From contig CATNEN010000012.1 of NCBI GenBank assembly GCA_950097015.1, forward strand, positions 1,240,001 through 1,304,000: a DNA stretch of 64,000 bases. The letters are read 5' to 3'. Both the position numbers and the translations under genes were made by a program. This document shows positions 1 through 64,000 of this stretch, piece after piece. The notes below the pieces were generated by a model. The model made no database searches. It was given only the letters and a program-made list of their open reading frames with translations, and had not been told where the DNA came from. The first letter of the stretch is position 1, and every line of letters starts with the position of its first letter. The stretch comes from Macrostomum hystrix (Eukaryota > Animalia > Platyhelminthes).

Positions 1-33
1 ACCGAATCCAGGCGCCATGTCACCGCGGATCTC

Positions 34-1258
34 GTGAATTTTGACCTCCAGGCTCCAGACGGCCGCCGCTGGCCAATCACCGCCCTCGCCTCCGAACAGC
101 TGGCAGCTCCAATCTACATGCCTGCTGTCAAACTCCCAAAGGATGTCATTAACACCCTCAAGAGCGTACCCAACGGCGTCTGCAACCTACCGCCCGCTCA
201 CGACAGGGACGTTTCTCTTGATCTCATCCTCGGCGGCGACGTCAACCAACTACTCATCGGCCCCGCGGTTCCTGCTCTGGCGCTGCGCCCAACGCTCACG
301 GCCTACCTGACACCATTCGGTGCCATCCTCAACGGCTCCCTAGGCACAACGAACAGCCGCGTCAACGGCCTCCTAGGCTCGTCTCAGGCACTAGTCGCTA
401 ACACCTATCTCAACGACAACGGACTCCGTCTCGAACAGCTACTCGACAGTATGTCGAATCTCGAGGTTCTCGGCATCGACAAAGGTGCCGGAACGCCCTG
501 CCTGCAGGATGACGGACCCACTCAGCGACTCCTCGCCTCCTCCACCTGCGACCCCGATGGTCGCATCTTCGTCGATCCGCCGTTCAAGCCCGGTGCCGAG
601 CTCCTGCCTTCCAATTTCGGCTACACTAGAGCTACACACTCTTCTCGTCAAGATCGAGGCCATCCTCAACTGTCGGCCACTGACCACCGTCTCCAACGAC
701 CCAGACCCAGCAGATCCGTTGCCGCTGACTCCGGCTCATCTTCTTGGAGTAGGCCCTCACCTGCTCCTTCCAGTCATCGACGACACCTTCCTGCCTGCCG
801 ACACCTCCACTGCAGACCGCCTCCGAGCTCTTCATCGTCGCTGCGACGCCATCCTCATCGTGTTCTGGAGCCGGTGGAGCCAGGAGTATCTCAAACATCT
901 CCGCTGTATCCATATTCAGGAGCGGCGTCGCCACCGCCAGCACGCCAGTCAGCTCCACCTGGACCAGGCCTGCCTTCTTGCCGAGCCAACGCCCCGAGGG
1001 ACGTGAAAACTATGCCGTATCCGCCAGCTGCACCCGGATCCCGCTGGCATCCTGCGTTACGTCACCGTTCGCACTGTTTCTGGCCACGAGGTCCGCCGGT
1101 CCGTTGCCCACCTCGTCCCGCTCGAGTGCGACACCGGCGCTGCGCAGCCCACCGCGATGACTGCAGATCCATCCGCCGACTCGCCCGGCGGCTCGACGGT
1201 TGGCTCCACTGCCGGCGGCCTGACTGCCCGCGACCGTCGTGCGCTCCACCGTCAATAG
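34..1258 (+). pseudogene. BEL/Pao LTR-retrotransposon polyprotein remnant (protease region joined to post-integrase DUF5641-like region; RT, RNase H and integrase core missing)
   Basis: ORF 34 has Pao protease-like DLILGGD..TPFG and the pre-RT motif LEVLGI..DGRIFVDPPFKP..SNF. The 485 frame has LVKIEAILNCRPLT..LTPAHLL..FWSRWSQEYL. Past the TGA at 1004-1006 the frame continues KLCRIRQLHPDPAGILRYVTVRT..RRSVAHLVPLE to TAG at 1256-1258. Confidence 0.85.
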
Positions 1259-1458
1259 ATTCGAGATGGGATCTTTGACGTGTGACCTGTCTTCTTTTCG
1301 GAAAGCGTTTACATACCTCTTTCGTATACGCTATCGGATAACTCCTTCGCCGACTATCTCGTTCTGTACTAGGTTGCGCCAGTTTGCCAGTTGTTCGCCC
1401 ACAAAATATCAGAATTTATCCTCCAACTTTTTTATTCATTTTTTCGCCCCCCCGAGCC

Positions 1459-1745
1459 TGTCGGAATTATATTCCTCCAATTCTTAGTCTTGCGTTCCTA
1501 ATGGACTTTTAGTCCCTTCAGCACATTAGTTGCAGCTAACCTTATTTATTGTCTGTGACCTCATCCATTTGCGTTTACCACTTTTATATCTATGTACAAG
1601 ACCACCTCTCCGTTACAGGTTCTCTTAGCGTGTAAGCGTGCCCTCAAGCGTGTCCATGTTCCTTTCTATCTGCCTCACCTTTTGCTTCCACTGCCACTAA
1701 ATAAACTCCATCCAAACTGCTAATTAGTTTGTTGTCCAAGCGACA
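1459..1745 (+). mobile_element. 3' LTR of the BEL/Pao element (287 bp)
   Basis: Inverted termini TGTCG (1459)...CGACA (1745), internal TATA-like TTTATAT and AATAAA (~1699). It follows the pol remnant and abuts the satellite mid-monomer. Confidence 0.75.
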
Positions 1746-4700
1746 CTTGCCCTGGTTCTGTAGCCTTCCTTGCCCTGATTCTGTATCCTTCCTTGCCATG
1801 ATTCTGTTGCCTTCCTTGCCATGATTCTGTAGCCTTCCTTGCCCTGATTCTGTTGCCTTCCTTGCCATGATTCTGTTGCCTTCCTTGCCCTGATTCTTAA
1901 ACCTTCTTCGCCCTGATTGTGTAGCCTTCCTCGCCCTGATTCTGTAGCCTTCCTCGCCCTGATTCTGTTGCCTTCCTTGCCATGATTCTTAAGCCTTCTT
2001 CGCCCTGATTGTGTAGCCTTTCTCGCCGTATTTCTGAAGCCTTTCTTGCCGTTATACTGTAGCTTTCCTCGCCGTGATTCTGTAGCCTTCCTCGCTGTGA
2101 TTCTGTAGCTTTCCTCGCCGTGATTCTGTAGCCTTCCTCGCTGTGTTTCTGTAGCCTTCCTCGCCGTGTTTCTGTAGCCTTCCTCGCCGTGTTTCTGTAG
2201 CCTTCCTCGCCGTGTTTCTGTAGCCTTCCTCGCCGTGTTTCTGTAGCCTTCCTCGCCGTGTTACTGTAGCCTTCCTCGCCGTGATTCTGTAGAATTTCCT
2301 CGCCGTGTTTCTGTAGCCTTCCTCGCCGTGTTTCTGTAGCCTTCCTCGCCCTGATTCTGTAGCCTTCCTCGCCGTGATTCTGTAGCCTTCCTCGCCCTGA
2401 TTCTGTAGCCTTCCTCGCCCTGATTCTGTAGCCTTCCTTGCTCTGATTCTGTTGCCTTCCTTGCCCTGGTTCTGTTGCCTTCCTTGCCCTGGTTCTGTTG
2501 CCTTCCCTGCCATGATTCTGTTGCCTTCCTTGCCCTGGTTCTGTAGCCTTCCTTGCCCTGATTCTGTTGCCTTCCTTGCCATGATTCTGTTGCCTTCCTT
2601 GCCATGATTCTGTTGCCTTCCTTGCCATGATTCTGTTGCCTTCCTTGCCCTGGTTCTGTTGCCATCCTTGCCATGATTCTGTTGCCTTCCTTGCCCTGAT
2701 TCTGTAGCCTTCCTTGCTCTGATTCTGTTGCCTTCCTTGCCCTGATTCTGTTGCCTTCCTTGCCCTGATTCTGTTGCCTTCCTTGCCATGATTCTGTTGC
2801 CTTCCTTGCCCTGATTCTTAAGCCTTCTTCGCCCTGATTGTGTAGCCTTCCTCGCCCTGATTCTGTAGCCTTCCTCGCCCTGATTCTGTTGCCTTCCTTG
2901 CCATGATTCTTAAGCCTTCTTCGCCCTGATTGTGTAGCCTTTCTCGCCGTATTTCTGAAGCCTTTCTTGCCGTTATACTGTAGCTTTCCTCGCCGTGATT
3001 CTGTAGCCTTCCTCGCTGTGATTCTGTAGCTTTCCTCGCCGTGATTCTGTAGCCTTCCTCGCTGTGTTTCTGTAGCCTTCCTCGCCGTGATTCTGTAGCC
3101 TTCCTCGCCGTGATTCTGTAGATTTTCCTCGCCGTGTTTCTGTAGCCTTCCTCGCCGTGTTTCTGTAGCCTTCCTGGCCGTGATTCTGTAGATTTTCCTC
3201 GCCGTGTTTCTGTAGCCTTCCTCGCCGTGTTTCTGTAGCCTTCCTCGCCGTGTTTCTGTAGCCTTCCTCGCCGTGTTTCTGTAGCCTTCCTCGCCGTGAT
3301 TCTGTAGATTTTCCTCGCCGTGTTTCTGTAGCCTTCCTCGCCGTGTTTCTGTAGCCTTCCTCGCCCTGATTCTGTAGCCTTCCTCGCCGTGATTCTGTAG
3401 CCTTCCTCGCCCTGATTCTGTAGCCTTCTTCGCCCCGATTCTGTAGCGTTCTTTGTAGTGATTTTTAAGCGTTCCTCGCCCTGCTTGTGCAGACTTCCTC
3501 GCCGTGCTTCTGTAGCCTTCCTTGCCCTAGTTTGCTCGGCTTCATTATTTAGCCTTCCTCAACATGATTCTGTAGCCTTCCTTGCTCTGATTCTGTTGCC
3601 TTCCTTGCCCTGGTTCTGTTGCCTTCCTTGCCCTGGTTCTGTTGCCTTCCCTGCCATGATTCTGTTGCCTTCCTTGACCTGGTTCTGTAGCCTTCCTTGC
3701 CCTGATTCTGTTGCCTTCCTTGCCATGATTCTGTTGCCTTCCTTGCCATGATTCTGTTGCCTTCCTTGCCATGATTCTGTTGCCTTCCTTGCCCTGGTTC
3801 TGTTGCCTTCCTTGCCATGATTCTGTTGCCTTCCTTGCCCTGATTCTGTAGCCTTCCTTGCTCTGATTCTGTTGCCTTCCTTGCCATGATTCTGTTGCCT
3901 TGCTTGCCATGATTCTGTTGCCTTCCTTGCCATGATTCTGTTGCCTTCCTTGCCCTGGTTCTGTTGCCTTCCTTGCCATGATTCTGTTGCCTTCCTCGCC
4001 CTGATTCTGTAGCCTTCCTCGCCGTGATTCTGTAGCCTTCCTCGCCCTGATTCTGTAGCCTTCCTCGCCCTGATTCTGTAGCCTTCCTTGCCCTGGTTCT
4101 GTTGCCTTCCTTGCCCTGGTTCTGTTGCCTTCCCTACCATGATTCTGTTGCCTTCCTTGCCCTGGTTCTGTAGCCTTCCTTGCCCTGATTCTGTTGCCTT
4201 CCTTGCCATGATTCTGTTGCCTTCCTTGCCATGATTCTGTTGCCTTCCTTGCCATGATTCTGTTGCCTTCCTTGCCCTGGTTCTGTTGCCTTCCTTGCCA
4301 TGATTCTGTTGCCTTCCTTGCCCTGATTCTGTAGCCTTCCTTGCTCTGATTCTGTTGCCTTCCTTGCCATGATTCTGTTGCCTTCCTTGCCCTGGTTCTG
4401 TTGCCTTCCTTGCCATGATTCTGTTGCCTTCCTTGCCATGATTCTGTAGCCTTCCTTGCTCTGATTCTGTTGCCTTCCTTGCCCTAGTTTGCTCGGCTTC
4501 ATTATTTAGCCTTCCTCGCCCTGATTCTGTAGCCTTCCTTGCTCTGATTCTGTTGCCTTCCTTGCTCTGATTCTGTTGCCTTCCTTGCCCTGGTTCTGTT
4601 GCCTTCCTTGCCCTGGTTCTGTTGCCATCCTTGCCATGATTCTGTTGCCTTCCTTGCCCTGATTCTGTAGCCTTCCTTGCTCTGATTCTGTTGCCTTCCT

Positions 4701-7700
4701 TGCCCTGATTCTGTTGCCTTCCTTGCCCTGATTCTGTGGCCTTCCTTGCCATGATTCTGTTGCCTTCCTTGCCCTGATTCTTAAGCCTTCTTCGCCCTGA
4801 TTGTGTAGCCTTCCTCGCCCTGATTCTGTAGCCTTCCTCGCCCTGATTCTGTTGCCTTCCTTGCCATGATTCTTAAGCCTTCTTCGCCCTGATTGTGTAG
4901 CCTTTCTCGCCGTATTTCTGAAGCCTTTCTTGCCGTTATACTGTAGCTTTCCTCGCCGTGATTCTGTAGCCTTCCTCGCTGTGATTCTGTAGCTTTCCTC
5001 GCCGTGATTCTGTAGCCTTCCTCGCTGTGTTTCTGTAGCCTTCCTCGCCGTGATTCTGTAGCCTTCCTCGCCGTGATTCTGTAGATTTTCCTCGCCGTGT
5101 TTCTGTAGCCTTCCTCGCCGTGTTTCTGTAGCCTTCCTGGCCGTGATTCTGTAGATTTTCCTCGCCGTGTTTCTGTAGCCTTCCTCGCCGTGTTTCTGTA
5201 GCCTTCCTCGCCGTGTTTCTGTAGCCTTCCTCGCCGTGTTTCTGTAGCCTTCCTCGCCGTGATTCTGTAGATTTTCCTCGCCGTGTTTCTGTAGCCTTCC
5301 TCGCCGTGTTTCTGTAGCCTTCCTCGCCCTGATTCTGTAGCCTTCCTCGCCGTGATTATGTAGCCTTCCTCGCCCTGATTCTGTAGCCTTCTTCGCCCCG
5401 ATTCTGTAGCGTTCTTTGTAGTGATTTTTAAGCGTTCCTCGCCCTGCTTGTGCAGACTTCCTCGCCGTGCTTCTGTAGCCTTCCTTGCCCTAGTTTGCTC
5501 GGCTTCATTATTTAGCCTTCCTCAACATGATTCTGTAGCCTTCCTTGCTCTGATTCTGTTGCCTTCCTTGCCCTGGTTCTGTTGCCTTCCTTGCCCTGGT
5601 TCTGTTGCCTTCCCTGCCATGATTCTGTTGCCTTCCTTGACCTGGTTCTGTAGCCTTCCTTGCCCTGATTCTGTTGCCTTCCTTGCCATGATTCTGTTGC
5701 CTTCCTTGCCATGATTCTGTTGCCTTCCTTGCCATGATTCTGTTGCCTTCCTTGCCCTGGTTCTGTTGCCTTCCTTGCCATGATTCTGTTGCCTTCCTTG
5801 CCCTGATTCTGTAGCCTTCCTTGCTCTGATTCTGTTGCCTTCCTTGCCATGATTCTGTTGCCTTCCTTGCCATGATTCTGTTGCCTTCCTTGCCATGATT
5901 CTGTTGCCTTCCTTGCCCTGGTTCTGTTGCCTTCCTTGCCATGATTCTGTTGCCTTCCTTGCCCTGATTCTGTAGCCTTCCTTGCTCTGATTCTGTTGCC
6001 TTCCTTGCCATGATTCTGTTGCCTTCCTTGCCATGATTCTGTTGCCTTCCTTGCCATGATTCTGTTGCCTTCCTTGCCCTGGTTCTGTTGCCTTCCTTGC
6101 CATGATTCTGTTGCCTTCCTTGCCCTGATTCTGTAGCCTTCCTCGCCCTGATTCTGTAGCCTTCCTTGCTCTGATTCTGTTGCCTTCCTTGCCCTGGTTC
6201 TGTTGCCTTCCCTGCCATGATTCTGTTGCCTTCCTTGCCCTGGTTCTGTAACCTTCCTTGCCCTGATTCTGTTGCCTTCCTTGCCATGATTCTGTTGCCT
6301 TCCTTGCCATGATTCTGTTGCCTTCCTTGCCATGATTCTGTTGCCTTCCTTGCCCTGGTTCTGTTGCCTTCCTTGCCATGATTCTGTTGCCTTCCTTGCC
6401 CTGATTCTGTTGCCTTCCTTGCCCTGGTTCTGTTGCCTTCCTTGCCATGATTCTGTTGCCTTCCTCGCCCTGATTCTGTAGCCTTCCTCGCCGTGATTCT
6501 GTAGCCTTCCTCGCCCTGATTCTGTAGCCTTCCTCGCCCTGATTCTGTAGCCTTCCTTGCCCTGGTTCTGTTGCCTTCCTTGCCCTGGTTCTGTTGCCTT
6601 CCCTACCATGATTCTGTTGCCTTCCTTGCCCTGGTTCTGTAGCCTTCCTTGCCCTGATTCTGTTGCCTTCCTTGCCATGATTCTGTTGCCTTCCTTGCCA
6701 TGATTCTGTTGCCTTCCTTGCCCTGGTTCTGTTGCCTTCCTTGCCATGATTCTGTTGCCTTCCTTGCCCTGATTCTGTAGCCTTCCTTGCTCTGATTCTG
6801 TTGCCTTCCTTGCCATGATTCTGTTGCCTTGCTTGCCATGATTCTGTTGCCTTCCTTGCCATGATTCTGTTGCCTTCCTTGCCCTGGTTCTGTTGCCTTC
6901 CTTGCCATGATTCTGTTGCCTTCCTCGCCCTGATTCTGTAGCCTTCCTCGCCGTGATTCTGTAGCCTTCCTCGCCCTGATTCTGTAGCCTTCCTCGCCCT
7001 GATTCTGTAGCCTTCCTTGCCCTGGTTCTGTTGCCTTCCTTGCCCTGGTTCTGTTGCCTTCCCTACCATGATTCTGTTGCCTTCCTTGCCCTGGTTCTGT
7101 AGCCTTCCTTGCCCTGATTCTGTTGCCTTCCTTGCCATGATTCTGTTGCCTTCCTTGCCATGATTCTGTTGCCTTCCTTGCCATGATTCTGTTGCCTTCC
7201 TTGCCCTGGTTCTGTTGCCTTCCTTGCCATGATTCTGTTGCCTTCCTTGCCCTGATTCTGTAGCCTTCCTTGCTCTGATTCTGTTGCCTTCCTTGCCATG
7301 ATTCTGTTGCCTTCCTTGCCCTGGTTCTGTTGCCTTCCTTGCCATGATTCTGTTGCCTTCCTTGCCATGATTCTGTAGCCTTCCTTGCTCTGATTCTGTT
7401 GCCTTCCTTGCCCTAGTTTGCTCGGCTTCATTATTTAGCCTTCCTCGCCCTGATTCTGTAGCCTTCCTTGCTCTGATTCTGTTGCCTTCCTTGCTCTGAT
7501 TCTGTTGCCTTCCTTGCCCTGGTTCTGTTGCCTTCCTTGCCCTGGTTCTGTTGCCATCCTTGCCATGATTCTGTTGCCTTCCTTGCCCTGATTCTGTAGC
7601 CTTCCTTGCTCTGATTCTGTTGCCTTCCTTGCCCTGATTCTGTTGCCTTCCTTGCCCTGATTCTGTGGCCTTCCTTGCCATGATTCTGTTGCCTTCCTTG

Positions 7701-10700
7701 CCCTGATTCTTAAGCCTTCTTCGCCCTGATTGTGTAGCCTTCCTCGCCCTGATTCTGTAGCCTTCCTCGCCCTGATTCTGTTGCCTTCCTTGCCATGATT
7801 CTTAAGCCTTCTTCGCCCTGATTGTGTAGCCTTTCTCGCCGTATTTCTGAAGCCTTTCTTGCCGTTATACTGTAGCTTTCCTCGCCGTGATTCTGTAGCC
7901 TTCCTCGCTGTGATTCTGTAGCTTTCCTCGCCGTGATTCTGTAGCCTTCCTCGCTGTGTTTCTGTAGCCTTCCTCGCCGTGATTCTGTAGCCTTCCTCGC
8001 CGTGATTCTGTAGATTTTCCTCGCCGTGTTTCTGTAGCCTTCCTCGCCGTGTTTCTGTAGCCTTCCTGGCCGTGATTCTGTAGATTTTCCTCGCCGTGTT
8101 TCTGTAGCCTTCCTCGCCGTGTTTCTGTAGCCTTCCTCGCCGTGTTTCTGTAGCCTTCCTCGCCGTGTTTCTGTAGCCTTCCTCGCCGTGATTCTGTAGA
8201 TTTTCCTCGCCGTGTTTCTGTAGCCTTCCTCGCCGTGTTTCTGTAGCCTTCCTCGCCCTGATTCTGTAGCCTTCCTCGCCGTGATTATGTAGCCTTCCTC
8301 GCCCTGATTCTGTAGCCTTCTTCGCCCCGATTCTGTAGCGTTCTTTGTAGTGATTTTTAAGCGTTCCTCGCCCTGCTTGTGCAGACTTCCTCGCCGTGCT
8401 TCTGTAGCCTTCCTTGCCCTAGTTTGCTCGGCTTCATTATTTAGCCTTCCTCAACATGATTCTGTAGCCTTCCTTGCTCTGATTCTGTTGCCTTCCTTGC
8501 CCTGGTTCTGTTGCCTTCCTTGCCCTGGTTCTGTTGCCTTCCCTGCCATGATTCTGTTGCCTTCCTTGACCTGGTTCTGTAGCCTTCCTTGCCCTGATTC
8601 TGTTGCCTTCCTTGCCATGATTCTGTTGCCTTCCTTGCCATGATTCTGTTGCCTTCCTTGCCATGATTCTGTTGCCTTCCTTGCCCTGGTTCTGTTGCCT
8701 TCCTTGCCATGATTCTGTTGCCTTCCTTGCCCTGATTCTGTAGCCTTCCTTGCTCTGATTCTGTTGCCTTCCTTGCCATGATTCTGTTGCCTTCCTTGCC
8801 ATGATTCTGTTGCCTTCCTTGCCATGATTCTGTTGCCTTCCTTGCCCTGGTTCTGTTGCCTTCCTTGCCATGATTCTGTTGCCTTCCTTGCCCTGATTCT
8901 GTAGCCTTCCTTGCTCTGATTCTGTTGCCTTCCTTGCCATGATTCTGTTGCCTTCCTTGCCATGATTCTGTTGCCTTCCTTGCCATGATTCTGTTGCCTT
9001 CCTTGCCCTGGTTCTGTTGCCTTCCTTGCCATGATTCTGTTGCCTTCCTTGCCCTGATTCTGTAGCCTTCCTCGCCCTGATTCTGTAGCCTTCCTTGCTC
9101 TGATTCTGTTGCCTTCCTTGCCCTGGTTCTGTTGCCTTCCCTGCCATGATTCTGTTGCCTTCCTTGCCCTGGTTCTGTAACCTTCCTTGCCCTGATTCTG
9201 TTGCCTTCCTTGCCATGATTCTGTTGCCTTCCTTGCCATGATTCTGTTGCCTTCCTTGCCATGATTCTGTTGCCTTCCTTGCCCTGGTTCTGTTGCCTTC
9301 CTTGCCATGATTCTGTTGCCTTCCTTGCCCTGATTCTGTAACCTTCCTTGCTCTGATTCTGTTGCCTTCCTTGCCCTGATTCTGTTGCCTTCCTTGCCCT
9401 GATTCTGTTGCCTTCCTTGCCATGATTCTGTTGCCTTCCTTGCCCTGATTCTTAAGCCTTCTTCGCCCTGATTGTGTAGCCTTCCTCGCCCTGATTCTGT
9501 AGCCTTCCTCGCCCTGATTCTGTTGCCTTCCTTGCCCTGATTCTGTATCCTTCCTTTCCCTGGTTCTGTAGCCTTCCTTGCCATGATTCTGTTGCCTTCC
9601 TTGCCCTGATTCTGTATCCTTCCTTTCCCTGGTTCTGTAGCCTTCCTTGCCCTGGTTCTGTAGCCTTCCTTGCCCTGATTCTGTATCCTTCCTTGCCATG
9701 ATTCTGTTGCCTTCCTTGCCATGATTCTGTAGCCTTCCTTGCCCTGATTCTGTTGCCTTCCTTGCCATGATTCTGTTGCCTTCCTTGCCCTGATTCTTAA
9801 ACCTTCTTCGCCCTGATTGTGTAGCCTTCCTCGCCCTGATTCTGTAGCCTTCCTCGCCCTGATTCTGTTGCCTTCCTTGCCATGATTCTTAAGCCTTCTT
9901 CGCCCTGATTGTGTAGCCTTTCTCGCCGTATTTCTGAAGCCTTTCTTGCCGTTATACTGTAGCTTTCCTCGCCGTGATTCTGTAGCCTTCCTCGCTGTGA
10001 TTCTGTAGCTTTCCTCGCCGTGATTCTGTAGCCTTCCTCGCTGTGTTTCTGTAGCCTTCCTCGCCGTGATTCTGTAGCCTTCCTGGCCGTGATTCTGTAG
10101 ATTTTCCTCGCCGTGTTTCTGTAGCCTTCCTCGCCGTGTTTCTGTAGCCTTCTTGGCCGTGATTCTGTAGATTTTCCTCGCCGTGTTTCTGTAGCCTTCC
10201 TCGCCGTGTTTCTGTAGCCTTCCTCGCCGTGTTTCTGTAGCCTTCCTCGCCGTGTTTCTGTAGCCTTCCTCGCCGTGTTTCTGTAGCCTTCCTCGCCGTG
10301 ATTCTGTAGATTTTCCTCGCCGTGTTTCTGTAGCCTTCCTCGCCGTGTTTCTGTAGCCTTCCTCGCCGTGTTTCTGTAGCCTTCCTCGCCGTGATTCTGT
10401 AGCCTTCCTCGCCCTGGTTCTGTAGCCTTCCTCGCCCTGATTCTGTAGCCTTCCTTGCTCTGATTCTGTTGCCTTCCTTGCCCTGGTTCTGTTGCCTTCC
10501 TTGCCCTGGTTCTGTTGCCTTCCCTGCCATGATTCTGTTGCCTTCCTTGCCCTGGTTCTGTAGCCTTCCTTGCCCTGATTCTGTTGCCTTCCTTGCCATG
10601 ATTCTGTTGCCTTCCTTGCCATGATTCTGTTGCCTTCCTTGCCATGATTCTGTTGCCTTCCTTGCCCTGGTTCTGTTGCCTTCCTTGCCATGATTCTGTT

Positions 10701-12260
10701 GCCTTCCTTGCCCTGATTCTGTAGCCTTCCTTGCTCTGATTCTGTTGCCTTCCTTGCCCTGATTCTGTTGCCTTCTTCGCCCTGATTGTGTAGCCTTCCT
10801 CGCCCTGATTCTGTAGCCTTCCTCGCCCTGATTCTGTTGCCTTCCTTGCCATGATTCTTAAGCCTTCTTCGCCCTGATTGTGTAGCCTTTCTCGCCGTAT
10901 TTCTGAAGCCTTTCTTGCCGTTATACTGTAGCTTTCCTCGCCGTGATTCTGTAGCCTTCCTCGCTGTGATTCTGTAGCTTTCCTCGCCGTGATTCTGTAG
11001 CCTTCCTCGCTGTGTTTCTGTAGCCTTCCTCGCCGTGATTCTGTAGCCTTCCTCGCCGTGATTCTGTAGATTTTCCTCGCCGTGTTTCTGTAGCCTTCCT
11101 CGCCGTGTTTCTGTAGCCTTCCTGGCCGTGATTCTGTAGATTTTCCTCGCCGTGTTTCTGTAGCCTTCCTCGCCGTGTTTCTGTAGCCTTCCTCGCCCTG
11201 ATTCTGTAGCCTTCCTCGCCGTGATTCTGTAGCCTTCCTCGCCCTGATTCTGTAGCCTTCCTCGCCCTGATTCTGTAGCCTTCCTTGCCCTGGTTCTGTT
11301 GCCTTCCTTGCCCTGGTTCTGTTGCCTTCCCTGCCATGATTCTGTTGCCTTCCTTGCCCTGGTTCTGTAGCCTTCCTTGCCCTGATTCTGTTGCCTTCCT
11401 TGCCATGATTCTGTTGCCTTCCTTGCCATGATTCTGTTGCCTTCCTTGCCATGATTCTGTTGCCTTCCTTGCCCTGGTTCTGTTGCCTTCCTTGCCATGA
11501 TTCTGTTGCCTTCCTTGCCCTGATTCTGTAGCCTTCCTTGCTCTGATTCTGTTGCCTTCCTTGCCCTGATTCTGTTGCCTTCTTCGCCCTGATTGTGTAG
11601 CCTTCCTCGCCCTGATTCTGTAGCCTTCCTCGCCCTGATTCTGTTGCCTTCCTTGCCATGATTCTTAAGCCTTCTTCGCCCTGATTGTGTAGCCTTTCTC
11701 GCCGTATTTCTGAAGCCTTTCTTGCCGTTATACTGTAGCTTTCCTCGCCGTGATTCTGTAGCCTTCCTCGCTGTGATTCTGTAGCTTTCCTCGCCGTGAT
11801 TCTGTAGCCTTCCTCGCTGTGTTTCTGTAGCCTTCCTCGCCGTGATTCTGTAGCCTTCCTCGCCGTGATTCTGTAGATTTTCCTCGCCGTGTTTCTGTAG
11901 CCTTCCTCGCCGTGTTTCTGTAGCCTTCCTGGCCGTGATTCTGTAGATTTTCCTCGCCGTGTTTCTGTAGCCTTCCTCGCCGTGTTTCTGTAGCCTTCCT
12001 CGCCCTGATTCTGTAGCCTTCCTCGCCGTGATTCTGTAGCCTTCCTCGCCCCGATTCTGTAGCGTTCTTTGTAGTGATTTTTAAGCGTTCCTCGCCCTGC
12101 TTGTGCAGACTTCCTCGCCGTGCTTCTGTAGCCTTCCTTGCCCTAGTTTGCTCGGCTTCATTATTTAGCCTTCCTCAACATGATTCTGTAGCTTTCTTCG
12201 CCCTGATCTGTAGACTTCCTCGCCCCGATTCTGTAGCCTTCCTCGCCGTGATTCTGTAGC
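1746..12260. repeat. 23-bp satellite array with two monomer subtypes and higher-order repeats
   Basis: Monomers TTCTGTTGCCTTCCTTGCCATGA and TTCTGTAGCCTTCCTCGCCGTGT alternate in blocks. A landmark segment recurs at 3458, 5421, 8350 and 12074. Confidence 0.97.
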
Positions 12261-12765
12261 CCTCCTCGCACTGATGTCATAGCCCTCCTCACACTCATGT
12301 CATAGCCCTCTTCATGCTAATCCCATAGCCCTCCTTTCCATGATCCCATAGCCATCCTCACGCTGATCCCATAGCCCTCTTTTCCATGATCCAATAGCCA
12401 TCCTCACGCTGATTTTTATAGCCATCCTCACGCTGATCCCATAGCCATCCTCACGCTGATCCCATAGCCATCCTCACGCTGATCCCATAGCCATCCTCAC
12501 GCTGATCCCATAGCCATCCTCACGCTGATCCCATAGCCATCCTCACGCTGATCCCATAGCCATCCTCGCACTGATGTCATAGCCCTCCTCACACTCATGT
12601 CATAGCCCTCTTCATGCTAATCCCATAGCCCTCCTTTCCATGATCCCATAGCCATCCTCACGCTGATCCCATAGCCCTCTTCTCCATGATCCAATAGCCA
12701 TCCTCACGCAGATTTTTTTAGCCATCCTCACGCTGATCCCATAGCCATCCTCACGCTGATCCCAG
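12261..12765. repeat. Diverged 23-bp variant array at the satellite edge
   Basis: Unit CATAGCCATCCTCACGCTGATCC has the same period and aligns to TAGCCTTCCTCGCCGTGATTCTG. Confidence 0.9.
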
Positions 12766-13314
12766 TGTGACTTCAGAGCAATGATGTACATTTTAAGCAA
12801 GTTTTAATGTACGGCCTTACGTGTTTGATGTGTAAACATTTTAGTGATACATCGAACCATTCACTTGCTCTTTAGACTTCTATCATTTTTAACTCCTTTC
12901 AAAGCTTATTAGAACGCATTACTATAAATGTAAATTTCAGTACGAATGCAGACTCTACGGAGGGCGTTTCGCCTGCTAAATGCTAAGCAGTTAGAAGAGT
13001 TGCATCTCAGGGTTCAGCAAAAGAACTCTAGCGTCAGCATCGACACTACTCCAGCACGTCTGATGAAGAAGTATGCTGAACTTCTGGTTAGTTTATCTCT
13101 TACTATTGAAATAATGATAATAATTGATTACAACTGACCAATTCGGGCCAGATGTGCAGCTGACAGCACAGCCGCTGCTATTGCGCCTAGCATATCTGAA
13201 GCTGCGTACGGCTGTTCAGTCCATTGACTGGGAACGGCACACCCACCCTCAAATACCCCAGCTGATGCAGGTACCCATTTAACAGTTGAGTGAATTGAAG
13301 CAATGCAGTGAAGC

Positions 13315-13604
13315 AATGTCTTGCTGAACTGAATGTCTTGCTGAACTGAATGTATTGCTGAACTGAATGTCTTGCTGAACTGAATGTCTTGCTGAACTGA
13401 ATGTCTTGCTGAACTGAATGTATTGCTGAACTGAATGTCTTGCTGAACTGAATGTCTTGCTGAACTGAATGTCTTGCTGAACTGAATGTATTGCTGAACT
13501 GAATGTCTTGCTGAACTGAATGTATTGCTGAACTGAATGTATTGCTGAACTGAATGTCTTGCTGAACTGAATGTCTTGCTGAACTGAATGTCTTGCTGAA
13601 CTGA
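13315..13604. repeat. 17-bp minisatellite, ~17 copies
   Basis: Unit TTGCTGAACTGAATGT(C/A). Confidence 0.95.
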
Positions 13605-13842
13605 AGACACCGGCGGGACACCGGCGGGAGGGCGCGGGTTGGGCGCCGGCGCCCCTCTGTACGCCCCACTATGGGCCCTCCCACCAGTGACCGGTGGGGG
13701 GGGGGCGTACGGTTTGGCCAAGCGCCTCGCTGGTGGCCCACCAGCTCCGCGCCGGTGGGGGGTGGGGGAGCAGGGTAAATTAAATTCGGGGCATATCCTC
13801 AAAGTCTACTGTTAGTAGGCTGTGCTGTATTTTTTGAGCTTT

Positions 13843-14110
13843 GACTTTCCAGGTTAATAAGTTCGAGTGGAAATCATTTGAAATCATGAAACCAACTCAG
13901 TCGTGTAGGAACTCATTTCTAGATTGATTTTCAATTGAATCCGACTCGATAAACTGTGCTCAAATCTATTGGGACACCGACGACAGCCATATAGTACTGA
14001 CATAGTCAGAGTCAAGATAAAATTTTCTAGGTGACTTTCCAGGTTAATAAGTTCGAGTGGAAATCATTTGAAATCATGAAACCAACTCAGTCGTGTAGGA
14101 AATCATTTCT
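13843..14110. repeat. ~78-bp direct repeat pair
   Basis: GACTTTCCAGGTTAATAAGTTCGAGTGG...GTAGGAA.TCATTTCT occurs at ~13843-13920 and ~14033-14110. Confidence 0.85.
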
Positions 14111-14315
14111 GTGGGGGAGATCAGTAGGGTGAGAGGGAGATCAGTAGGGTGAGAGGAAGTGTGGTAGTGAGATGCAGTAGGGTGAGAGGAAGTGTGGTAG
14201 TGAGATGCAGTATATTTCGCAGGTATCCGAGTTGCATTGTATTTACGATTCTCATCCTGGATTCTCATTTTTTATTCTCATCCTAGATTCTCATCCTAGT
14301 TTTCATCTTAGATTC

Positions 14316-14901
14316 TCATCCTAGAATCTCCAGGATAAGAAAGCAGCAGCTCCACGACACCAAGCACGTCAAGAAAGACCAACCGGAAGGCCGTAAAAGT
14401 GCAGCGTCTACAGGTCTGAACACAATTATGAGCATACGAGCACACATATATTTATGAGCACATGAGCACTGAGCACAACTGAATAACGAAAAATAACGAA
14501 ACAAGTTCACTAAGTTGACTTGTAATGCCGCATGCTGTTGCCAGGGGCGCCAAGGACGCCACACAGGCTGGGCTTTATCCTGATGCTGATGCTGCTGCTG
14601 CTGCTGCTGCTGATGCTGGTCCATCGACTGGCTAGATTCTTCGTCAGTAGACAAAGCCGACACCGTAGATGAGGGAAGACTTGCAGCAGAAGCTTATGGC
14701 CGCAGATTGAGTCTTGGCTGAGCCATTCAGCAGCAGCTCGACAGTCAGCTCCAGGATTTCGGCCTTCTCTAGACGCTGAAGCCGGTACGGTTTTATCACC
14801 TTGTTGGCCTTCAGCAGCTGTATGAGTTTTTCGAAGCTGGCATTAATTCTGGCTCTGCGCTGCCGCTCCATCACCTGCTTGCTGATTCTCCTATGCTCCA
14901 T
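14316..14901 (-). CDS. HES/Hairy-E(spl)-like bHLH repressor with WRPW motif; frame break near 14695 (possible pseudogene or assembly indel)
   Basis: MEHRRISKQVMERQRRARINASFEKLIQLL..LEKAEILELTVELL is a bHLH. The next frame gives a Ser-rich linker, polyQ/H and PVWRPWRPW. TATAAA lies upstream and AATAAA (minus strand, 14271-14276) downstream. Confidence 0.8.
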
Positions 14902-14974
14902 CAACTCTACTGGGCGTGTGGTTCGTCTGTTTTTTTAATTCGGAGCTCGAAATTTTGCCATCGACCGGCCGCCG

Positions 14975-15046
14975 CACGAGTTTATAAGTACACCCCCAGC
15001 CGCCAACCCCCGGCTTCCTGTTTCCTCTATCCCCGCTTCACTCGTG
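14975..15046 (-). promoter_or_regulatory. Putative HES promoter: TATA box plus two N-boxes
   Basis: TATAAA on minus at 14986-14981. CACGAG (N-box CACNAG) at 14975-14980 and its reverse complement CTCGTG at 15041-15046. Confidence 0.45.
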
Positions 15047-16132
15047 AAATGAAGTTTTAGCTGTCATGTTCAGCCTAGATTCTCGCAAATGTGCCTTATC
15101 TCTAAAAACAAACCTCATAAGTAAACAAGAAATATCACCAATTCTTTGAGGACCTCTCAACAATTAGAGTTCACAAAAAAGCTCGTTGCAGCGAGCGTGT
15201 GAATTAAAAAATGACTGTCAACACAGGTGGACAGGCGGCTTTATTCTGAAGTTCTGACGGGCTTAAAGTTCTCTGAGACGTTGTTCTCTTTGAGATTGCG
15301 ATTGAGAATGTTACAATTAATTGTAATTGCAGCAGCATTACATAGTTGTAGTTAGAACTTTCACAGTGTACAGCGCTAATTTCCTGCGGCATTGTCAGTC
15401 TTGACGCCACTTTGGCTTAACAACAGCCAGTCAAAAAGTGTTTTTGCCCTTCAAAAAGCCAGTCACACAGCAATAGTTAGAAAATCAGAAACATATTTCA
15501 GACATCGAATTTGAGAATTACGTTTATTTTGGCTCGAGCAAATAACTTTTTAAGCTGCAATGCACTGCAAACCTTCGTTTTCACTTTCACTTTCACTTCT
15601 CCGTTAAACTGATATGTAATGCACGTGTGAATTTCAAACCGATCAACAAAGTTGACACTGAAATTAATTAAACAAGACGAAATAAATACAAAGACTCATG
15701 AGATTTTTTCCTGCCATTTCTTCACGAAACATAGGAAAAGTTATTTTGCAAAGTTAATTATTGTTTCAAGCATTTATAATTGCTTGGAATTTCAGCCATC
15801 TCATAATTATTTGAGTTGGCATTTGTATTTAGAGTATATGTTATATGAATATAGCAGCAAAGTGTGTTCTTATGAAGTTTGTGTGTGTTTTTAATTATTT
15901 ATGCACTGTAGCTGCAGTTTTTACAGAAGGCACATTTTTTACTATTTTACCTTTAAGTCTCTTATAGCAGCTCAAGTTCTGTGTTTGTCTAAATAGGCAA
16001 AATTTAATCAGTTTAATCAATATTCATAAAGGCATTCAGAAGAAGATTAGTTTATTCACAGTTGGTCAATCATATCTTTTTGGTTGGCACTCAGCAGGCT
16101 GTTGTTGATTGTTGGCCATTCAGCTTCAACAC

Positions 16133-17270
16133 CAAGCACTTACCATAGCCTTTAATCATGTGATTAGTTCTCATATGCCCTTAGCTATGCCATGAGAGTG
16201 AAGAAAACCAGATGCCACAATTCCAGCTAGTGAGCCAGTATGATAAAGACCTGGTAAAATAAAGTTGATAAATAAATAGTCATCATAAGGAAATTTCATA
16301 GCAAAGTTATATACCTGTACCAGACCAAATATAGTGTACACTAGGATCACTTATATTGCTTGTAGGAACAAGAAGAGAAGAGGAGAAAAAGGAGAGGAGA
16401 GAAGAGGAGAGGAAAGAAGAGAGGAAAGATGAGCAGAGAAGAGTAAAGGAAAGGAGGGGAGAGGGGGAGAGGAGAGAAGAGCAGAGGAGAGGAGAGGAGA
16501 GAAGAGAGGAGAGAAGAGGAGAGGAGAGAAGAGCAGAGGAAAGGAGAGGAGAGGGGGAGAGGAGGGGGGAGAGGAGAGGAGAAGAGGAGGGGGGAGAGGA
16601 GAGGAGAGGAGAGGAAAAGAGGAGGAGAGGAGAGGAGAGGAGAGGAGAAGAGGAGGGGGAGAGGAGAGTGTACACTAGGATCACTTATATTGCTTGTAGG
16701 AACAAGAAGAGAAGAGGAGAAAAAAGGAGAGGAGAGAAGAGGAGAGGAAAGAAGAGAGGAAAGAAGAGCAGAGAAGAGTAAAGGAAAGGAGGGGAGAGGG
16801 GGAGAGGAGAGAAGAGCAGAGGAGAGGAGAGAAGAGAGCAGAGAAGAGGAGAGGAGAGAAGAGCAGAGGAAAGGAGGAGGGGAGAGGAGAGGAGAGAATT
16901 TCATAAACAGCAGTTTCAAGGCAAACTACTGCTCATGCAGTATCAAAACCAATAGCTCAAGGCAAACTACTGTGCATGCATTATCAAAACTAAGAGCTCA
17001 AGCAACCAGCAATTGTGTGTTGGGTATCTTGGGATGGGTTGGGCTAACACTAAAAATGATTATGTACTCAAGCACTTACCATAGCCTTTAATCATATGTG
17101 ATTAGTTCTCATATGCCCTTAGCTATGCCATGAGAGTGAAGACAACCAGATGCCACAATTCCAGCTAGTGAGCCAGTGTGATAAAGACCTGGTAAAATAA
17201 AGTTGATAAATAAATAGTCATTATAAGGAAATTTCATAGCAAAGTTATATACCTGTACCAGACCAAATAA
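16133..17270. repeat. Two GA-rich polypurine tracts with a shared header, flanked by a ~200-bp direct repeat
   Basis: Header GTGTACACTAGGATCACTTATATTGCTTGTAGGAACAAG at ~16335 and ~16669. Repeat copies at ~16133-16330 and ~17069-17269. Confidence 0.9.
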
Positions 17271-17920
17271 CTCTAGTGTACACTGGGATCAATTGTTATT
17301 GCTTTGCAGGAGCTAACCAACAATTTTGGGTTGGGTATCTAGCAAACACTTTACAACAAATGATTAGCCAAGCCTTACCAGTTCTCAGATGCCAGCCTGA
17401 AGATAGCAAGCAAAGCCACCATTCCAGCTTGTGTGATAAGGACCAGTTAAGATATACTAAGCCTCACTGCAGTTTGCTAAGTTTTTATCATCCTTTTAAC
17501 TGCTTTCACTTTCGTGAATCCTTAATTCCTTTAAGGCTCTTCAATTATTTTTAGCCACAATTCACTTCACTTTTAAGCTTTCAACTGAAATGCCACTGAC
17601 ATCATCCATGAGCAATGAGCTGCAGCTCAGGAGCATTGACCTAAACACTAGGTTTCTCTAGCTAGTGAAACCGAGCTATACACTATTACCATCCTTTTAA
17701 CTACCTTAAATCCATTTTAACCTTTTTAACTCCTTCTAAACACTTGAAGATTTGAAACATCCTTTGGTACACATTTTACTCCTAATCACTTCTACTTTTG
17801 CTTTACCTTTACTTTTACTTATTTACTTTTCAATATTCAGCTAGTTGTCGAATTGTTGTTGAATTGTCGAACAATGTCCCAGCAAGAGCAGGAACAGAAG
17901 CAGCAGCAACAGCAGCAACA

Positions 17921-17999
17921 GCAGCACATGGACCCACACCTCCTCGCGGTGTGCCGGGGAGCCCTCCCTCGTAAGGGGGAGAGCCTCGAAGTTGGGCCC
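17921..17999 (+). ncRNA. HDV-like self-cleaving ribozyme
   Basis: P1 CAGCAC/GUGCCG, J1/2 AUG, P2 GACCCAC/UUGGGCC, P3 ACC/GGU around L3 UCCUCGC (ACCUCCUCGCGGU as I recall it from the antigenomic HDV ribozyme), GG for P1.1, P4 closed by a GUAA tetraloop, J4/2 CGAA with the candidate catalytic C at 17987. Confidence 0.8.
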
Positions 18000-20900
18000 A
18001 AAACACTCGGAACTGCTGTTATCGTCAACGACGAAGATTGGCGCAGACTAATCCGCGCCGGCGACATCGAATCAAATCCAGGACCGCAGCTGTGCATCGG
18101 ATGCAAATTTCAACTTAGGGCTAACCCTATCCGCTGTTCAGGCTGCGGCGGAGGGGCACACCAGAAATGCACCAACCTAACGTCCAGCAACATCAAATTG
18201 TGTCAGGCCGGCAGCAAATCATGGCAGTGCGCCGGCTGCCAGTACGGCAACTCAGCAGGCACAGTCAACCAAGCTGCGCCGAGGCTGCCATGCAAAGCCT
18301 GTGGAGCCGTCATACGGCAAGGACAGCGTGGCATCCAATGCCATGACTGTGGAAATAGTTACCACGGAAAGTGCGCGATGACCAACCGCTACGAACGGAC
18401 CAAGCTAGCAAGCCAGGTTTGGGTATGTTACGGCTGCCGCGCAAACTGGCCCCCCGTGGGCGACACGCAGCCGAACGATCACAAACTGGGCACGCCGGAG
18501 AAGCCTAGAGGTCAGGACACAGAGAAGGAAGAATCGCCCCAGCAGGAGGCTGACGGCAGCATTCTCACGGTGATATCCGAGACAGGAGTCATCGATAACG
18601 GGGACACGGGCAGCAGCAAAGCAGCCCCGGATAGTCACGAGAAAAACCAGAGCAACGGAGGAAACCTCGGGAACAGATCAACAGACACGCCTCAGAACGA
18701 AGCCAGGAACCCGTGTTGTGTCTGCAAAACGCAGGTCGGAGGCAACGTGTGGAGTGTGCGCTGCAACACCTCAGGAGCATGGTGCCACCAGGGATGTAGC
18801 AATCTCAACAGCCGGCAATTTAAAGCTCGCAGCAAGGCGAGCTGGGCGAGCTGGGTCTGCCCATCACACGACACGGAGGCAAAGACAGCAGACGTCACGG
18901 AAAATGACCGACCAGAACACGATGAGGACCCGGAGCACAACTCGCCGCGAAGCGACATTAATGCGCGTTCGACGCGCCAAGCCAGGTGCGGCTACAAAGA
19001 ATGCCACAAGCCCCTCAGGGCCGGGCACGGTCTAGCCTGCCGAGAATGTAACCTCCGGGTGCACCAAATCTGCAGCGGAACATGCAGTCGGAAACTGATC
19101 GAACGATGGAAATATGAGAACAGCTGGCGGTGCAGATTCTGTAGCGCTAAACCGGAACCAGCAAAATCGGCAACAGGGCAACCTAGTAACGGCACAGCCA
19201 CCCGGAGGCACACCAACACCGTAGCCGACAGCGCCAAGCTAGAAAGCATTGCGCTCTTGCAATGGAACTGCGACGCCCTCGTGCCGAAAATACCGGAACT
19301 GGTAACGATGATGACGGAGCTTAACATCCAGGTGGCAGCCATCCAAGAAACCAAGCTGCGCTCTGAAGACCAAATACCGCAAACCCCCGGATACAAACTG
19401 ATACGGTGGGACCGCGACCGCACACGGCAGCGCGGGGGCGGAGTAGCGTTCCTTGTCCGGGAAAACATCCCCGTCAGGACCTTCATGCGCTCAGAACGCT
19501 CGGCCATCGCCGGTGAAGAACCGGCAGCTCTTGAAGCTATCGGAATCGACATCTTCCTCGAGGACGGCAGCCCGACGAGCATTTACTGCGCCTACGCACC
19601 GCCGACAGGTCGGAGAGACGCACTGGAAGCAGGGCTGCGCACCATGCCCGACAGAGAGACATGCATCTGGCTAGGGGATTTCAATGCGCACAGCGAGACA
19701 TGGGACCGGCATGCCGCCGCCAGCCCCAGGGGACAAACCGTGGAAGAGTGGGCAGAAGACACGGACTTGACCATCCTCAACACGGGAGAGAGCACCCGCG
19801 CCAGCAGGAGAGACGACACACCCAACAGCGCGCCAGACATCTCGCTGTGCAACGTGAACTTCCTTAGGCGTTTCTCGCCCACGTGGGAGGTTACAAAGAG
19901 ATTAGGCTCAGACCACTGGCCGATCATCATAAGAAGCGAGCGTAACACCGAACGCAAGCCCGACCAACATCGCCTCACTTGGAACTGGAAGACAGCGGAC
20001 TGGCCAAACTACCGCAGGCATGTGGAACGGCTCCTAGAGGCCCAACCTAACCCAAGTGAGGGAGTTCACGACCTGGAACAGAGACTGCGCCATATCGTGC
20101 TCGAGGCCGCCTACCGCAACATCGGTCTCAGTAAAGTGACCGGACCCAGAGTGGACGAGCTCAGCGAGGAAGCCCAGGCAGTTATCCAGACCAGGGATTG
20201 CGCCAAGGCGGATCCCAGCACCACCGCGGAGAAAATTGCGGAGCTGGAGGAACAGGTGCGAACTACCATACGCGCCGACCAACAAGAACGCTGGAGGGAC
20301 GCTATCCGTAGCAACAACGCCGTCGATAAGGTATGGAACCTGGTGCGGAAGGAGCAGGGGGGAGGCCGGCAGAGCGCGCCGACTGAGGTCATAACCCATA
20401 AGGGCAGGCAGTTCATCAGTCAGGCCAGCAAAGCCACCGCCTTTGCCCAGACGTACGCAGAAGTCAGCAACCTGATCATTGGCAAAGAGCACCGCCGGCA
20501 GCGCAAGGAGCTCAATCAAGCGCTGAGGAAAACGCCTAACCTGGGACCGGAAGGCCGCGAGATCACCATGGGGGAAACCATTGCTGCGCTGAACGACATG
20601 GACGGCACCAAAGCGCCTGGGCCGGACAGGATCCATCCACGACTCCTCAAAGAGCTACTACAATGTGCCATAGCAACGTTCCACAGGCTATTCCAACGAT
20701 CTTGGACGGAAACCGACGTGCCGCAAAACTGGAGGAAGGGCGAAATCATCCCGCTGCTCAAGCAGGGAGCCGATCCGGAACTGATCCCATCCTACCGCCC
20801 TATCTGCCTGACATCAGCTATCGGAAAATGGTTTGAGCGAATTCTTGCCAACCGCTTAAGTTCGTGCTTGAGAGCCGTGGCCTCATCATAGACGAGCAAG

Positions 20901-22957
20901 CCGGTTTCCGCAGCGGCCGCGCCACCACGGACCAGGCACTGCTCCTCAGCCAGGCCATTAGCGACGGCTTCCAGATCAGGCTTAAAACGCTGCTGCTTAC
21001 GCTGGACTATGCCAAAGCGTACGATACGGTGTGGAGAGCGGGCTTACTGAGTAAAATGCACAACCTAGGCATCGACGCCCGTCTCATCCGGTGGATCCAA
21101 AGCTGGTTGGCAAACCGTCGGGCCTGGGTCAGACTTGGACAAGAGACAGGCGCGCACGTCACCATGAAGCAGGGCCTGCCTCAGGGGGCCGTGTTATCGC
21201 CCATCCTCTTCCTCGTCTACATCAACGACGTTCGGAGTGCCATACCGGGAGATGTCGCCTTCAGCCTGTTCGCGGACGACCTAGCCATCTGGAGCCAAGG
21301 GAGGAGCATTTTAGAAGCCCGGCGCAAACTCCAGGCAGCGCTTGACGGAGTGGCCAAATGGAGCAGCAGATGGCTCCTCCGCCTCAACCCGGACAAATGC
21401 GAAATTGGAGTCTTTTCCATGAATCCTAATGATGCGTCGGCGGCCCCGGAGATCTACCTCAATGGGAAGCAACTCCGCGTGAACCCGCACCAGTGCTTCC
21501 TCGGAGTAACGTACGACCGCTGCCTAACCTTCGCGGAACACATCCGGAAATGCGTCCAGAAGGCCAGGCAAAGACTCCACCTACTTAGGCGCATCGGCGG
21601 CCCGGAATGGGGCATGGACGACAGCACAATCCGCGTAGCCTATCTTGCACTCATCAGGCCGGTGCTCGAGTACGCTGCCGCGGCCTGGATGCCATGGGCG
21701 GCAAAATCCCAAATTGAAAAACTGGAGCGCTGCCAGCGCGCCGCGGCGCGCATCATAACCGGTGCACTTGCCAGCACACCGGCAGAAGCCCTCCTAGCCG
21801 AAGCCGGCCTGACAACTATCGCGAGCCGGGGAAAGCTCGACGCTCTCACGCGCTACGACAAGTACAGCAGACTCGAACCGGAAACCAATCGCGCCAAAGC
21901 AGCCAGAAGCAACCTGCAGCAGCGTCTCCGGCGCCCATCGTGGCGAGACTGGTGCCGTGGCAATTGGCCGGCAAACATCCTGCAACCAACCAACACCGAA
22001 GGCAAAAACAGCATCGATCTGCCTCCACCCCCATGGTCTACCAATCAGCCGCTGGAGCTCGACCGCAACTCCATCCACAAGCTTGACAATGCCCAAGCCA
22101 ACCGGCAGGAAGCCGAGAAGAGGCTCAAAGACAAGCCAGCTGATGTCACGCTGTTCACGGACGGATCCACGACTGATGACAAAAAAGGAGGTGCGGGCTG
22201 GATCGCGTTTGACCAAGACAACAACGAAATCGGCAGCAGCTGCCAGCCAGCCGGAATCGAATGCTCCTCCACGCAAGCCGAATTGGTAGCCATAGACGAC
22301 GCACTTAAATGGCTAGCCAGAACGGAGGGCTGGAACACAGCTACCATTGCGTGTGATAGCGCGGCAGCCTTGGCAACGATCGTCAGGCGGCGAGCGCGAT
22401 GGAACGATCCGATTGCGACTAGCATTGCCCACAGCTGGAACAGCATTGGTAGAAAAATTAGCCTAGTGTGGGTCCCAGGACACTGCGGATTGCCGGGCAA
22501 CGAGGCTGCGGACGCGCTAGCCAAAGAAGGCAGCTTGATGGACCAGGCAAACTCCCCATGGCAGTGGACGCACCAGGCGGCAACCAATGCCCTGCGCAGA
22601 ACGCTGGCAGACCACAACTGGACGCACAAACGGTCCGAAGAAACTTACGGAGGGCGCAAGATCAACAGGCAGCAAATGGCCGGATGGACCAGGCGGGAGA
22701 CCGTCGAGTACACCCGTCTCCGCACAGGCCACTCGCTACAGCTACGAGCGTACGCACACAGAGTCGGCTGGGATGACAGCCCCACCTGTCGCCTCTGCGC
22801 GAGGCAGGCGGAGGACATCGAACATATACTGCTGGACTGCCCGACGTTAGATAGCATCAGGCGCACCATTGGCATCACCGCGCTTGCGGATATGAGCAGC
22901 AGACCGGCGGAGTGTCGGATCATGCTGGAGGAGTTTGTACGCCGGACAATCGCCTGA
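17928..22957 (+). CDS. LINE polyprotein: 2A, 4x PHD, APE endonuclease, RT, RNase H, CCHC finger; 1-bp frame break near 20865
   Basis: APE: QWNCDAL, IQETKL, GDFNAH, SDHWPI. RT: QAGFR, GLPQGAVLSPILF, LFADD. RNase H: FTDGS, CDS, WVPGHCGLPGNEAAD. C-terminal CRLC..EHILLDC. Confidence 0.93.
18030..18086 (+). other. 2A-like ribosome-skipping (StopGo) peptide
   Basis: EDWRRLIRAGDIESNPGP fits D(V/I)ExNPG-P. The predicted skip is between 18083 and 18084. Confidence 0.88.
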
Positions 22958-25692
22958 CAACGATGACTGCAGTACCGAGCCCACAACAACAACAACAACA
23001 GCAGCAACAGCAGCAACAACAGCAGCAACAGCAGCAGAAACAGCAGCAGCCGCAGCCCAGCAGCCCTTGGCAGCTGCTGCCCACCACGGTGGGCCCGACC
23101 ACCATGGTCAAGGTCCAGTGGTGGAAGGTGAAGGGAGGGGCCGGGGCGGCCACCAACTTCACGCCACCGAGGCCCCGGTGCCCTCCCCCACCGGCGAAGA
23201 AATAAAGGTTTGTCTAAGCTACCTATATGTGATACCTTTATTCCTTATTTCTTAATCCTTAAACGTTAATTCTTTATATAAGCGCTATAGTAGTAAAATT
23301 ATACCCGTTTGCAGGTGTAAGTTTTCATTGACTCTGGTAAAACAATATTTACTTTTAGCCATTATAGCACCATTTATCAAAATGCGATTGTCACACTACA
23401 ATGCTAATGCAATATTACAAGGTAGCAAAATGTACTCACATTCAATATGATTGTAGCCATAATGTCCTATGTCGTGTCTTGTCGTGTTCGTGTTTAACCA
23501 GAAAATTGCATGAGTCATCCTCCAAGCTTTATAGCAAGTTTATCTGCAAATTTAAAGAAGCAGATAGCAACTGCGTACGAAGATAACCCCTCACTCCACC
23601 TTCATGCTGTCCAATAATGAGCTGCTAACATACCTCGAAATCTCCCACTTCGTCAGTTCAGATCGCGCATTTGATTTTTGTGTCAACTTTAGGTGTTTTA
23701 GCTGTTGTGTTAAAGCTTCCAACAAGCTTGTTAAAGCCAGATGTAAAAGCTTAGAGAGAGTAAAAGCTTGCTAAAGCTTAAATGGAAGCATTATCATCAT
23801 TTTTGTTGTGACGGCGTTTTTTAATTGTCTATTTTCCCATTGTCGTGCTTTTTTGAATGCATGCGAGCTTTTGTTTGTCTTTTTTACTGATATTTTGTAC
23901 TTTCGTTCTCGAAAGCAACAATTACTGAAGTATAAAGAAATGGCACGCTTAAAGAATTACTTCTTTGAAACTAAAACAAACTGAATGAGGACAATTAGGC
24001 TGGAGGAAAGGGAAAGTTATGAGGCTGGAATGGAAAAATGCACACTGAGAGTAGAGGGTTGGAGGGAAAGCAAGTATATTGAGGGATTTACACTAGGGGG
24101 TAGTTCATTGAATGAGGGCTGAAGAACGTAGGCTGAAGGAATGTACAATGTAGGGTAGACGGTTGAAGGAGGGAAAGAACGTAGGCTGAAGGAATGTACA
24201 ATGGAGGGTAGACGGTTGACGCTTCGCGACACTTTGAATATTTTGGAATACATCTTTGCTTGTTGTCTTCCTTTATTTCACTCATATTTATTTATTACCT
24301 TGATGCACAGCCTAAATGTTTAGCTTCTTAGCTTTAGCTTAGCATGATAACCAACCCGCTCGGAAAAGTTTCGGCGGCCCGACAGCGGGCCGAATGCTAC
24401 CGTCGCTGCTTCTGCGATTTCAATTTTAACCTTGCAAAATCGCAATTTAAAATCGATTTAAACTTCAAGAACAAATGATCGATGCATTTATGATCGTTCT
24501 AAGCCAATAAATCAATAAGAAATTTTTTCGGCAAAACTGCGACGATAGCTGACTCCTACTATTGTCAGCGAGCGTAGCAGTCCGTGGCGGCAGTCCCGCT
24601 ACTTTTAGCCCGATTGTCGCAGCTAACGAAACTAACAAAATAAAATTGCTTAAAATTAATTTTGCGAGAACTGATAATCGATTGATCATGTATTAAGTCA
24701 TTTTACTTTTCTGTTGATGTTAATTAAATTTGGATACTTTTAATCGTGTAAAATGTATATTTTTAAATGACTTTTCGCGTCTGCGCGTGTCATTAACGTA
24801 TACATGAGTTCGTTTTGTCTGCATTTTTGCATTTTATTTTACCAGTTTATTACCTTAAACAGCGTGTGGTACTACCGTTTTTGAAAGACTGGAGGGTGGG
24901 TGAAACTAAACTTTTGAAGATATGGAGTGTTATGTGGAACTATTTACTGGGCTGTTAATACAATAGCTTACTAAGTCTCAGCAATCTACTTTTGTACGGA
25001 ATTAGTAAGGCGGTAAGGCCTAGGCCCTAGCTTATGCCATATGCGATTTGGCCGATTTGATACTTTCTGCTGTTGGAGGTTCTATTATTCTTGGTTTCTG
25101 ATTGTAGCATAGCATCTTAATTGAATTATGGTTTACACATTTTTATATGGTTATAGGGCCTATGCTGAGTGCTGTTTTGCTAGATGTGGAAGTCTAGCAT
25201 GTTCCTAGTTTTTATTTGTAGCTTACTATACTTTATATGTATGGTTATTTAATGCATGCCTGGTTGCAATGGAGATTCAAGTTTCTTTATAGGTCCTAGT
25301 CCAAATCTTGCACTATAGCAAAGTCTTAAATCCCTAGACTGGTCTAGGCAAAACTATATTCTATAATACTATTAGGCATTGCAACATCAAAGCCTTGAAA
25401 AATTCTCGCATGAAGTTCTTGCATTTGGATAAAATTCTGGTTATAACAACTTCTATAATGTGTCTACTTCTTGACGGCTGGTCATATAAACTATTATCTA
25501 TAATTGATATGTGAACTAAAAATATGCATTTGAAGTATTCATTTTAATAGATTTACTTCTGTCTAAAAATTGTGCTATTTGGTAATACATATTAATGTCT
25601 TAATTATTATTGGCTTCTACCTACACAGTTATGTTCTACTTTTAAATCTGATAATTTTATCATATTCATGAACTATTGTTTCCATATTGCAG

Positions 25693-26936
25693 GTTGTCAT
25701 GTTGCAATTTGATGAAGTAAAGTTTGGCCTCTTCTATTTTCCATCTGATAAAGAGAGTCAGTTTCAACCTTTTGGTATTTACAACCTTAAAGACACAAAT
25801 TGGAATGAAGAAAAGTTTAAGCAACTGCTTCGAGATCCATCAGCAAAGCTTATTCTTGATACTGAGTGGGATTCATCTATTGTGAAAGCTATTGTTGTAC
25901 AACTTGGTACTTGTCAAGAGACCCTAGAAGCTTCATTCAAGCATTGTACTACTGTAAAAAGGAGAAATGTTCCAATCCAACAAATTCTAATGCGTATTCC
26001 ACGTTTTAGTACTGGTAAAAGAATTCAATTGCCATGTGAGAATGTGTACCACTCTGCTGCAGATGAAACAACTGAAATTGAGTCAAGTGAGGATGGTGAT
26101 AGTGAGTCAGGAATAGATAATCTATCAACACAACATGTTCCTATTTCAAGGCCAACTTTGCCTCCAACTCCAATTACTTTTTCTGAACCTACTAATTCTG
26201 AACCTACAACTTTTTCTAAACCTACTTTAGTTGCTACTAAATCATCATCTGCAACTGTGTCATCAGTGTCAATAAGCCAAGAAGCAAATATATACCTATG
26301 TTGAGCACTGCCATTATTGATATGCCTTCTCCAAGTGCAAGCTTTGTTCCCAAGATGCCAAGAAAGGAGCTTCAAGCTCTTAGTGAAGAAGAGCTCCAAC
26401 CAATTCATTCTTTAGTCAGAAGAAAGGGCCTTGAGCCCTTTACTGCTGAAGGTGCATACTATATTGCTGCATTGAGCTACAAGCGCCTGGTTGCCATCCA
26501 AAATTCAATTGAAGGCTTTTCTTCTAACTCTGTGCCGAGGACTGCAGTCAATAGCATGGATTTTTCACCAAAGAAGACAGTTCCAAGTCTTGACAGTTTT
26601 ATTGACAAGCTGAAGGATGCATCATACCAAGAAAAGGTTGTCAACAGAATTGCACTTATTGGTGGTGAAAGCATTCGCAATTTTATTAAAGGAGCTATTT
26701 CTGCTTTGATGACCAATGACTTACAATGTCAATTCAATCGCCATGGTAATGATAAGAAACGTCGGTTTTTGGGTCCCCTTGAAGATGTTGTTCGTCAAGC
26801 TGCACGCAAAGCCTTCCCTTTAGCAACAGATCAAGAAGTTACTAACTGTATCATGGCTGCTCTTAAGAATGCTTCAGACAGGGAAGGAGGACGGCAACGG
26901 AGGCAAAAGCGCAGTTTGGACGAACTTGAATCATAG
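25693..26936 (+). pseudogene. EnSpm accessory ORF with a DUF4806-like C-terminus; frame break near 26300
   Basis: Splice acceptor TTGCAG at 25692. C-terminus FIKGAISALMTNDLQCQFNRHGNDKKRRF..LKNASDREGGRQRR. Confidence 0.7.
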
Positions 26937-27892
26937 ACTATGGTTAATGTTTCTTCTTGTGAAATGCTACAACCTTTTTAATTGACTGATCTTCAGGAAG
27001 TGTAGCATTTACCAATTTTTAGTAGTGGTTGACTATGCTACATTTCTTCAAAAGTTTTTTGGAATGCATTTTCTTAGTTGTGATTTTATTACAATCAAAA
27101 TCCATGAATACTAATATCATGTATATAAGTGTACTTACAGGCTCATAGTTTGCTTCCAAAGAACTAAATCTATTTAAGGAAACTATTTAATTTTACAAGG
27201 TAAGGCAAAAGCAAGTCAACCTCTACTTTTTAACTTAAATCTGTATATTTTTCGTTTATTTTTTTTCAAATACTAATAAAAATGTATCAATGGAATTCTT
27301 AGTGTACCTTTCTGACATGTTAATCTTGTTGAGAAAGTATTTTATAAGATATGCAACTTAAAGTTGTCACTTCAGTTATGCAACTTATTAAATAACTGAA
27401 GTCACATCACATTACTTAGCAGTGATGAGTAAAATGCGCTTACACAAATTTGTGTATTTTTGTGATGTTCATCTATGCATAAATTGTAACTCATAGTGGA
27501 CGTTTTTAGCCCTTCTAGAGTACATATGACTTCATTGTTTTTCTTTCTTTATCTGCAATGTACAACAATTGTAGACGTTTTCCTATTGTCTAATAAAGCA
27601 AAAATGGCTAAGTGCACTGCTCAAGGCTGCAGTTTTTTGTTAAAAATGCAAAAAATTAAAGGGTTCAATTCTTAGTGTAAGTTCATTGCTGTCATGTAAA
27701 CTTGTTGACAAATCATTTTATAAGTTATGAAATTTATCATATGTAGCAGTAAGGAGTATAAGCACATTTGTGTAATTTTGTGCTGTTCATCTATGCCTAA
27801 ATTGTAACTCATCGTGGACGTTTCTTAGCCTTTATGGAGTACATAGGGCTTCCAGGTTTTATTATTTACCTGCCATGTACATACAATTTCAG

Positions 27893-29649
27893 ATGTCTTC
27901 CTATAGTCAAATTAAACGAAAAAGGCGAAGTGCACTGCTCAAGGCTGCAGCTGATGAATCAGGCGCTAACTTGGTGTCCATCGGTGCTAACTCAGGTGCT
28001 TCCTTGGAATCTACGCCTTCTCCACCAGAGGGAGCATCTGCTAATCGAGTTGCTGATCAACAAGGAGCATCTGACTTGGAGGACCATCTCTCCTCAGATG
28101 AAAATTCAAATGCGACTTCTAGCTGCAGCTACTACTCATTGGATAGTTCGGCCGATGGCGAAGAGACTGCCAAACCTGATGCTGCCGAAGTTGCTGACGA
28201 AGCAGCTACTGAGCCCCTGTTCGATTTTGTAAATGAGCTAATTATGTTTGTTCTCATGTTTAACCTTTCTCGCGCAGCCGTTGAGTTTCTGTTGCGTCTT
28301 CTAACTCGTGTTGGAGTTGCTGTTCCGAAGTCATACTATCTTTTTATGAAGAGAGTTTCAAAAAATGGTGGCTCCCTCATCGACACTAACGTGTGGAGGC
28401 ACATTTTCTTATTTGACCATTCGTGAGAATTTAATTTTTTGTTTTGAAAAGGGGCTCCTCAGTCTTAACTCCTGTCGCTTGGAATCAAATGTTTTTGTTG
28501 TTGATAGTTCTATAAATATTGATGGTTTACCACTTTATAAAAGCAGTAATGCGTCTCTTTGGCCCATTTTAGTCCGTTTTAATGGTACTAATGTAATACT
28601 GCCCGTTGCGTTGTTCTATGGGTTTACGAAGCCTAATGTAAATGAATATCTCGAACCTTTTGTCAATGAGGTGATTCAATTGAGAGATACCGGCATACAG
28701 TATGAGGGTAAGTTAGTAAAACTAGGAAATCTTACTTTTATTTGTGACGCACCAGCTCGTGCATTTGTACAGTGCATTTCCGGTCACACTTCTGCTCATG
28801 GTTGTGGTTATTGTCGATGTATAGCTCAACGTGAGAACGATCGTATGGTTTTTCCTGTCTGCTTCTACCCCACGCGACGACCGCTTATAACTCAGAGGGT
28901 AAAGAGAACAATCAGGCTAGGTTATCACAAATTGCTAAGATTGTGTCACTTTTGCTTCATTTTCCTGTTGACTATATGCATTGTATTTGCCTGGGAATTG
29001 TAAAACGATTGTGTCAGTGGTATTTTCAGAAAGTAAAGTCCTTTCGTCTACGCTGTAGGGTTTCCGCAGCCAACCTTCTAAAACTGTCGGATAGTATTTC
29101 ATTTTATAGAAAGTGCTTTCCATGCGAATTTCACCGCCCTCCAAGGAGGTTAGACAAAGACTTGGGTCATTACAAAGCCACCGAGTTTCGATCACTTTTG
29201 CTTTACTTAGGGCCTCTTTTATTTAAAAGTTATCTGCCCGAACAGTACTTTCGTCATTTTATGCTTTTAAGCTTTTCGATATATGTTTTTACTTTAAAAA
29301 ATCTGGTGCATTTGTATGAGCAAGCTGCAGCTTCTATTCGGCTTTTTGTTTACGACCTTCCCGAGTTGTTTGGCTCCTATTCTGTCTCATATAATTTTCA
29401 TACTATTTTGCATATATTTGACTTTGTTAAGCAATATGGTCCCTTAGATTCTTTTTCCGCCTTTCCATTTGAAAACTATTTGGGCGCACTAAAACGTCGA
29501 GTGAGACAGGTCCGTGGTATTTTTTCCCATGTTAGTAGACAAGCCCTTTTACTGCGGGATTTACATGTTCTGTCAAATCGAAGCTGCTCTCGTTTCACCT
29601 ACAAAACCACTTATCCTGATAACTGTGCGATTGTTGATAATAAGTACAT
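27893..29649 (+). pseudogene. EnSpm/CACTA transposase, main part (two frame breaks, interrupted by Gypsy)
   Basis: NIDGLPLYKSS..LWPIL, FICDAPARAF..GH...GCGYC, PVDYMHCICLG, KATEFR, HTILH, SAFPFENYLG. Confidence 0.9.
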
Positions 29650-29872
29650 TGTAGAGGATCAGAACTCTAGCATATATTTGTGGGTAGCTCTCTAGCTTGC
29701 GAGCAGAAAGTTAAACAACAAAACTCGCGCGACAAGTGCCTTCATCTAAGTCGCAACTGTGCGTCAGACTAAGGACCATAGACGATAACTAAGTCAACAA
29801 GGGTTTGTGGAAACGATGGTCAAGTGGCCTGGCAAAGTACTGGCCGAAATCTTCGCTTTTAGGTCCGCTACA
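29650..29872 (-). mobile_element. Gypsy 3' LTR; polypurine tract adjacent at 29873-29884
   Basis: TGTAGAGG...CCGCTACA. The minus strand reads GGGGGAGGGTGA immediately before the LTR. Confidence 0.95.
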
Positions 29873-30026
29873 TCACCCTCCCCCAGCACGGCGCTACGAT
29901 GAGAAGTGCGTCGGGCGACAACGACGGGGCGGCAGGAAACGGCGGTCCGCCGGTTCGCCTGTCGCTAGGTGGGTCCTTGGCGGTCTGGCAAACGGGTGGT
30001 GCTCCGTAGTGGTCTCCGTCCCCGGG

Positions 30027-32899
30027 TCAGGTAGAGGGTGCGTTGACGGAACGGACGAGCGGGTGGGTCGACGGGACGGGATCGGACGGGTCTAGGACCG
30101 CTGGCTTTAGCCGGTCCACGGAAACATGGTCCTGACGCGTGCCGAGATCGAGAAGGAAAGTCTTGGTGTAGCGCTGAAGGACTCGAAAAGGTCCGGTGTA
30201 TGGTTTCTGGAACGGCGCGCGGTAGCCATCCCGGCGGATGAACACAAAGGGGCATGTAGCCAGGGCGCCCAACTCCGATGCCTGTCGGTTGCCATGTGGG
30301 ACGGTCGGCTGAGGACGGAAAGCTTGAATGGCGGCGCGCAGGTTGGTGAGGAACGTGCTGTGCAGTGCTGTAGGTGGGCCAACCTGTATGCACTCGCCAG
30401 GCAAAAGCAACGGGGCGCCATACACCAACTCGGCCGACGACGAGTGAAGGTCCTCTTTGGGTGCCGTCCGGATGCCCAACAGGACCCACGGCAACTCGTC
30501 CGTCCAGTTCGGACTGGAAAGGCGTGCCATGAGTGACGCTTTGAGCTGGCGATGGAAACGCTCGACTAAACCGTTGGACTGCGGGTGAAACGCTGTGGTG
30601 TGATGCACGTGCATGCCGAGCAGTTTGGAAACGGCGGTCCACAGTTCGGAGGTAAAATTCGGGCCCCTGTCGGTGGTGATGTCACTGGGGACTCCGAATC
30701 GAGCGATCCAGGTAGAAATGAAAACGGATGCACAGGCGCTGGCGGACGTGTCAGTGATGGGTATCGCCTCAGGCCAGCGCGTAAAACGGTGCGTGAACCC
30801 ATCGTGACCATCGTCAGCAGGTGCGTGAACCCGTGGGACTGCGGCAGGGGACCAACAAGGTCGATGTGGACGTGGGCGAAACGGCTGGTCGGTACCGGGA
30901 TAATGTCCGGCGTTGTCGTGTTATGCCGATGGACCTTGGCTTGTTGGCACGGAAGGCAACAGCGAGCCCACTGGCTCACGTCTCGGTTGAGACCTGGCCA
31001 GACGAATTTAGCTGCGATGAGGCGACGAGTGCTGCGGATGGAGGGATGGGCTAATCCGTGGACCGCATCGAAAACGGCACGACGGAAACTCACTGGCACC
31101 AACGGGCGCGGGCGCCCGGTCGACATGTCACAAAGCAATTCCAAACCAGGATGCATGGTGACGAGCTCGAGCCTGAGCCTGAGGCCGTCGGCATTACCAG
31201 CTGGTGCTGCTCCTTCGCCAATGCCGCATAGTCCACTCCTGGCAACAATGTGTGCACACTTGCTACTGTGCAACGGGATAGAGCGTCTGCAACTGAGTTG
31301 TCCTTACCGGCGACGTGTCGAATGTCCGTGCTGAACTCCGACACTGACGCTAGATGCCGCTGCTGTCGTGCGGACCAAGGATCCGATAACTTGGACATCG
31401 CGGATGTCAGCGGCTTGTGATCCGTGTAGATTGTGAAAACGCGTCCTTCGAGGAAATAACGGAAGTGCCGTGTGGCCAAATATAGCGCCAGTAACTCCCG
31501 GTCGAACGCACTGTATTTCTGTTCCGCGGGACGCAATTGTCGGCTGAAAAAGGCGAGTGGTTGCCACCCGCCAGCAATTCGCTGAACCATGCGAGGCGTC
31601 GACGGTCAGGGCCGTCTGCGCAGTGGGCCTAGGGTGTGCCAGTAAAGTGGACTGAGCTAGGGCCTGTTTGGTGGCGGTGAAAGCATCGAGTAGACTGGGC
31701 GTCCACTGCACAAGTCGGCTCTTACTGGCAATGGCGGCGTAAATGGGGCGTAGCAACTGGGCGGCATGTGGAACAAATCGGTGGTAGAAGTTCACCATAC
31801 CGGCGAATTCTTGCAAGCCTTTGATTGTGGTCGGAGGTGCAAACTTGACGACCGCATCGACCTTGTCTGGCAGAGGCCAGGCGCCGCTTTGATTGATTCT
31901 GTGGCCCAAGAAATCGATCTCGGTACGTCCGAACTGGCATTTGGCCGGATTCAACAGCAGACCGTTGTCGACTAGGCGGCGGAACAAGGTGCGCAGGTGC
32001 TCCACGTGCTGCGTTTGGTCGCTGCTGGCCACTAGGAAATCGTCCAAGTAGGCGAAAACGAAAGGCAAATCCTGGCTGATAGAGTCCACGAGTCGCTGGA
32101 ATGTCTGTGCAGCGTTCTTGAGTCCGAAAGGCATGCGGAGGAACTCAAAGAGTCCAAACGGTGTGATGATGGCCGTTTTAGGGATGTCAATTTCCGCCAC
32201 TGGTATCTGGTGGTAGCCTCGGACCAGGTCAATCTTTGAGAAAATGGTACTGCCGGCCAGGTGCGCGGAAAAATCCTGAATATTCGGTACCGGGTAACGA
32301 TCGGGTACAGTGGCGCCATTGAGCCGTCGGAAATCGCCGCAGGGACGCCAGCCTCCAGACGACTTCGGCACAATGTGGAGCGGTGATGACCAGGGGCTGT
32401 CGGACCGACGAATGATGCCGAGCTGTTCCAGGGTACGGAATTCCGCTTTAGCTATGGCCAACTTGTCGGGTGCTAGGCGGCGTGCGCGGGCATGGGTTTG
32501 GGGGCCTTGCGTCTGAATGAAATGTTCGACGCCGTGGCGTGGTTGTGCCTGTTAAAAACTCGGCTCCGTGAGCGACGGAAACTCCGCCAGCAACGTACTG
32601 TACGGGTCGCGGGCGACGGCGGCCGCCAGCCGAGGTGCTGTGCCGCAACCGAGGAGCAGATGTGTGCTGGCCAGTGAGTGGGAGTCCAGCAGGCGGCGGT
32701 TAGGTAAGTCGACCAACAGTCCGTGGTGTAACAGGAAATCAGCGCCGATGAGGGGGCGCGACACTTCGGCAAGAATGAAAGGCCAGGTGCAGGTTCGAAC
32801 GCCAAGGTCGAGAGTGATGGTGCGACTGCCAAATGTACGGATCGGGCTGCCGTTGGCGGCGAGGAGCGGTGGTCCAGGGGTGATTGTACGCGCATCGAC
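30027..32899 (-). pseudogene. pol: Gypsy pol (protease C-terminal half, RT, RNase H, integrase) with small indels; protease N-terminal half lies at ~45251-45370
   Basis: FLVDTGAEV; [32 protein letters not shown]; ELLA..TDHKPL; HIDLVGPLP; HPQSNGLVERFHRQLK. Confidence 0.93.
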
Positions 32900-34370
32900 A
32901 CTTCCCGGTCCGCAACAACCACGCCAGCTACCGAATTTTTAATATTGCCTGTGCCACATCTACAACTTAACAATTTCTGTAAAGCGACCTTAGTTAAGCG
33001 TGTGCCATTGCTTTTCGGTGACCTTGTAGGCTGGGCTTCGACGCTGGGGGTGATTAAAAAACCCGGGAATGTAAAATACGGTTGCTGGAACGGTAGATGT
33101 TATTTTGTAACGTGACAGTGAAAAGGAGATGTGTGCCAATTATAAATTCTTGAACTTGGGACCAAAATACAACAAATAGGTAAAAAAAGTGGCAGCTGTT
33201 TGGCTTTCAGGCTTTTTTGTTCAGTGTGAAAGGTAAAAATATAGATTTTTTAAACAAAAATCGGTTGCTGCAATTTACTCAGTGTGGCACAGTTGTGCCA
33301 ACTCGAAAATATTGACCTAAACGAAGGTATCCATGTGTGCCATACTTCAGAATACATTTACCCACAACATTTCACACCTTTTTGGCAATTTTGTTGTGAG
33401 CAGACAATCGGAGCATAATAGCACAAATATTTTCGTTGCATGATCAAGCTCTTGTACGATTATAGCGAGCAAGACTAATGCACATAAAATAAATAGTGCG
33501 AATAATAAAATACCTTACCATTTGGTTAGCAGCATAAAGCCTTTTTATACTGGTGTTTGTTTACTTCGATAGAAAAGAATAAATTCAAAATTCAAGACGT
33601 TGACCACCCGAGCTACTTTAAACTGCGCAAAGCAAATAAAATAATAGGAATCTCGAATATTGCCTTCCTCCTATGGGCTTATATATATTTTTGGAGGAAT
33701 CTCGAACATTGCCTTCCTCCTATGGGCTTGTATATATTTTTGTATATATACTTATATTTATATTTGTATATTTTGTATATATATATATATATATGTACTC
33801 TATAATTTAGTAAAGGTGGTGTTCTAATTTGTCGAAATATTACAGATCCTATACTAGCTATAAGCCTTGCAATGCCTTAGTTGCCTAGTTGAGGGTGAAG
33901 ATGCATTTTTACAATGTATGTAGTATTTATAATATAATGCATGCTCCACGAAGTTAATGGTCCTTCTAAATATAGCTTTTTTCTATGGCCTTCTCTAAGC
34001 TGATTTTATAATAGGCCTTTTCCTATAGAAAGGATACTATACTATAAAAAACCTCTGCTAAGTTGTTTGCTTACCCAAAAGAAAGCAAAAGTTGTTTGCT
34101 AAAGAAAAGTAGGCTAATAAATGGATGCATAATTGTGAATATACAAAGATCCATCACCATGTTAATAATGATAGGCATAAAGGTAAATCTTGAAAGTCTA
34201 GTCTATTAATGTAAAAGGATTTATTTTGTCTATAATTAACCAAGGTGTTCTTTTGTCACATTGGTTTTTGGGGGTAAACTTTGAAGAAAAGTATACTGGT
34301 AGCAATCTTACTAAATATATTTAGCAGGAATCAAAATGTTGCACTGCAAATGATATTTTGGATTTGATAC

Positions 34371-34982
34371 TTCGATCCAGCTTGTAACAACTCGATCCAA
34401 CCTCAATCCAACTTCGATCCAACTTCTAACAACTCGATCCAACCTCAATGCAACCTCGATCCAACTTTAATCCAACTTCTAACAACTCGATCCAACCTCA
34501 ATCCAACTTCTAACAACTCGATCCAACCTCAATGCAACCTCGATCCAACTTTGATCCAACTTCTAACAACTCGATCCAACCTCAATCCAACCTCGATCCA
34601 ACTTTGATCCAACTTCTAACAACTAGATCCAACCTCAATGCAACCTCGATCCAACTTTGATCCAACTTCTAACAACTCGATCCAACCTCAATCCAACCTC
34701 GATCCAACTTTGATCCAACTTCTAACAACTAGATCCAACCTCAATCCAACATTGATCCAACTTTGATCCAGCTTGTAACAACTCGATCCAACCTCAATCC
34801 AACCTCGATCCATCCTCAATCCAACTTCTAACAACTCGATCCAACCTCAATGCAACCTCGATCGAACTTTGATCCAGCTTGTAACAACTCGATCCAACCT
34901 CAATCCAACCTCAATCCAACTTTAATCCAACTTCTAACAACTCGATCCAACCTCGATACAACCTCGATCCAACTTCGATCGA
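34371..34982. repeat. Tandem 9/11-mer mosaic in the left TIR
   Basis: TCGATCCAACC, TCAATCCAACC, TTGATCCAACT and TCTAACAAC units, often grouped as ~53-bp blocks. Confidence 0.95.
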
Positions 34983-35129
34983 AGTATATTGATTATCGAA
35001 TATGATGAAGCATAGCGAAGTGTTATCATATATCCGCCAGTTCTTGTCTTCAGTTTCGTTTATTTATTGTTATTTATAGTTTCGCCTCCTTTCAATTTCA
35101 ATTTCAGGACCTTTCAGTTTTGGTCCACC

Positions 35130-38100
35130 ATGGCGGATGATTCTTTAAGTAAGTTTACAACGGCTCAGAATCTGGGGCGTGAAAGGCGTAGTTGATATAC
35201 TATACGAGTATAGTACATTCGTTTTTTATTCGTCTCTCCTTATTCTAGAACGGCAACTGACTCGTTCAAGTCTGCTTGATTTCTTCAAGCTGTGCGGTAT
35301 TGACCCTGAGGAGTATATTAGTTCTCCACTTCCTAGCCATCGTCGGTCAGATGACGATCGCTTGCCGCGTCTGTGCAGATTTTTTCACGTTCCTCCTTCT
35401 GATGTAAACAAAAAGTACGTCTATACATTTCTGCTACGTAATTACAAGGACATTTCTGAGGACGTTCCCATCGAAACAGCTGAATGTAACGCAGACTCTT
35501 CAACTGATGAGACGCGCTGCATGTAAGATAGCCTTTTTGTTTCACGTACTATTTCTGCATGCCTGTTGCGAACTGTCCGTGCCCTTTATTTAGTCAGATG
35601 TCATTGGCAGATGACATTGGCACTGACAATGTCTTCCTTTAAAACCATCTCTTTTCAGTTCTTCCTCCTCGACAATTCTGCCTATCTTCCACCAGAGCTT
35701 CAGCGAGCCCGCAGGACTTCTCCGTGACGGTGTTTTAAAGCCAGATTGGTTCAGCGACGTGGTTCGCCTTTTTGCTCTTTCGGTTGAACCGTGCTGTCTC
35801 GCGAAAAAAGTAGGAAAGTTTCGCAGAAAGACGGGGATTCATTACGCTCATGTCTACTGCTGCGAGCCTACCTGTCCAGCAACGTTTATTGTGGAAGCCA
35901 AAGATGCGAGTTTGACATCATGGGAACTCCGGACAGTCACTGCGCCATTGGAGAACCACCCTGCGGCTCGAAGTCGGCGGCTGACTGGTGAACGGCGATA
36001 TAAGCTCGCGAGATCGACGCTGGTTTCGAACTCTTACAGGGTCGCAGCGGCCATTGCCGCCAACGAACCCCTCAGTGAGGTGCCTTCGTCAGAGGCCCTA
36101 CGCATTGCAGCTGAGCGACTGCGCAGAGCTGAGCTGGGAGTTCCAGACATGGATGACCTGATAAAACTGCGCCGACTTGAGAGGGTCCTACAACCCGCGT
36201 ATATCAGAAAGGTTATCCAGAGTGAGGGTCGGGCCGAGACCATCATTCTATTCCATTCCCGTCCCTTTCAGAGTCTACGGGAGATGCAGCTGAGGGGCTG
36301 GCCCATACGTATGGGAATGGATTCAACTGCTGCTCCAATCCATCAGCGCCCCAGCAGTTGCACCAAGCCCATCTACTATCACGCTCTGGTGCTTCAGAAC
36401 CCTACCGTTGGTGGGAAAGTGATGCCATTGTTGGAGATTCTATCGACATCTCAGACAGGAATCACCCTGCGCTTTTGCCTGGACGTTTGGTTTAGAGAAT
36501 GTACGACATTTTTGTCAACAGTTCGCGTTTCGCAGGTGGTTACAGACTTCAATTTTGCCACTTTACACGGACTCATCGGCTGCTTTCATGGTCTATCGCT
36601 GTCGCTCTACATCAAAGAATGCTTTCATCACTTGACTAAGGACAGCGATTGGGATCCCCTTCCTGTCATCGGCCTTGGCCGAAGTCATCTAGTCAAGGAG
36701 ATGACTCGCTTGAAGGAAGTAACCAATTGCAGTAACAGGGCAGTCAAACAGTTCTGGCTGCGGTCTATGGCGTGCATGGTAGCGATCGACAGCATTCAAA
36801 CAGCTGACAGGCTGTTGAGAGCCATCTACCTTGTGCTCATGGCTCCTACGGAAGCCGTAGTTGAAAGAATGGATCGGCATCTAGGATGTTGTCCGAAAAA
36901 AATTTCTAAGAGTAATGAGCAACATGGAGAGCGTCCGTGCCGAGTTCGAGACTGGATCAAGAGACGAACGAATCTTCACAAATAGAAGTCAATGCAGACG
37001 GAACCATAATGCGCCGGTCCCCATTCTGGCAGCGGGCTGAACAAATCCGGCAAGAAGTTCAACTGGAAGTGAGTGCACTGCCGTTTGACGAGTCTACTGA
37101 TAGTCTGAACGCCTATGTATGTCCGGCTTTGGCTGAACGCATAACCAATACATTCACTCCGTATCTCCCTCTTATCTGCGGCATTATGCCCAGCAGTTCA
37201 CGATTTACGGAGGGGCACACGGAGCGCTGGATTGGCCTTATGAAGAACAGTGTCTTTGAGAGTAAACAAGTCAGTCTCTCTGAGTTCATCCAGGCGCTCC
37301 ATTCTCATCACAATGGGAACGAAATTCTGTTCAAGAGAGACATGTACCGTGTAACAGGTGTGACTTCTTTGGAAGAAGATGATATTGAAGAAGAGCTGCA
37401 GCCACCACAGCATTCGCCACCAGCGTCAGAGTCGCAGCGAGAGCAGCATTCGCCACCAGCGTCAGAGTCGCAGCCAGAGCAGCATTCGCCACCAGCGTCA
37501 GAGTCGCAGCCAGAGCAGCATTCGTCACCAGCGTCAGAGTCGCAGCCACAGCAAGGTGCGCCAACGGTGCCATTGTCGAATAAAACCCGGAAACGAAAGT
37601 CTGACATCTTTTGTCCAATGGTCAACTCTCAACAGGCTCGGCCTGCAGATGTCCCGCTGCAACCTGTAGTAAACAAAAAGCGTCGTCTACCGGCTTATGT
37701 ACCGTCGGCAAGTAGTGGATTGTTCATTATTTATTGCATTACGTATTTATTTTCTTGTATTTTATATTACTCTTTATTATTAATGTATTTTACATTTCAT
37801 TTATTTCATTTATTGCAACGGACATAACGTACACCATAAGTACAATGGTCTACGTAGGACAGTGCTTATTGTTTCGTCAGTTGGTGGCCATTTAACAGAC
37901 GGTGATAACTTTGTGTTCCTGTTCCATTTCTCTCTTGTAGACTTCCAGGACCTATCCTTTAGAGGGAAGACCACCTCGACAGGCATTGGAATTTGCCACG
38001 TTGAGGAACTCCGGTTTGGCTACTGGTGTGCCAGATTCTCGAGGCGGATCTATGAGCGTATACGTGTACAACGCTTGCACAGCAGACAACTTGCTCACGG

Positions 38101-39010
38101 CCTTAACCATAGCCTATCTGGATGAACCTGGATTCAAAGCAAGTCTCCAACATATTGTTGAGGATCCATTGGTAGTTTTTTCTGAACGAAGCATCGCAGT
38201 CCACCACCGAGAAGCAAGCTTTGCATGCACGAGCAAAGCTTCTTCTTCAACTCGACGCATTCAGCAGTGAACGTTTCATCAGGACAAATCAGAAAATCGA
38301 AATTGGCCTCTTCGGCAGTGAGCTTGACGTATGTATGAAGCTCCTTGGTTCAAAGCACAGACTAGTGTATCAAAGCCGGTGCCTCAACCCGCGTTGCCCA
38401 AATCCAGAGCAACTTTCCTATGGACACGCAATCACTATTGGAAGTAACTGTGCAGCTGGAGGCACAGTCGAGGATTATCTGCGAGATTTTCTTTCTTCTG
38501 AGTCCTATGGGCCGTGCTCAGTCTGCGATCACGTGCGTCGAAGTCAGGCTCCGAAGTTTCAGTTCAGCCCTCCGCCGGTTCTAGTCATCTCCTCCACAGA
38601 CTCTGATCCATTGGGCGCCAGCCGAGCTGCCCCTTCTCAAGTGGTTCGCCCCTTTTCGGACTGCAGTATTCAGTAAGAGAGAAACGTAGTATTCTTAGTT
38701 CATTTTTAAAGGCTCTACATATCGCTGTCTTGCATGCACTAATACATAAGCATTGCTAACTTTACTTCTATGCTGTAACGGCAAATTCACAATCTTCAGA
38801 TATCAACATCGTGCTACAACTTTCAAGGAAGGGGGGCACTATTTGTCCCGCATCTGGTACGCCTCAGGAACTATTAAATACGACGACTTGGCAAGAAGCA
38901 AGGGTGTCATGACCGCCGCTGTAGAGCGTGGACGCCAGCCACCTCTGGGAAACAGGGCTAACCTGTACATTTACACGATTACTAACTCGGAGGAAACATC
39001 AGGCCAGTAG
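35130..39010 (+). CDS. Spliced foldback gene 1: MULE/NOF-like DDE transposase with a C-terminal USP-like cysteine-protease domain; carries frame breaks
   Basis: CCACCATGG start. GT-AG introns 35149-35248 and 35523-35658 join three frames in phase. Candidate D (MDST, 36320), D (VTDF, 36545), xRSH and E (TERW, 37222). Later exons contain NACTADN, two CxxC-type pairs and GGHY..YDD. Confidence 0.72.
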
Positions 39011-39940
39011 CGATACAATTTGAGACCGATTCTGAATATATTAACTTCGATCCAGCTTCTAACAACTCAATGTAACGTGAAACAACTTCAATCCAACTTT
39101 GATCCAGCTTGTAACGACTCCATCCAACCTCTCTTCTTGTTTATAGGCAGCCGTTTTCTCCAAAAGTTGTTGTACAGTTAGCTACGTGTGTCAAGGCACA
39201 AGTGTACGTGCTGTATTTACTGCCAGTTTCTTTTTATTGAATCAATAGCATTTACCACCTTTTGTTAGTGAAAAGCACAGAGTAAAAGTTGATTGAAATG
39301 TACTGAAATCACAATTTGTTCAGTCTTTTTTTCATTGAGGCACCCGAACGTGCACATTCACCAAATAAATTTATTTTTCTTTTTCGTGAAGGTGACAGCT
39401 GTCTAATAAGAAGTACATTCAAAGTACAACATGTATTATTGCGTAACATTGCGTAATTAGCTACTGCGAAAAATTACTACACTAGAACCGTACGTAAAGC
39501 GAACAACTGAACCAGGTTTTCAAGCTTAGTCAAACAAAGTTCATCAGTCCTTGTAAAATAGAATTAACGTCGAAAAACTCGCAAAAAGTATATATTAAAT
39601 GAACGAAAGCAGGGACGTGCATTTTAAGTATCAGGGTATATAGGAAGGGTAAATAGATACATATTTTGTATCTGTATAGAGGCACAGACAATTGGGGACC
39701 TCAAGACTTTTGTCACACTTTTGTCTGAAGTACATAGAGCTTATCTATACATAGTTAGTGACTATAAACTACTGTAGGAAGACAAGTTTATAAACATCAT
39801 TACTTGATTTGAAACTAGACAAATAAATGTAGGATACGTTTTTGTCAGAAAAATACGACTTCAGGGTTACTAAGATGCCTGCAACGGAGACGTAAAAATG
39901 TACTAGCATACCTTTTTAAGCACATTACCATATGATTTTA

Positions 39941-42537
39941 TTACCGATTATTCTTGACCAACTGCAGACGCTGCCGCAATGCTCGTTTTGGAGCTAAGGG
40001 ATCTGTCCGACTGAGTATCTCCATATTTCGCTTTCTCGTCTTTGTAACCAGCTGCTTCTTCCTCTCTTCCTCTTCCTGCTGCTGCTTCCTCTCTTCCTCT
40101 TCCTGCTGCTGCTGCTTCTTCCTCTCTTCCTCTTCCTGCTGCTGCTTCTTCCTCTCTTCCTCTTCCTGCTGCTGCTTCTTCCTCTCTTCCTCTTCCTGCT
40201 GCTTCTTCCTCTCTTCCTCTTCCTGCTGCTTCTTCCTCTCTTCCTCTTCCTGCTGCTGCTTCTTCCTCTCTTCCTGCTGCTTCTTCCTCTCTTCCTCTTC
40301 CTGCTGCTGCTTCTTCCTCTCTTCCTCTTCCTGCTGCTTCTTCCTCTCTTCCTCTTCCTGCTGCTGCTTCTTCCTCTCTTCCTCTTCCTGCTGCTTCTTC
40401 CTCTCTTCCTCTTCCTGCTGCTGCTTCTTCCTCTCTTCCTCTTCCTGCTGCTTCTTCCTCTCTTCCTCTTCCTGCTGCTGCTTCTTCCTCTCTTCCTCTT
40501 CCTGCTGCTTCTTCCTCTCTTCCTCTTCCTGCTGCTGCTTCTTCCTCTCTTCCTCTTCCTGCTGCCGCTCGTCCGCATACAGTTGGTTTCCGTTCTGTGT
40601 TCGTCGTCGCCGCCTTTGAGGCATTCGCTGCATGCTAGACAAGCAGCGAATAAAAGCAGATAGTGTTCGGAGCGCAGTGATGTCGGCGACAGCAATCAAC
40701 TGCCGAATATCGTGCAGTACCTGTTGACGCAAACGCTGTACCGGCCGACTTGAAGGCAAGCGCCAAATTGCAGGCTGACGGCGCGAAGAGAAAGAAGCAT
40801 TTTCAGTCGGACTTAGAACTGTTGGATGAACTGCTGCTTGCAACCAAATATTCCGGGTGTCCGGAAAGTCATGAGAAAACTACAAAAGGTTAATTATAAA
40901 AACGCGCAGAACAGTGAAACTTTACTAATCAGTAATGTAATTTCCCCTGAAGTCAATCACAGCTTGGCAGTGCTCCACGAGCCGTAGAACCTCGCGTTTC
41001 AAGCAGTTTGCATCCAGACCCCTCGCCCACTGCAACGCGGCCTCGCGGACCTCATCGTGGCTGCTGAACTCCCGCTTCGAGAAGTCCGATTTCAGCCAAT
41101 TGAAGAAAAAACGGTCGCATAAATTGAAATCAGGGCTGTAGGGACTCTGAAAAAGCAGTTGAACTCCACGAGTCTCCATGTACTGCTGCACAGGCTGGGC
41201 CACATGAGGTCGTGCGTTGTCCCACTGCCACAAGACTTCGGACAGATGAATTGGCTGTGATCTGAGGCTCCGCCATAGGTCACCTGTGTGTCGAACGAAT
41301 TCAACGATGCGATTGGCATCAACAGTCTGCTTTGGCGCCGTTGACATGATAGAGAATCGCTTGCTTGGGGTGAAAGCGACTACCAGCATTGTCTTTGGGT
41401 CCCCGACTGAGTGTCTCACAACTTGAGGTCGATGGTCGCCTTGACCCAGCCAGCACCGGTTGTTCTGCCGTGTACCAGTGTTTTAAGGTACACCCACGTC
41501 TCGTCCTCCACCACGTACTTGTTGCAGAAGCTGGTCATGCCCTCGGTATGAAAAATCCGACGTATTTGCTTGGCACAATTGACGCGAGCAACCTTGTTCT
41601 CCTCGGAGAGAACATGCGGGACCCACACGGCAGACACATTGCGAAGTTGCAGGTCTTCAGTCAATATTTCATGCACTGTTGATTTCCCAACCTCCATGAA
41701 GTCAGCAAGATCTCTGACACTCACTTTTGGGTCTTCTTTCACGAGATTTCTGCAGGTCTCGATCAGCTCTGGTGTTCTCGTCGATCTCGGCCGGCCAGTA
41801 CGGGCAGCTTGGGCCAGTGGGTACGACTCGTCACGGAACCTTGTGTACCATCGGTACACTGACGACAGACCAGGCGCCACATCTCCATGCACTTTCAGCA
41901 GTTCTCCATGGCAATCAGGAGCAGATATACCAAGCTTATACCTGGTATAAGCATAAGCTTGAAACACGTCCATCTCAAAGCAGCAGCAAGGATCAATGAA
42001 GAAAAAAGTAACGATAGATGCTTGCTTTGCCTCTGCGTTGCAGTGGCCTAGACTTCTAAGTTATAACCATCAGCCTTACCCCCAAATTTGAAGCAAGAAT
42101 CTAGCTCTTTCAGCCATAGACATATATTAAGTCAAGTGTTAGAATGGTACAGTATCTTGTCAATAGCTTGTGTCTAAGTAGTTAGAATAACACATTCTCA
42201 TGACTTTCCGGACACCAGAAGTAGCTCCGTTTCTTCTATGCTCCGCCTGGCACTTTCCACCGCTGCCGTAAACACTGTGTAGGAAGGCTGCTTTAGTCGA
42301 ATCAGCGACCAGCTGTACGACAGCAACTTGATCGTGACCGCATCGACGGAAACCTTCGCGAACTCGAATCTTCAGGGCACTAAAAGCTCGAGTACACGCA
42401 CAGAGACGTTGACAAACAGTGTCAATTGCTTGGCCGTCAGACAGAGAGAAGACAACAATAGACGGCAGCGTAGGACAGGGTAAAACAGGCCCGGGATCCG
42501 GAAGGTCTGCGTCGCAGGAACTCTTCAGCAGCTTCTC
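39941..42537 (-). CDS. Foldback gene 2 (unknown protein with an E/K/Q repeat), split by mariner
   Basis: From the acceptor TTTTCAG at 42538, segments 42537-42222 and 40848-39941 total 1224 nt, giving 407 stop-free codons plus a stop. Confidence 0.6.
40054..40565. repeat. 27/30-bp microsatellite-like repeat (EEEERKKQQ(Q) on the minus strand)
   Basis: CTTCTTCCTCTCTTCCTCTTCCTGCTG(CTG) units. Confidence 0.95.
40851..42221 (-). mobile_element. Mariner (DD34D) transposon, 1371 bp
   Basis: TA TSDs at 40849-40850 and 42222-42223. TIR core GGTGTCCGGAAAGTCATGAGAA at both ends. Confidence 0.95.
40925..41973 (-). pseudogene. Mariner transposase with one frameshift near 41485
   Basis: WVPHVL, EDETW, WDNARPH, YSPDFNLCD; 34 residues separate the second and third Asp. 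Confidence 0.95.
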
Positions 42538-42637
42538 CTGAAAAAGTGTGAAAAGAAATAAACGAAACTGAAGACAAGAACTGGCGGATATATGATAACA
42601 CTTCGCTATGCTTCATCATATTCGATAATCAATATAC

Positions 42638-43779
42638 TTCGATCGAAGTTGGATCGAGGTTGCATTGAGGTTGGATCGAGTTGTTAGAAGTTGGATTGAG
42701 GATGGATCGAGGTTGGATTGAGGTTGGATCGAGTTGTTACAAGCTGGATCAAAGTTGGATCAATGTTGGATTGAGGTTGGATCTAGTTGTTAGAAGTTGG
42801 ATCAAAGTTGGATCGAGGTTGCATTGAGGTTGGATCGAGTTGTTAGAAGTTGGATTAAAGTTGGATCGAGGTTGGATTGAGGTTGGATCGAGTTGTTACA
42901 AGCTGGATCAAAGTTCGATCGAGGTTGCATTGAGGTTGGATCGAGTTGTTAGAAGTTGGATTGAGGATGGATCGAGGTTGGATTGAGGTTGGATCGAGTT
43001 GTTACAAGCTGGATCAAAGTTGGATCAATGTTGGATTGAGGTTGGATCTAGTTGTTAGAAGTTGGATCAAAGTTGGATCGAGGTTGGATTGAGGTTGGAT
43101 CGAGTTGTTAGAAGTTGGATCAAAGTTGGATCGAGGTTGCATTGAGGTTGGATCTAGTTGTTAGAAGTTGGATCAAAGTTGGATCGAGGTTGCATTGAGG
43201 TTGGATCGAGTTGTTAGAAGTTGGATTAAAGTTGGATTGAGGTTGGATTGAGGTTGGATCGAGTTGTTACAAGCTGGATCAAAGTTCGATCGAGGTTGCA
43301 TTGAGGTTGGATCGAGTTGTTAGAAGTTGGATTGAGGATGGATCGAGGTTGGATTGAGGTTGGATCGAGTTGTTACAAGCTGGATCAAAGTTGGATCAAT
43401 GTTGGATTGAGGTTGGATCTAGTTGTTAGAAGTTGGATCAAAGTTGGATCGAGGTTGGATTGAGGTTGGATCGAGTTGTTAGAAGTTGGATCAAAGTTGG
43501 ATCGAGGTTGCATTGAGGTTGGATCTAGTTGTTAGAAGTTGGATCAAAGTTGGATCGAGGTTGGATTGAGGTTGGATCGAGTTGTTAGAAGTTGGATCAA
43601 AGTTGGATCGAGGTTGCATTGAGGTTGGATCGAGTTGTTAGAAGTTGGATTGAGGTTGGATCGAGTTGTTAGAAGTTGGATTAAAGTTGGATCGAGGTTG
43701 CATTGAGGTTGGATCGAGTTGTTAGAAGTTGGATCGAAGTTGGATTGAGGTTGGATCGAGTTGTTACAAGCTGGATCGA
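42638..43779. repeat. Same tandem mosaic, inverted and about twice as long, in the right TIR
   Basis: GGTTGGATCGA and GTTGTTAGA units. Confidence 0.95.
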
Positions 43780-45372
43780 AGTATCAAATCCAAAATATCA
43801 TTTGCAGTGCAACATTTTGATTCCTGCTAAATATATTTAGTAAGATTGCTACCAGTATACTTTTCTTCAAAGTTTACCCCCAAAAACCAATGTGACAAAA
43901 GAACACCTTGGTTAATTATAGACAAAATAAATCCTTTTACATTAATAGACTAGACTTTCAAGATTTACCTTTATGCCTATCATTATTAACATGGTGATGG
44001 ATCTTTGTATATTCACAATTATGCATCCATTTATTAGCCTACTTTTCTTTAGCAAACAACTTTTGCTTTCTTTTGGGTAAGCAAACAACTTAGCAGAGGT
44101 TTTTTATAGTATAGTATCCTTTCTATAGGAAAAGGCCTATTATAAAATCAGCTTAGAGAAGGCCATAGAAAAAAGCTATATTTAGAAGGACCATTAACTT
44201 CGTGGAGCATGCATTATATTATAAATACTACATACATTGTAAAAATGCATCTTCACCCTCAACTAGGCAACTAAGGCATTGCAAGGCTTATAGCTAGTAT
44301 AGGATCTGTAATATTTCGACAAATTAGAACACCACCTTTACTAAATTATAGAGTACATATATATATATATATATACAAAATATACAAATATAAATATAAG
44401 TATATATACAAAAATATATACAAGCCCATAGGAGGAAGGCAATGTTCGAGATTCCTCCAAAAATATATATAAGCCCATAGGAGGAAGGCAATATTCGAGA
44501 TTCCTATTATTTTATTTGCTTTGCGCAGTTAAAGTAGCTCGGGTGGTCAACGTCTTGAATTTTGAATTTATTCTTTTCTATCGAAGTAAACAAACACCAG
44601 TATAAAAAGGCTTTATGCTGCTAACCAAATGGTAAGGTATTTTATTATTCGCACTATTTATTTTATGTGCATTAGTCTTGCTCGCTATAATCGTACAAGA
44701 GCTTGATCATGCAACGAAAATATTTGTGCTATTATGCTCCGATTGTCTGCTCACAACAAAATTGCCAAAAAGGTGTGAAATGTTGTGGGTAAATGTATTC
44801 TGAAGTATGGCACACATGGATACCTTCGTTTAGGTCAATATTTTCGAGTTGGCACAACTGTGCCACACTGAGTAAATTGCAGCAACCGATTTTTGTTTAA
44901 AAAATCTATATTTTTACCTTTCACACTGAACAAAAAAGCCTGAAAGCCAAACAGCTGCCACTTTTTTTACCTATTTGTTGTATTTTGGTCCCAAGTTCAA
45001 GAATTTATAATTGGCACACATCTCCTTTTCACTGTCACGTTACAAAATAACATCTACCGTTCCAGCAACCGTATTTTACATTCCCGGGTTTTTTAATCAC
45101 CCCCAGCGTCGAAGCCCAGCCTACAAGGTCACCGAAAAGCAATGGCACACGCTTAACTAAGGTCGCTTTACAGAAATTGTTAAGTTGTAGATGTGGCACA
45201 GGCAATATTAAAAATTCGGTAGCTGGCGTGGTTGTTGCGGACCGGGAAGTCGCATCGACCCCGGATGCAGGAAAAAGACTCACTTCTGCACCGGTATCCA
45301 CTAGAAAACGCCGACCTGTGTGTATGTCCGGGATAAGCAAAAGATTGTTGTTCTCGCCGGTCGTCGAGGTGT

Positions 45373-46062
45373 TTATTGACGACCGACCTGGCCGCTTCCC
45401 TGGAACTTGCAGGGTGGCTCGCAACGGCGGGCCTTGGCACCGAACTTGCGATGGAAGAAACACAAGTCGTGTTGCTCGTCAGAGGGTGGATGTCGGATGG
45501 GTCGACGTCTGTCGTCGCGGCGGTGTTGCGCAGCAGCGACTAAGGGCAGTTGTTCAGCCAGCTGGGCGGTGGCGATCACCGGCTGGGGGCGGCAGGCCCA
45601 CAGCTCGTCGGCACGTTGTGCGACCGCCCTTGGATCGGCGAAATCGGCGGACACCAGCGCCAATCGGATTTCGCTTGGAAGCTGTTGGCGGAACAACTCC
45701 TCAAACAGCAAGCAGGGCCGGTGGTCGCCGAGCAAAGCGAGCATTTCGTCCTGGGACGGTTTCCTGTCGCCCAACCCCGACATGCTCAATAACTGGCTGG
45801 CACGCTGCTGTCGTGAAAGGCTGTAGGTGTTGAGAAGGCGGGCCTTTAGCTTTTCGTATTTCTGGGCATCGGGGGCGTTCTCGAGCACATCTAGGAGACG
45901 CTCTGCTGTTTCCTGGTCCAATGCCGCCACTAGATGGCAGTACTTAGTCGTATCTAGGGTGACGTTCCGGAGGCTAAACTGCGCCTCGGCTTGGATGAAC
46001 CAGGCGCGTGGTTGTGAAGTCCAAAACGCTGGAAGCTTCGCGGTGACAGCAGATTCGGTCAT
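45373..46062 (-). CDS. gag: Gypsy gag
   Basis: KLPAFWTSQPRAWFIQAEAQF..CFFHRKFGAKARRCEPPC. It overlaps pol at G GGA AGC, a degenerate GGGAAAC-type slippery site. Confidence 0.9.
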   Translation of the reverse strand: MTESAVTAKLPAFWTSQPRAWFIQAEAQFSLRNVTLDTTKYCHLVAALDQETAERLLDVLENAPDAQKYEKLKARLLNTYSLSRQQRASQLLSMSGLGDRKPSQDEMLALLGDHRPCLLFEELFRQQLPSEIRLALVSADFADPRAVAQRADELWACRPQPVIATAQLAEQLPLVAAAQHRRDDRRRPIRHPPSDEQHDLCFFHRKFGAKARRCEPPCKFQGSGQVGRQ

Positions 46063-46079
46063 CCTCAAGCAGTCGGTTG

Positions 46080-46097
46080 ATCACGTCGGGCTCACCA
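46080..46097 (-). promoter_or_regulatory. Primer-binding site, probably for tRNA-Trp
   Basis: Minus strand TGGTGAGCCCGACGTGAT, one mismatch to the complement of the metazoan tRNA-Trp 3' end ATCACGTCGGGGTCACCA (recalled, not searched). Confidence 0.75.
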
Positions 46098-46098
46098 A

Positions 46099-46321
46099 TG
46101 TAGAGGATCAGAACTCTAGCATATATTTGTGGGTAGCTCTCTAGCTTGCGAGCAGAAAGTTAAACAATAAAACTCGCGCGACAAGTGCCTTCATCTAAGT
46201 TGCAACTGTGCGTCAGACTAAGGACCATAGACGATAACTAAGTCAACAAGGGTTTGGGGAAACGATGGTCAAGTGGCCTGGCAAAGTACTGGCCGAAATC
46301 TTCGCTTTTAGGTCCGCTACA
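46099..46321 (-). mobile_element. Gypsy 5' LTR
   Basis: Near-identical to 29650-29872. Confidence 0.95.
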
Positions 46322-46325
46322 ACAT

Positions 46326-46527
46326 ATTTATTAAATCCATTCATAAAGATGGCACTGTTACTGGTTCTTAACTTATATTCAGAGAAAAGTTAGATGGTTA
46401 TCCATATTCCTCGCGTTTGCTTAATATAGGAATTTATGCAGTTTCTCGAACTATTGTTTCTGGTTTACCAGAAGGTAAAGCTATCGCGTTTCCTAAGGAA
46501 ACAGAGTTTGTTATATTTCCTCTATAA
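46326..46527 (+). pseudogene. C-terminal end of the EnSpm transposase, beyond the Gypsy insertion
   Basis: Removing Gypsy plus one ACAT gives DNKYIFIKSIHKDGTVTGS*LIFREKLDGYPYSSRLLNIGIY..FVIFPL* in frame, with an internal TAA at 46369-46371. Confidence 0.8.
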
Positions 46528-46554
46528 ACGTATGTTAGGTAGACTGGTAGCTGG

Positions 46555-47052
46555 TACGGTTGGCAATCGGGGAATTTTTTTCGGGGTTCGGGGAATCGGG
46601 GGTATCAGGAACCTGGAGAAATCGGGGAGTTCGGGGAATCAGGGAATCGGGGACTTGGCAAAACCGGGGAGTCGGGGAATCAGGGAATCGGGGACCTGGA
46701 AAAATCGGGGAGTCGGGGAATCAGGGAATCGGGGACTTGGCAAAATCGGGGAGTCGGGGAATCGGGGACCTGGAAAAATCGGGGAATCAGGGAATCGGGG
46801 ACCTGAAAAAATCGGGGAGTCGGGGAATCGGGGACTTGGTAAAATCGGGGAATCGGGGACCTGGAAAAATCGGGGAGTCGGGGAATCGGGGACCTGGAAA
46901 AATCGGGGAGTCGGGGAATCGGGGACCTGGAAAAATCGGGGAGTCGGGGAATCGGGGACCTGGAAAAATCGGGGAGTCGGGGAATCGGGGACCTGGAAAA
47001 ATCGTGGATCCCCGAATTTTCGGGGAATTCCAGTCCCCGACTGCCAACCCTA
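46555..47052. mobile_element. hAT-type MITE filled with a G-rich 33-bp tandem repeat
   Basis: TIR TACGGTTGGCAATCGGGGA versus TAGGGTTGGCAGTCGGGGA. 8-bp TSD GTAGCTGG at 46547-46554 and 47053-47060. Confidence 0.88.
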
Positions 47053-47654
47053 GTAGCTGGCCGTTGACTTAGCATATTTTATTTCGCTTACTTCTTTTCA
47101 GAAATATAAATGATCTGCAAAAAGGTTGTTACAGTGAAAATCTTAACTTTTGGCTTAAAAAAATTTTGTTGCTGCTTTTCGTTCGCCTTTTTTGCAGTTT
47201 TACATTTGCTATCTTTCAATCGCACATCACTGATGTAAGATTTTAATCATGTCTGAACTACACTACACATGATCTTATGAAAACATCTAGCCGCTAGCTT
47301 GCATAACCGAATATGCAATGCACGTATGTGTACAAGTATATGGGAAGCAAATGCAGCTGCTGAATCGCAGTCGGATAGTCGGCGGCAAATGAGCTACGTG
47401 TACGGGGTATCGGGCGGCAGGACAGCGGCCCCAGCGCTACATGCCGAAAGGCTGGCGGCAAGCCGGCAGTGTCGCTGCTACAAATCGCCTGCGAGCCGCC
47501 ATCTTTCCTTGGCGCATGCCGCCGGCGGTTCCGCCGCTATGCCGCCAGCGACGTCGCTGTCGGGCCGCCTACTTTTTTCCCAGCGGGAACATATTTATCG
47601 AGCACTCCTTGCTTCGTGTTCCTGCACTTGCTCACTTGCTTTGCTTGCCTGCTT

Positions 47655-47940
47655 TGCTACAATTCGTAGCAAAAGTACATTTTTTTCATTTCTACTAACA
47701 TTTATACTAAGCTGCTACTAACATTTACCCTCCGACCCTTTAGCTGGCTAACACTTAAAAGATTCGCATGCTTCGCATGATTTTCATATCTGACCTCTGT
47801 GTCCCTGTAACTAAAAGTTTGCTACAATACGTAGCAAAAGTTCATTTTTTCATTTCTACAAACATTTATACTAAGCTGCTACTAACATTTACTCTCCGAC
47901 CCTTAAGCTAGCTCACTTAAAAGATTAGCATGCTTCCCAT
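47655..47940. repeat. ~115-bp direct repeat pair
   Basis: GCTACAAT.CGTAGCAAAAGT...GCATGCTTC at ~47655 and ~47820. Confidence 0.8.
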
Positions 47941-50291
47941 CTGATTACAGGCAATCGTTATAGACAAAGATAAATATGTAAATTGGGTCTGAAACATTCC
48001 ATATTTTTTCCAGACGTTCTCCATGAACACCTGACGCCTGGTACACGGTCAGGTGTGTCAAGAAACGGAAGCTGCGGATGACATTGATCGATGCCTATTA
48101 TATTAATTCTATTTTTTAGAACATGGCTTCAACTCAAAGCGAACGACTCACCGTGCCAAAACTCCGACAAAAGATAGGGAATATTAGTTCACAAATTTGG
48201 TACGGTGTGGTTTGTGAAAAAAAATTCGTGATGCGCAACGCTTTAGTATTAATTAAAATGTTTTCTAATGTCGTTGTTGTTTTCTACATACTTTCAGAAT
48301 CTGCCGGCGGATCTGGTCGTATGGAGTACAAAAAGTGTTAAAAAAACTGGGTCAATTGGCCTTTCGGCATTCCGTCGGATCAGCCACCCAAATATTTAAA
48401 GGCCAAACAGCCCCACGCCTTATGGAACAATATAGACAATATTAGATTTTCTGTTTCTCTGTTGTCGACGATGAGCAACCCGGTAGTAGTACGATCGTGC
48501 TGGCCGCGGACCGATCATGCGTGTGTTACCTTCTCTGAGCTCTTCTGGAAGTCGAATTAATGGTTGCGATCCTGTCGTACGATCTGGACCTGCTTTTTCG
48601 GTCATTAGTGAGATTCCTGAGCCTGTGTATTACGAGATTGTTTAAAGGTTAAGGAGCCTTAGTCATTGGTTAGCAATGTAGACTCAACGGCCTAACGGAA
48701 CTGTAAGAGTATGCATGTAATTCGCCTGCTAGTTTAGTTTAATTGTTTATTCAGGCAGCATTTTTTATACTAATTTTGGTGTGTTCTGATTATGATGTTC
48801 CAAAGTATCTAGTTTTAGTTAGTTAATATTTTATCGTTGCAATTATTGCTTCATATTGTACTGTGCAGCAGTCACAATGAAACCCGTTATTACATGAGGC
48901 TTCCAAAATGTAGTTAATCAGCAATTCGGAGAAACGTCACTTTTTATTTAGACCGCTGGCTAGACGCCTTTCGCCATCGGTAACACAGTTTAGAACTCCA
49001 CTGGTTCGCATGAGTGATGACCGTTTCGGACTCTCAGAGACTATTATTTGCGCTCTCAAAGTGGCTACAGCTGACAAAGCAGGTAAAAATCGGTGGGAAT
49101 AGGTGTGGTGAATGGGCCGTTGCAGAAAGGATTTCCAGGCCCGCACGTGTCGCACTCACGAGATTTCGGGTGTGAGAGCTAGGTTTTGCATTGAAACAGC
49201 AGATGCAGGCGCTCATGTCCAACATAAGCCGCAGCAATTATTTTCATATAAGGCATTTACTGTTTCCTAGATTTTCTGAAATCATAATGTGCGCGATGTT
49301 TGAATGGTAACGCTTTTAACCCCCTGAAATGACGAGCAATATGGGAGTTTTGCACAAACGTTACAAGTTTATGTTTACAATAGACTCGAATAGTTGGACA
49401 ATGCTTAGCATCAAGACTTTATAATATTGACGTTTGTGAGTGCATCGTAAACCAGCATTTAAACTTTTATCAACATCAATAAAGCATTTCAAACTTATAG
49501 AAAAAGTTTTGATTTTACAGGAAATGATGAAACTGTGCACTTCTATTTTTTTCACTTGCCTGGTTAATTTGCTGCTGAAGTTATTCTATATTTATGTTAT
49601 CGTTGCAATTATTGCTTCATTGCACTGTGCAGCAGTCACAATGAAACCCGTTATAACCATTGCCATTTAATAAATTTCTACTAAAAATCTTGATAACGAT
49701 ACTGATGTTTTGTTCAGTACATGTTGTTGAATAATTCCTTGATCAGCTAGCGCAGATTTTTTGCAGTAAGACGCTGTGCTTTTGAATATTTAATTTCTAA
49801 CTGATGTTCATGTTGATACGGGGGGCGCTGCCACGGAATACATGTACATTACAAACAGGTACATCATATACCTGCGCGCATGATGCGCCAAAAGAGATGC
49901 TATTTAAGCAACGAAGTTTATCTATTTGGCGGCTCTTGACTTACTTTCGGTGTGATAAGCGAAGTTTGAGTTCGTGTTCGGAGGGGAAAGTACTCCCATT
50001 CCGAATCCGAAGCACGGGCTCGTATATTGATAGCTTTCTTGCCGTGTTACTTATTGCACAATGACAACGGTAAGCTGCGCTGACCACATGGTCACGACCT
50101 GGTCACATGTCACGACCGTGATCGTGACAACAATTTCAAAAATGATGAAACTGCGCGTATCGTATTGTCATACGATACGCTGGTCAGTGACGTATAAAAA
50201 AGCAACCATTTTTTACTATTATGTCGAAGCGATTGGGAATTGAGGTACATAGCGATTAAAAAGTATGTACATGTATATTTACATGCGTCAT

Positions 50292-50533
50292 CAGGCGCGT
50301 CGCCACCAGGGGGCATGTCCCCCCACCGAAAAAGTTAAGGGGGACAAGCCTATTCTACGAGCGTATGTCCCCATACTAATGTCACAACAGTTCAATACTG
50401 TATAAGAACTGAAATTGACAAGTACACTTTTAAATTCGATCTCTCTTGTTAAGTCGTTTCTAAACTCAACTAAACTCAAATAAATTCTTTTCAACCTTGT
50501 CCCCCCCACCAAAAAAACGTGGCGACGCGTCTG
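50292..50533. mobile_element. hAT-type MITE, 242 bp
   Basis: 15-bp TIR CAGGCGCGTCGCCAC / GTGGCGACGCGTCTG with one mismatch. Flanks TGCGTCAT and TGCG(CG)TCAT resemble an 8-bp TSD with slippage. Confidence 0.75.
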
Positions 50534-51189
50534 TGCGCGTCATAATCAGGTAGAATTGTAGATGAGATGGGAGGCCTTGCGGAGAGAAATCACTAGTCGA
50601 GAAAATTGCGAAAATATTGCAATTATTACAATTTCTCTTGCACAATCAAACAATATTGCAAAAATTGCAATTTTAATTGCAAAAGCTAAACTGTAAAATG
50701 CTTGCAATAATTGCAATTATAATTACGGATATAATATAATTACAATTAAATTAATAATAATAATAATATAATATAATAATACAATTATAATATAATTATA
50801 ATTCTTACAATCATTATAAGAAGTTTTTATAACGTGACTATACTATAATTGCTTTGATAAATCTACTTCTGGGAATGGCCGCGAAGAAGCTTGTCGAACT
50901 TAGTTTTTTGTCATGTCGAATGAGTGAAGTCATGTATTGTAGCAAATACCTTCATTTGTTTACAGATTTTACTTTGGACACCTAGATAAAATATGGCTGT
51001 GCCATGTGGTCCACCTTGTGTACAATGATACAAAGCACAAAAAACAAGTTGCTGGGTCTATAAATTTTTTTGATGTGGAGTGTGCTGCGGGAATCGAGTG
51101 AGAGTGTGAGCCAGCATAATTTTTCAAATTTTTTAAGTGTCTAATAATTGCGACCCACGTAGCAGCTGGCCGCAAACACGATCATTAAT

Positions 51190-53382
51190 CTTAGGGCCGG
51201 GTTTTGGGCGGCGGTGAATTAAGTAGCCGTCGAATCCCTTCTCCCTGGATCTGTCTAGACCCCTGTAGGAATGACTGATCGCGGCCATAGCTTTTATTGT
51301 ATGAGTAGTTTAGGTCATAATTCCCCTCCAAACCGCGATCAGATATAGGGGATCACTCGGGCGTTATGAGTGATCATTAATTCTTCATGACCCCACTTCT
51401 TTACAGTATTCGAGCCCAGCTCGACTTTATGACCTCCCTCCTTTAGATACATGTAAATGTCACTGTAGGCAGGTCGGCGCCTGCGCTTCCCATTGTCCTG
51501 GCGGAGTAACAATCATTGGCCGACTGCCGACGGCTGTTCGAGCAGAACATCTGTCGTTTCTCGCCGCCGGTTCGTTGGGTAATCGGGGCGGCAATCGCCG
51601 CTTCAATTCCTCGATGACAGGCTGGCGCGAATGTGGGTTGCTTTGATGGATGTCGGGGTTGGCGTGCTGCAGGACTATTTAAGAAAGCGCGCTGCGCTGC
51701 TCCCTCTAGGACCCCTTTTCTCCCGCCGGCTCTTCCCCTTCTCCCCTGCCGGACTTACCTAAGCCGGGCCGGACTCCCACCGGACCCAGGGCACTATTCC
51801 CGACCACGTAGGGCTTAGACCCTTGAGCCTTGAGCTCCGAGCAGATAAGCACAGGCCAATTGCCTGTTCCCATTCCCTAAGCGCAAGCCACCTCTTAGGT
51901 GAGCTCTAAATTGAGCCTTTGAGCTCCCAGTGCGTTGGCCCCTGCCAACTCGCAGAAGTCCCCTTTCTCTGTCTTACTGCTTTGCCCATCCCTTCTCCCC
52001 GAGAACAACGGGACTGCAGCACGCGGCCAAACGAGACCCAGCTAAGTAATCCGCGCAGCGGTTTGTTATTGTTAATCCTAAGGGACAATTTTACTTTTAG
52101 TTTAGGCGGCATTTAGTGGGAGGGGAGTTAGGGGAGTTTTCAGCCTAATAAAACCACTTAATCTAAAGCACCTTTAACTTATTGGGCTAATTTTTAACAT
52201 CAACCTAATTTTTACTATGTCTCCTTTTCACCTTTATTTTCTCATTAGACAGCCCTCTACCATGAGTGGCTAATCTATTAGGGGAATGGGCTCTGGCACA
52301 GCCGAGCTGAAAGCTGCGGCAGGAAGGCAATTGTAAGCGCGCATGAGAGTAATATGGAGCTAGGGATTTGTAAGTAAATGCGGAGGGTAGCATGTGCATT
52401 TTCCTTTCCAGGGGGTTGGGGGAATCCTTGGCCGGTTTTCCTTCTCCCTCTTGGGTGGGTTCAAGGTACGTGTCGAGCTCCCTTTCCAATGGAGTTTTCC
52501 CGCTGTCCCCCTTTCGCACCTGCGGCCACGGGAACGAGAGTGATGTTCAATTAATCTCACGCTTGCATAATCACTCAGCCAGTGTTCAGCTTAACCTCTC
52601 CTGCCTCTGTTCTCCTCAACTCACACAGACTCGGATTGCTAGTTATCTAATGTGTAGGCTGCAGTCTAATGTACCGAATGTGTCTGATGTTTCATGAGTA
52701 GGATTCTGGCTATGGGTTTCTTTTTCAGGTTCTGAGTACCACCTTTCTAGACCACTGTAGCGCAAATTCAGGAATCCCCTGGTGAGGCGTGTCTCGATCC
52801 ATTCTGGGGTCTTCACCCTAGTCTAAAACGGAAGTTACAGAAGGCTCTATTTTTTCGGCTTGTCTAAGATCTGTGTGACAAACTAGGAGCCGCGAGCTCC
52901 GGGGACCCAAGTTCCCAAATGTCTGCGGTGGCAACGTAGGCGCATTGGGTGGTGGCGCTACCCTAGATCATTTTCCGCTTTGCCGATAGCCTTTCCGCAT
53001 TTCTAAGACAAGAGCCTAGGCCGAGTCGACCACTGCTACCGAGTTTAGGGGTCAGTTACGAACATGCTACTGATGACAGTAGGCTGCATAGCTCTGTCCT
53101 ATCCGTCTGCGGGTAGTCCGACATCTATTTAGACTTTTAGCCGGTTTCGAGCACTGCTTGGGGTAGGCACGGCAGTCATGCCTGTGGCCTATGGGTTGAG
53201 TGGGACTGGCCAGCCTGAGGCCGAGAGGACCACTCCCTGCATCCACTGTCTCTCCCTTCATCTCTCCCTTCATCCCTCTTTCCGCGGCAACTCGCGAGCC
53301 TTTGCGGTATGACTTCCGACTCTATCGCTATCCCCACACTCCTTTCCTTCACGAGGACAGATCATCGGATTGCAAACCCGCA
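51190..53382 (+). mobile_element. Unclassified LTR-like dispersed repeat, copy 1 (left boundary uncertain)
   Basis: Homologous in inverted orientation to 62279-64000. Homology ends at AACCCGCA. It has TATTTAAG (~51676) and AATAAA (~52147) and no convincing ORF. Confidence 0.6.
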
Positions 53383-55694
53383 GCTATTTCATTTTTCCCA
53401 TTTCAGTTACTCGTGGTCTCTTTAATATGTTTAATGTTGTACAGTGTATATCAGAAACTATCAGCATCTAATGGATCTTTAACTTTTGATAGCCTTTGTG
53501 GTCAACTAGTACCAGAGTTCACCTAGACTTTAGAACTTAGTTCTAGCTAAATTTGCAATTTAATTCTATTTTAGTCCTCCACCCAATTGCAACTCAGTTC
53601 AACTATTTAGCCATTAGGCCTATCATTGTGATTTTTGTTGTTGCCCATTGTTCCTTTATTTCCCCCAAAATAGCTGTATTGTAGACTAAATTTAGAGACT
53701 AAAAGGATGGCTATTGGTGCCACTATAGGCTAAATCAGGTGGGTTTTCCCACCTGGTGACTCATTTGTATAGAACTTGGTTTACTTTACATCAATTGGCA
53801 TATGGAGTGTAGAAGTACATTACCTAGAATATTGTACTGTTGAAGAAAGTAAATAATTTAATAAAATGAAATATTTATGTGCAAATATAATATTTATTTA
53901 TTGGATAGTAAAACTGGTCAAATGCATTGTTAGGAAATGGTTTGATTAATTTATTTATTATATTTACAGTCATATATCATTTGAAGATAAATAGACTCTC
54001 TATTCTGGTACATCTGGTGCATTGCTCACTGATGATGCATGTAATTGTTAGCCATTTTAACATCAGGGACTAAGAGGGACTGTTTCTGAGAACCAATAGC
54101 GCCAGTTCATAGTCGTATCCCTTTCCCATTTTCTGGCTCTTAAAACTCTAAATTGGAGATATAACTGGTACCTTCCAGCCGATGGCAGAGGTGCAGCAGC
54201 GTTCACGAAGACCTGTCGCTCGCCTTCAATGTGAGCCAACTAATGACTTCTTTCTGTTTTGGTACAGTGGGAGCGGAGTGTACTCCGAAGTCTTTGCTTA
54301 CAGTCTTTGCTGACTGCCCTTCAGTCAATTCCTCCAGATGTTAAGGCGAGCATGAAGAAGGGCCAGGAAGTGAAAATCCGAAATGGGCCTAGGATGGAGA
54401 AAGCCTTTCTTCTGGTCAGAGGTTCACTGCCGCATCTCCTCAAGGCCTCTAAGGTGCTTGATGCTGCACTGGAAGAAATGGACTTCGTTGATACTGACAC
54501 CCGGCGGTTAAAATCATGTCGAAACGACGTCGATTTTCGCCTTTCAAAAACTAGCGACAAATGAGTTGTCGTTTGAACCATCCTTTGACGTCGAAATATC
54601 GACATTATTTTTTCTCTTCTTATTTGCAGAATCAATAATTTTGAAAATCTTTAAAACACATTTTCAACGTGATTTTCTGTTTACTGAAATGACTTAATAA
54701 ATTCACCAAAGGCAGACACGACACTTTTTGTTTTAACACAGCAAAAGATTATTATTCTATTTCAAAAGTATCGACATGCGATGTCGATTTTCGTCAATTG
54801 CAGGACCAGGTGTAGGGCGATTGATGCGTTAATATTTAACTTGCATTTTCTGTATTAAGCGTGGCGAATTATTTCTTTCATTGTACTTCATTATTTTGTC
54901 GCTATTCATGTGTGTTATTAATTTAGTGTAAAGTTCGAGGTTTTATAATACTGCTTTGGTTTGCTGCCTAAAAGGTTTAAACTTTTATACAGGATATAAG
55001 TAAATTAATAAATTAACCATAAAGTAGACACCCTTTACTTTGAAGTACAGCTTTTTGAACATTTTTGGTAGTGTAGCATTTAATGAACAGTAACGAATTG
55101 TTTTTTTTCAAATATAATAAGGGTACAATTGTATAACAATAAGTATTTCTAATATTTATATGTATATAATTTTTTATATAAAAATAAAATAAAATAATAC
55201 ATATATTTATCTTTTTTGTACATAAATACATAATTTCCTTATTGGTTCTAATTCTAATCTATGTTTGTTACATTATAAATAAAAGCATAGCCAATCCATA
55301 GCTGCTCATGAAGTAGAACTGCACTATAGCATATAGGCCTAATATAAGTAGCTAATTGCTTGCATCTAGCTAGAGCATAAGTTACAACATATATCATAAT
55401 TATCTAATTATTTATATGTAATAATTGAAGGAGTTACTATGAAGTTATTCTATAAAAACTTTGTAGCTATATACTTTGTATTTGTGAGTAATATAAAGTT
55501 CACTTTGGTACTTGTATCATGAAATATGGACAAATAGAAAGCTGGCTTGCTTTTGTATTTTTTGTAACGTCATTAATAGTGATTACTATTTATTAAAGTA
55601 CTTATTAATTGTTTTGTAAATGTACTATGTTCTCCGGATATATGTATGAGAACATTGTATTGTAATTGTTTAGTAAAGCCGCTTGCTTATTCTA

Positions 55695-56128
55695 CATACA
55701 TGCGCAACCTCCCAAATCTTAGCCGGCCTTGCGACTTAGTTTTTGCTCTCATTTGCGACTTAGTTCGTTTCATTGCTCTATTTACGACTTAGTTTGCTCT
55801 CATTTGCGACTTAGTTCGTTTTCATTGCTCTATTTACGACTTAGTTTGCTCTCATTTGCGACTTAGTTCGTTTCATTGCTCTATTTACGACTTAGTTTGC
55901 TCTCATTTGCGACTTAGTTCGTTTCATTGCTCTATTTACGACTTAGTTTGCTCTCATTTGCTCTCTTTTTCTCTCCACTTTTTCCTTTTCTTCACGCCTT
56001 CCTTTTTTGTTCCTTGGTCCCCCCTTTGATTTTTTGCGCTTGGTCGATTGGTTTTTGCGACTTACCTTGCTTGGCCCTCGTTTCACCCGGCCGCTTCGGC
56101 CGGGTCGGCTGGGTGTTGCGCATGTATG
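55695..56128. mobile_element. hAT-type MITE, 434 bp, with internal tandem repeats
   Basis: 14-bp TIR CATACATGCGCAAC. 8-bp TSD TTATTCTA at 55687-55694 and 56129-56136. Confidence 0.88.
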
Positions 56129-56319
56129 TTATTCTACCAAAAATATTTCTAGCAAATGCCCCTCTCAACTCGGCAGCCGAGGACGTCCTACGCGACCGCA
56201 CAAGACGCTTTTTTAAGGACGCGAAAAGCAGAATTTCCGCGAGTTTTAACCGTTGACGCCGTTGATTTTTACTGTTTCCCATTTACGATTCTAATCTGTT
56301 GTATTTTTTGCATTTGTTG

Positions 56320-56560
56320 CGATTGTTGTCCCTCATTTTTCCATTGTTTGCCTTGCTGCGATGCCATTGTTGTCCCTCATTTTTCCATTGTTTGCCTTGC
56401 TGCGATGCCATTGTTGTCCCTCATTTTTCCATTGTTTGCCTTGCTGCAATGCCATTGTTGTCCCTCATTTTTCCATTGTTTGCCTTGCTGCAATGCCATT
56501 GTTGTCCCTCATTTTTCCATTGTTTGCCTTGCTGCCATGCCATTGTTGTTTCTCATTTTT
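56320..56560. repeat. 44-bp minisatellite, ~5 copies
   Basis: GCCATTGTTGTCCCTCATTTTTCCATTGTTTGCCTTGCTGC(A/G)AT. Confidence 0.92.
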
Positions 56561-59103
56561 CCATTGAATATACTGTAGACGTTTTTCATGGTTGCGGGAT
56601 TAGTTGCATCTGTTTCGGATAGCAAATGAAACGTCAGCCTTTTTTGGACTTAACATTTAGTCTTAACATTTATTTCCGTCTTAAGGGTAGATCAGCGTAT
56701 AAACTAAAATTTATGTTTCGTCAGCTGGAAGAAATTTATGACTATTGTATGAAACAATGCACTAGCATATTAATAAGTACTAGTAAAAAATTTGTCGAAA
56801 ATCGACATCAACTTGCTGCAATCATGAATATAAACGACGTCGACTTTTCGTCATCAATAGTGGAAAACGCGACGTCGCATACTCGACATCTGATAGCGAA
56901 ATTTCGACGTCGAAATCGTGGTTCAAATCGACATGAAATTTCGACGTCGATTTTCGACGTCATTTCGACGTGATTTTAACCGCCGGGGTGTCATGAAGAT
57001 TGGGTTGTCTGCCTTTTCGACCGCTGGAGTGAACGATGCTGGTGGCAATGATGCTGACTCAAGCTCCGACGATGATTCCGTGGTCTCCTTTGTGTATGAT
57101 GGCCGCAAAAGACCTTCCAACCAAAATCGCAATTCCGTGGTGGACAAGCGCCCAAGACTTGCGTCTTCTGATCCGATGGTTCGAGAGAGAGCCAAGCTGG
57201 CTGCACTTCAATCTGCTGAACAGAATGAAGCTGCATCTCCGCAGGCAAATGGCGTATCCGCTGTGGATCTGGAGACACCCAGGGGTCCCGCGGGTCCATC
57301 AACAACACGCAAAGAGTCTAGGAGTGATGCTCTTCTCGAAGTGATGAAGCAGCTGCTCAAGGAACAGAAGAGAACCAATCGTCTGTTGGCCGAATTGGTC
57401 GCTGCCAAAGAGCAGAAAACTGTGCACGCGTCCGATCTTGCTGAGTACACGTGCCACAATGGCCAGATCATTGACCTGCAGGACATCAACAGGCATGATC
57501 CAAACTCCTTCGCTAGAAAGTTTGTCCCCATCGCTCATGGCAGGGATGACCTCAAGGGCCGCTTACTGTCGAGCAAGCGGAAGACTGATCGTAGGCTTTT
57601 CTCTAAGGAAGAATACGACGATGTGTATAACGCTGTGTGTGCCAAATTTCCAGGTTGTTCATGGCCATCTGTTGAGGCCAGTGTTAACCAATTTCTGAGG
57701 GACATCTGTAAGGACAAAAACTAAACTCATGATCCTTAGCGCATCATCAGTGAGTGAACTTTCAAGAGTTGTTTGCATAATCCATACATTTACGTTCGTT
57801 CAGCTGTCTCACGGCATCCAGTACTTAAGTATAATTGCATGATTAGGTACAAGTACGATTGTAGTAGTCCATTTAGTGTGATGGCTAGACCTTGTTTTTA
57901 TGCTGCTTTTTCAAACTACTTTCTGTCTCATCTTTGTATTAATAATGTTTGTCTTGTCTGTTATTCGAATTTGTTAATGCAATTAAATTTTCATCAACTA
58001 TTCGCTAGAAATTTTCTTTTATTTTCTAGGTATTTCGCTATTTCTGTAATAGAAAATGTGAACTTTAATAACAAAAGTCCCAAATAGGCTCACAAGGCAG
58101 CGCTTCATTGTTCGGGAGTTCGCACATGTGCATGTATGACGACTACAATTTTGCTGTCCGACTCAACTCCTGCGCATTGAAGGCTGCACCGGTTTCACTT
58201 TCCACGCCATAAAAATGCTGCCTCACGCTCCCAATCAATACCCAACACTCCCAATGAATTTTTTGTTTACTTTTTTGTTCATAAAGCAGTCCCAATGACG
58301 GCAAGTGGCCTTTGAATTTCCATCTTTTTGTTACAACATTTCTACGTCACTATTGAAATGCGCACAGTAAACTGTATTGCACTCTAGTTTAATCTGGGGT
58401 GACAAATTCCATCTTTACGTGTGTGTGTGCAGTTACGAAAACTTAGTGGCACTGTTCTGTCTTTCTTAATTATTTCAATTTTGCTTGCAATTTTTTAAAC
58501 ATTCAGTACCTACCTGCCATTCAGGCTAAAATGGACGAGTGCACAAATTTTTACATACATTTTTGTATGTTATAGTTTCGAAACAAAAATCGAACAATTC
58601 TTTATACACAACTGCACTAGCATCCTTCAGAAAGTAACGAGCATTAAAATGATGTGATACATGCAATAATGCCATAATTACGATTCTTAAAATTTGGCTT
58701 GGAAAACCTCTTGCAATTATGGCACTTTTATTGCAATTTTCCGAAGAAATATTGTTACGTTATTGCAATTTTATTCTACGAAATATTACAATACTTGTAA
58801 TATGTCTTGCAAAAAGTTACAATTATTACAATTTATCTTGCAATTTACTCTTACAATTATTGCACTTTTATTGCAATTTTTAGTAAGAGTGATTGCAATA
58901 TTATTGCAATTTTCGCAATTTGTCTCGACTAGTGATGGAGAAAAGTAATGCACTTGCCTCGCGCATGGCTGTTGCCAAAAATAATATAGAAGCGTAGTTG
59001 CATTGCCAATGTTTTACTGATGCTAGTTCACCCTGTCCATGTTGAGCTTAGCGTAATTAATTGTAACGGCTTATTAATTAACCTCATCCGATTGACTATA
59101 TTA

Positions 59104-59290
59104 GGGGGTGAGTAACAGAGTGGTCTAACGCGTTTGCCAATCGCACCACAGTCCCTGAGCTCGATTCCGAGGCGAGGCTGTGGGTCTACTGTCACCAAAT
59201 GATGTGCCAGTGCCCACAGCCCTCCTGAAATTACGAGCCGATTAGCACTTTGTCAATCACAAGTTGGCACCTGAGGAAAAAATATTAAAC
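59104..59290 (+). mobile_element. tRNA-derived SINE (degenerate)
   Basis: A-box-like TAACAGAGTGG (59113-59123) and B-box-like AGCTCGATTCC (59158-59168) at tRNA spacing, followed by a non-tRNA body and an A-rich end. Confidence 0.6.
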
Positions 59291-60879
59291 ATGAAGACAG
59301 TATTGTTTTACAAATAGAACAGGTAATAATCGAGCACGAAGTGTTAAATGGCGGTTTTAAAAAAAAATTATATTATATTACTAAATAAAATTATTATTGC
59401 CCAGATAACATTCTGCTCACACCATCTTACCAGATGTTTTGCCTTGTACATCTTAGCAGATCTGCCGGCCACTGTACGATCTTGCAAGGTCATTTAAGAT
59501 AAGCAGGCTGCTGAAATACATTATATCCTGGTAAAATGTTTTTTTCTTCTATTATATAGTAATTTCACCGTGGTTTATTTTTTTTTCTAAATAATTACCA
59601 AAATTTTCTTTGTCGATCTTTTGAATGTTACTTTTAAGTGTTTCTGTGTTTTACCGAAATAGCTAAGGTAATTTTTAAATTAAAATACTCTTGCAGTTGA
59701 TTGCTTAACGGCTTAACGCTATCAACAAAAAGCTTTGCATATTCTCATGGTCACTGTTCATTGCCCACGTTGGGCTTGAGTTTTTCAATTATCTCATAGT
59801 TCCTGAGTTTACTGCTAAGCCAGAGATCTTACTATTTATGTTATGTCAACTACGTGTTCTCTATGACTGTCACAACTAAAAGCTCTTGTTACTTTACGGT
59901 TTACTTAATAAAAAATGTAGAGCATCTACAGCTTTATTAAGTCCACTAAAACTTATAAGTGATGCTTTTATCTAGCTATATGTAAATAAAAACTTTTTTC
60001 TGTGAATATATTAGAATAATAGACAATTTAATATGTAGCAAAAAGTCAAATCAGCATGGCATCAACAAAACAAAAGGCTTTTATTGATCTCTGCTAAGCT
60101 AGCTAGCTACCTGGTTGTACTAGTAATCTAGGTTCTTATTTTGTTTCTAGATGCAAAAAATACATCAAATACTTGTGGTGAAAAAAAGAAACAGTATATT
60201 TTATTAACCACAAGCATTCTTTTTCCCTTGTAAAAAATATTTAAATCAGGTATCTAGGTAGCTAAGAATTGGTCTAAGAGATCGTTGCAACAATTTAGCT
60301 ACTAGAATATGTAATTAGGATATAGCTATCTATCTACTTTGCTATACCAGGGTAGCTAGCTAGTAGCAGTAGCTAGTTTACTAGCAATAAAACTGTTAGA
60401 CAATAGACACATCACTAGCCATTACTTTATTTTCTACTTAAAATTATCTTATTTTTAATTTCAGCTTTTAAGTAGCTATAACACCTAGTGTAGGCCTATA
60501 AACTATTCTAGACCTAAAAATCTGGCTGCTATTCTCACTGACAAGAGACCCAAGCGAAGGCGAAATGGCAATCTTGACAAGTTTGCCACAGAACGTTAGC
60601 AAAATATTTTTGTGCTGCTATGGTTTAATAAAACGCGGACATATAGTGAGGTCATGCCTTTGACACATTCAAAATTCTTAAAAGTAATAAGATGTCTTTG
60701 TTTTCTTAAGTTAATTGCACTACTAGAGACAATAATTATGGCAATTATATGCAACAGTCTATATATTCTTTTTCTTTTCATTTAATATTATAGTTTTCAC
60801 CATCTGAAAAGCTAAACTGGACCAAGGCAAGTATCTAATTTGTACTACTGTAGTTGGTTTAGGTTTTGAATGTTCAGAG

Positions 60880-62253
60880 ACTTCAAGTGATGAAGCCGAT
60901 GATGCTGAAAATAATCCATCCTATGATCCACAATTGGACACCAGCATTTCACCCTTTTTAAGGCAGCAGACATTGGGTAATGCAAGTACTTCACTTTTAA
61001 AGATTATTTAAAGGAAGAGAGTTGATAATTTTTAATCCCTTTATTGTTGTATAATTTATTATTACTATTAATAAAGCCCTCCTTCTTTCAGGCCTTGCCA
61101 GCATCAGTGCACATGATGCCAATAATGCTAATGCTACTACTATCGCAAGTAAGATGCCAATTCAATGTCCATATGGAGTCATATATTTTGCTAATTTTAT
61201 ATTTTGCTTTGTGTCAATCCAATTTATCTATTTCACCTATGCTTCCCAGAGACAAACAGGTTTAATCAAGAAGCAAAGAGCGTAGCATGCTTGCTGCTGC
61301 AAGTTCTGCTGCTTCAAGTGAGCATTGTGAACAAGATTCAAATGCTGTGGTGTCTGTGCCCATGCATGTCAGTGGGCCAGCTGTGTCAGCATCTTCAGCC
61401 AGACAGGAAGATGGACATTTATATGGTGCTAGTTTTTCGCCTAGTGCTCCATTGACACCAATTTCGACCAGCTCAACAAAACGATTTGGTCCAAGTCTTC
61501 CACCTGCTGCAGTTGCAATCAACCAGCCTATGACGAGTGCTCAGGCTGATAACATAATACGGCTGCTGCAGCAAATTAAGAATATTCTCATTGATGTGCG
61601 CGAAAACACTCGTCCAACACAGGGCTCGATGGAGGATATGGTAATGACACTTTACAATGTGCAGTTGTATTGTGTTTTAGAAATTTTAGATTTATAATCG
61701 AGGCTCTAGTGACCTTTTATCTTATAAAAAATACATTTTAGTTCCTCTTTGACCATCTTGGTCGGCAGTTTAACATCCAAGAAATCACAGGCTCAACAGC
61801 TACACTGTTCGTCTTGTCCCTTGTTGATCGCCTAATGGGACCTGATTACATCCAACAGCATCGATTTGAGCAGCACCCTCTCCCCGAAGGTCTCGTTTCT
61901 GCTTCTGGAGAGTTGATTTGGCAACTAAAAGATAAGTTCTGTTTCTTTTTATTATGAAATGCGCTTTGTTTACTTTGTTTTAGCTCACAAGTATCTTCAT
62001 TTTGGCAATGTGGTATACGGCAAGCTCTAACACTATATATTGTAATCTTTGTTACTGAATTGTACTGTCCAGTGAATTATATGCAGCTTAACAATATTAA
62101 TTAATTATTAACAAATACTTTTTAACAGCTGCACTTCGCATCCGATTCGGCTCGTCGAGCATGTGGCCCCAGGCAAGACTGTCACTGAACCAAGCCTCAC
62201 GTGACCGTCGGAAGAAGCGTCTGATGAACTCGAGTGCGCAGGCGGAAACTTAA
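60880..62253 (+). CDS. Multi-exon gene with a coiled coil and BEN-like C-terminus (probably transposon-derived; 5' exons uncertain)
   Basis: QADNIIRLLQQIKNILIDVRENTRP..MEDM|gt...ag|FLFDHLGRQF..TLFVLSLVDRLMGPDYIQQH..LPE|gt...ag|AALRIRFGSSSMWPQARLSLNQASRDRRKKR; splice phases are compatible. Confidence 0.55.
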
Positions 62254-62278
62254 AACTATAATTTTTCTATGAAGTGGG

Positions 62279-64000
62279 TGCGGGTTTTGCAATCCGATGA
62301 CCTGTCCTCAAGAGAGAAAGGGAGCGTGGGGATGGCGATAGAGTTAGAAGTCGTACCGCAAAGCCTCGCGATTTATCGCGGGGAGAGGGATGAAGGGAGA
62401 GATGAAGGGAGAGACAGTGGATGCAGGGAGTGGTCCTCTCGGCCTCAGGCTGGCCAGTCCCACTCAACCCATAGGCCACAGGCATGACTGCCGTGCCTAC
62501 CCCAAGCAGTGCTCGAAACCGGCTAAAGTCTAAAGAGATATCGGACTACCCGCAAGCAGGTAGGACAGGGCTAGATAGCCTACTGTCATCAGTAGCATGT
62601 ACATAACTGACTCCTAACAGTGGTAGCAGTGGTCGATTCGGCCCAGGCTCTTGTCTTAGAAATGCGGAAAGGCTATTGGCAAAGCGGAAAATGATCTAGG
62701 GTAGCGCCACCACCCAATGCGCCTACGTTGCCACCGCAGACATTTGGGAACTTGGGTCCCCGGAGTTCACAGCTCCTAGTTTGTCACACAGATCTCAGAC
62801 AAGCCGAAAAATAGGGCATTCTGTAACTTCCGTTTTAGACTAGGGCGAAGACCCCAGAATGGATCGAGACACGCCTCAACAGGGGATTCCTGAAACTGCG
62901 CTACAGTGGTCTAGAAAGGTGGTACTCCGAACTCGAATGGGAAACCCATAGCCGGAATCCTACTCAGGAAACATCAGGCACATTCCCTACATTAGATTGC
63001 AGCCTACACATTAAATAACTAGCAAATCCGAATCTGTGTGAGATGAGGAAATCAGAGGCAGAAGCGATTAAGCAGAACACTGGCTGAGTGATTATGCAAG
63101 CGATAAATATTAGATCACGCCTCTCGCTCCCATGGCCGTAGTTGCGAGGGCGGGGAATAGAAGGAGAATTCAATTGACAAAGGAGTTTGACGCGTACACT
63201 GGAATCCGCCAGTGAGAGAGGAAAGCCGGCCAAGGAATTCCCCGCCCCTAAGCAGCAATGCACACGCTACATTCCGCATTTTACTCGCAAATCCCTAGCT
63301 CCTTTACTTTCATGCGCGCTCGCAGTTGTCCTCCTGCCGCAGCTTTCAGCTAGGCATCACCAGAGCCCACCCCCTAATGAGCTAGCCACTCATGGTCGAG
63401 GGCTGCCTAACGATAAAATAAAGGTGAAAAAGAGGCATAGCAAAAGGAATTAAGTTGTTATAAAATTAAGCCCAATAGGTTAAAAGTGCTTTAGATTAGA
63501 AAGTTTATTAGGCTAGACAGTTCCCTAGTTTCCCTCCCACTAATTGCCGCCTAACTTAAAGTGCTAGTCCCTTAGGAGTAATAATTATGCAACCGCTGCG
63601 CGGGTTACTTATCTGGATGCTGATTCGGCCGCGTGCTTCAATCCTGTAGCTCTCGGGGAAGGGGTAGGGCAAAACAGCAAGGCTGAGAGAGGGTAAACTG
63701 AAGTGAGCTGGCAGGGGCCAACACACGGGGAGCACAGTGGCTCAATTTAGAGCCCACCTAAAGAGGTGGCTTGCGATTAGAGGAAAGAAGACAGGCAAAG
63801 AGCCTGTGAGCACTTGCTTGAGCTTATAGCTCTGGGGTCTAAGCCCTGTGTGGATGTGGGGGAAGTGCCTTAGGTCCGGTGGGAGTCCGGCCCAGCAGGT
63901 AGGAGGGGGCGATAGGACGGTAAGGTCCGAAGGTAGGGTTGGAAGGGTAACGGTCCAAGGTAAAAGGTTCCCTAGGGGCAGCGCAGCGCGCTTCCTTAAA
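62279..64000 (-). mobile_element. Unclassified LTR-like repeat, copy 2 (inverted, runs off the window)
   Basis: Blocks shared with ~51690-53382, e.g. GGGTAGCGCCACCACCCAATGCGCCTACGTTGCCACCGCAGACATTTGGGAACTTGGGTCCC. Confidence 0.65.

Follow-up and report, generated by a model that had tools for sequence, protein, structure and literature searches.

A 12.35-kb interval of Macrostomum hystrix contig CATNEN010000012.1 (32900–45250 of the window, that is, of the whole stretch of 64,000 nucleotides analyzed here) is very probably a flatworm cut-and-paste transposon of the Mutator superfamily and, within it, of the NOF (FB-NOF) type. It combines a Mutator-related DDE/RNase-H-like core, a 9-bp duplication, and inverted ends of 2.2–2.7 kb, as expected of the superfamily, in which duplications are of 8–11 bp (usually 9) and inverted ends are long, with the long, tandemly repetitive, unequal arms of foldback elements (Table 1). 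FB-NOF, MULE-NOF, and Rehavkus-like foldback elements are a kind already described, and we read the element as a new flatworm member of the Mutator NOF-type foldback branch, its link to NOF being drawn from predicted structures and not from an alignment or a tree. Debate over which protein mobilizes foldback elements goes back to the 1980s.

The two arms are 100% complementary over 32900–33621/44529–45250 and 33618–34983/43168–44533, and their similarity carries on inward as far as 35068 (left) and 42553 (right). This gives arms of 2,169 and 2,698 bp, close to the 2,166 and 2,695 bp reported in the first-pass annotation, which had also described a 9-bp target site duplication, here recovered on both sides, and a division of each end into a ~1.47-kb outer part and an inner tandem-repeat part. 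The ends are in fact built of three parts: an outer unique part of 1,472 bp, whose two copies are identical except for one A at 33620 (AAA versus AA), a 53-bp tandem array, and a shared inner segment of 85 bp, which presumably serves both genes as upstream or outron sequence and could have a regulatory role. The arms are of unequal length because the copy number of the array differs (~9–11 units on the left, ~19–22 on the right). A random 9-bp match would have a probability of ~4e-6, and the 29-bp tip has the two ends as its sole sites in the 64-kb window. An RT gene lies on one side of the element and a gag-like gene on the other, both of one retroelement; the insertion target is an LTR retroelement, and the 9-bp duplication was made on entry. 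The element is real and was recently inserted.

Table 1. Coordinates of the foldback element and its parts in the window.
Feature	Position	Strand	Basis
Target site duplication, left copy CGCATCGAC	32891..32899	.	sequence match with right copy
Left end, unique outer part, 1,472 bp, tip ACTTCCCGGTCCG...	32900..34371	+	arm alignment
Left end, 53-bp array, ~10 units, 24 GATCCAAC motifs	34372..34983	+	repeat detection
Left end, inner unique 85-bp segment common to right arm	34984..35068	+	arm alignment
Two acceptor-like TTTCAG sites, exon start 35108 or 35118	35102..35117	+	putative
Gene 1, NOF-type transposase with USP-like tail, ~1,066 codons	35130..39010	+	in-phase GT..AG introns
DDE catalytic core	36320..37224	+	conserved columns, TEGxxExW..K motif, RNase-H-like fold
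In-frame coding tandem repeat, 36 bp x4	37408..37553	+	between transposase core and USP-like domain
USP-like (C19) domain	37941..39007	+	alignment A3 including window pieces, profile matches
T6 run, gene 1 frame 3 to frame 1 relative to paralogue	38176..38181	+	
Gene 2, distal part, 302 codons and stop	39941..40848	-	reading frame
Nested mariner, TA duplications 40849-50 and 42222-23	40849..42223	-	ends, Pfam domains
Gene 2, proximal part, 104 codons	42224..42537	-	frame continuous with distal part across mariner site
Right end overall	42553..45250	-	arm alignment, repeat detection
Right end, inner shared segment	42553..42637	-	
Right end, 53-bp array, ~20 units, 45 GATCCAAC motifs	42638..43782	-	
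Right end, unique outer part	43783..45250	-	
Target site duplication, right copy CGCATCGAC	45251..45259	.	

Gene 1 is read inward from the left end through six exons (35130–35148, 35249–35522, 35659–36911, 36986–37698, 37941–38672, and 38800–39010), all of which align to a paralogue in Macrostomum lignano (protein P0001 of locus L001), and its pieces are open over 830 and 232 codons. The two acceptor-like sites lie 12–22 nt upstream of its ATG and 40–50 bp inside the inner end of the left repeat, and they fit the M. lignano trans-splice acceptor [T/C]TNCAG (PMC8629364). Within the core, the catalytic residues are D at 36320–36322 (MGMDST), D at 36545–36547 (VTDFN), and E at 37222–37224 (TEGHTERW..K), with a conserved H at 36686–36688; D221, D296, and H343 are nearly invariant columns of the transposase alignment (A1). 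The coding tandem repeat that follows has a 63-bp counterpart in the corresponding place of the paralogue. The frame change at the T6 run may be genuine damage, or it may come from misassembly of the homopolymer. An RNA-type run, in which 7% of the words were found, yielded a single 256-nt contig at 36485–36740 (depth 2); no splice junctions, leader reads, or transcription starts, and no gene 2 RNA, were seen in this run.

Relatives of the transposase are numerous, and the lineage is too diverged for the Pfam MULE model. An exhaustive HMMER search returned 147 of them, P0001 being the best (34% identity, E 8e-54), and the conserved motifs (D, D, E, C/H, and TEGxxExW..K) are present. A word-indexed protein search gave no match with a 408-residue piece, and with a profile (A2) P0001 was the sole relative among the matches listed. 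The window protein did not reach the gathering score of the Pfam MULE domain (PF10551), weak MULE matches below the cut-off were obtained for 3 of 63 relatives, and no reading-frame piece of either element gene matched Pfam even at E 10. Against PDB, phmmer with the core sequence returned noise only, and Foldseek with the core returned generic RNase-H-like matches of low TM, with no Mutator transposase structure among them. The AlphaFold model of the core (pLDDT 84, pTM 0.70) was searched with Foldseek against Swiss-Prot: the top match was Drosophila NOF (P16320; E 1.7e-20, TM 0.53), over NOF residues 99–564, followed by K. lactis alpha3, FAR1/FRS, ZSWIM, and IS256-family transposases. Structural-alignment identity between NOF and the flatworm proteins is only 15–18%. 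The assignment to a foldback/MULE with ends of the FB-NOF kind, made in the first-pass annotation, is supported by the best Swiss-Prot match of the core model. At the loci of three more distant relatives (L002–L004), no large inverted ends were found in the DNA stretches examined.

The tail of the gene 1 product is a USP-like (C19) domain with an apparently intact catalytic triad and may be active as a protease. As in the papain-like USP fold, it contains a Cys box, NACTADN (Cys at 38076–38078), a His box, GGHY (His at 38837–38839), an Asp in YDD at 38882–38887, and, for the fingers subdomain, a zinc ribbon of the form CxxC...CxxC. A C-terminal profile that included the window pieces matched USP8 (1e-8) and USP2 (8e-6) in PDB, as well as USP46, USP12, and USP1; matches to Pfam UCH stayed below threshold. 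The predicted C-terminal structure of a relative (pLDDT 85) had NOF residues 768–1054 as its third match (E 1.6e-15, TM 0.60, rmsd 4.2), together with USP12 and USP46, and matched the solved structures of USP46, Ubp8, and USP18 at ~1e-11. The USP-like domain is present in 26 of 160 relatives, and two relatives have Ulp1 in its place. Such a domain provides a testable idea on how these elements deal with host ubiquitin pathways.

Gene 2 starts at the opposite end and converges on gene 1. Its first codon directly follows a TTTCAG acceptor (42543–42538) located 15 bp inside the inner end of the right repeat, so that an acceptor leads inward from just inside each end, as had been noted at first pass. 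The gene has ~407 codons in total, with an E/K/Q-rich repeat (27/30 bp, in frame, at 40051–40569) encoding (EEEERKKQQ)n. It is interrupted by a Tc1/mariner element, recognized by its TA duplication, short inverted ends (27–29 nt), and HTH and DDE transposase domains (HTH_48/HTH_32 and DDE_3, above Pfam cut-offs), the body of which spans 40851–42221 (1,371 bp) and has its reading frame split into two frames. These mariner frames were ruled out as the foldback element's own transposase by their own ends and TA duplication, and tblastn with the mariner piece gave no match among phage records. The nested mariner in the right frame, the splicing of the left gene, and the frame change of the latter had all been missed in the first-pass annotation, which presented a near-complete, autonomous-type element. 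The claim of autonomy was generous: with gene 2 interrupted by the mariner and the reading frame of gene 1 shifting at the T6 run, the present copy is probably defective and not autonomous.

A second family, found in M. lignano (L001), is organized in the same way. Its target duplication, CCTAGTCAG, is likewise 9 bp long, and its ends, which contain 89-bp arrays, extend for at least 1.9 kb at 100% identity. They enclose the same gene 1 and a convergent gene 2 of 405 residues with an 18-bp x30 coding repeat, the annotated CDS of which begins exactly at a TTTCAG acceptor. The end tips of this family and of the window element were compared by direct global alignment with shuffles; the alignment score was 11, against −8.9 (sd 4.1) for the shuffles, none of 2,000 of which scored as high. 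The different duplications and the protein identity of 34% argue against the two loci being segmental duplicates. Because this diverged family has the full two-gene layout, the association of the two genes with the ends is not a chance capture, the outcome that would have undone the original proposal, and the MuDR-like convergent arrangement suggested there recurs in M. lignano, together with the upstream segment common to both genes. That two flatworm families differing this much keep foldback-type ends, related at their tips, around a NOF-type gene is comparative support for NOF-type proteins as the cognate transposases. In addition, M. lignano is a transgenic model, and a tool for it could be developed from a young endogenous cut-and-paste element whose ends are known.

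These features suggest how the element may work. The 53-bp repeats could provide the transposase with many binding sites in a row, a role that has been proposed for the repeats of other foldback elements. The gene 1 protein (~1,066 residues) has an N-terminal zinc-containing beta-sheet DNA-binding region, the DDE core, and the USP-like peptidase domain. Transcription of both genes would come from the inner segment that the two ends share, and both transcripts would be spliced-leader trans-spliced at TTTCAG. In M. lignano, the last three bases of the spliced leader are ATG (PMC8629364), and this ATG could supply the start codon of gene 2, which would make this conserved, ATG-less gene a test case for spliced-leader-donated start codons. 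Gene 2 itself might be a helper, analogous to maize mudrB without being homologous to it. Taken together and extended further, it is possible, if doubtful, that NOF-type elements form an old, animal-wide lineage whose transposase always carries a catalytically competent USP deubiquitinase, that the flatworm element needs a fast-evolving partner gene, that the two genes have their promoters in the ends, with the spliced leader providing the partner with its start codon, and that the vertebrate gene DORIP1 derives by domestication from the USP-like domain of the transposase. If this were true, NOF-type proteins would be established as the true foldback transposases by the repeated association of their genes with foldback ends.

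An alternative is that gene 2 is non-functional, its long frame simply reflecting a tandem repeat that stays in frame within spacer DNA, and that the element is a one-gene transposon. This would explain why none of the three frames has a stop codon along the repeat, why there is no ATG, no Pfam match, and no relative, why the predicted structure is of low confidence in a largely low-complexity protein (Atlas matches were uninformative), why the gene 2 proteins of the window and L001 showed no sequence similarity when compared, and why no RNA was seen at gene 2 of the window. However, 104 codons are open upstream of the repeat, 90 and 36 unique codons flank it, and the phase is kept across the mariner. 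The diverged M. lignano family, moreover, keeps the size, position, strand, repeat type, and basic tail of the frame, its counterpart is an annotated gene starting at the TTTCAG acceptor, and each family has repeat units whose length is divisible by three (27/30 bp in the window, 18 bp in L001). We consider a mere spacer frame unlikely and retain gene 2 as a second gene of the element.

It is less likely still that the element belongs to Rehavkus and not to the NOF lineage. Rehavkus, as defined in Repbase, comprises foldback elements (in Tribolium and annelids) whose inverted ends are long, that have a subterminal minisatellite, that make 9-bp duplications, and whose transposase bears a PHD finger (PMC6446971; bioRxiv 10.1101/2024.12.02.626372), and the first three of these features are all found here. 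Of 63 more distant relatives of the window protein, 4 have a PHD finger, and one of these (P0008) has the USP-like tail too. Against this, a Pfam search recovered the finger from neither the window pieces nor P0001, a pattern scan covering P0001 and other database relatives found none in these, and NOF is the top structural match for the core and the third for the C-terminal domain. Rehavkus, which was compared by description, is reported to have one ORF, as opposed to the two genes of the flatworm element. NOF-type elements and Rehavkus may be one clade, in which case this would be a mere question of naming and no true rival. Finally, a composite of two inverted non-autonomous foldback elements trapping host DNA, or a false inverted duplication made by the assembler, is barely credible: FB pairs are known to mobilize the DNA between them (PMC6431247) and assembly errors can yield perfectly identical 2-kb inverted repeats, but one 9-bp duplication bounds the whole unit, which sits between two portions of a single retroelement and whose asymmetric interior codes for the cognate type of transposase, and the same layout, with a duplication of its own, is found at an independent locus from a different assembly.

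Among known systems, the NOF-type element described here is closest to FB-NOF of Drosophila melanogaster (DNA/MULE-NOF in RepeatMasker), which likewise has kilobase inverted ends with tandem repeats, a 9-bp duplication, and one large protein (1,056 residues in NOF, ~1,066 for flatworm gene 1) that, at the fold level, pairs a Mutator-type DDE core (99–564) with a USP-like domain (768–1054). The flatworm ends differ in their 1.47-kb unique outer part, FB ends being made of repeats almost throughout, and the flatworm elements, unlike NOF, have introns and a second convergent gene. Templeton and Potter in 1989 and Harden and Ashburner in 1990 reportedly described NOF as one long frame with its own 308-bp inverted repeats inside FB. 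The FB-NOF association is rare in Drosophila and has even been called non-autonomous. That NOF is the FB transposase has been disputed, at least as Badal et al. 2013 is cited in PMC4079207. Maize MuDR shares the Mutator superfamily, the 9-bp duplication, and two convergent genes beside the ends, mudrA and mudrB (PMC6446971). MuDR ends are, however, ~0.2 kb without arrays, and MURA is not known to have a USP-like domain; as no similarity between gene 2 and MURB was detected, the likeness is confined to layout. Phantom and Tm1 are animal MULEs, some of them foldback-like at their ends, that make 9-bp duplications, carry one or two ORFs, and have composite ends with tandem repeats (PMC3169594; PMC6446971). 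Phantom transposases have a FLYWCH finger and a Pfam-recognizable MULE domain, whereas the window protein has neither by Pfam and carries the USP-like tail. Some relatives of the window protein share the PHD finger of Rehavkus, which the window protein does not have.

The peptidase domain also has parallels among transposons, as cysteine peptidases are carried by plant KI-MULEs (Ulp1/C48) and by Helitrons (OTU and VTD) (PMC9741609). No description of the USP (C19) type on a transposase was found in the literature searched. In the flatworm element, as in KI-MULEs and Helitrons, a cysteine peptidase of the ubiquitin/SUMO system is fused to or carried with the transposition protein; unlike the Ulp1, OTU, and VTD peptidases of those elements, it is of the USP (C19) type, and NOF and its relatives with the USP-like domain would add this class to the transposon-borne ubiquitin/SUMO proteases.

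The components found in the 12.35-kb element are those of a NOF-lineage cut-and-paste transposon of Mutator type. Its inverted arms are 100% complementary over 32900-33621/44529-45250 and 33618-34983/43168-44533, and because the similarity extends inward to 35068/42553, they measure 2,169 bp on the left and 2,698 bp on the right. The inverted repeat and 9-bp target duplication described in the first-pass annotation are upheld, with CGCATCGAC flanking the whole unit on both sides, as is the division of each end into a unique outer part and inner tandem arrays. The outer parts span 1,472 bp and differ solely by one A in a short A run, while the arrays inside them are built of 53-bp units. The octamer GATCCAAC occurs 24 times in the left array and 45 times in the right one and is absent from the rest of the 64 kb, and a 29-bp tip is present in the window only at both element ends. 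Such identical ends mean either that the copy is young or that the arms have been homogenised by conversion. The host of the element is a minus-strand LTR-type retroelement, whose reverse transcriptase and RNase H lie at 31304-32461 on one side and whose gag-like DUF7041 lies at 45373-46065 on the other; the flanks fit two parts of one such retroelement and thus a true insertion.

Features of the foldback element, in window coordinates
Feature	Position	Strand	Details
Target duplication	32891-32899; 45251-45259		9 bp, flanking the whole unit
Left array	34372-34983		53-bp unit, ~10 copies
Right array	42638-43782		53-bp unit, ~20 copies
Unique segment closing each arm	34984-35068 (left); 42553-42637 (right)		85 bp
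Gene 1 introns	35149-35248; 35523-35658; 36912-36985; 37699-37940; 38673-38799	+	GT..AG, frame-keeping
Gene 1 D (MGMDST)	36320	+	nearly invariant in alignments of relatives
Gene 1 D (VTDFN)	36545	+	nearly invariant in alignments of relatives
Gene 1 H	36686	+	nearly invariant in alignments of relatives
Gene 1 TEGxxExW..K motif	37222 (E)	+	downstream; alignments of relatives
Gene 2, proximal part	42537-42224	-	104 codons
Gene 2, distal part	40848-39941	-	302 codons, then stop
Nested mariner	40851-42221		27-29-nt inverted ends, TA duplication, HTH_48 + DDE_3

Gene 1, on the plus strand, has an ATG at 35130 in the context CCACCATGG, and its model comprises 830 + 232 open codons (~1,066 in total). 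Pfam recognised no domain in the protein. When exon 3 (441 residues) was used as query in an exhaustive HMMER search, 147 relatives were returned, the best being P0001 of Macrostomum lignano (34% identity, E 8e-54; assembly GCA_002269645.1), and others came from a mirid bug, a sea cucumber and a leafhopper. An AlphaFold model of the core, built on the relatives' alignment, was confident (pLDDT 84, pTM 0.70). Among Swiss-Prot models, its top match was the 120.7-kDa NOF-FB protein of Drosophila (P16320; E 1.7e-20, TM 0.53, NOF residues 99-564), followed by the MULE-derived K. lactis alpha3, FAR1/FRS and ZSWIM proteins and IS256-family transposases; solved structures gave only generic RNase-H-like matches.

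Downstream of the core, three pieces of the window (37941-38173, 38185-38673 and 38750-39007) can be aligned to the last 350-420 residues of many relatives. A profile of this alignment matched USP8 (1e-8) and USP2 (8e-6), as well as USP46, 12, 1 and 21, in the PDB sequence set, and the USP-like domain was present in 26 of the 160 relatives examined; other relatives carry a PHD finger (4/63) or Ulp1 (2/63). The window copy retains the Cys box NACTADN, a CxxC...CxxC ribbon, GGHY and YDD. The modelled C-terminal domain of one complete relative (model m4584e1d486b4), also confident (pLDDT 85, pTM 0.81), matched the solved structures of USP46, Ubp8, USP12 and USP18. In Swiss-Prot, it ranked mouse and human DORIP1 first, then NOF residues 768-1054 (E 1.6e-15, TM 0.60, rmsd 4.2), then USP12 and USP46. 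Since core and tail each match NOF in these models, both domains appear to be common to NOF and the flatworm protein.

The position of DORIP1 (C14orf28; mouse Q4KL13, E 7e-17, TM 0.58/0.66; human Q4W4Y0) above both NOF and the canonical USPs was obtained with a domain model from outside the window. Judging from these modelled folds, vertebrate DORIP1 may have arisen by domestication of the tail of a NOF-type transposase.

Gene 2, on the minus strand, is interrupted by a mariner, and its parts on either side are in phase. HTH_48 and DDE_3 frames at 40925-41973 were considered as the element's own and rejected, as they belong to this mariner, which has its own ends and TA duplication. The gene 2 protein contains an in-frame 27/30-bp repeat encoding (EEEERKKQQ)n and a basic tail. 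The gene has no ATG; its first codon directly follows a TTTCAG acceptor (42543-42538) that lies 15 bp inward of the inverted repeat's end, bearing out the earlier observation that an acceptor there leads into an inward reading frame.

Chance capture of the two genes by the ends had been named as a refuting alternative, and a second family argues against it. At the P0001 locus (L001), a 13.6-kb element is flanked by a 9-bp duplication of its own (CCTAGTCAG). Its ends reach at least 1.9 kb, are 100% identical and carry 89-bp arrays, and its gene 1 is homologous to that of the window, with a coding repeat at the matching place. Its gene 2 is convergent and annotated (405 residues; an 18-bp repeat, x30, encoding (ELEKQ)n, and a basic tail), and the annotated CDS opens at 16289, where it immediately follows a TTTCAG acceptor, also without an ATG. 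Between the two families, the gene 2 proteins could not be aligned, and no relatives of either were found. The first 50 bp of the ends are significantly alike between families (ACT..C..GTCCG, CCAGC, ACCGAAtTTTTAA), with an alignment score of 11 against -8.9 (sd 4.1) for shuffles, none of 2000 reaching as high. With the same layout in an element whose gene 1 protein is only 34% identical, chance is excluded and the two-gene layout characterises the family.

In the M. lignano copy, a non-LTR element with an 856-residue reverse-transcriptase frame (L001 7215-9785) is nested in the left 89-bp array, beyond which one more repeat copy resumes at 9899-9956. An in-frame stop (12925-12927) lies inside the USP-like domain, and homology to the window protein continues at 12928-13320 and 13625-13807; therefore, the annotated 943-residue P0001 is a gene model cut short, taken from a copy that is either defective or mis-assembled.

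In-frame coding minisatellites occur in both genes of both families at matching places (window 37408-37553 and 40051-40569; L001 12085-12407 and 15197-15736), with units that are unrelated between families (36 vs 63 bp in gene 1, 27/30 vs 18 bp in gene 2). Elements of this type seem inclined to form tandem repeats not only in their ends but also in their coding DNA. Elsewhere in the window, a 23-bp unit is tandemly repeated ~460 times at 1746-12275, forming a 10.5-kb array whose copies are 85-92% alike; the array is extremely asymmetric between strands (AT skew ~-0.7) and contains long reading frames that are spurious. A non-LTR retrotransposon occupies 17853-22957; its first large frame encodes a PHD finger and then an AP-type endonuclease, followed by reverse transcriptase, RNase H and zf-RVT.

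By analogy with work on Galileo and Muta1, as cited in passages of PMC4079207 and bioRxiv 10.1101/2024.12.02.626372, the transposase would bind the conserved tip and the reiterated octamer arrays. A common upstream sequence, located towards the inside of each end, would serve both genes. Both pre-mRNAs would be trans-spliced. The spliced leader of M. lignano has ATG as its last three bases and is joined at acceptors of the motif [T/C]TNCAG (PMC8629364). The leader's ATG would be the start codon of gene 2, in frame with GAG AAG at 42537. For gene 1, splicing to acceptor 35118 would bring in the leader ATG, in frame, four codons ahead of the native one; acceptor 35108 would instead yield a short upstream frame. 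More speculatively, the USP-like domain may strip ubiquitin-like modifiers from transposition machinery or chromatin, an idea analogous to the proposal made for the VTD and OTU domains of Helitrons (PMC9741609).

The first-pass annotation had also called the element near-complete and autonomous in type. That label is generous, as this copy is likely inactive on its own, with gene 2 split by the mariner and gene 1 carrying a frame change. The latter is a single event at a T6 run (38176-38181), where the paralogue P0001 reads through, and could be a genuine defect or else an error in the homopolymer. The mariner's own frame is split near 41416-41419; taken with the differences in A and T runs elsewhere, this raises the question whether the assembly contains homopolymer errors.

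Our literature search found no report of such an element in Macrostomum and none of a USP-type domain in a transposase. The element is moderately interesting for its conserved second gene, the USP-like domain common to NOF, and a possible start codon from the spliced leader. It belongs to an already described kind and is probably a new flatworm representative of it. The earlier reading as a foldback/MULE with FB-NOF-type ends and MuDR-like convergent genes is supported, as core and tail match the NOF fold and the layout is kept in M. lignano. With MuDR, the convergent layout is the only likeness. Rehavkus, compared by description, has the same kind of ends and duplication and may belong to the same broad clade; however, it is defined by a PHD finger (PMC6446971; bioRxiv 10.1101/2024.12.02.626372), which is absent from the window protein. 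The closest known system is Drosophila FB-NOF, with the same ends, duplication and two-domain protein, although the flatworm element differs in having a second gene, introns and a unique outer part of the ends, and identity is 15-18%.

Follow-up and report, generated by a model that had tools for sequence, protein, structure and literature searches.

A Mutator/Foldback-type transposon of Macrostomum hystrix encodes a transposase-like protein with a candidate, very divergent USP-like protease domain at its C-terminus

Fusions of OTU and Ulp1 domains to Ginger (Ginger1) and Mutator transposases are known, as is an IS5-like transposase of Trichomonas that bears a peptidase C19 domain (PMC2836005). 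Helentrons stably carry UCH domains (PMC11417382), and the VTD domains of Helitrons are active deubiquitinases (PMC9741609). The surveys of MULEs that were consulted list only OTU, SET, PHD and similar extra domains and mention no USP-type ubiquitin protease (PMC6446971, PMC13359780). An earlier note on the DNA analysed here had stated that MULE proteases are usually of the Ulp1 or OTU type, which agrees with this literature (PMC2836005, PMC6446971). The gene described below resembles the known fusions in that one ORF of a DNA transposon encodes a transposition enzyme together with a candidate ubiquitin-family thiol protease at its C-terminus or beside it. It differs from them in the partner, which is of the Mutator/Foldback type, and in the domain itself, which is far more divergent than the cases detectable by Pfam.

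The gene is located inside an element of 12,351 bp (32900-45250) in the window, i.e. the whole stretch of 64 kb that was analysed. The features of the element and of the gene are as follows.

32891-32899, no strand: left 9-bp target-site duplication (cgcatcgac); the identical 9-mer lies directly outside both element ends
32900-34983, + strand: left terminal inverted repeat (TIR), 2.1 kb, 100% complementary to the right arm
35130-35148, + strand: exon 1, ATG at 35130 (MADDSL...), joint 35148>35249, junction codon AAA
35249-35522, + strand: exon 2, N-terminal region without recognised domain; an X2 contig covers exactly 35249-35522, GT..AG on both sides
35659-37707, + strand: exon 3, transposase-like part, from reading and short-read contigs
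37708-37940, + strand: intron 3, GC-AG, 233 nt, GC 0.32, phase 0; contig joint 37706/7>37940/1, GCAAGT..TTGTAG
37941-38672, + strand: exon 4, USP-like module part 1; an X2 contig covers 37940-38672, with the T-run at 38176 1 nt shorter
38673-38799, + strand: intron 4, GT-AG, 127 nt, GC 0.35, phase 2; contig joint 38672>38800, junction codon CAA
38800-39010, + strand: coding part of exon 5, second part of the USP-like module, with GGHY and YDD; stop codon 39008-39010
39043-39133, + strand: TIR repeat unit, two internal copies immediately 3' of the stop codon, 82-85% identical to the left-array unit
43168-45250, - strand: right terminal inverted repeat, from arm complementarity
45251-45259, no strand: right 9-bp target-site duplication, same 9-mer cgcatcgac as the left copy

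The perfect 9-bp target-site duplication (TSD) falls within the 8-10 bp range of Mutator elements (PMC5499845, PMC3169594). The 2.08-kb TIR arms pair with 100% complementarity (32900-33621 with 44529-45250 and 33618-34983 with 43168-44533), and the inner left TIR is a 53-nt tandem array (34372-34980). Long TIRs of this kind, composed of subterminal tandem repeats, are those of the foldback type. Judged by its TSD and TIR design, without a Pfam transposase match, the element is probably a young DNA transposon of the Mutator/Foldback type. It looks active, because the TIRs are 100% identical, the TSD is perfect, the coding sequence is open and spliced products were seen. The whole element matched no family in Rfam.

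Muta1, Tm1/Phantom and Rehavkus/NOF have in common with this element a 9-bp TSD, long TIRs of subterminal tandem repeats and a Cys/His-rich N-terminus, and the same TIR and TSD design is described for Tm1 (PMC3169594). Unlike these foldback-type Mutators, the element shows neither a Pfam MULE or FLYWCH match nor database relatives, its TIRs are far longer (2.1 kb), and it contains a second, convergent gene. The Muta1 protein has 504 aa; the protein of the present element is about twice as long through a linker and the USP-like tail.

The gene encodes one spliced protein of ~1094 residues, with a coding sequence of 3285 nt that is open once the indel changes of the short reads are included. An in-frame stop is located at 35013, upstream of the ATG at 35130. 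In contigs of the public run X2 the exons are joined in frame across all four introns (GT-AG, GT-AG, GC-AG and GT-AG), with canonical junction codons and splice sites. Thus, the module shares one ORF with the transposase-like part. Splicing of the module to the transposase exon, which the earlier note had held to be plausible, is supported by these in-frame joints; contig joints were seen for both introns in question, whose bounds had been given as 37712-37940 and 38640-38798 and had to be corrected to 37708-37940 (GC-AG) and 38673-38799 (GT-AG). Intron 3 separates the transposase-like exon from the USP-like exon. The GC content is 0.50-0.52 in the exons versus 0.32-0.41 in the introns.

Three frameshifts of the window (36896, 36951 and 38176) are homopolymer or dinucleotide indels and are absent from the short-read contigs. 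Compared to the window, these contigs lack 1 nt at 36896 and carry an additional CT after 36951; with both changes exon 3 reads in one continuous frame. The extra T in the T-run at 38176, inside the module, is absent from the short-read contigs of three runs.

Exon 3 encodes a Cys/His-rich N-terminal segment (35792-35962). By reading only, two candidate Asp residues are found at 36320 (D221) and 36545 (D296), 75 aa apart, followed 25 aa after D296 by CFHH (CxxH, 36620-36631) and ~226 aa further on by a TERW/E motif (TERWIGLMK-type, 37204-37245). The distance between the candidate Asp residues and the position of the candidate C(2)H motif, 25 aa behind D296, would resemble the foldback-type Mutators; in the MULE DDE core a (C/D)(2)H motif is located 15-45 aa after the second D (PMC5499845). 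An acidic Ser/Pro linker with four copies of a 12-aa repeat (36-nt repeat, 37408-37553) and basic, NLS-like runs (37582-37599 and 37672-37686) lie downstream. None of the exon pieces matched Pfam MULE, Transposase_mut or FLYWCH at E<=10, and a word-index protein search with a 379-aa transposase-like piece revealed no relatives. AlphaFold2 without alignment yielded an unusable model of a 412-aa transposase-like piece (pLDDT 36.8).

Exons 4 and 5 probably represent a very divergent, compact USP-like thiol protease domain (clan CA, C19-like) of ~255-310 residues at the C-terminus of the transposon protein. The motifs named in the earlier note are all present where it had placed them, in the order Cys, two Cys pairs, PPxLxI, His and Asp; by sequence reading this colinear arrangement of Cys box, zinc-ribbon fingers, His box and Asp is that of USPs (peptidase C19). 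The candidate Cys codon (TGC, 38076-38078) belongs to NACTADNLL within a Cys-box-like segment (38058-38105), which is followed by a helical 'thumb' stretch ahead of CLNPRC (38380-38397), a pair with Cx4C and not CxxC spacing. Further downstream, exon 4 encodes TVEDYLRDF (38464-38490), the CxxC pair CSVC (38515-38526) and FSPPPVLVI (38563-38589, with PPVLVI beginning at 38569). Exon 5 contributes GGHY (38831-38842, GHY from 38834) with the candidate His codon CAC at 38837, and YDD (38879-38887) with candidate Asp codons GAC at 38882 and 38885. The candidate Cys, His and Asp codons are identical across all short-read contigs compared.

The first zinc pair lies ~100 aa behind Cys 38076, the second Cys pair 40 aa behind the first, PPVLVI 13 aa behind the second pair, and Asp 38882/38885 15-16 aa behind His 38837. 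All these spacings are similar to those in USP structures. The Cys-to-His distance of ~212 aa would imply a core smaller than that of any USP known to us. The module resembles the C19 families UCH (PF00443) and UCH_1 (PF13423) in a Cys at a helix start, a ribbon of two Cys pairs, PPxLxI, GHY and an aromatic-Asp-Asp ~16 residues later, and is unlike them in lacking any HMM or sequence match, in the Cx4C spacing of its first pair and in its short core (~255-310 aa). The PROSITE Cys-box signature of USPs reads G..N..C[FYW]xN..LQ, and the His box contains an HxGx(4-5) loop. Compared by eye with patterns of this type, the Cys box of the module has kept N-x-C and the hydrophobic helix and misses the [FYW]-x-N-..-L-Q part, and the His box has kept G-H-Y and misses the H-x-G-x(4,5) loop.

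These non-canonical Cys and His boxes would fit an alternative, according to which the tail is a Cys-rich orphan domain of this transposase family that binds zinc and serves DNA or protein binding or multimerisation, with no protease fold and a motif order that is coincidental. Four separate elements in the correct order and with USP-like spacing argue against such a coincidence. When the 64-kb window is translated in all six frames, the His/Asp-box pattern and the 'fingers plus PP-strand' pattern occur once each, both in the transposase-module gene. Residue-shuffled windows gave 0.0 (strict) or 0.34 (relaxed) matches per window for the former and 0.275 for the latter, and a GHY..[aromatic]DD hairpin appeared in 0 of 200 shuffled windows; as the patterns were devised after seeing the sequence, these figures indicate the order of magnitude only. 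The absence of the hairpin from shuffled windows speaks against an orphan domain, the late choice of the patterns in its favour. A tblastn search revealed no second copy of the module in the 64-kb window.

No exon piece matched Pfam UCH (PF00443), UCH_1 (PF13423) or C98 (PF15499), even at E<=10. This blank result is not due to a failure of the tool, because a neighbouring mariner, used as positive control, clearly matched DDE_3 and HTH_48 in the same library. Likewise, phmmer with three USP-like pieces retrieved no USP chain from the PDB at E<=10; the matches obtained (polyphenol oxidase, nitrile hydratase and antibody chains) were rejected as chance. Word-index protein searches with the 151-aa and 164-aa middle pieces gave no relatives, no related loci were found in viral and metagenome contigs, and an exact look-up of the exon 5 product returned no record. 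A HMMER search of the 151-aa piece against 1.84 billion protein representatives yielded no true relative and no self match, and the gene family is therefore absent from this collection. The three matches of this search, all to very large bacterial Flg_new_2/WD40 repeat proteins and each made up of 4-8 weak stretches, were dismissed as repeat-summed artefacts. AlphaFold2 run on the single sequence of the 164-aa USP-like piece gave an unusable model (pLDDT 38.6).

In the ESM-Atlas, all ten named feature neighbours of the 151-aa middle piece were UCH (PF00443/PF13423, score 0.86-0.90), and UCH was the only named family for a separate 78-aa Cys-box piece (score 0.81-0.83), with shared-feature counts that are low (105-140 of 256) and neighbours that the Atlas tool itself rates as leads only. 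As leads, the Atlas neighbours of these two separate pieces are the only independent support for USP membership. Of the USP-like reading in the earlier note, the motif order and the UCH-only Atlas neighbours speak for it, whereas Pfam, the PDB and the large databases provided no match. The blank HMM, PDB and large-database searches and the missing AlphaFold2 fold are in line with an orphan domain; that UCH is the sole named Atlas family for two independent pieces speaks against it. Weighing both sides, we consider an orphan domain unlikely, while it deserves to be taken seriously.

NACTADNLL presumably resembles the 'D/N-x-C + helix' box of the OTU type and the USP box to a similar degree, which we treat as a lead only. 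According to this, the tail could be a papain-like protease of another deubiquitinase class, either OTU-like with an inserted zinc ribbon or of a new family in clan CA, which would still act on ubiquitin-like modifiers or would cut the fusion at SRGG. The protease class with a known MULE example is OTU (MuDR-6_HM, PMC6446971), and SRGG (38037-38048) is located 9 residues ahead of the candidate Cys. Against another class stand the missing Pfam OTU match, the named Atlas neighbours, which are UCH and not OTU, and a USP feature, namely the presence between Cys and His of two Cys pairs with a PPxLxI strand behind them; we regard another class as very improbable. Least credible of all is the idea that the module is Pack-MULE-like cargo, a piece of a host USP gene that was captured and is decaying, without function for the element: MULEs do capture host gene fragments (PMC5499845, PMC8277862), but this module is spliced in phase to the transposase ORF by two introns with consensus sites, its coding sequence is open, and it shows no detectable similarity to host-type USPs, which a recent capture would still reveal.

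Further families were rejected. Ulp1 (peptidase C48) has the order His-Asp-Cys versus Cys..His..Asp here, and PF02902 of Pfam was not matched. A SWIM finger would require another Cys spacing, and in the PNGase/transglutaminase-like core the zinc ribbon precedes the Cys, which makes the motif order different. A VTD (herpes tegument-like deubiquitinase) needs an invariant Asp-x-His (PMC9741609), whereas the module has G-G-H-Y and its Asp 15-16 residues later.

The USP-like domain, if it adopts a USP fold and acts as a deubiquitinase as its motifs suggest, may work as follows. The catalytic Cys (38076) would stand at a helix start, the Cx4C and CxxC pairs would form a zinc-ribbon 'fingers' insert, and the GHY His (38837) with the Asp at 38882/38885, 15-16 residues on, would complete the triad. 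If the basic runs of the linker mediate nuclear import, the tail could then strip ubiquitin or a ubiquitin-like modifier from the transposase itself, from the transpososome, or from nearby chromatin and repair proteins. The transposition machinery would thereby be shielded from ubiquitin-dependent turnover or silencing; such shielding has already been proposed for the OTU, Ulp1 and VTD domains of other transposons. More tentatively, the tail might be the founding member, in the databases searched, of a family of minimal and extremely divergent USP-fold proteases that HMMs do not see. It might be an obligatory C-terminal domain of an active Foldback/Mutator lineage and represent a further independent recruitment of a deubiquitinase or UBL protease by DNA transposons, possibly with self-processing at SRGG.

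With OTU, Ulp1, VTD and the UCH of Helentrons, several unrelated transposon superfamilies have independently gained ubiquitin or SUMO proteases, and among these cases biochemical support exists for VTD only. If the tail is not a protease, what is left is a well-preserved Foldback/Mutator element whose protein ends in an orphan domain. Transposons are known to carry ubiquitin-family proteases; among such cases, a USP-like tail on a Mutator/Foldback transposase would be a new combination. If true, it would broaden the sequence space known for the USP fold and would offer a practical way to study the role of deubiquitination in cut-and-paste transposition.

Region 37940-39010 was translated in all three frames for motif reading. 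It holds the following features of the USP-like module, the C-terminal domain encoded by exons 4 (37941-38672) and 5 (38800-39010).

Motifs of the module, all assigned by reading
TGC at 38076, + strand: candidate catalytic Cys in the Cys-box-like V-Y-V-Y-N-A-C-T-A-D-N-L-L
38380-38397, + strand: CLNPRC, first Cys pair (Cx4C)
38464-38490, + strand: TVEDYLRDF
38515-38526, + strand: CSVC, second Cys pair
38563-38589, + strand: FSPPPVLVI
38831-38842, + strand: GGHY with the candidate His (CAC at 38837)
38879-38887, + strand: YDD with the candidate Asp (GAC at 38882 and 38885)

All motifs named in the earlier note, which had proposed a USP-like (peptidase C19) protease module here, were found, each at the position it gave, and its observation of the module is confirmed. 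The assembled window shows the module in three parts: at a frameshift close to 38176 it passes from frame 0 into frame 1, and the His-box part is set apart by an AT-rich gap (38673-38799).

Contigs of four public sequencing runs were aligned to 35100-39100. Contigs of run X2 join 35148 to 35249, 35522 to 35659, 37706/7 to 37940/1 and 38672 to 38800, the exact exon borders being the ends of further X2 contigs. The intron termini are, in order, GTAAGT..TAG, GTAAGA..CAG, GCAAGT..TAG and GTAAGA..CAG, and the reading frame is kept at every joint (junction codons AAA, ATT, phase 0 and CAA). Splicing of the module to the transposase exon, previously held plausible but not fixed, is settled by these in-frame joints. 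Both introns proposed earlier are present with borders slightly off, the true ones being 37708-37940, a GC-AG intron between the transposase-like and USP-like exons, and 38673-38799. Exon GC is 0.46-0.52, except for the 19-nt exon 1 (0.37), and intron GC is 0.32-0.41.

The ORF starts at ATG 35130, preceded in frame by a stop at 35013, and ends with the stop codon at 39008-39010. Relative to the window, contigs of X1, X2 and, where covering, X6 lack one A of the A-run at 36896 and one T of the T-run at 38176, and carry an additional CT after 36951. Exactly these differences make the frame continuous, the ORF being broken in the window only, and give a CDS of 3285 nt (1094 codons plus stop). All three indels probably reflect assembly errors at a homopolymer or dinucleotide, not genuine frameshifts.

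For X2 the run type is unrecorded and was automatically guessed as DNA. Four precise GT/GC-AG joints, found next to unspliced contigs of similar depth that span introns 2, 3 and 4, are explained most simply by X2 being cDNA; another possible source of the joints is a processed DNA copy. Under either origin the module and the transposase-like exon form one spliced ORF. A transcript retaining intron 3 would stay open for a further 40 codons, up to the stop at 37825-37827, and would, speculatively, yield a transposase-only product ending there.

The gene sits inside a 12,351-bp element (32900-45250), whose two arms (32900-34983; 43168-45250) show 100% complementarity over 2.08 kb. A 53-nt tandem array forms the inner portion of each arm, and a perfect 9-bp duplication, cgcatcgac, is found at both flanks. 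With its long TIRs of subterminal repeats and a 9-bp TSD, within the range of 8-10 bp, the element is like the foldback-type Mutator design of, for example, Muta1 and Tm1 (PMC5499845, PMC3169594). By reading, exon 3 (35659-37707) holds a Cys/His-rich segment at its N-terminal side, a candidate catalytic Asp pair with a spacing of 75 aa, a CFHH motif 25 aa past the second candidate Asp, inside the 15-45 aa range of the (C/D)(2)H motif after the second Asp (PMC5499845), and further on a ..TERWIGLMK.. motif. MULE and FLYWCH domains were not found in a Pfam scan of exon pieces, nor relatives in a word search with the transposase-like piece, and the label 'transposase' therefore rests on element architecture and motifs. 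Between core and tail lie four 12-aa acidic Ser/Pro (P/S/E/Q) repeats (37408-37553; 36-nt unit x4.1), followed by two basic NLS-like runs, also assigned by reading. Short-read contigs are interrupted at this repeat, which suggests a variable copy number.

Two direct-orientation copies of the TIR repeat unit (39043-39133) lie just past the stop codon, far within the element, and might serve as transposase-binding sites inside the element or be left over from growth of the array. The element's convergent second gene carries an inserted mariner-type transposase (40925-41973, - strand; Pfam DDE_3, HTH_32, HTH_48), whose DDE_3 and HTH_48 matches served as positive control for the Pfam scans; beside it this gene encodes a long E/K/Q-rich 27/30-nt repeat (40051-40569). 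One 256-nt contig of X5, a run of another study with another organism label (C) and a run type guessed as RNA, is 100% identical to 36485-36740 in the transposase-like exon; it could stem from contamination or mean that the sequence occurs in another sample or species.

The candidate elements of the module run in the order Cys at a helix start, two-pair zinc ribbon, PPxLxI strand, GHY and aromatic-Asp-Asp; this order defines USPs and is not known for any other DUB class. The distances (Cys to first pair about 100 aa, 40 aa between pairs, 13 aa from second pair to PP strand, 15-16 aa from His to Asp) look USP-like and serve as a lead only. A relaxed His/Asp-hairpin pattern and a 'fingers plus strand' pattern, both composed after the sequence was seen, each had a single match across all six frames of the 64-kb window, within this gene; shuffles gave 0.34 and 0.275 matches per window, respectively, and 0.0 for a strict GHY pattern. 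In ESM-Atlas feature searches, UCH (PF00443/PF13423) was present in all 10 family-bearing neighbours of a 151-aa middle piece (scores 0.86-0.90) and accounted for the only named families with a non-overlapping 78-aa Cys-box piece (0.81-0.83), scores that at only 105-140 shared features are leads according to the tool's warning. Agreement of two separate pieces by chance seems unlikely, and the neighbours may count as independent support for USP identity at the level of leads.

Pfam scans of the module as separate pieces returned zero families at E<=10, phmmer searches of the PDB with module pieces found no USP chains, and word searches and scans of viral and metagenome contigs for the module were all empty. 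Searched exhaustively with HMMER for the 151-aa piece, 1.84 billion representatives gave only three matches, giant bacterial Flg_new_2 repeat proteins (P0001-P0003, down to E=2.6e-10); these were rejected as artefacts in which 4-8 weak stretches are summed, and show how repeat proteins fake significance for a Cys-rich query. AlphaFold2, run alignment-free on a 164-aa module piece because homologues were not found, gave a pLDDT of 38.6, too low for fold comparison. Cys box and His box presumably depart from the PROSITE USP signatures, the first Cys pair is Cx4C, and as a USP the module core would be unusually small. The USP-like interpretation is partly supported, motif order and Atlas UCH neighbours speaking for it and the absent Pfam, PDB and HMMER matches against it. 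We consider a USP fold of the tail somewhat probable, and protease activity, which we infer, about evenly balanced or slightly doubtful.

An OTU-type protease is a weak alternative: the Cys box looks about as much like an OTU box as like a USP box, but OTU is without a Pfam match and does not occur among the Atlas neighbours. That the tail is a captured host fragment is unlikely in view of its in-phase splicing and open frame; similarity to ordinary USPs was not found either. Ulp1 is ruled out by the order of residues and VTD by its required Asp-x-His motif (PMC9741609).

A single spliced ORF joins three parts: a transposase-like protein of Mutator/Foldback type, a linker of repeats that bears NLS-like runs, and the Cys/Zn/His/Asp module. 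The ubiquitin C-terminus is RGG, and an SRGG at 38037-38048, 9 residues upstream of the candidate catalytic Cys, could be a self-processing site and may well be fortuitous, since about 0.3 occurrences are expected at random in a protein of such length. If the tail is a USP-like thiol isopeptidase, its targets would be the transposase, the transpososome, or chromatin and repair factors close by, from which it would strip ubiquitin or a related modifier of the ubiquitin-like type, and transposition would be shielded from ubiquitin-dependent turnover or silencing. A comparable protective role has been suggested for the OTU and Ulp1 domains (PMC2836005) as well as for VTD (PMC9741609).

OTU and Ulp1 domains are well known on DNA transposons, Mutator elements included (PMC2836005), and MuDR-6_HM carries OTU (PMC6446971), in agreement with the earlier remark that MULE proteases are usually of these types. 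Helentrons stably carry UCH domains (PMC11417382), and in Trichomonas an IS5-like transposase is fused to a Peptidase C19 domain (PMC2836005), whereas the partner here is a Mutator/Foldback-type transposase-like protein. Since the MULE surveys PMC6446971 and PMC13359780 name no USP-type ubiquitin protease, a Foldback/Mutator transposase with a USP-like tail appears unreported in the literature searched. A transposon-borne ubiquitin-family protease is of a known kind; new here, and partly supported, would be its type, a USP-like candidate domain in place of the OTU or Ulp1 of other Mutator elements, and its fusion to a Mutator/Foldback-type transposase.
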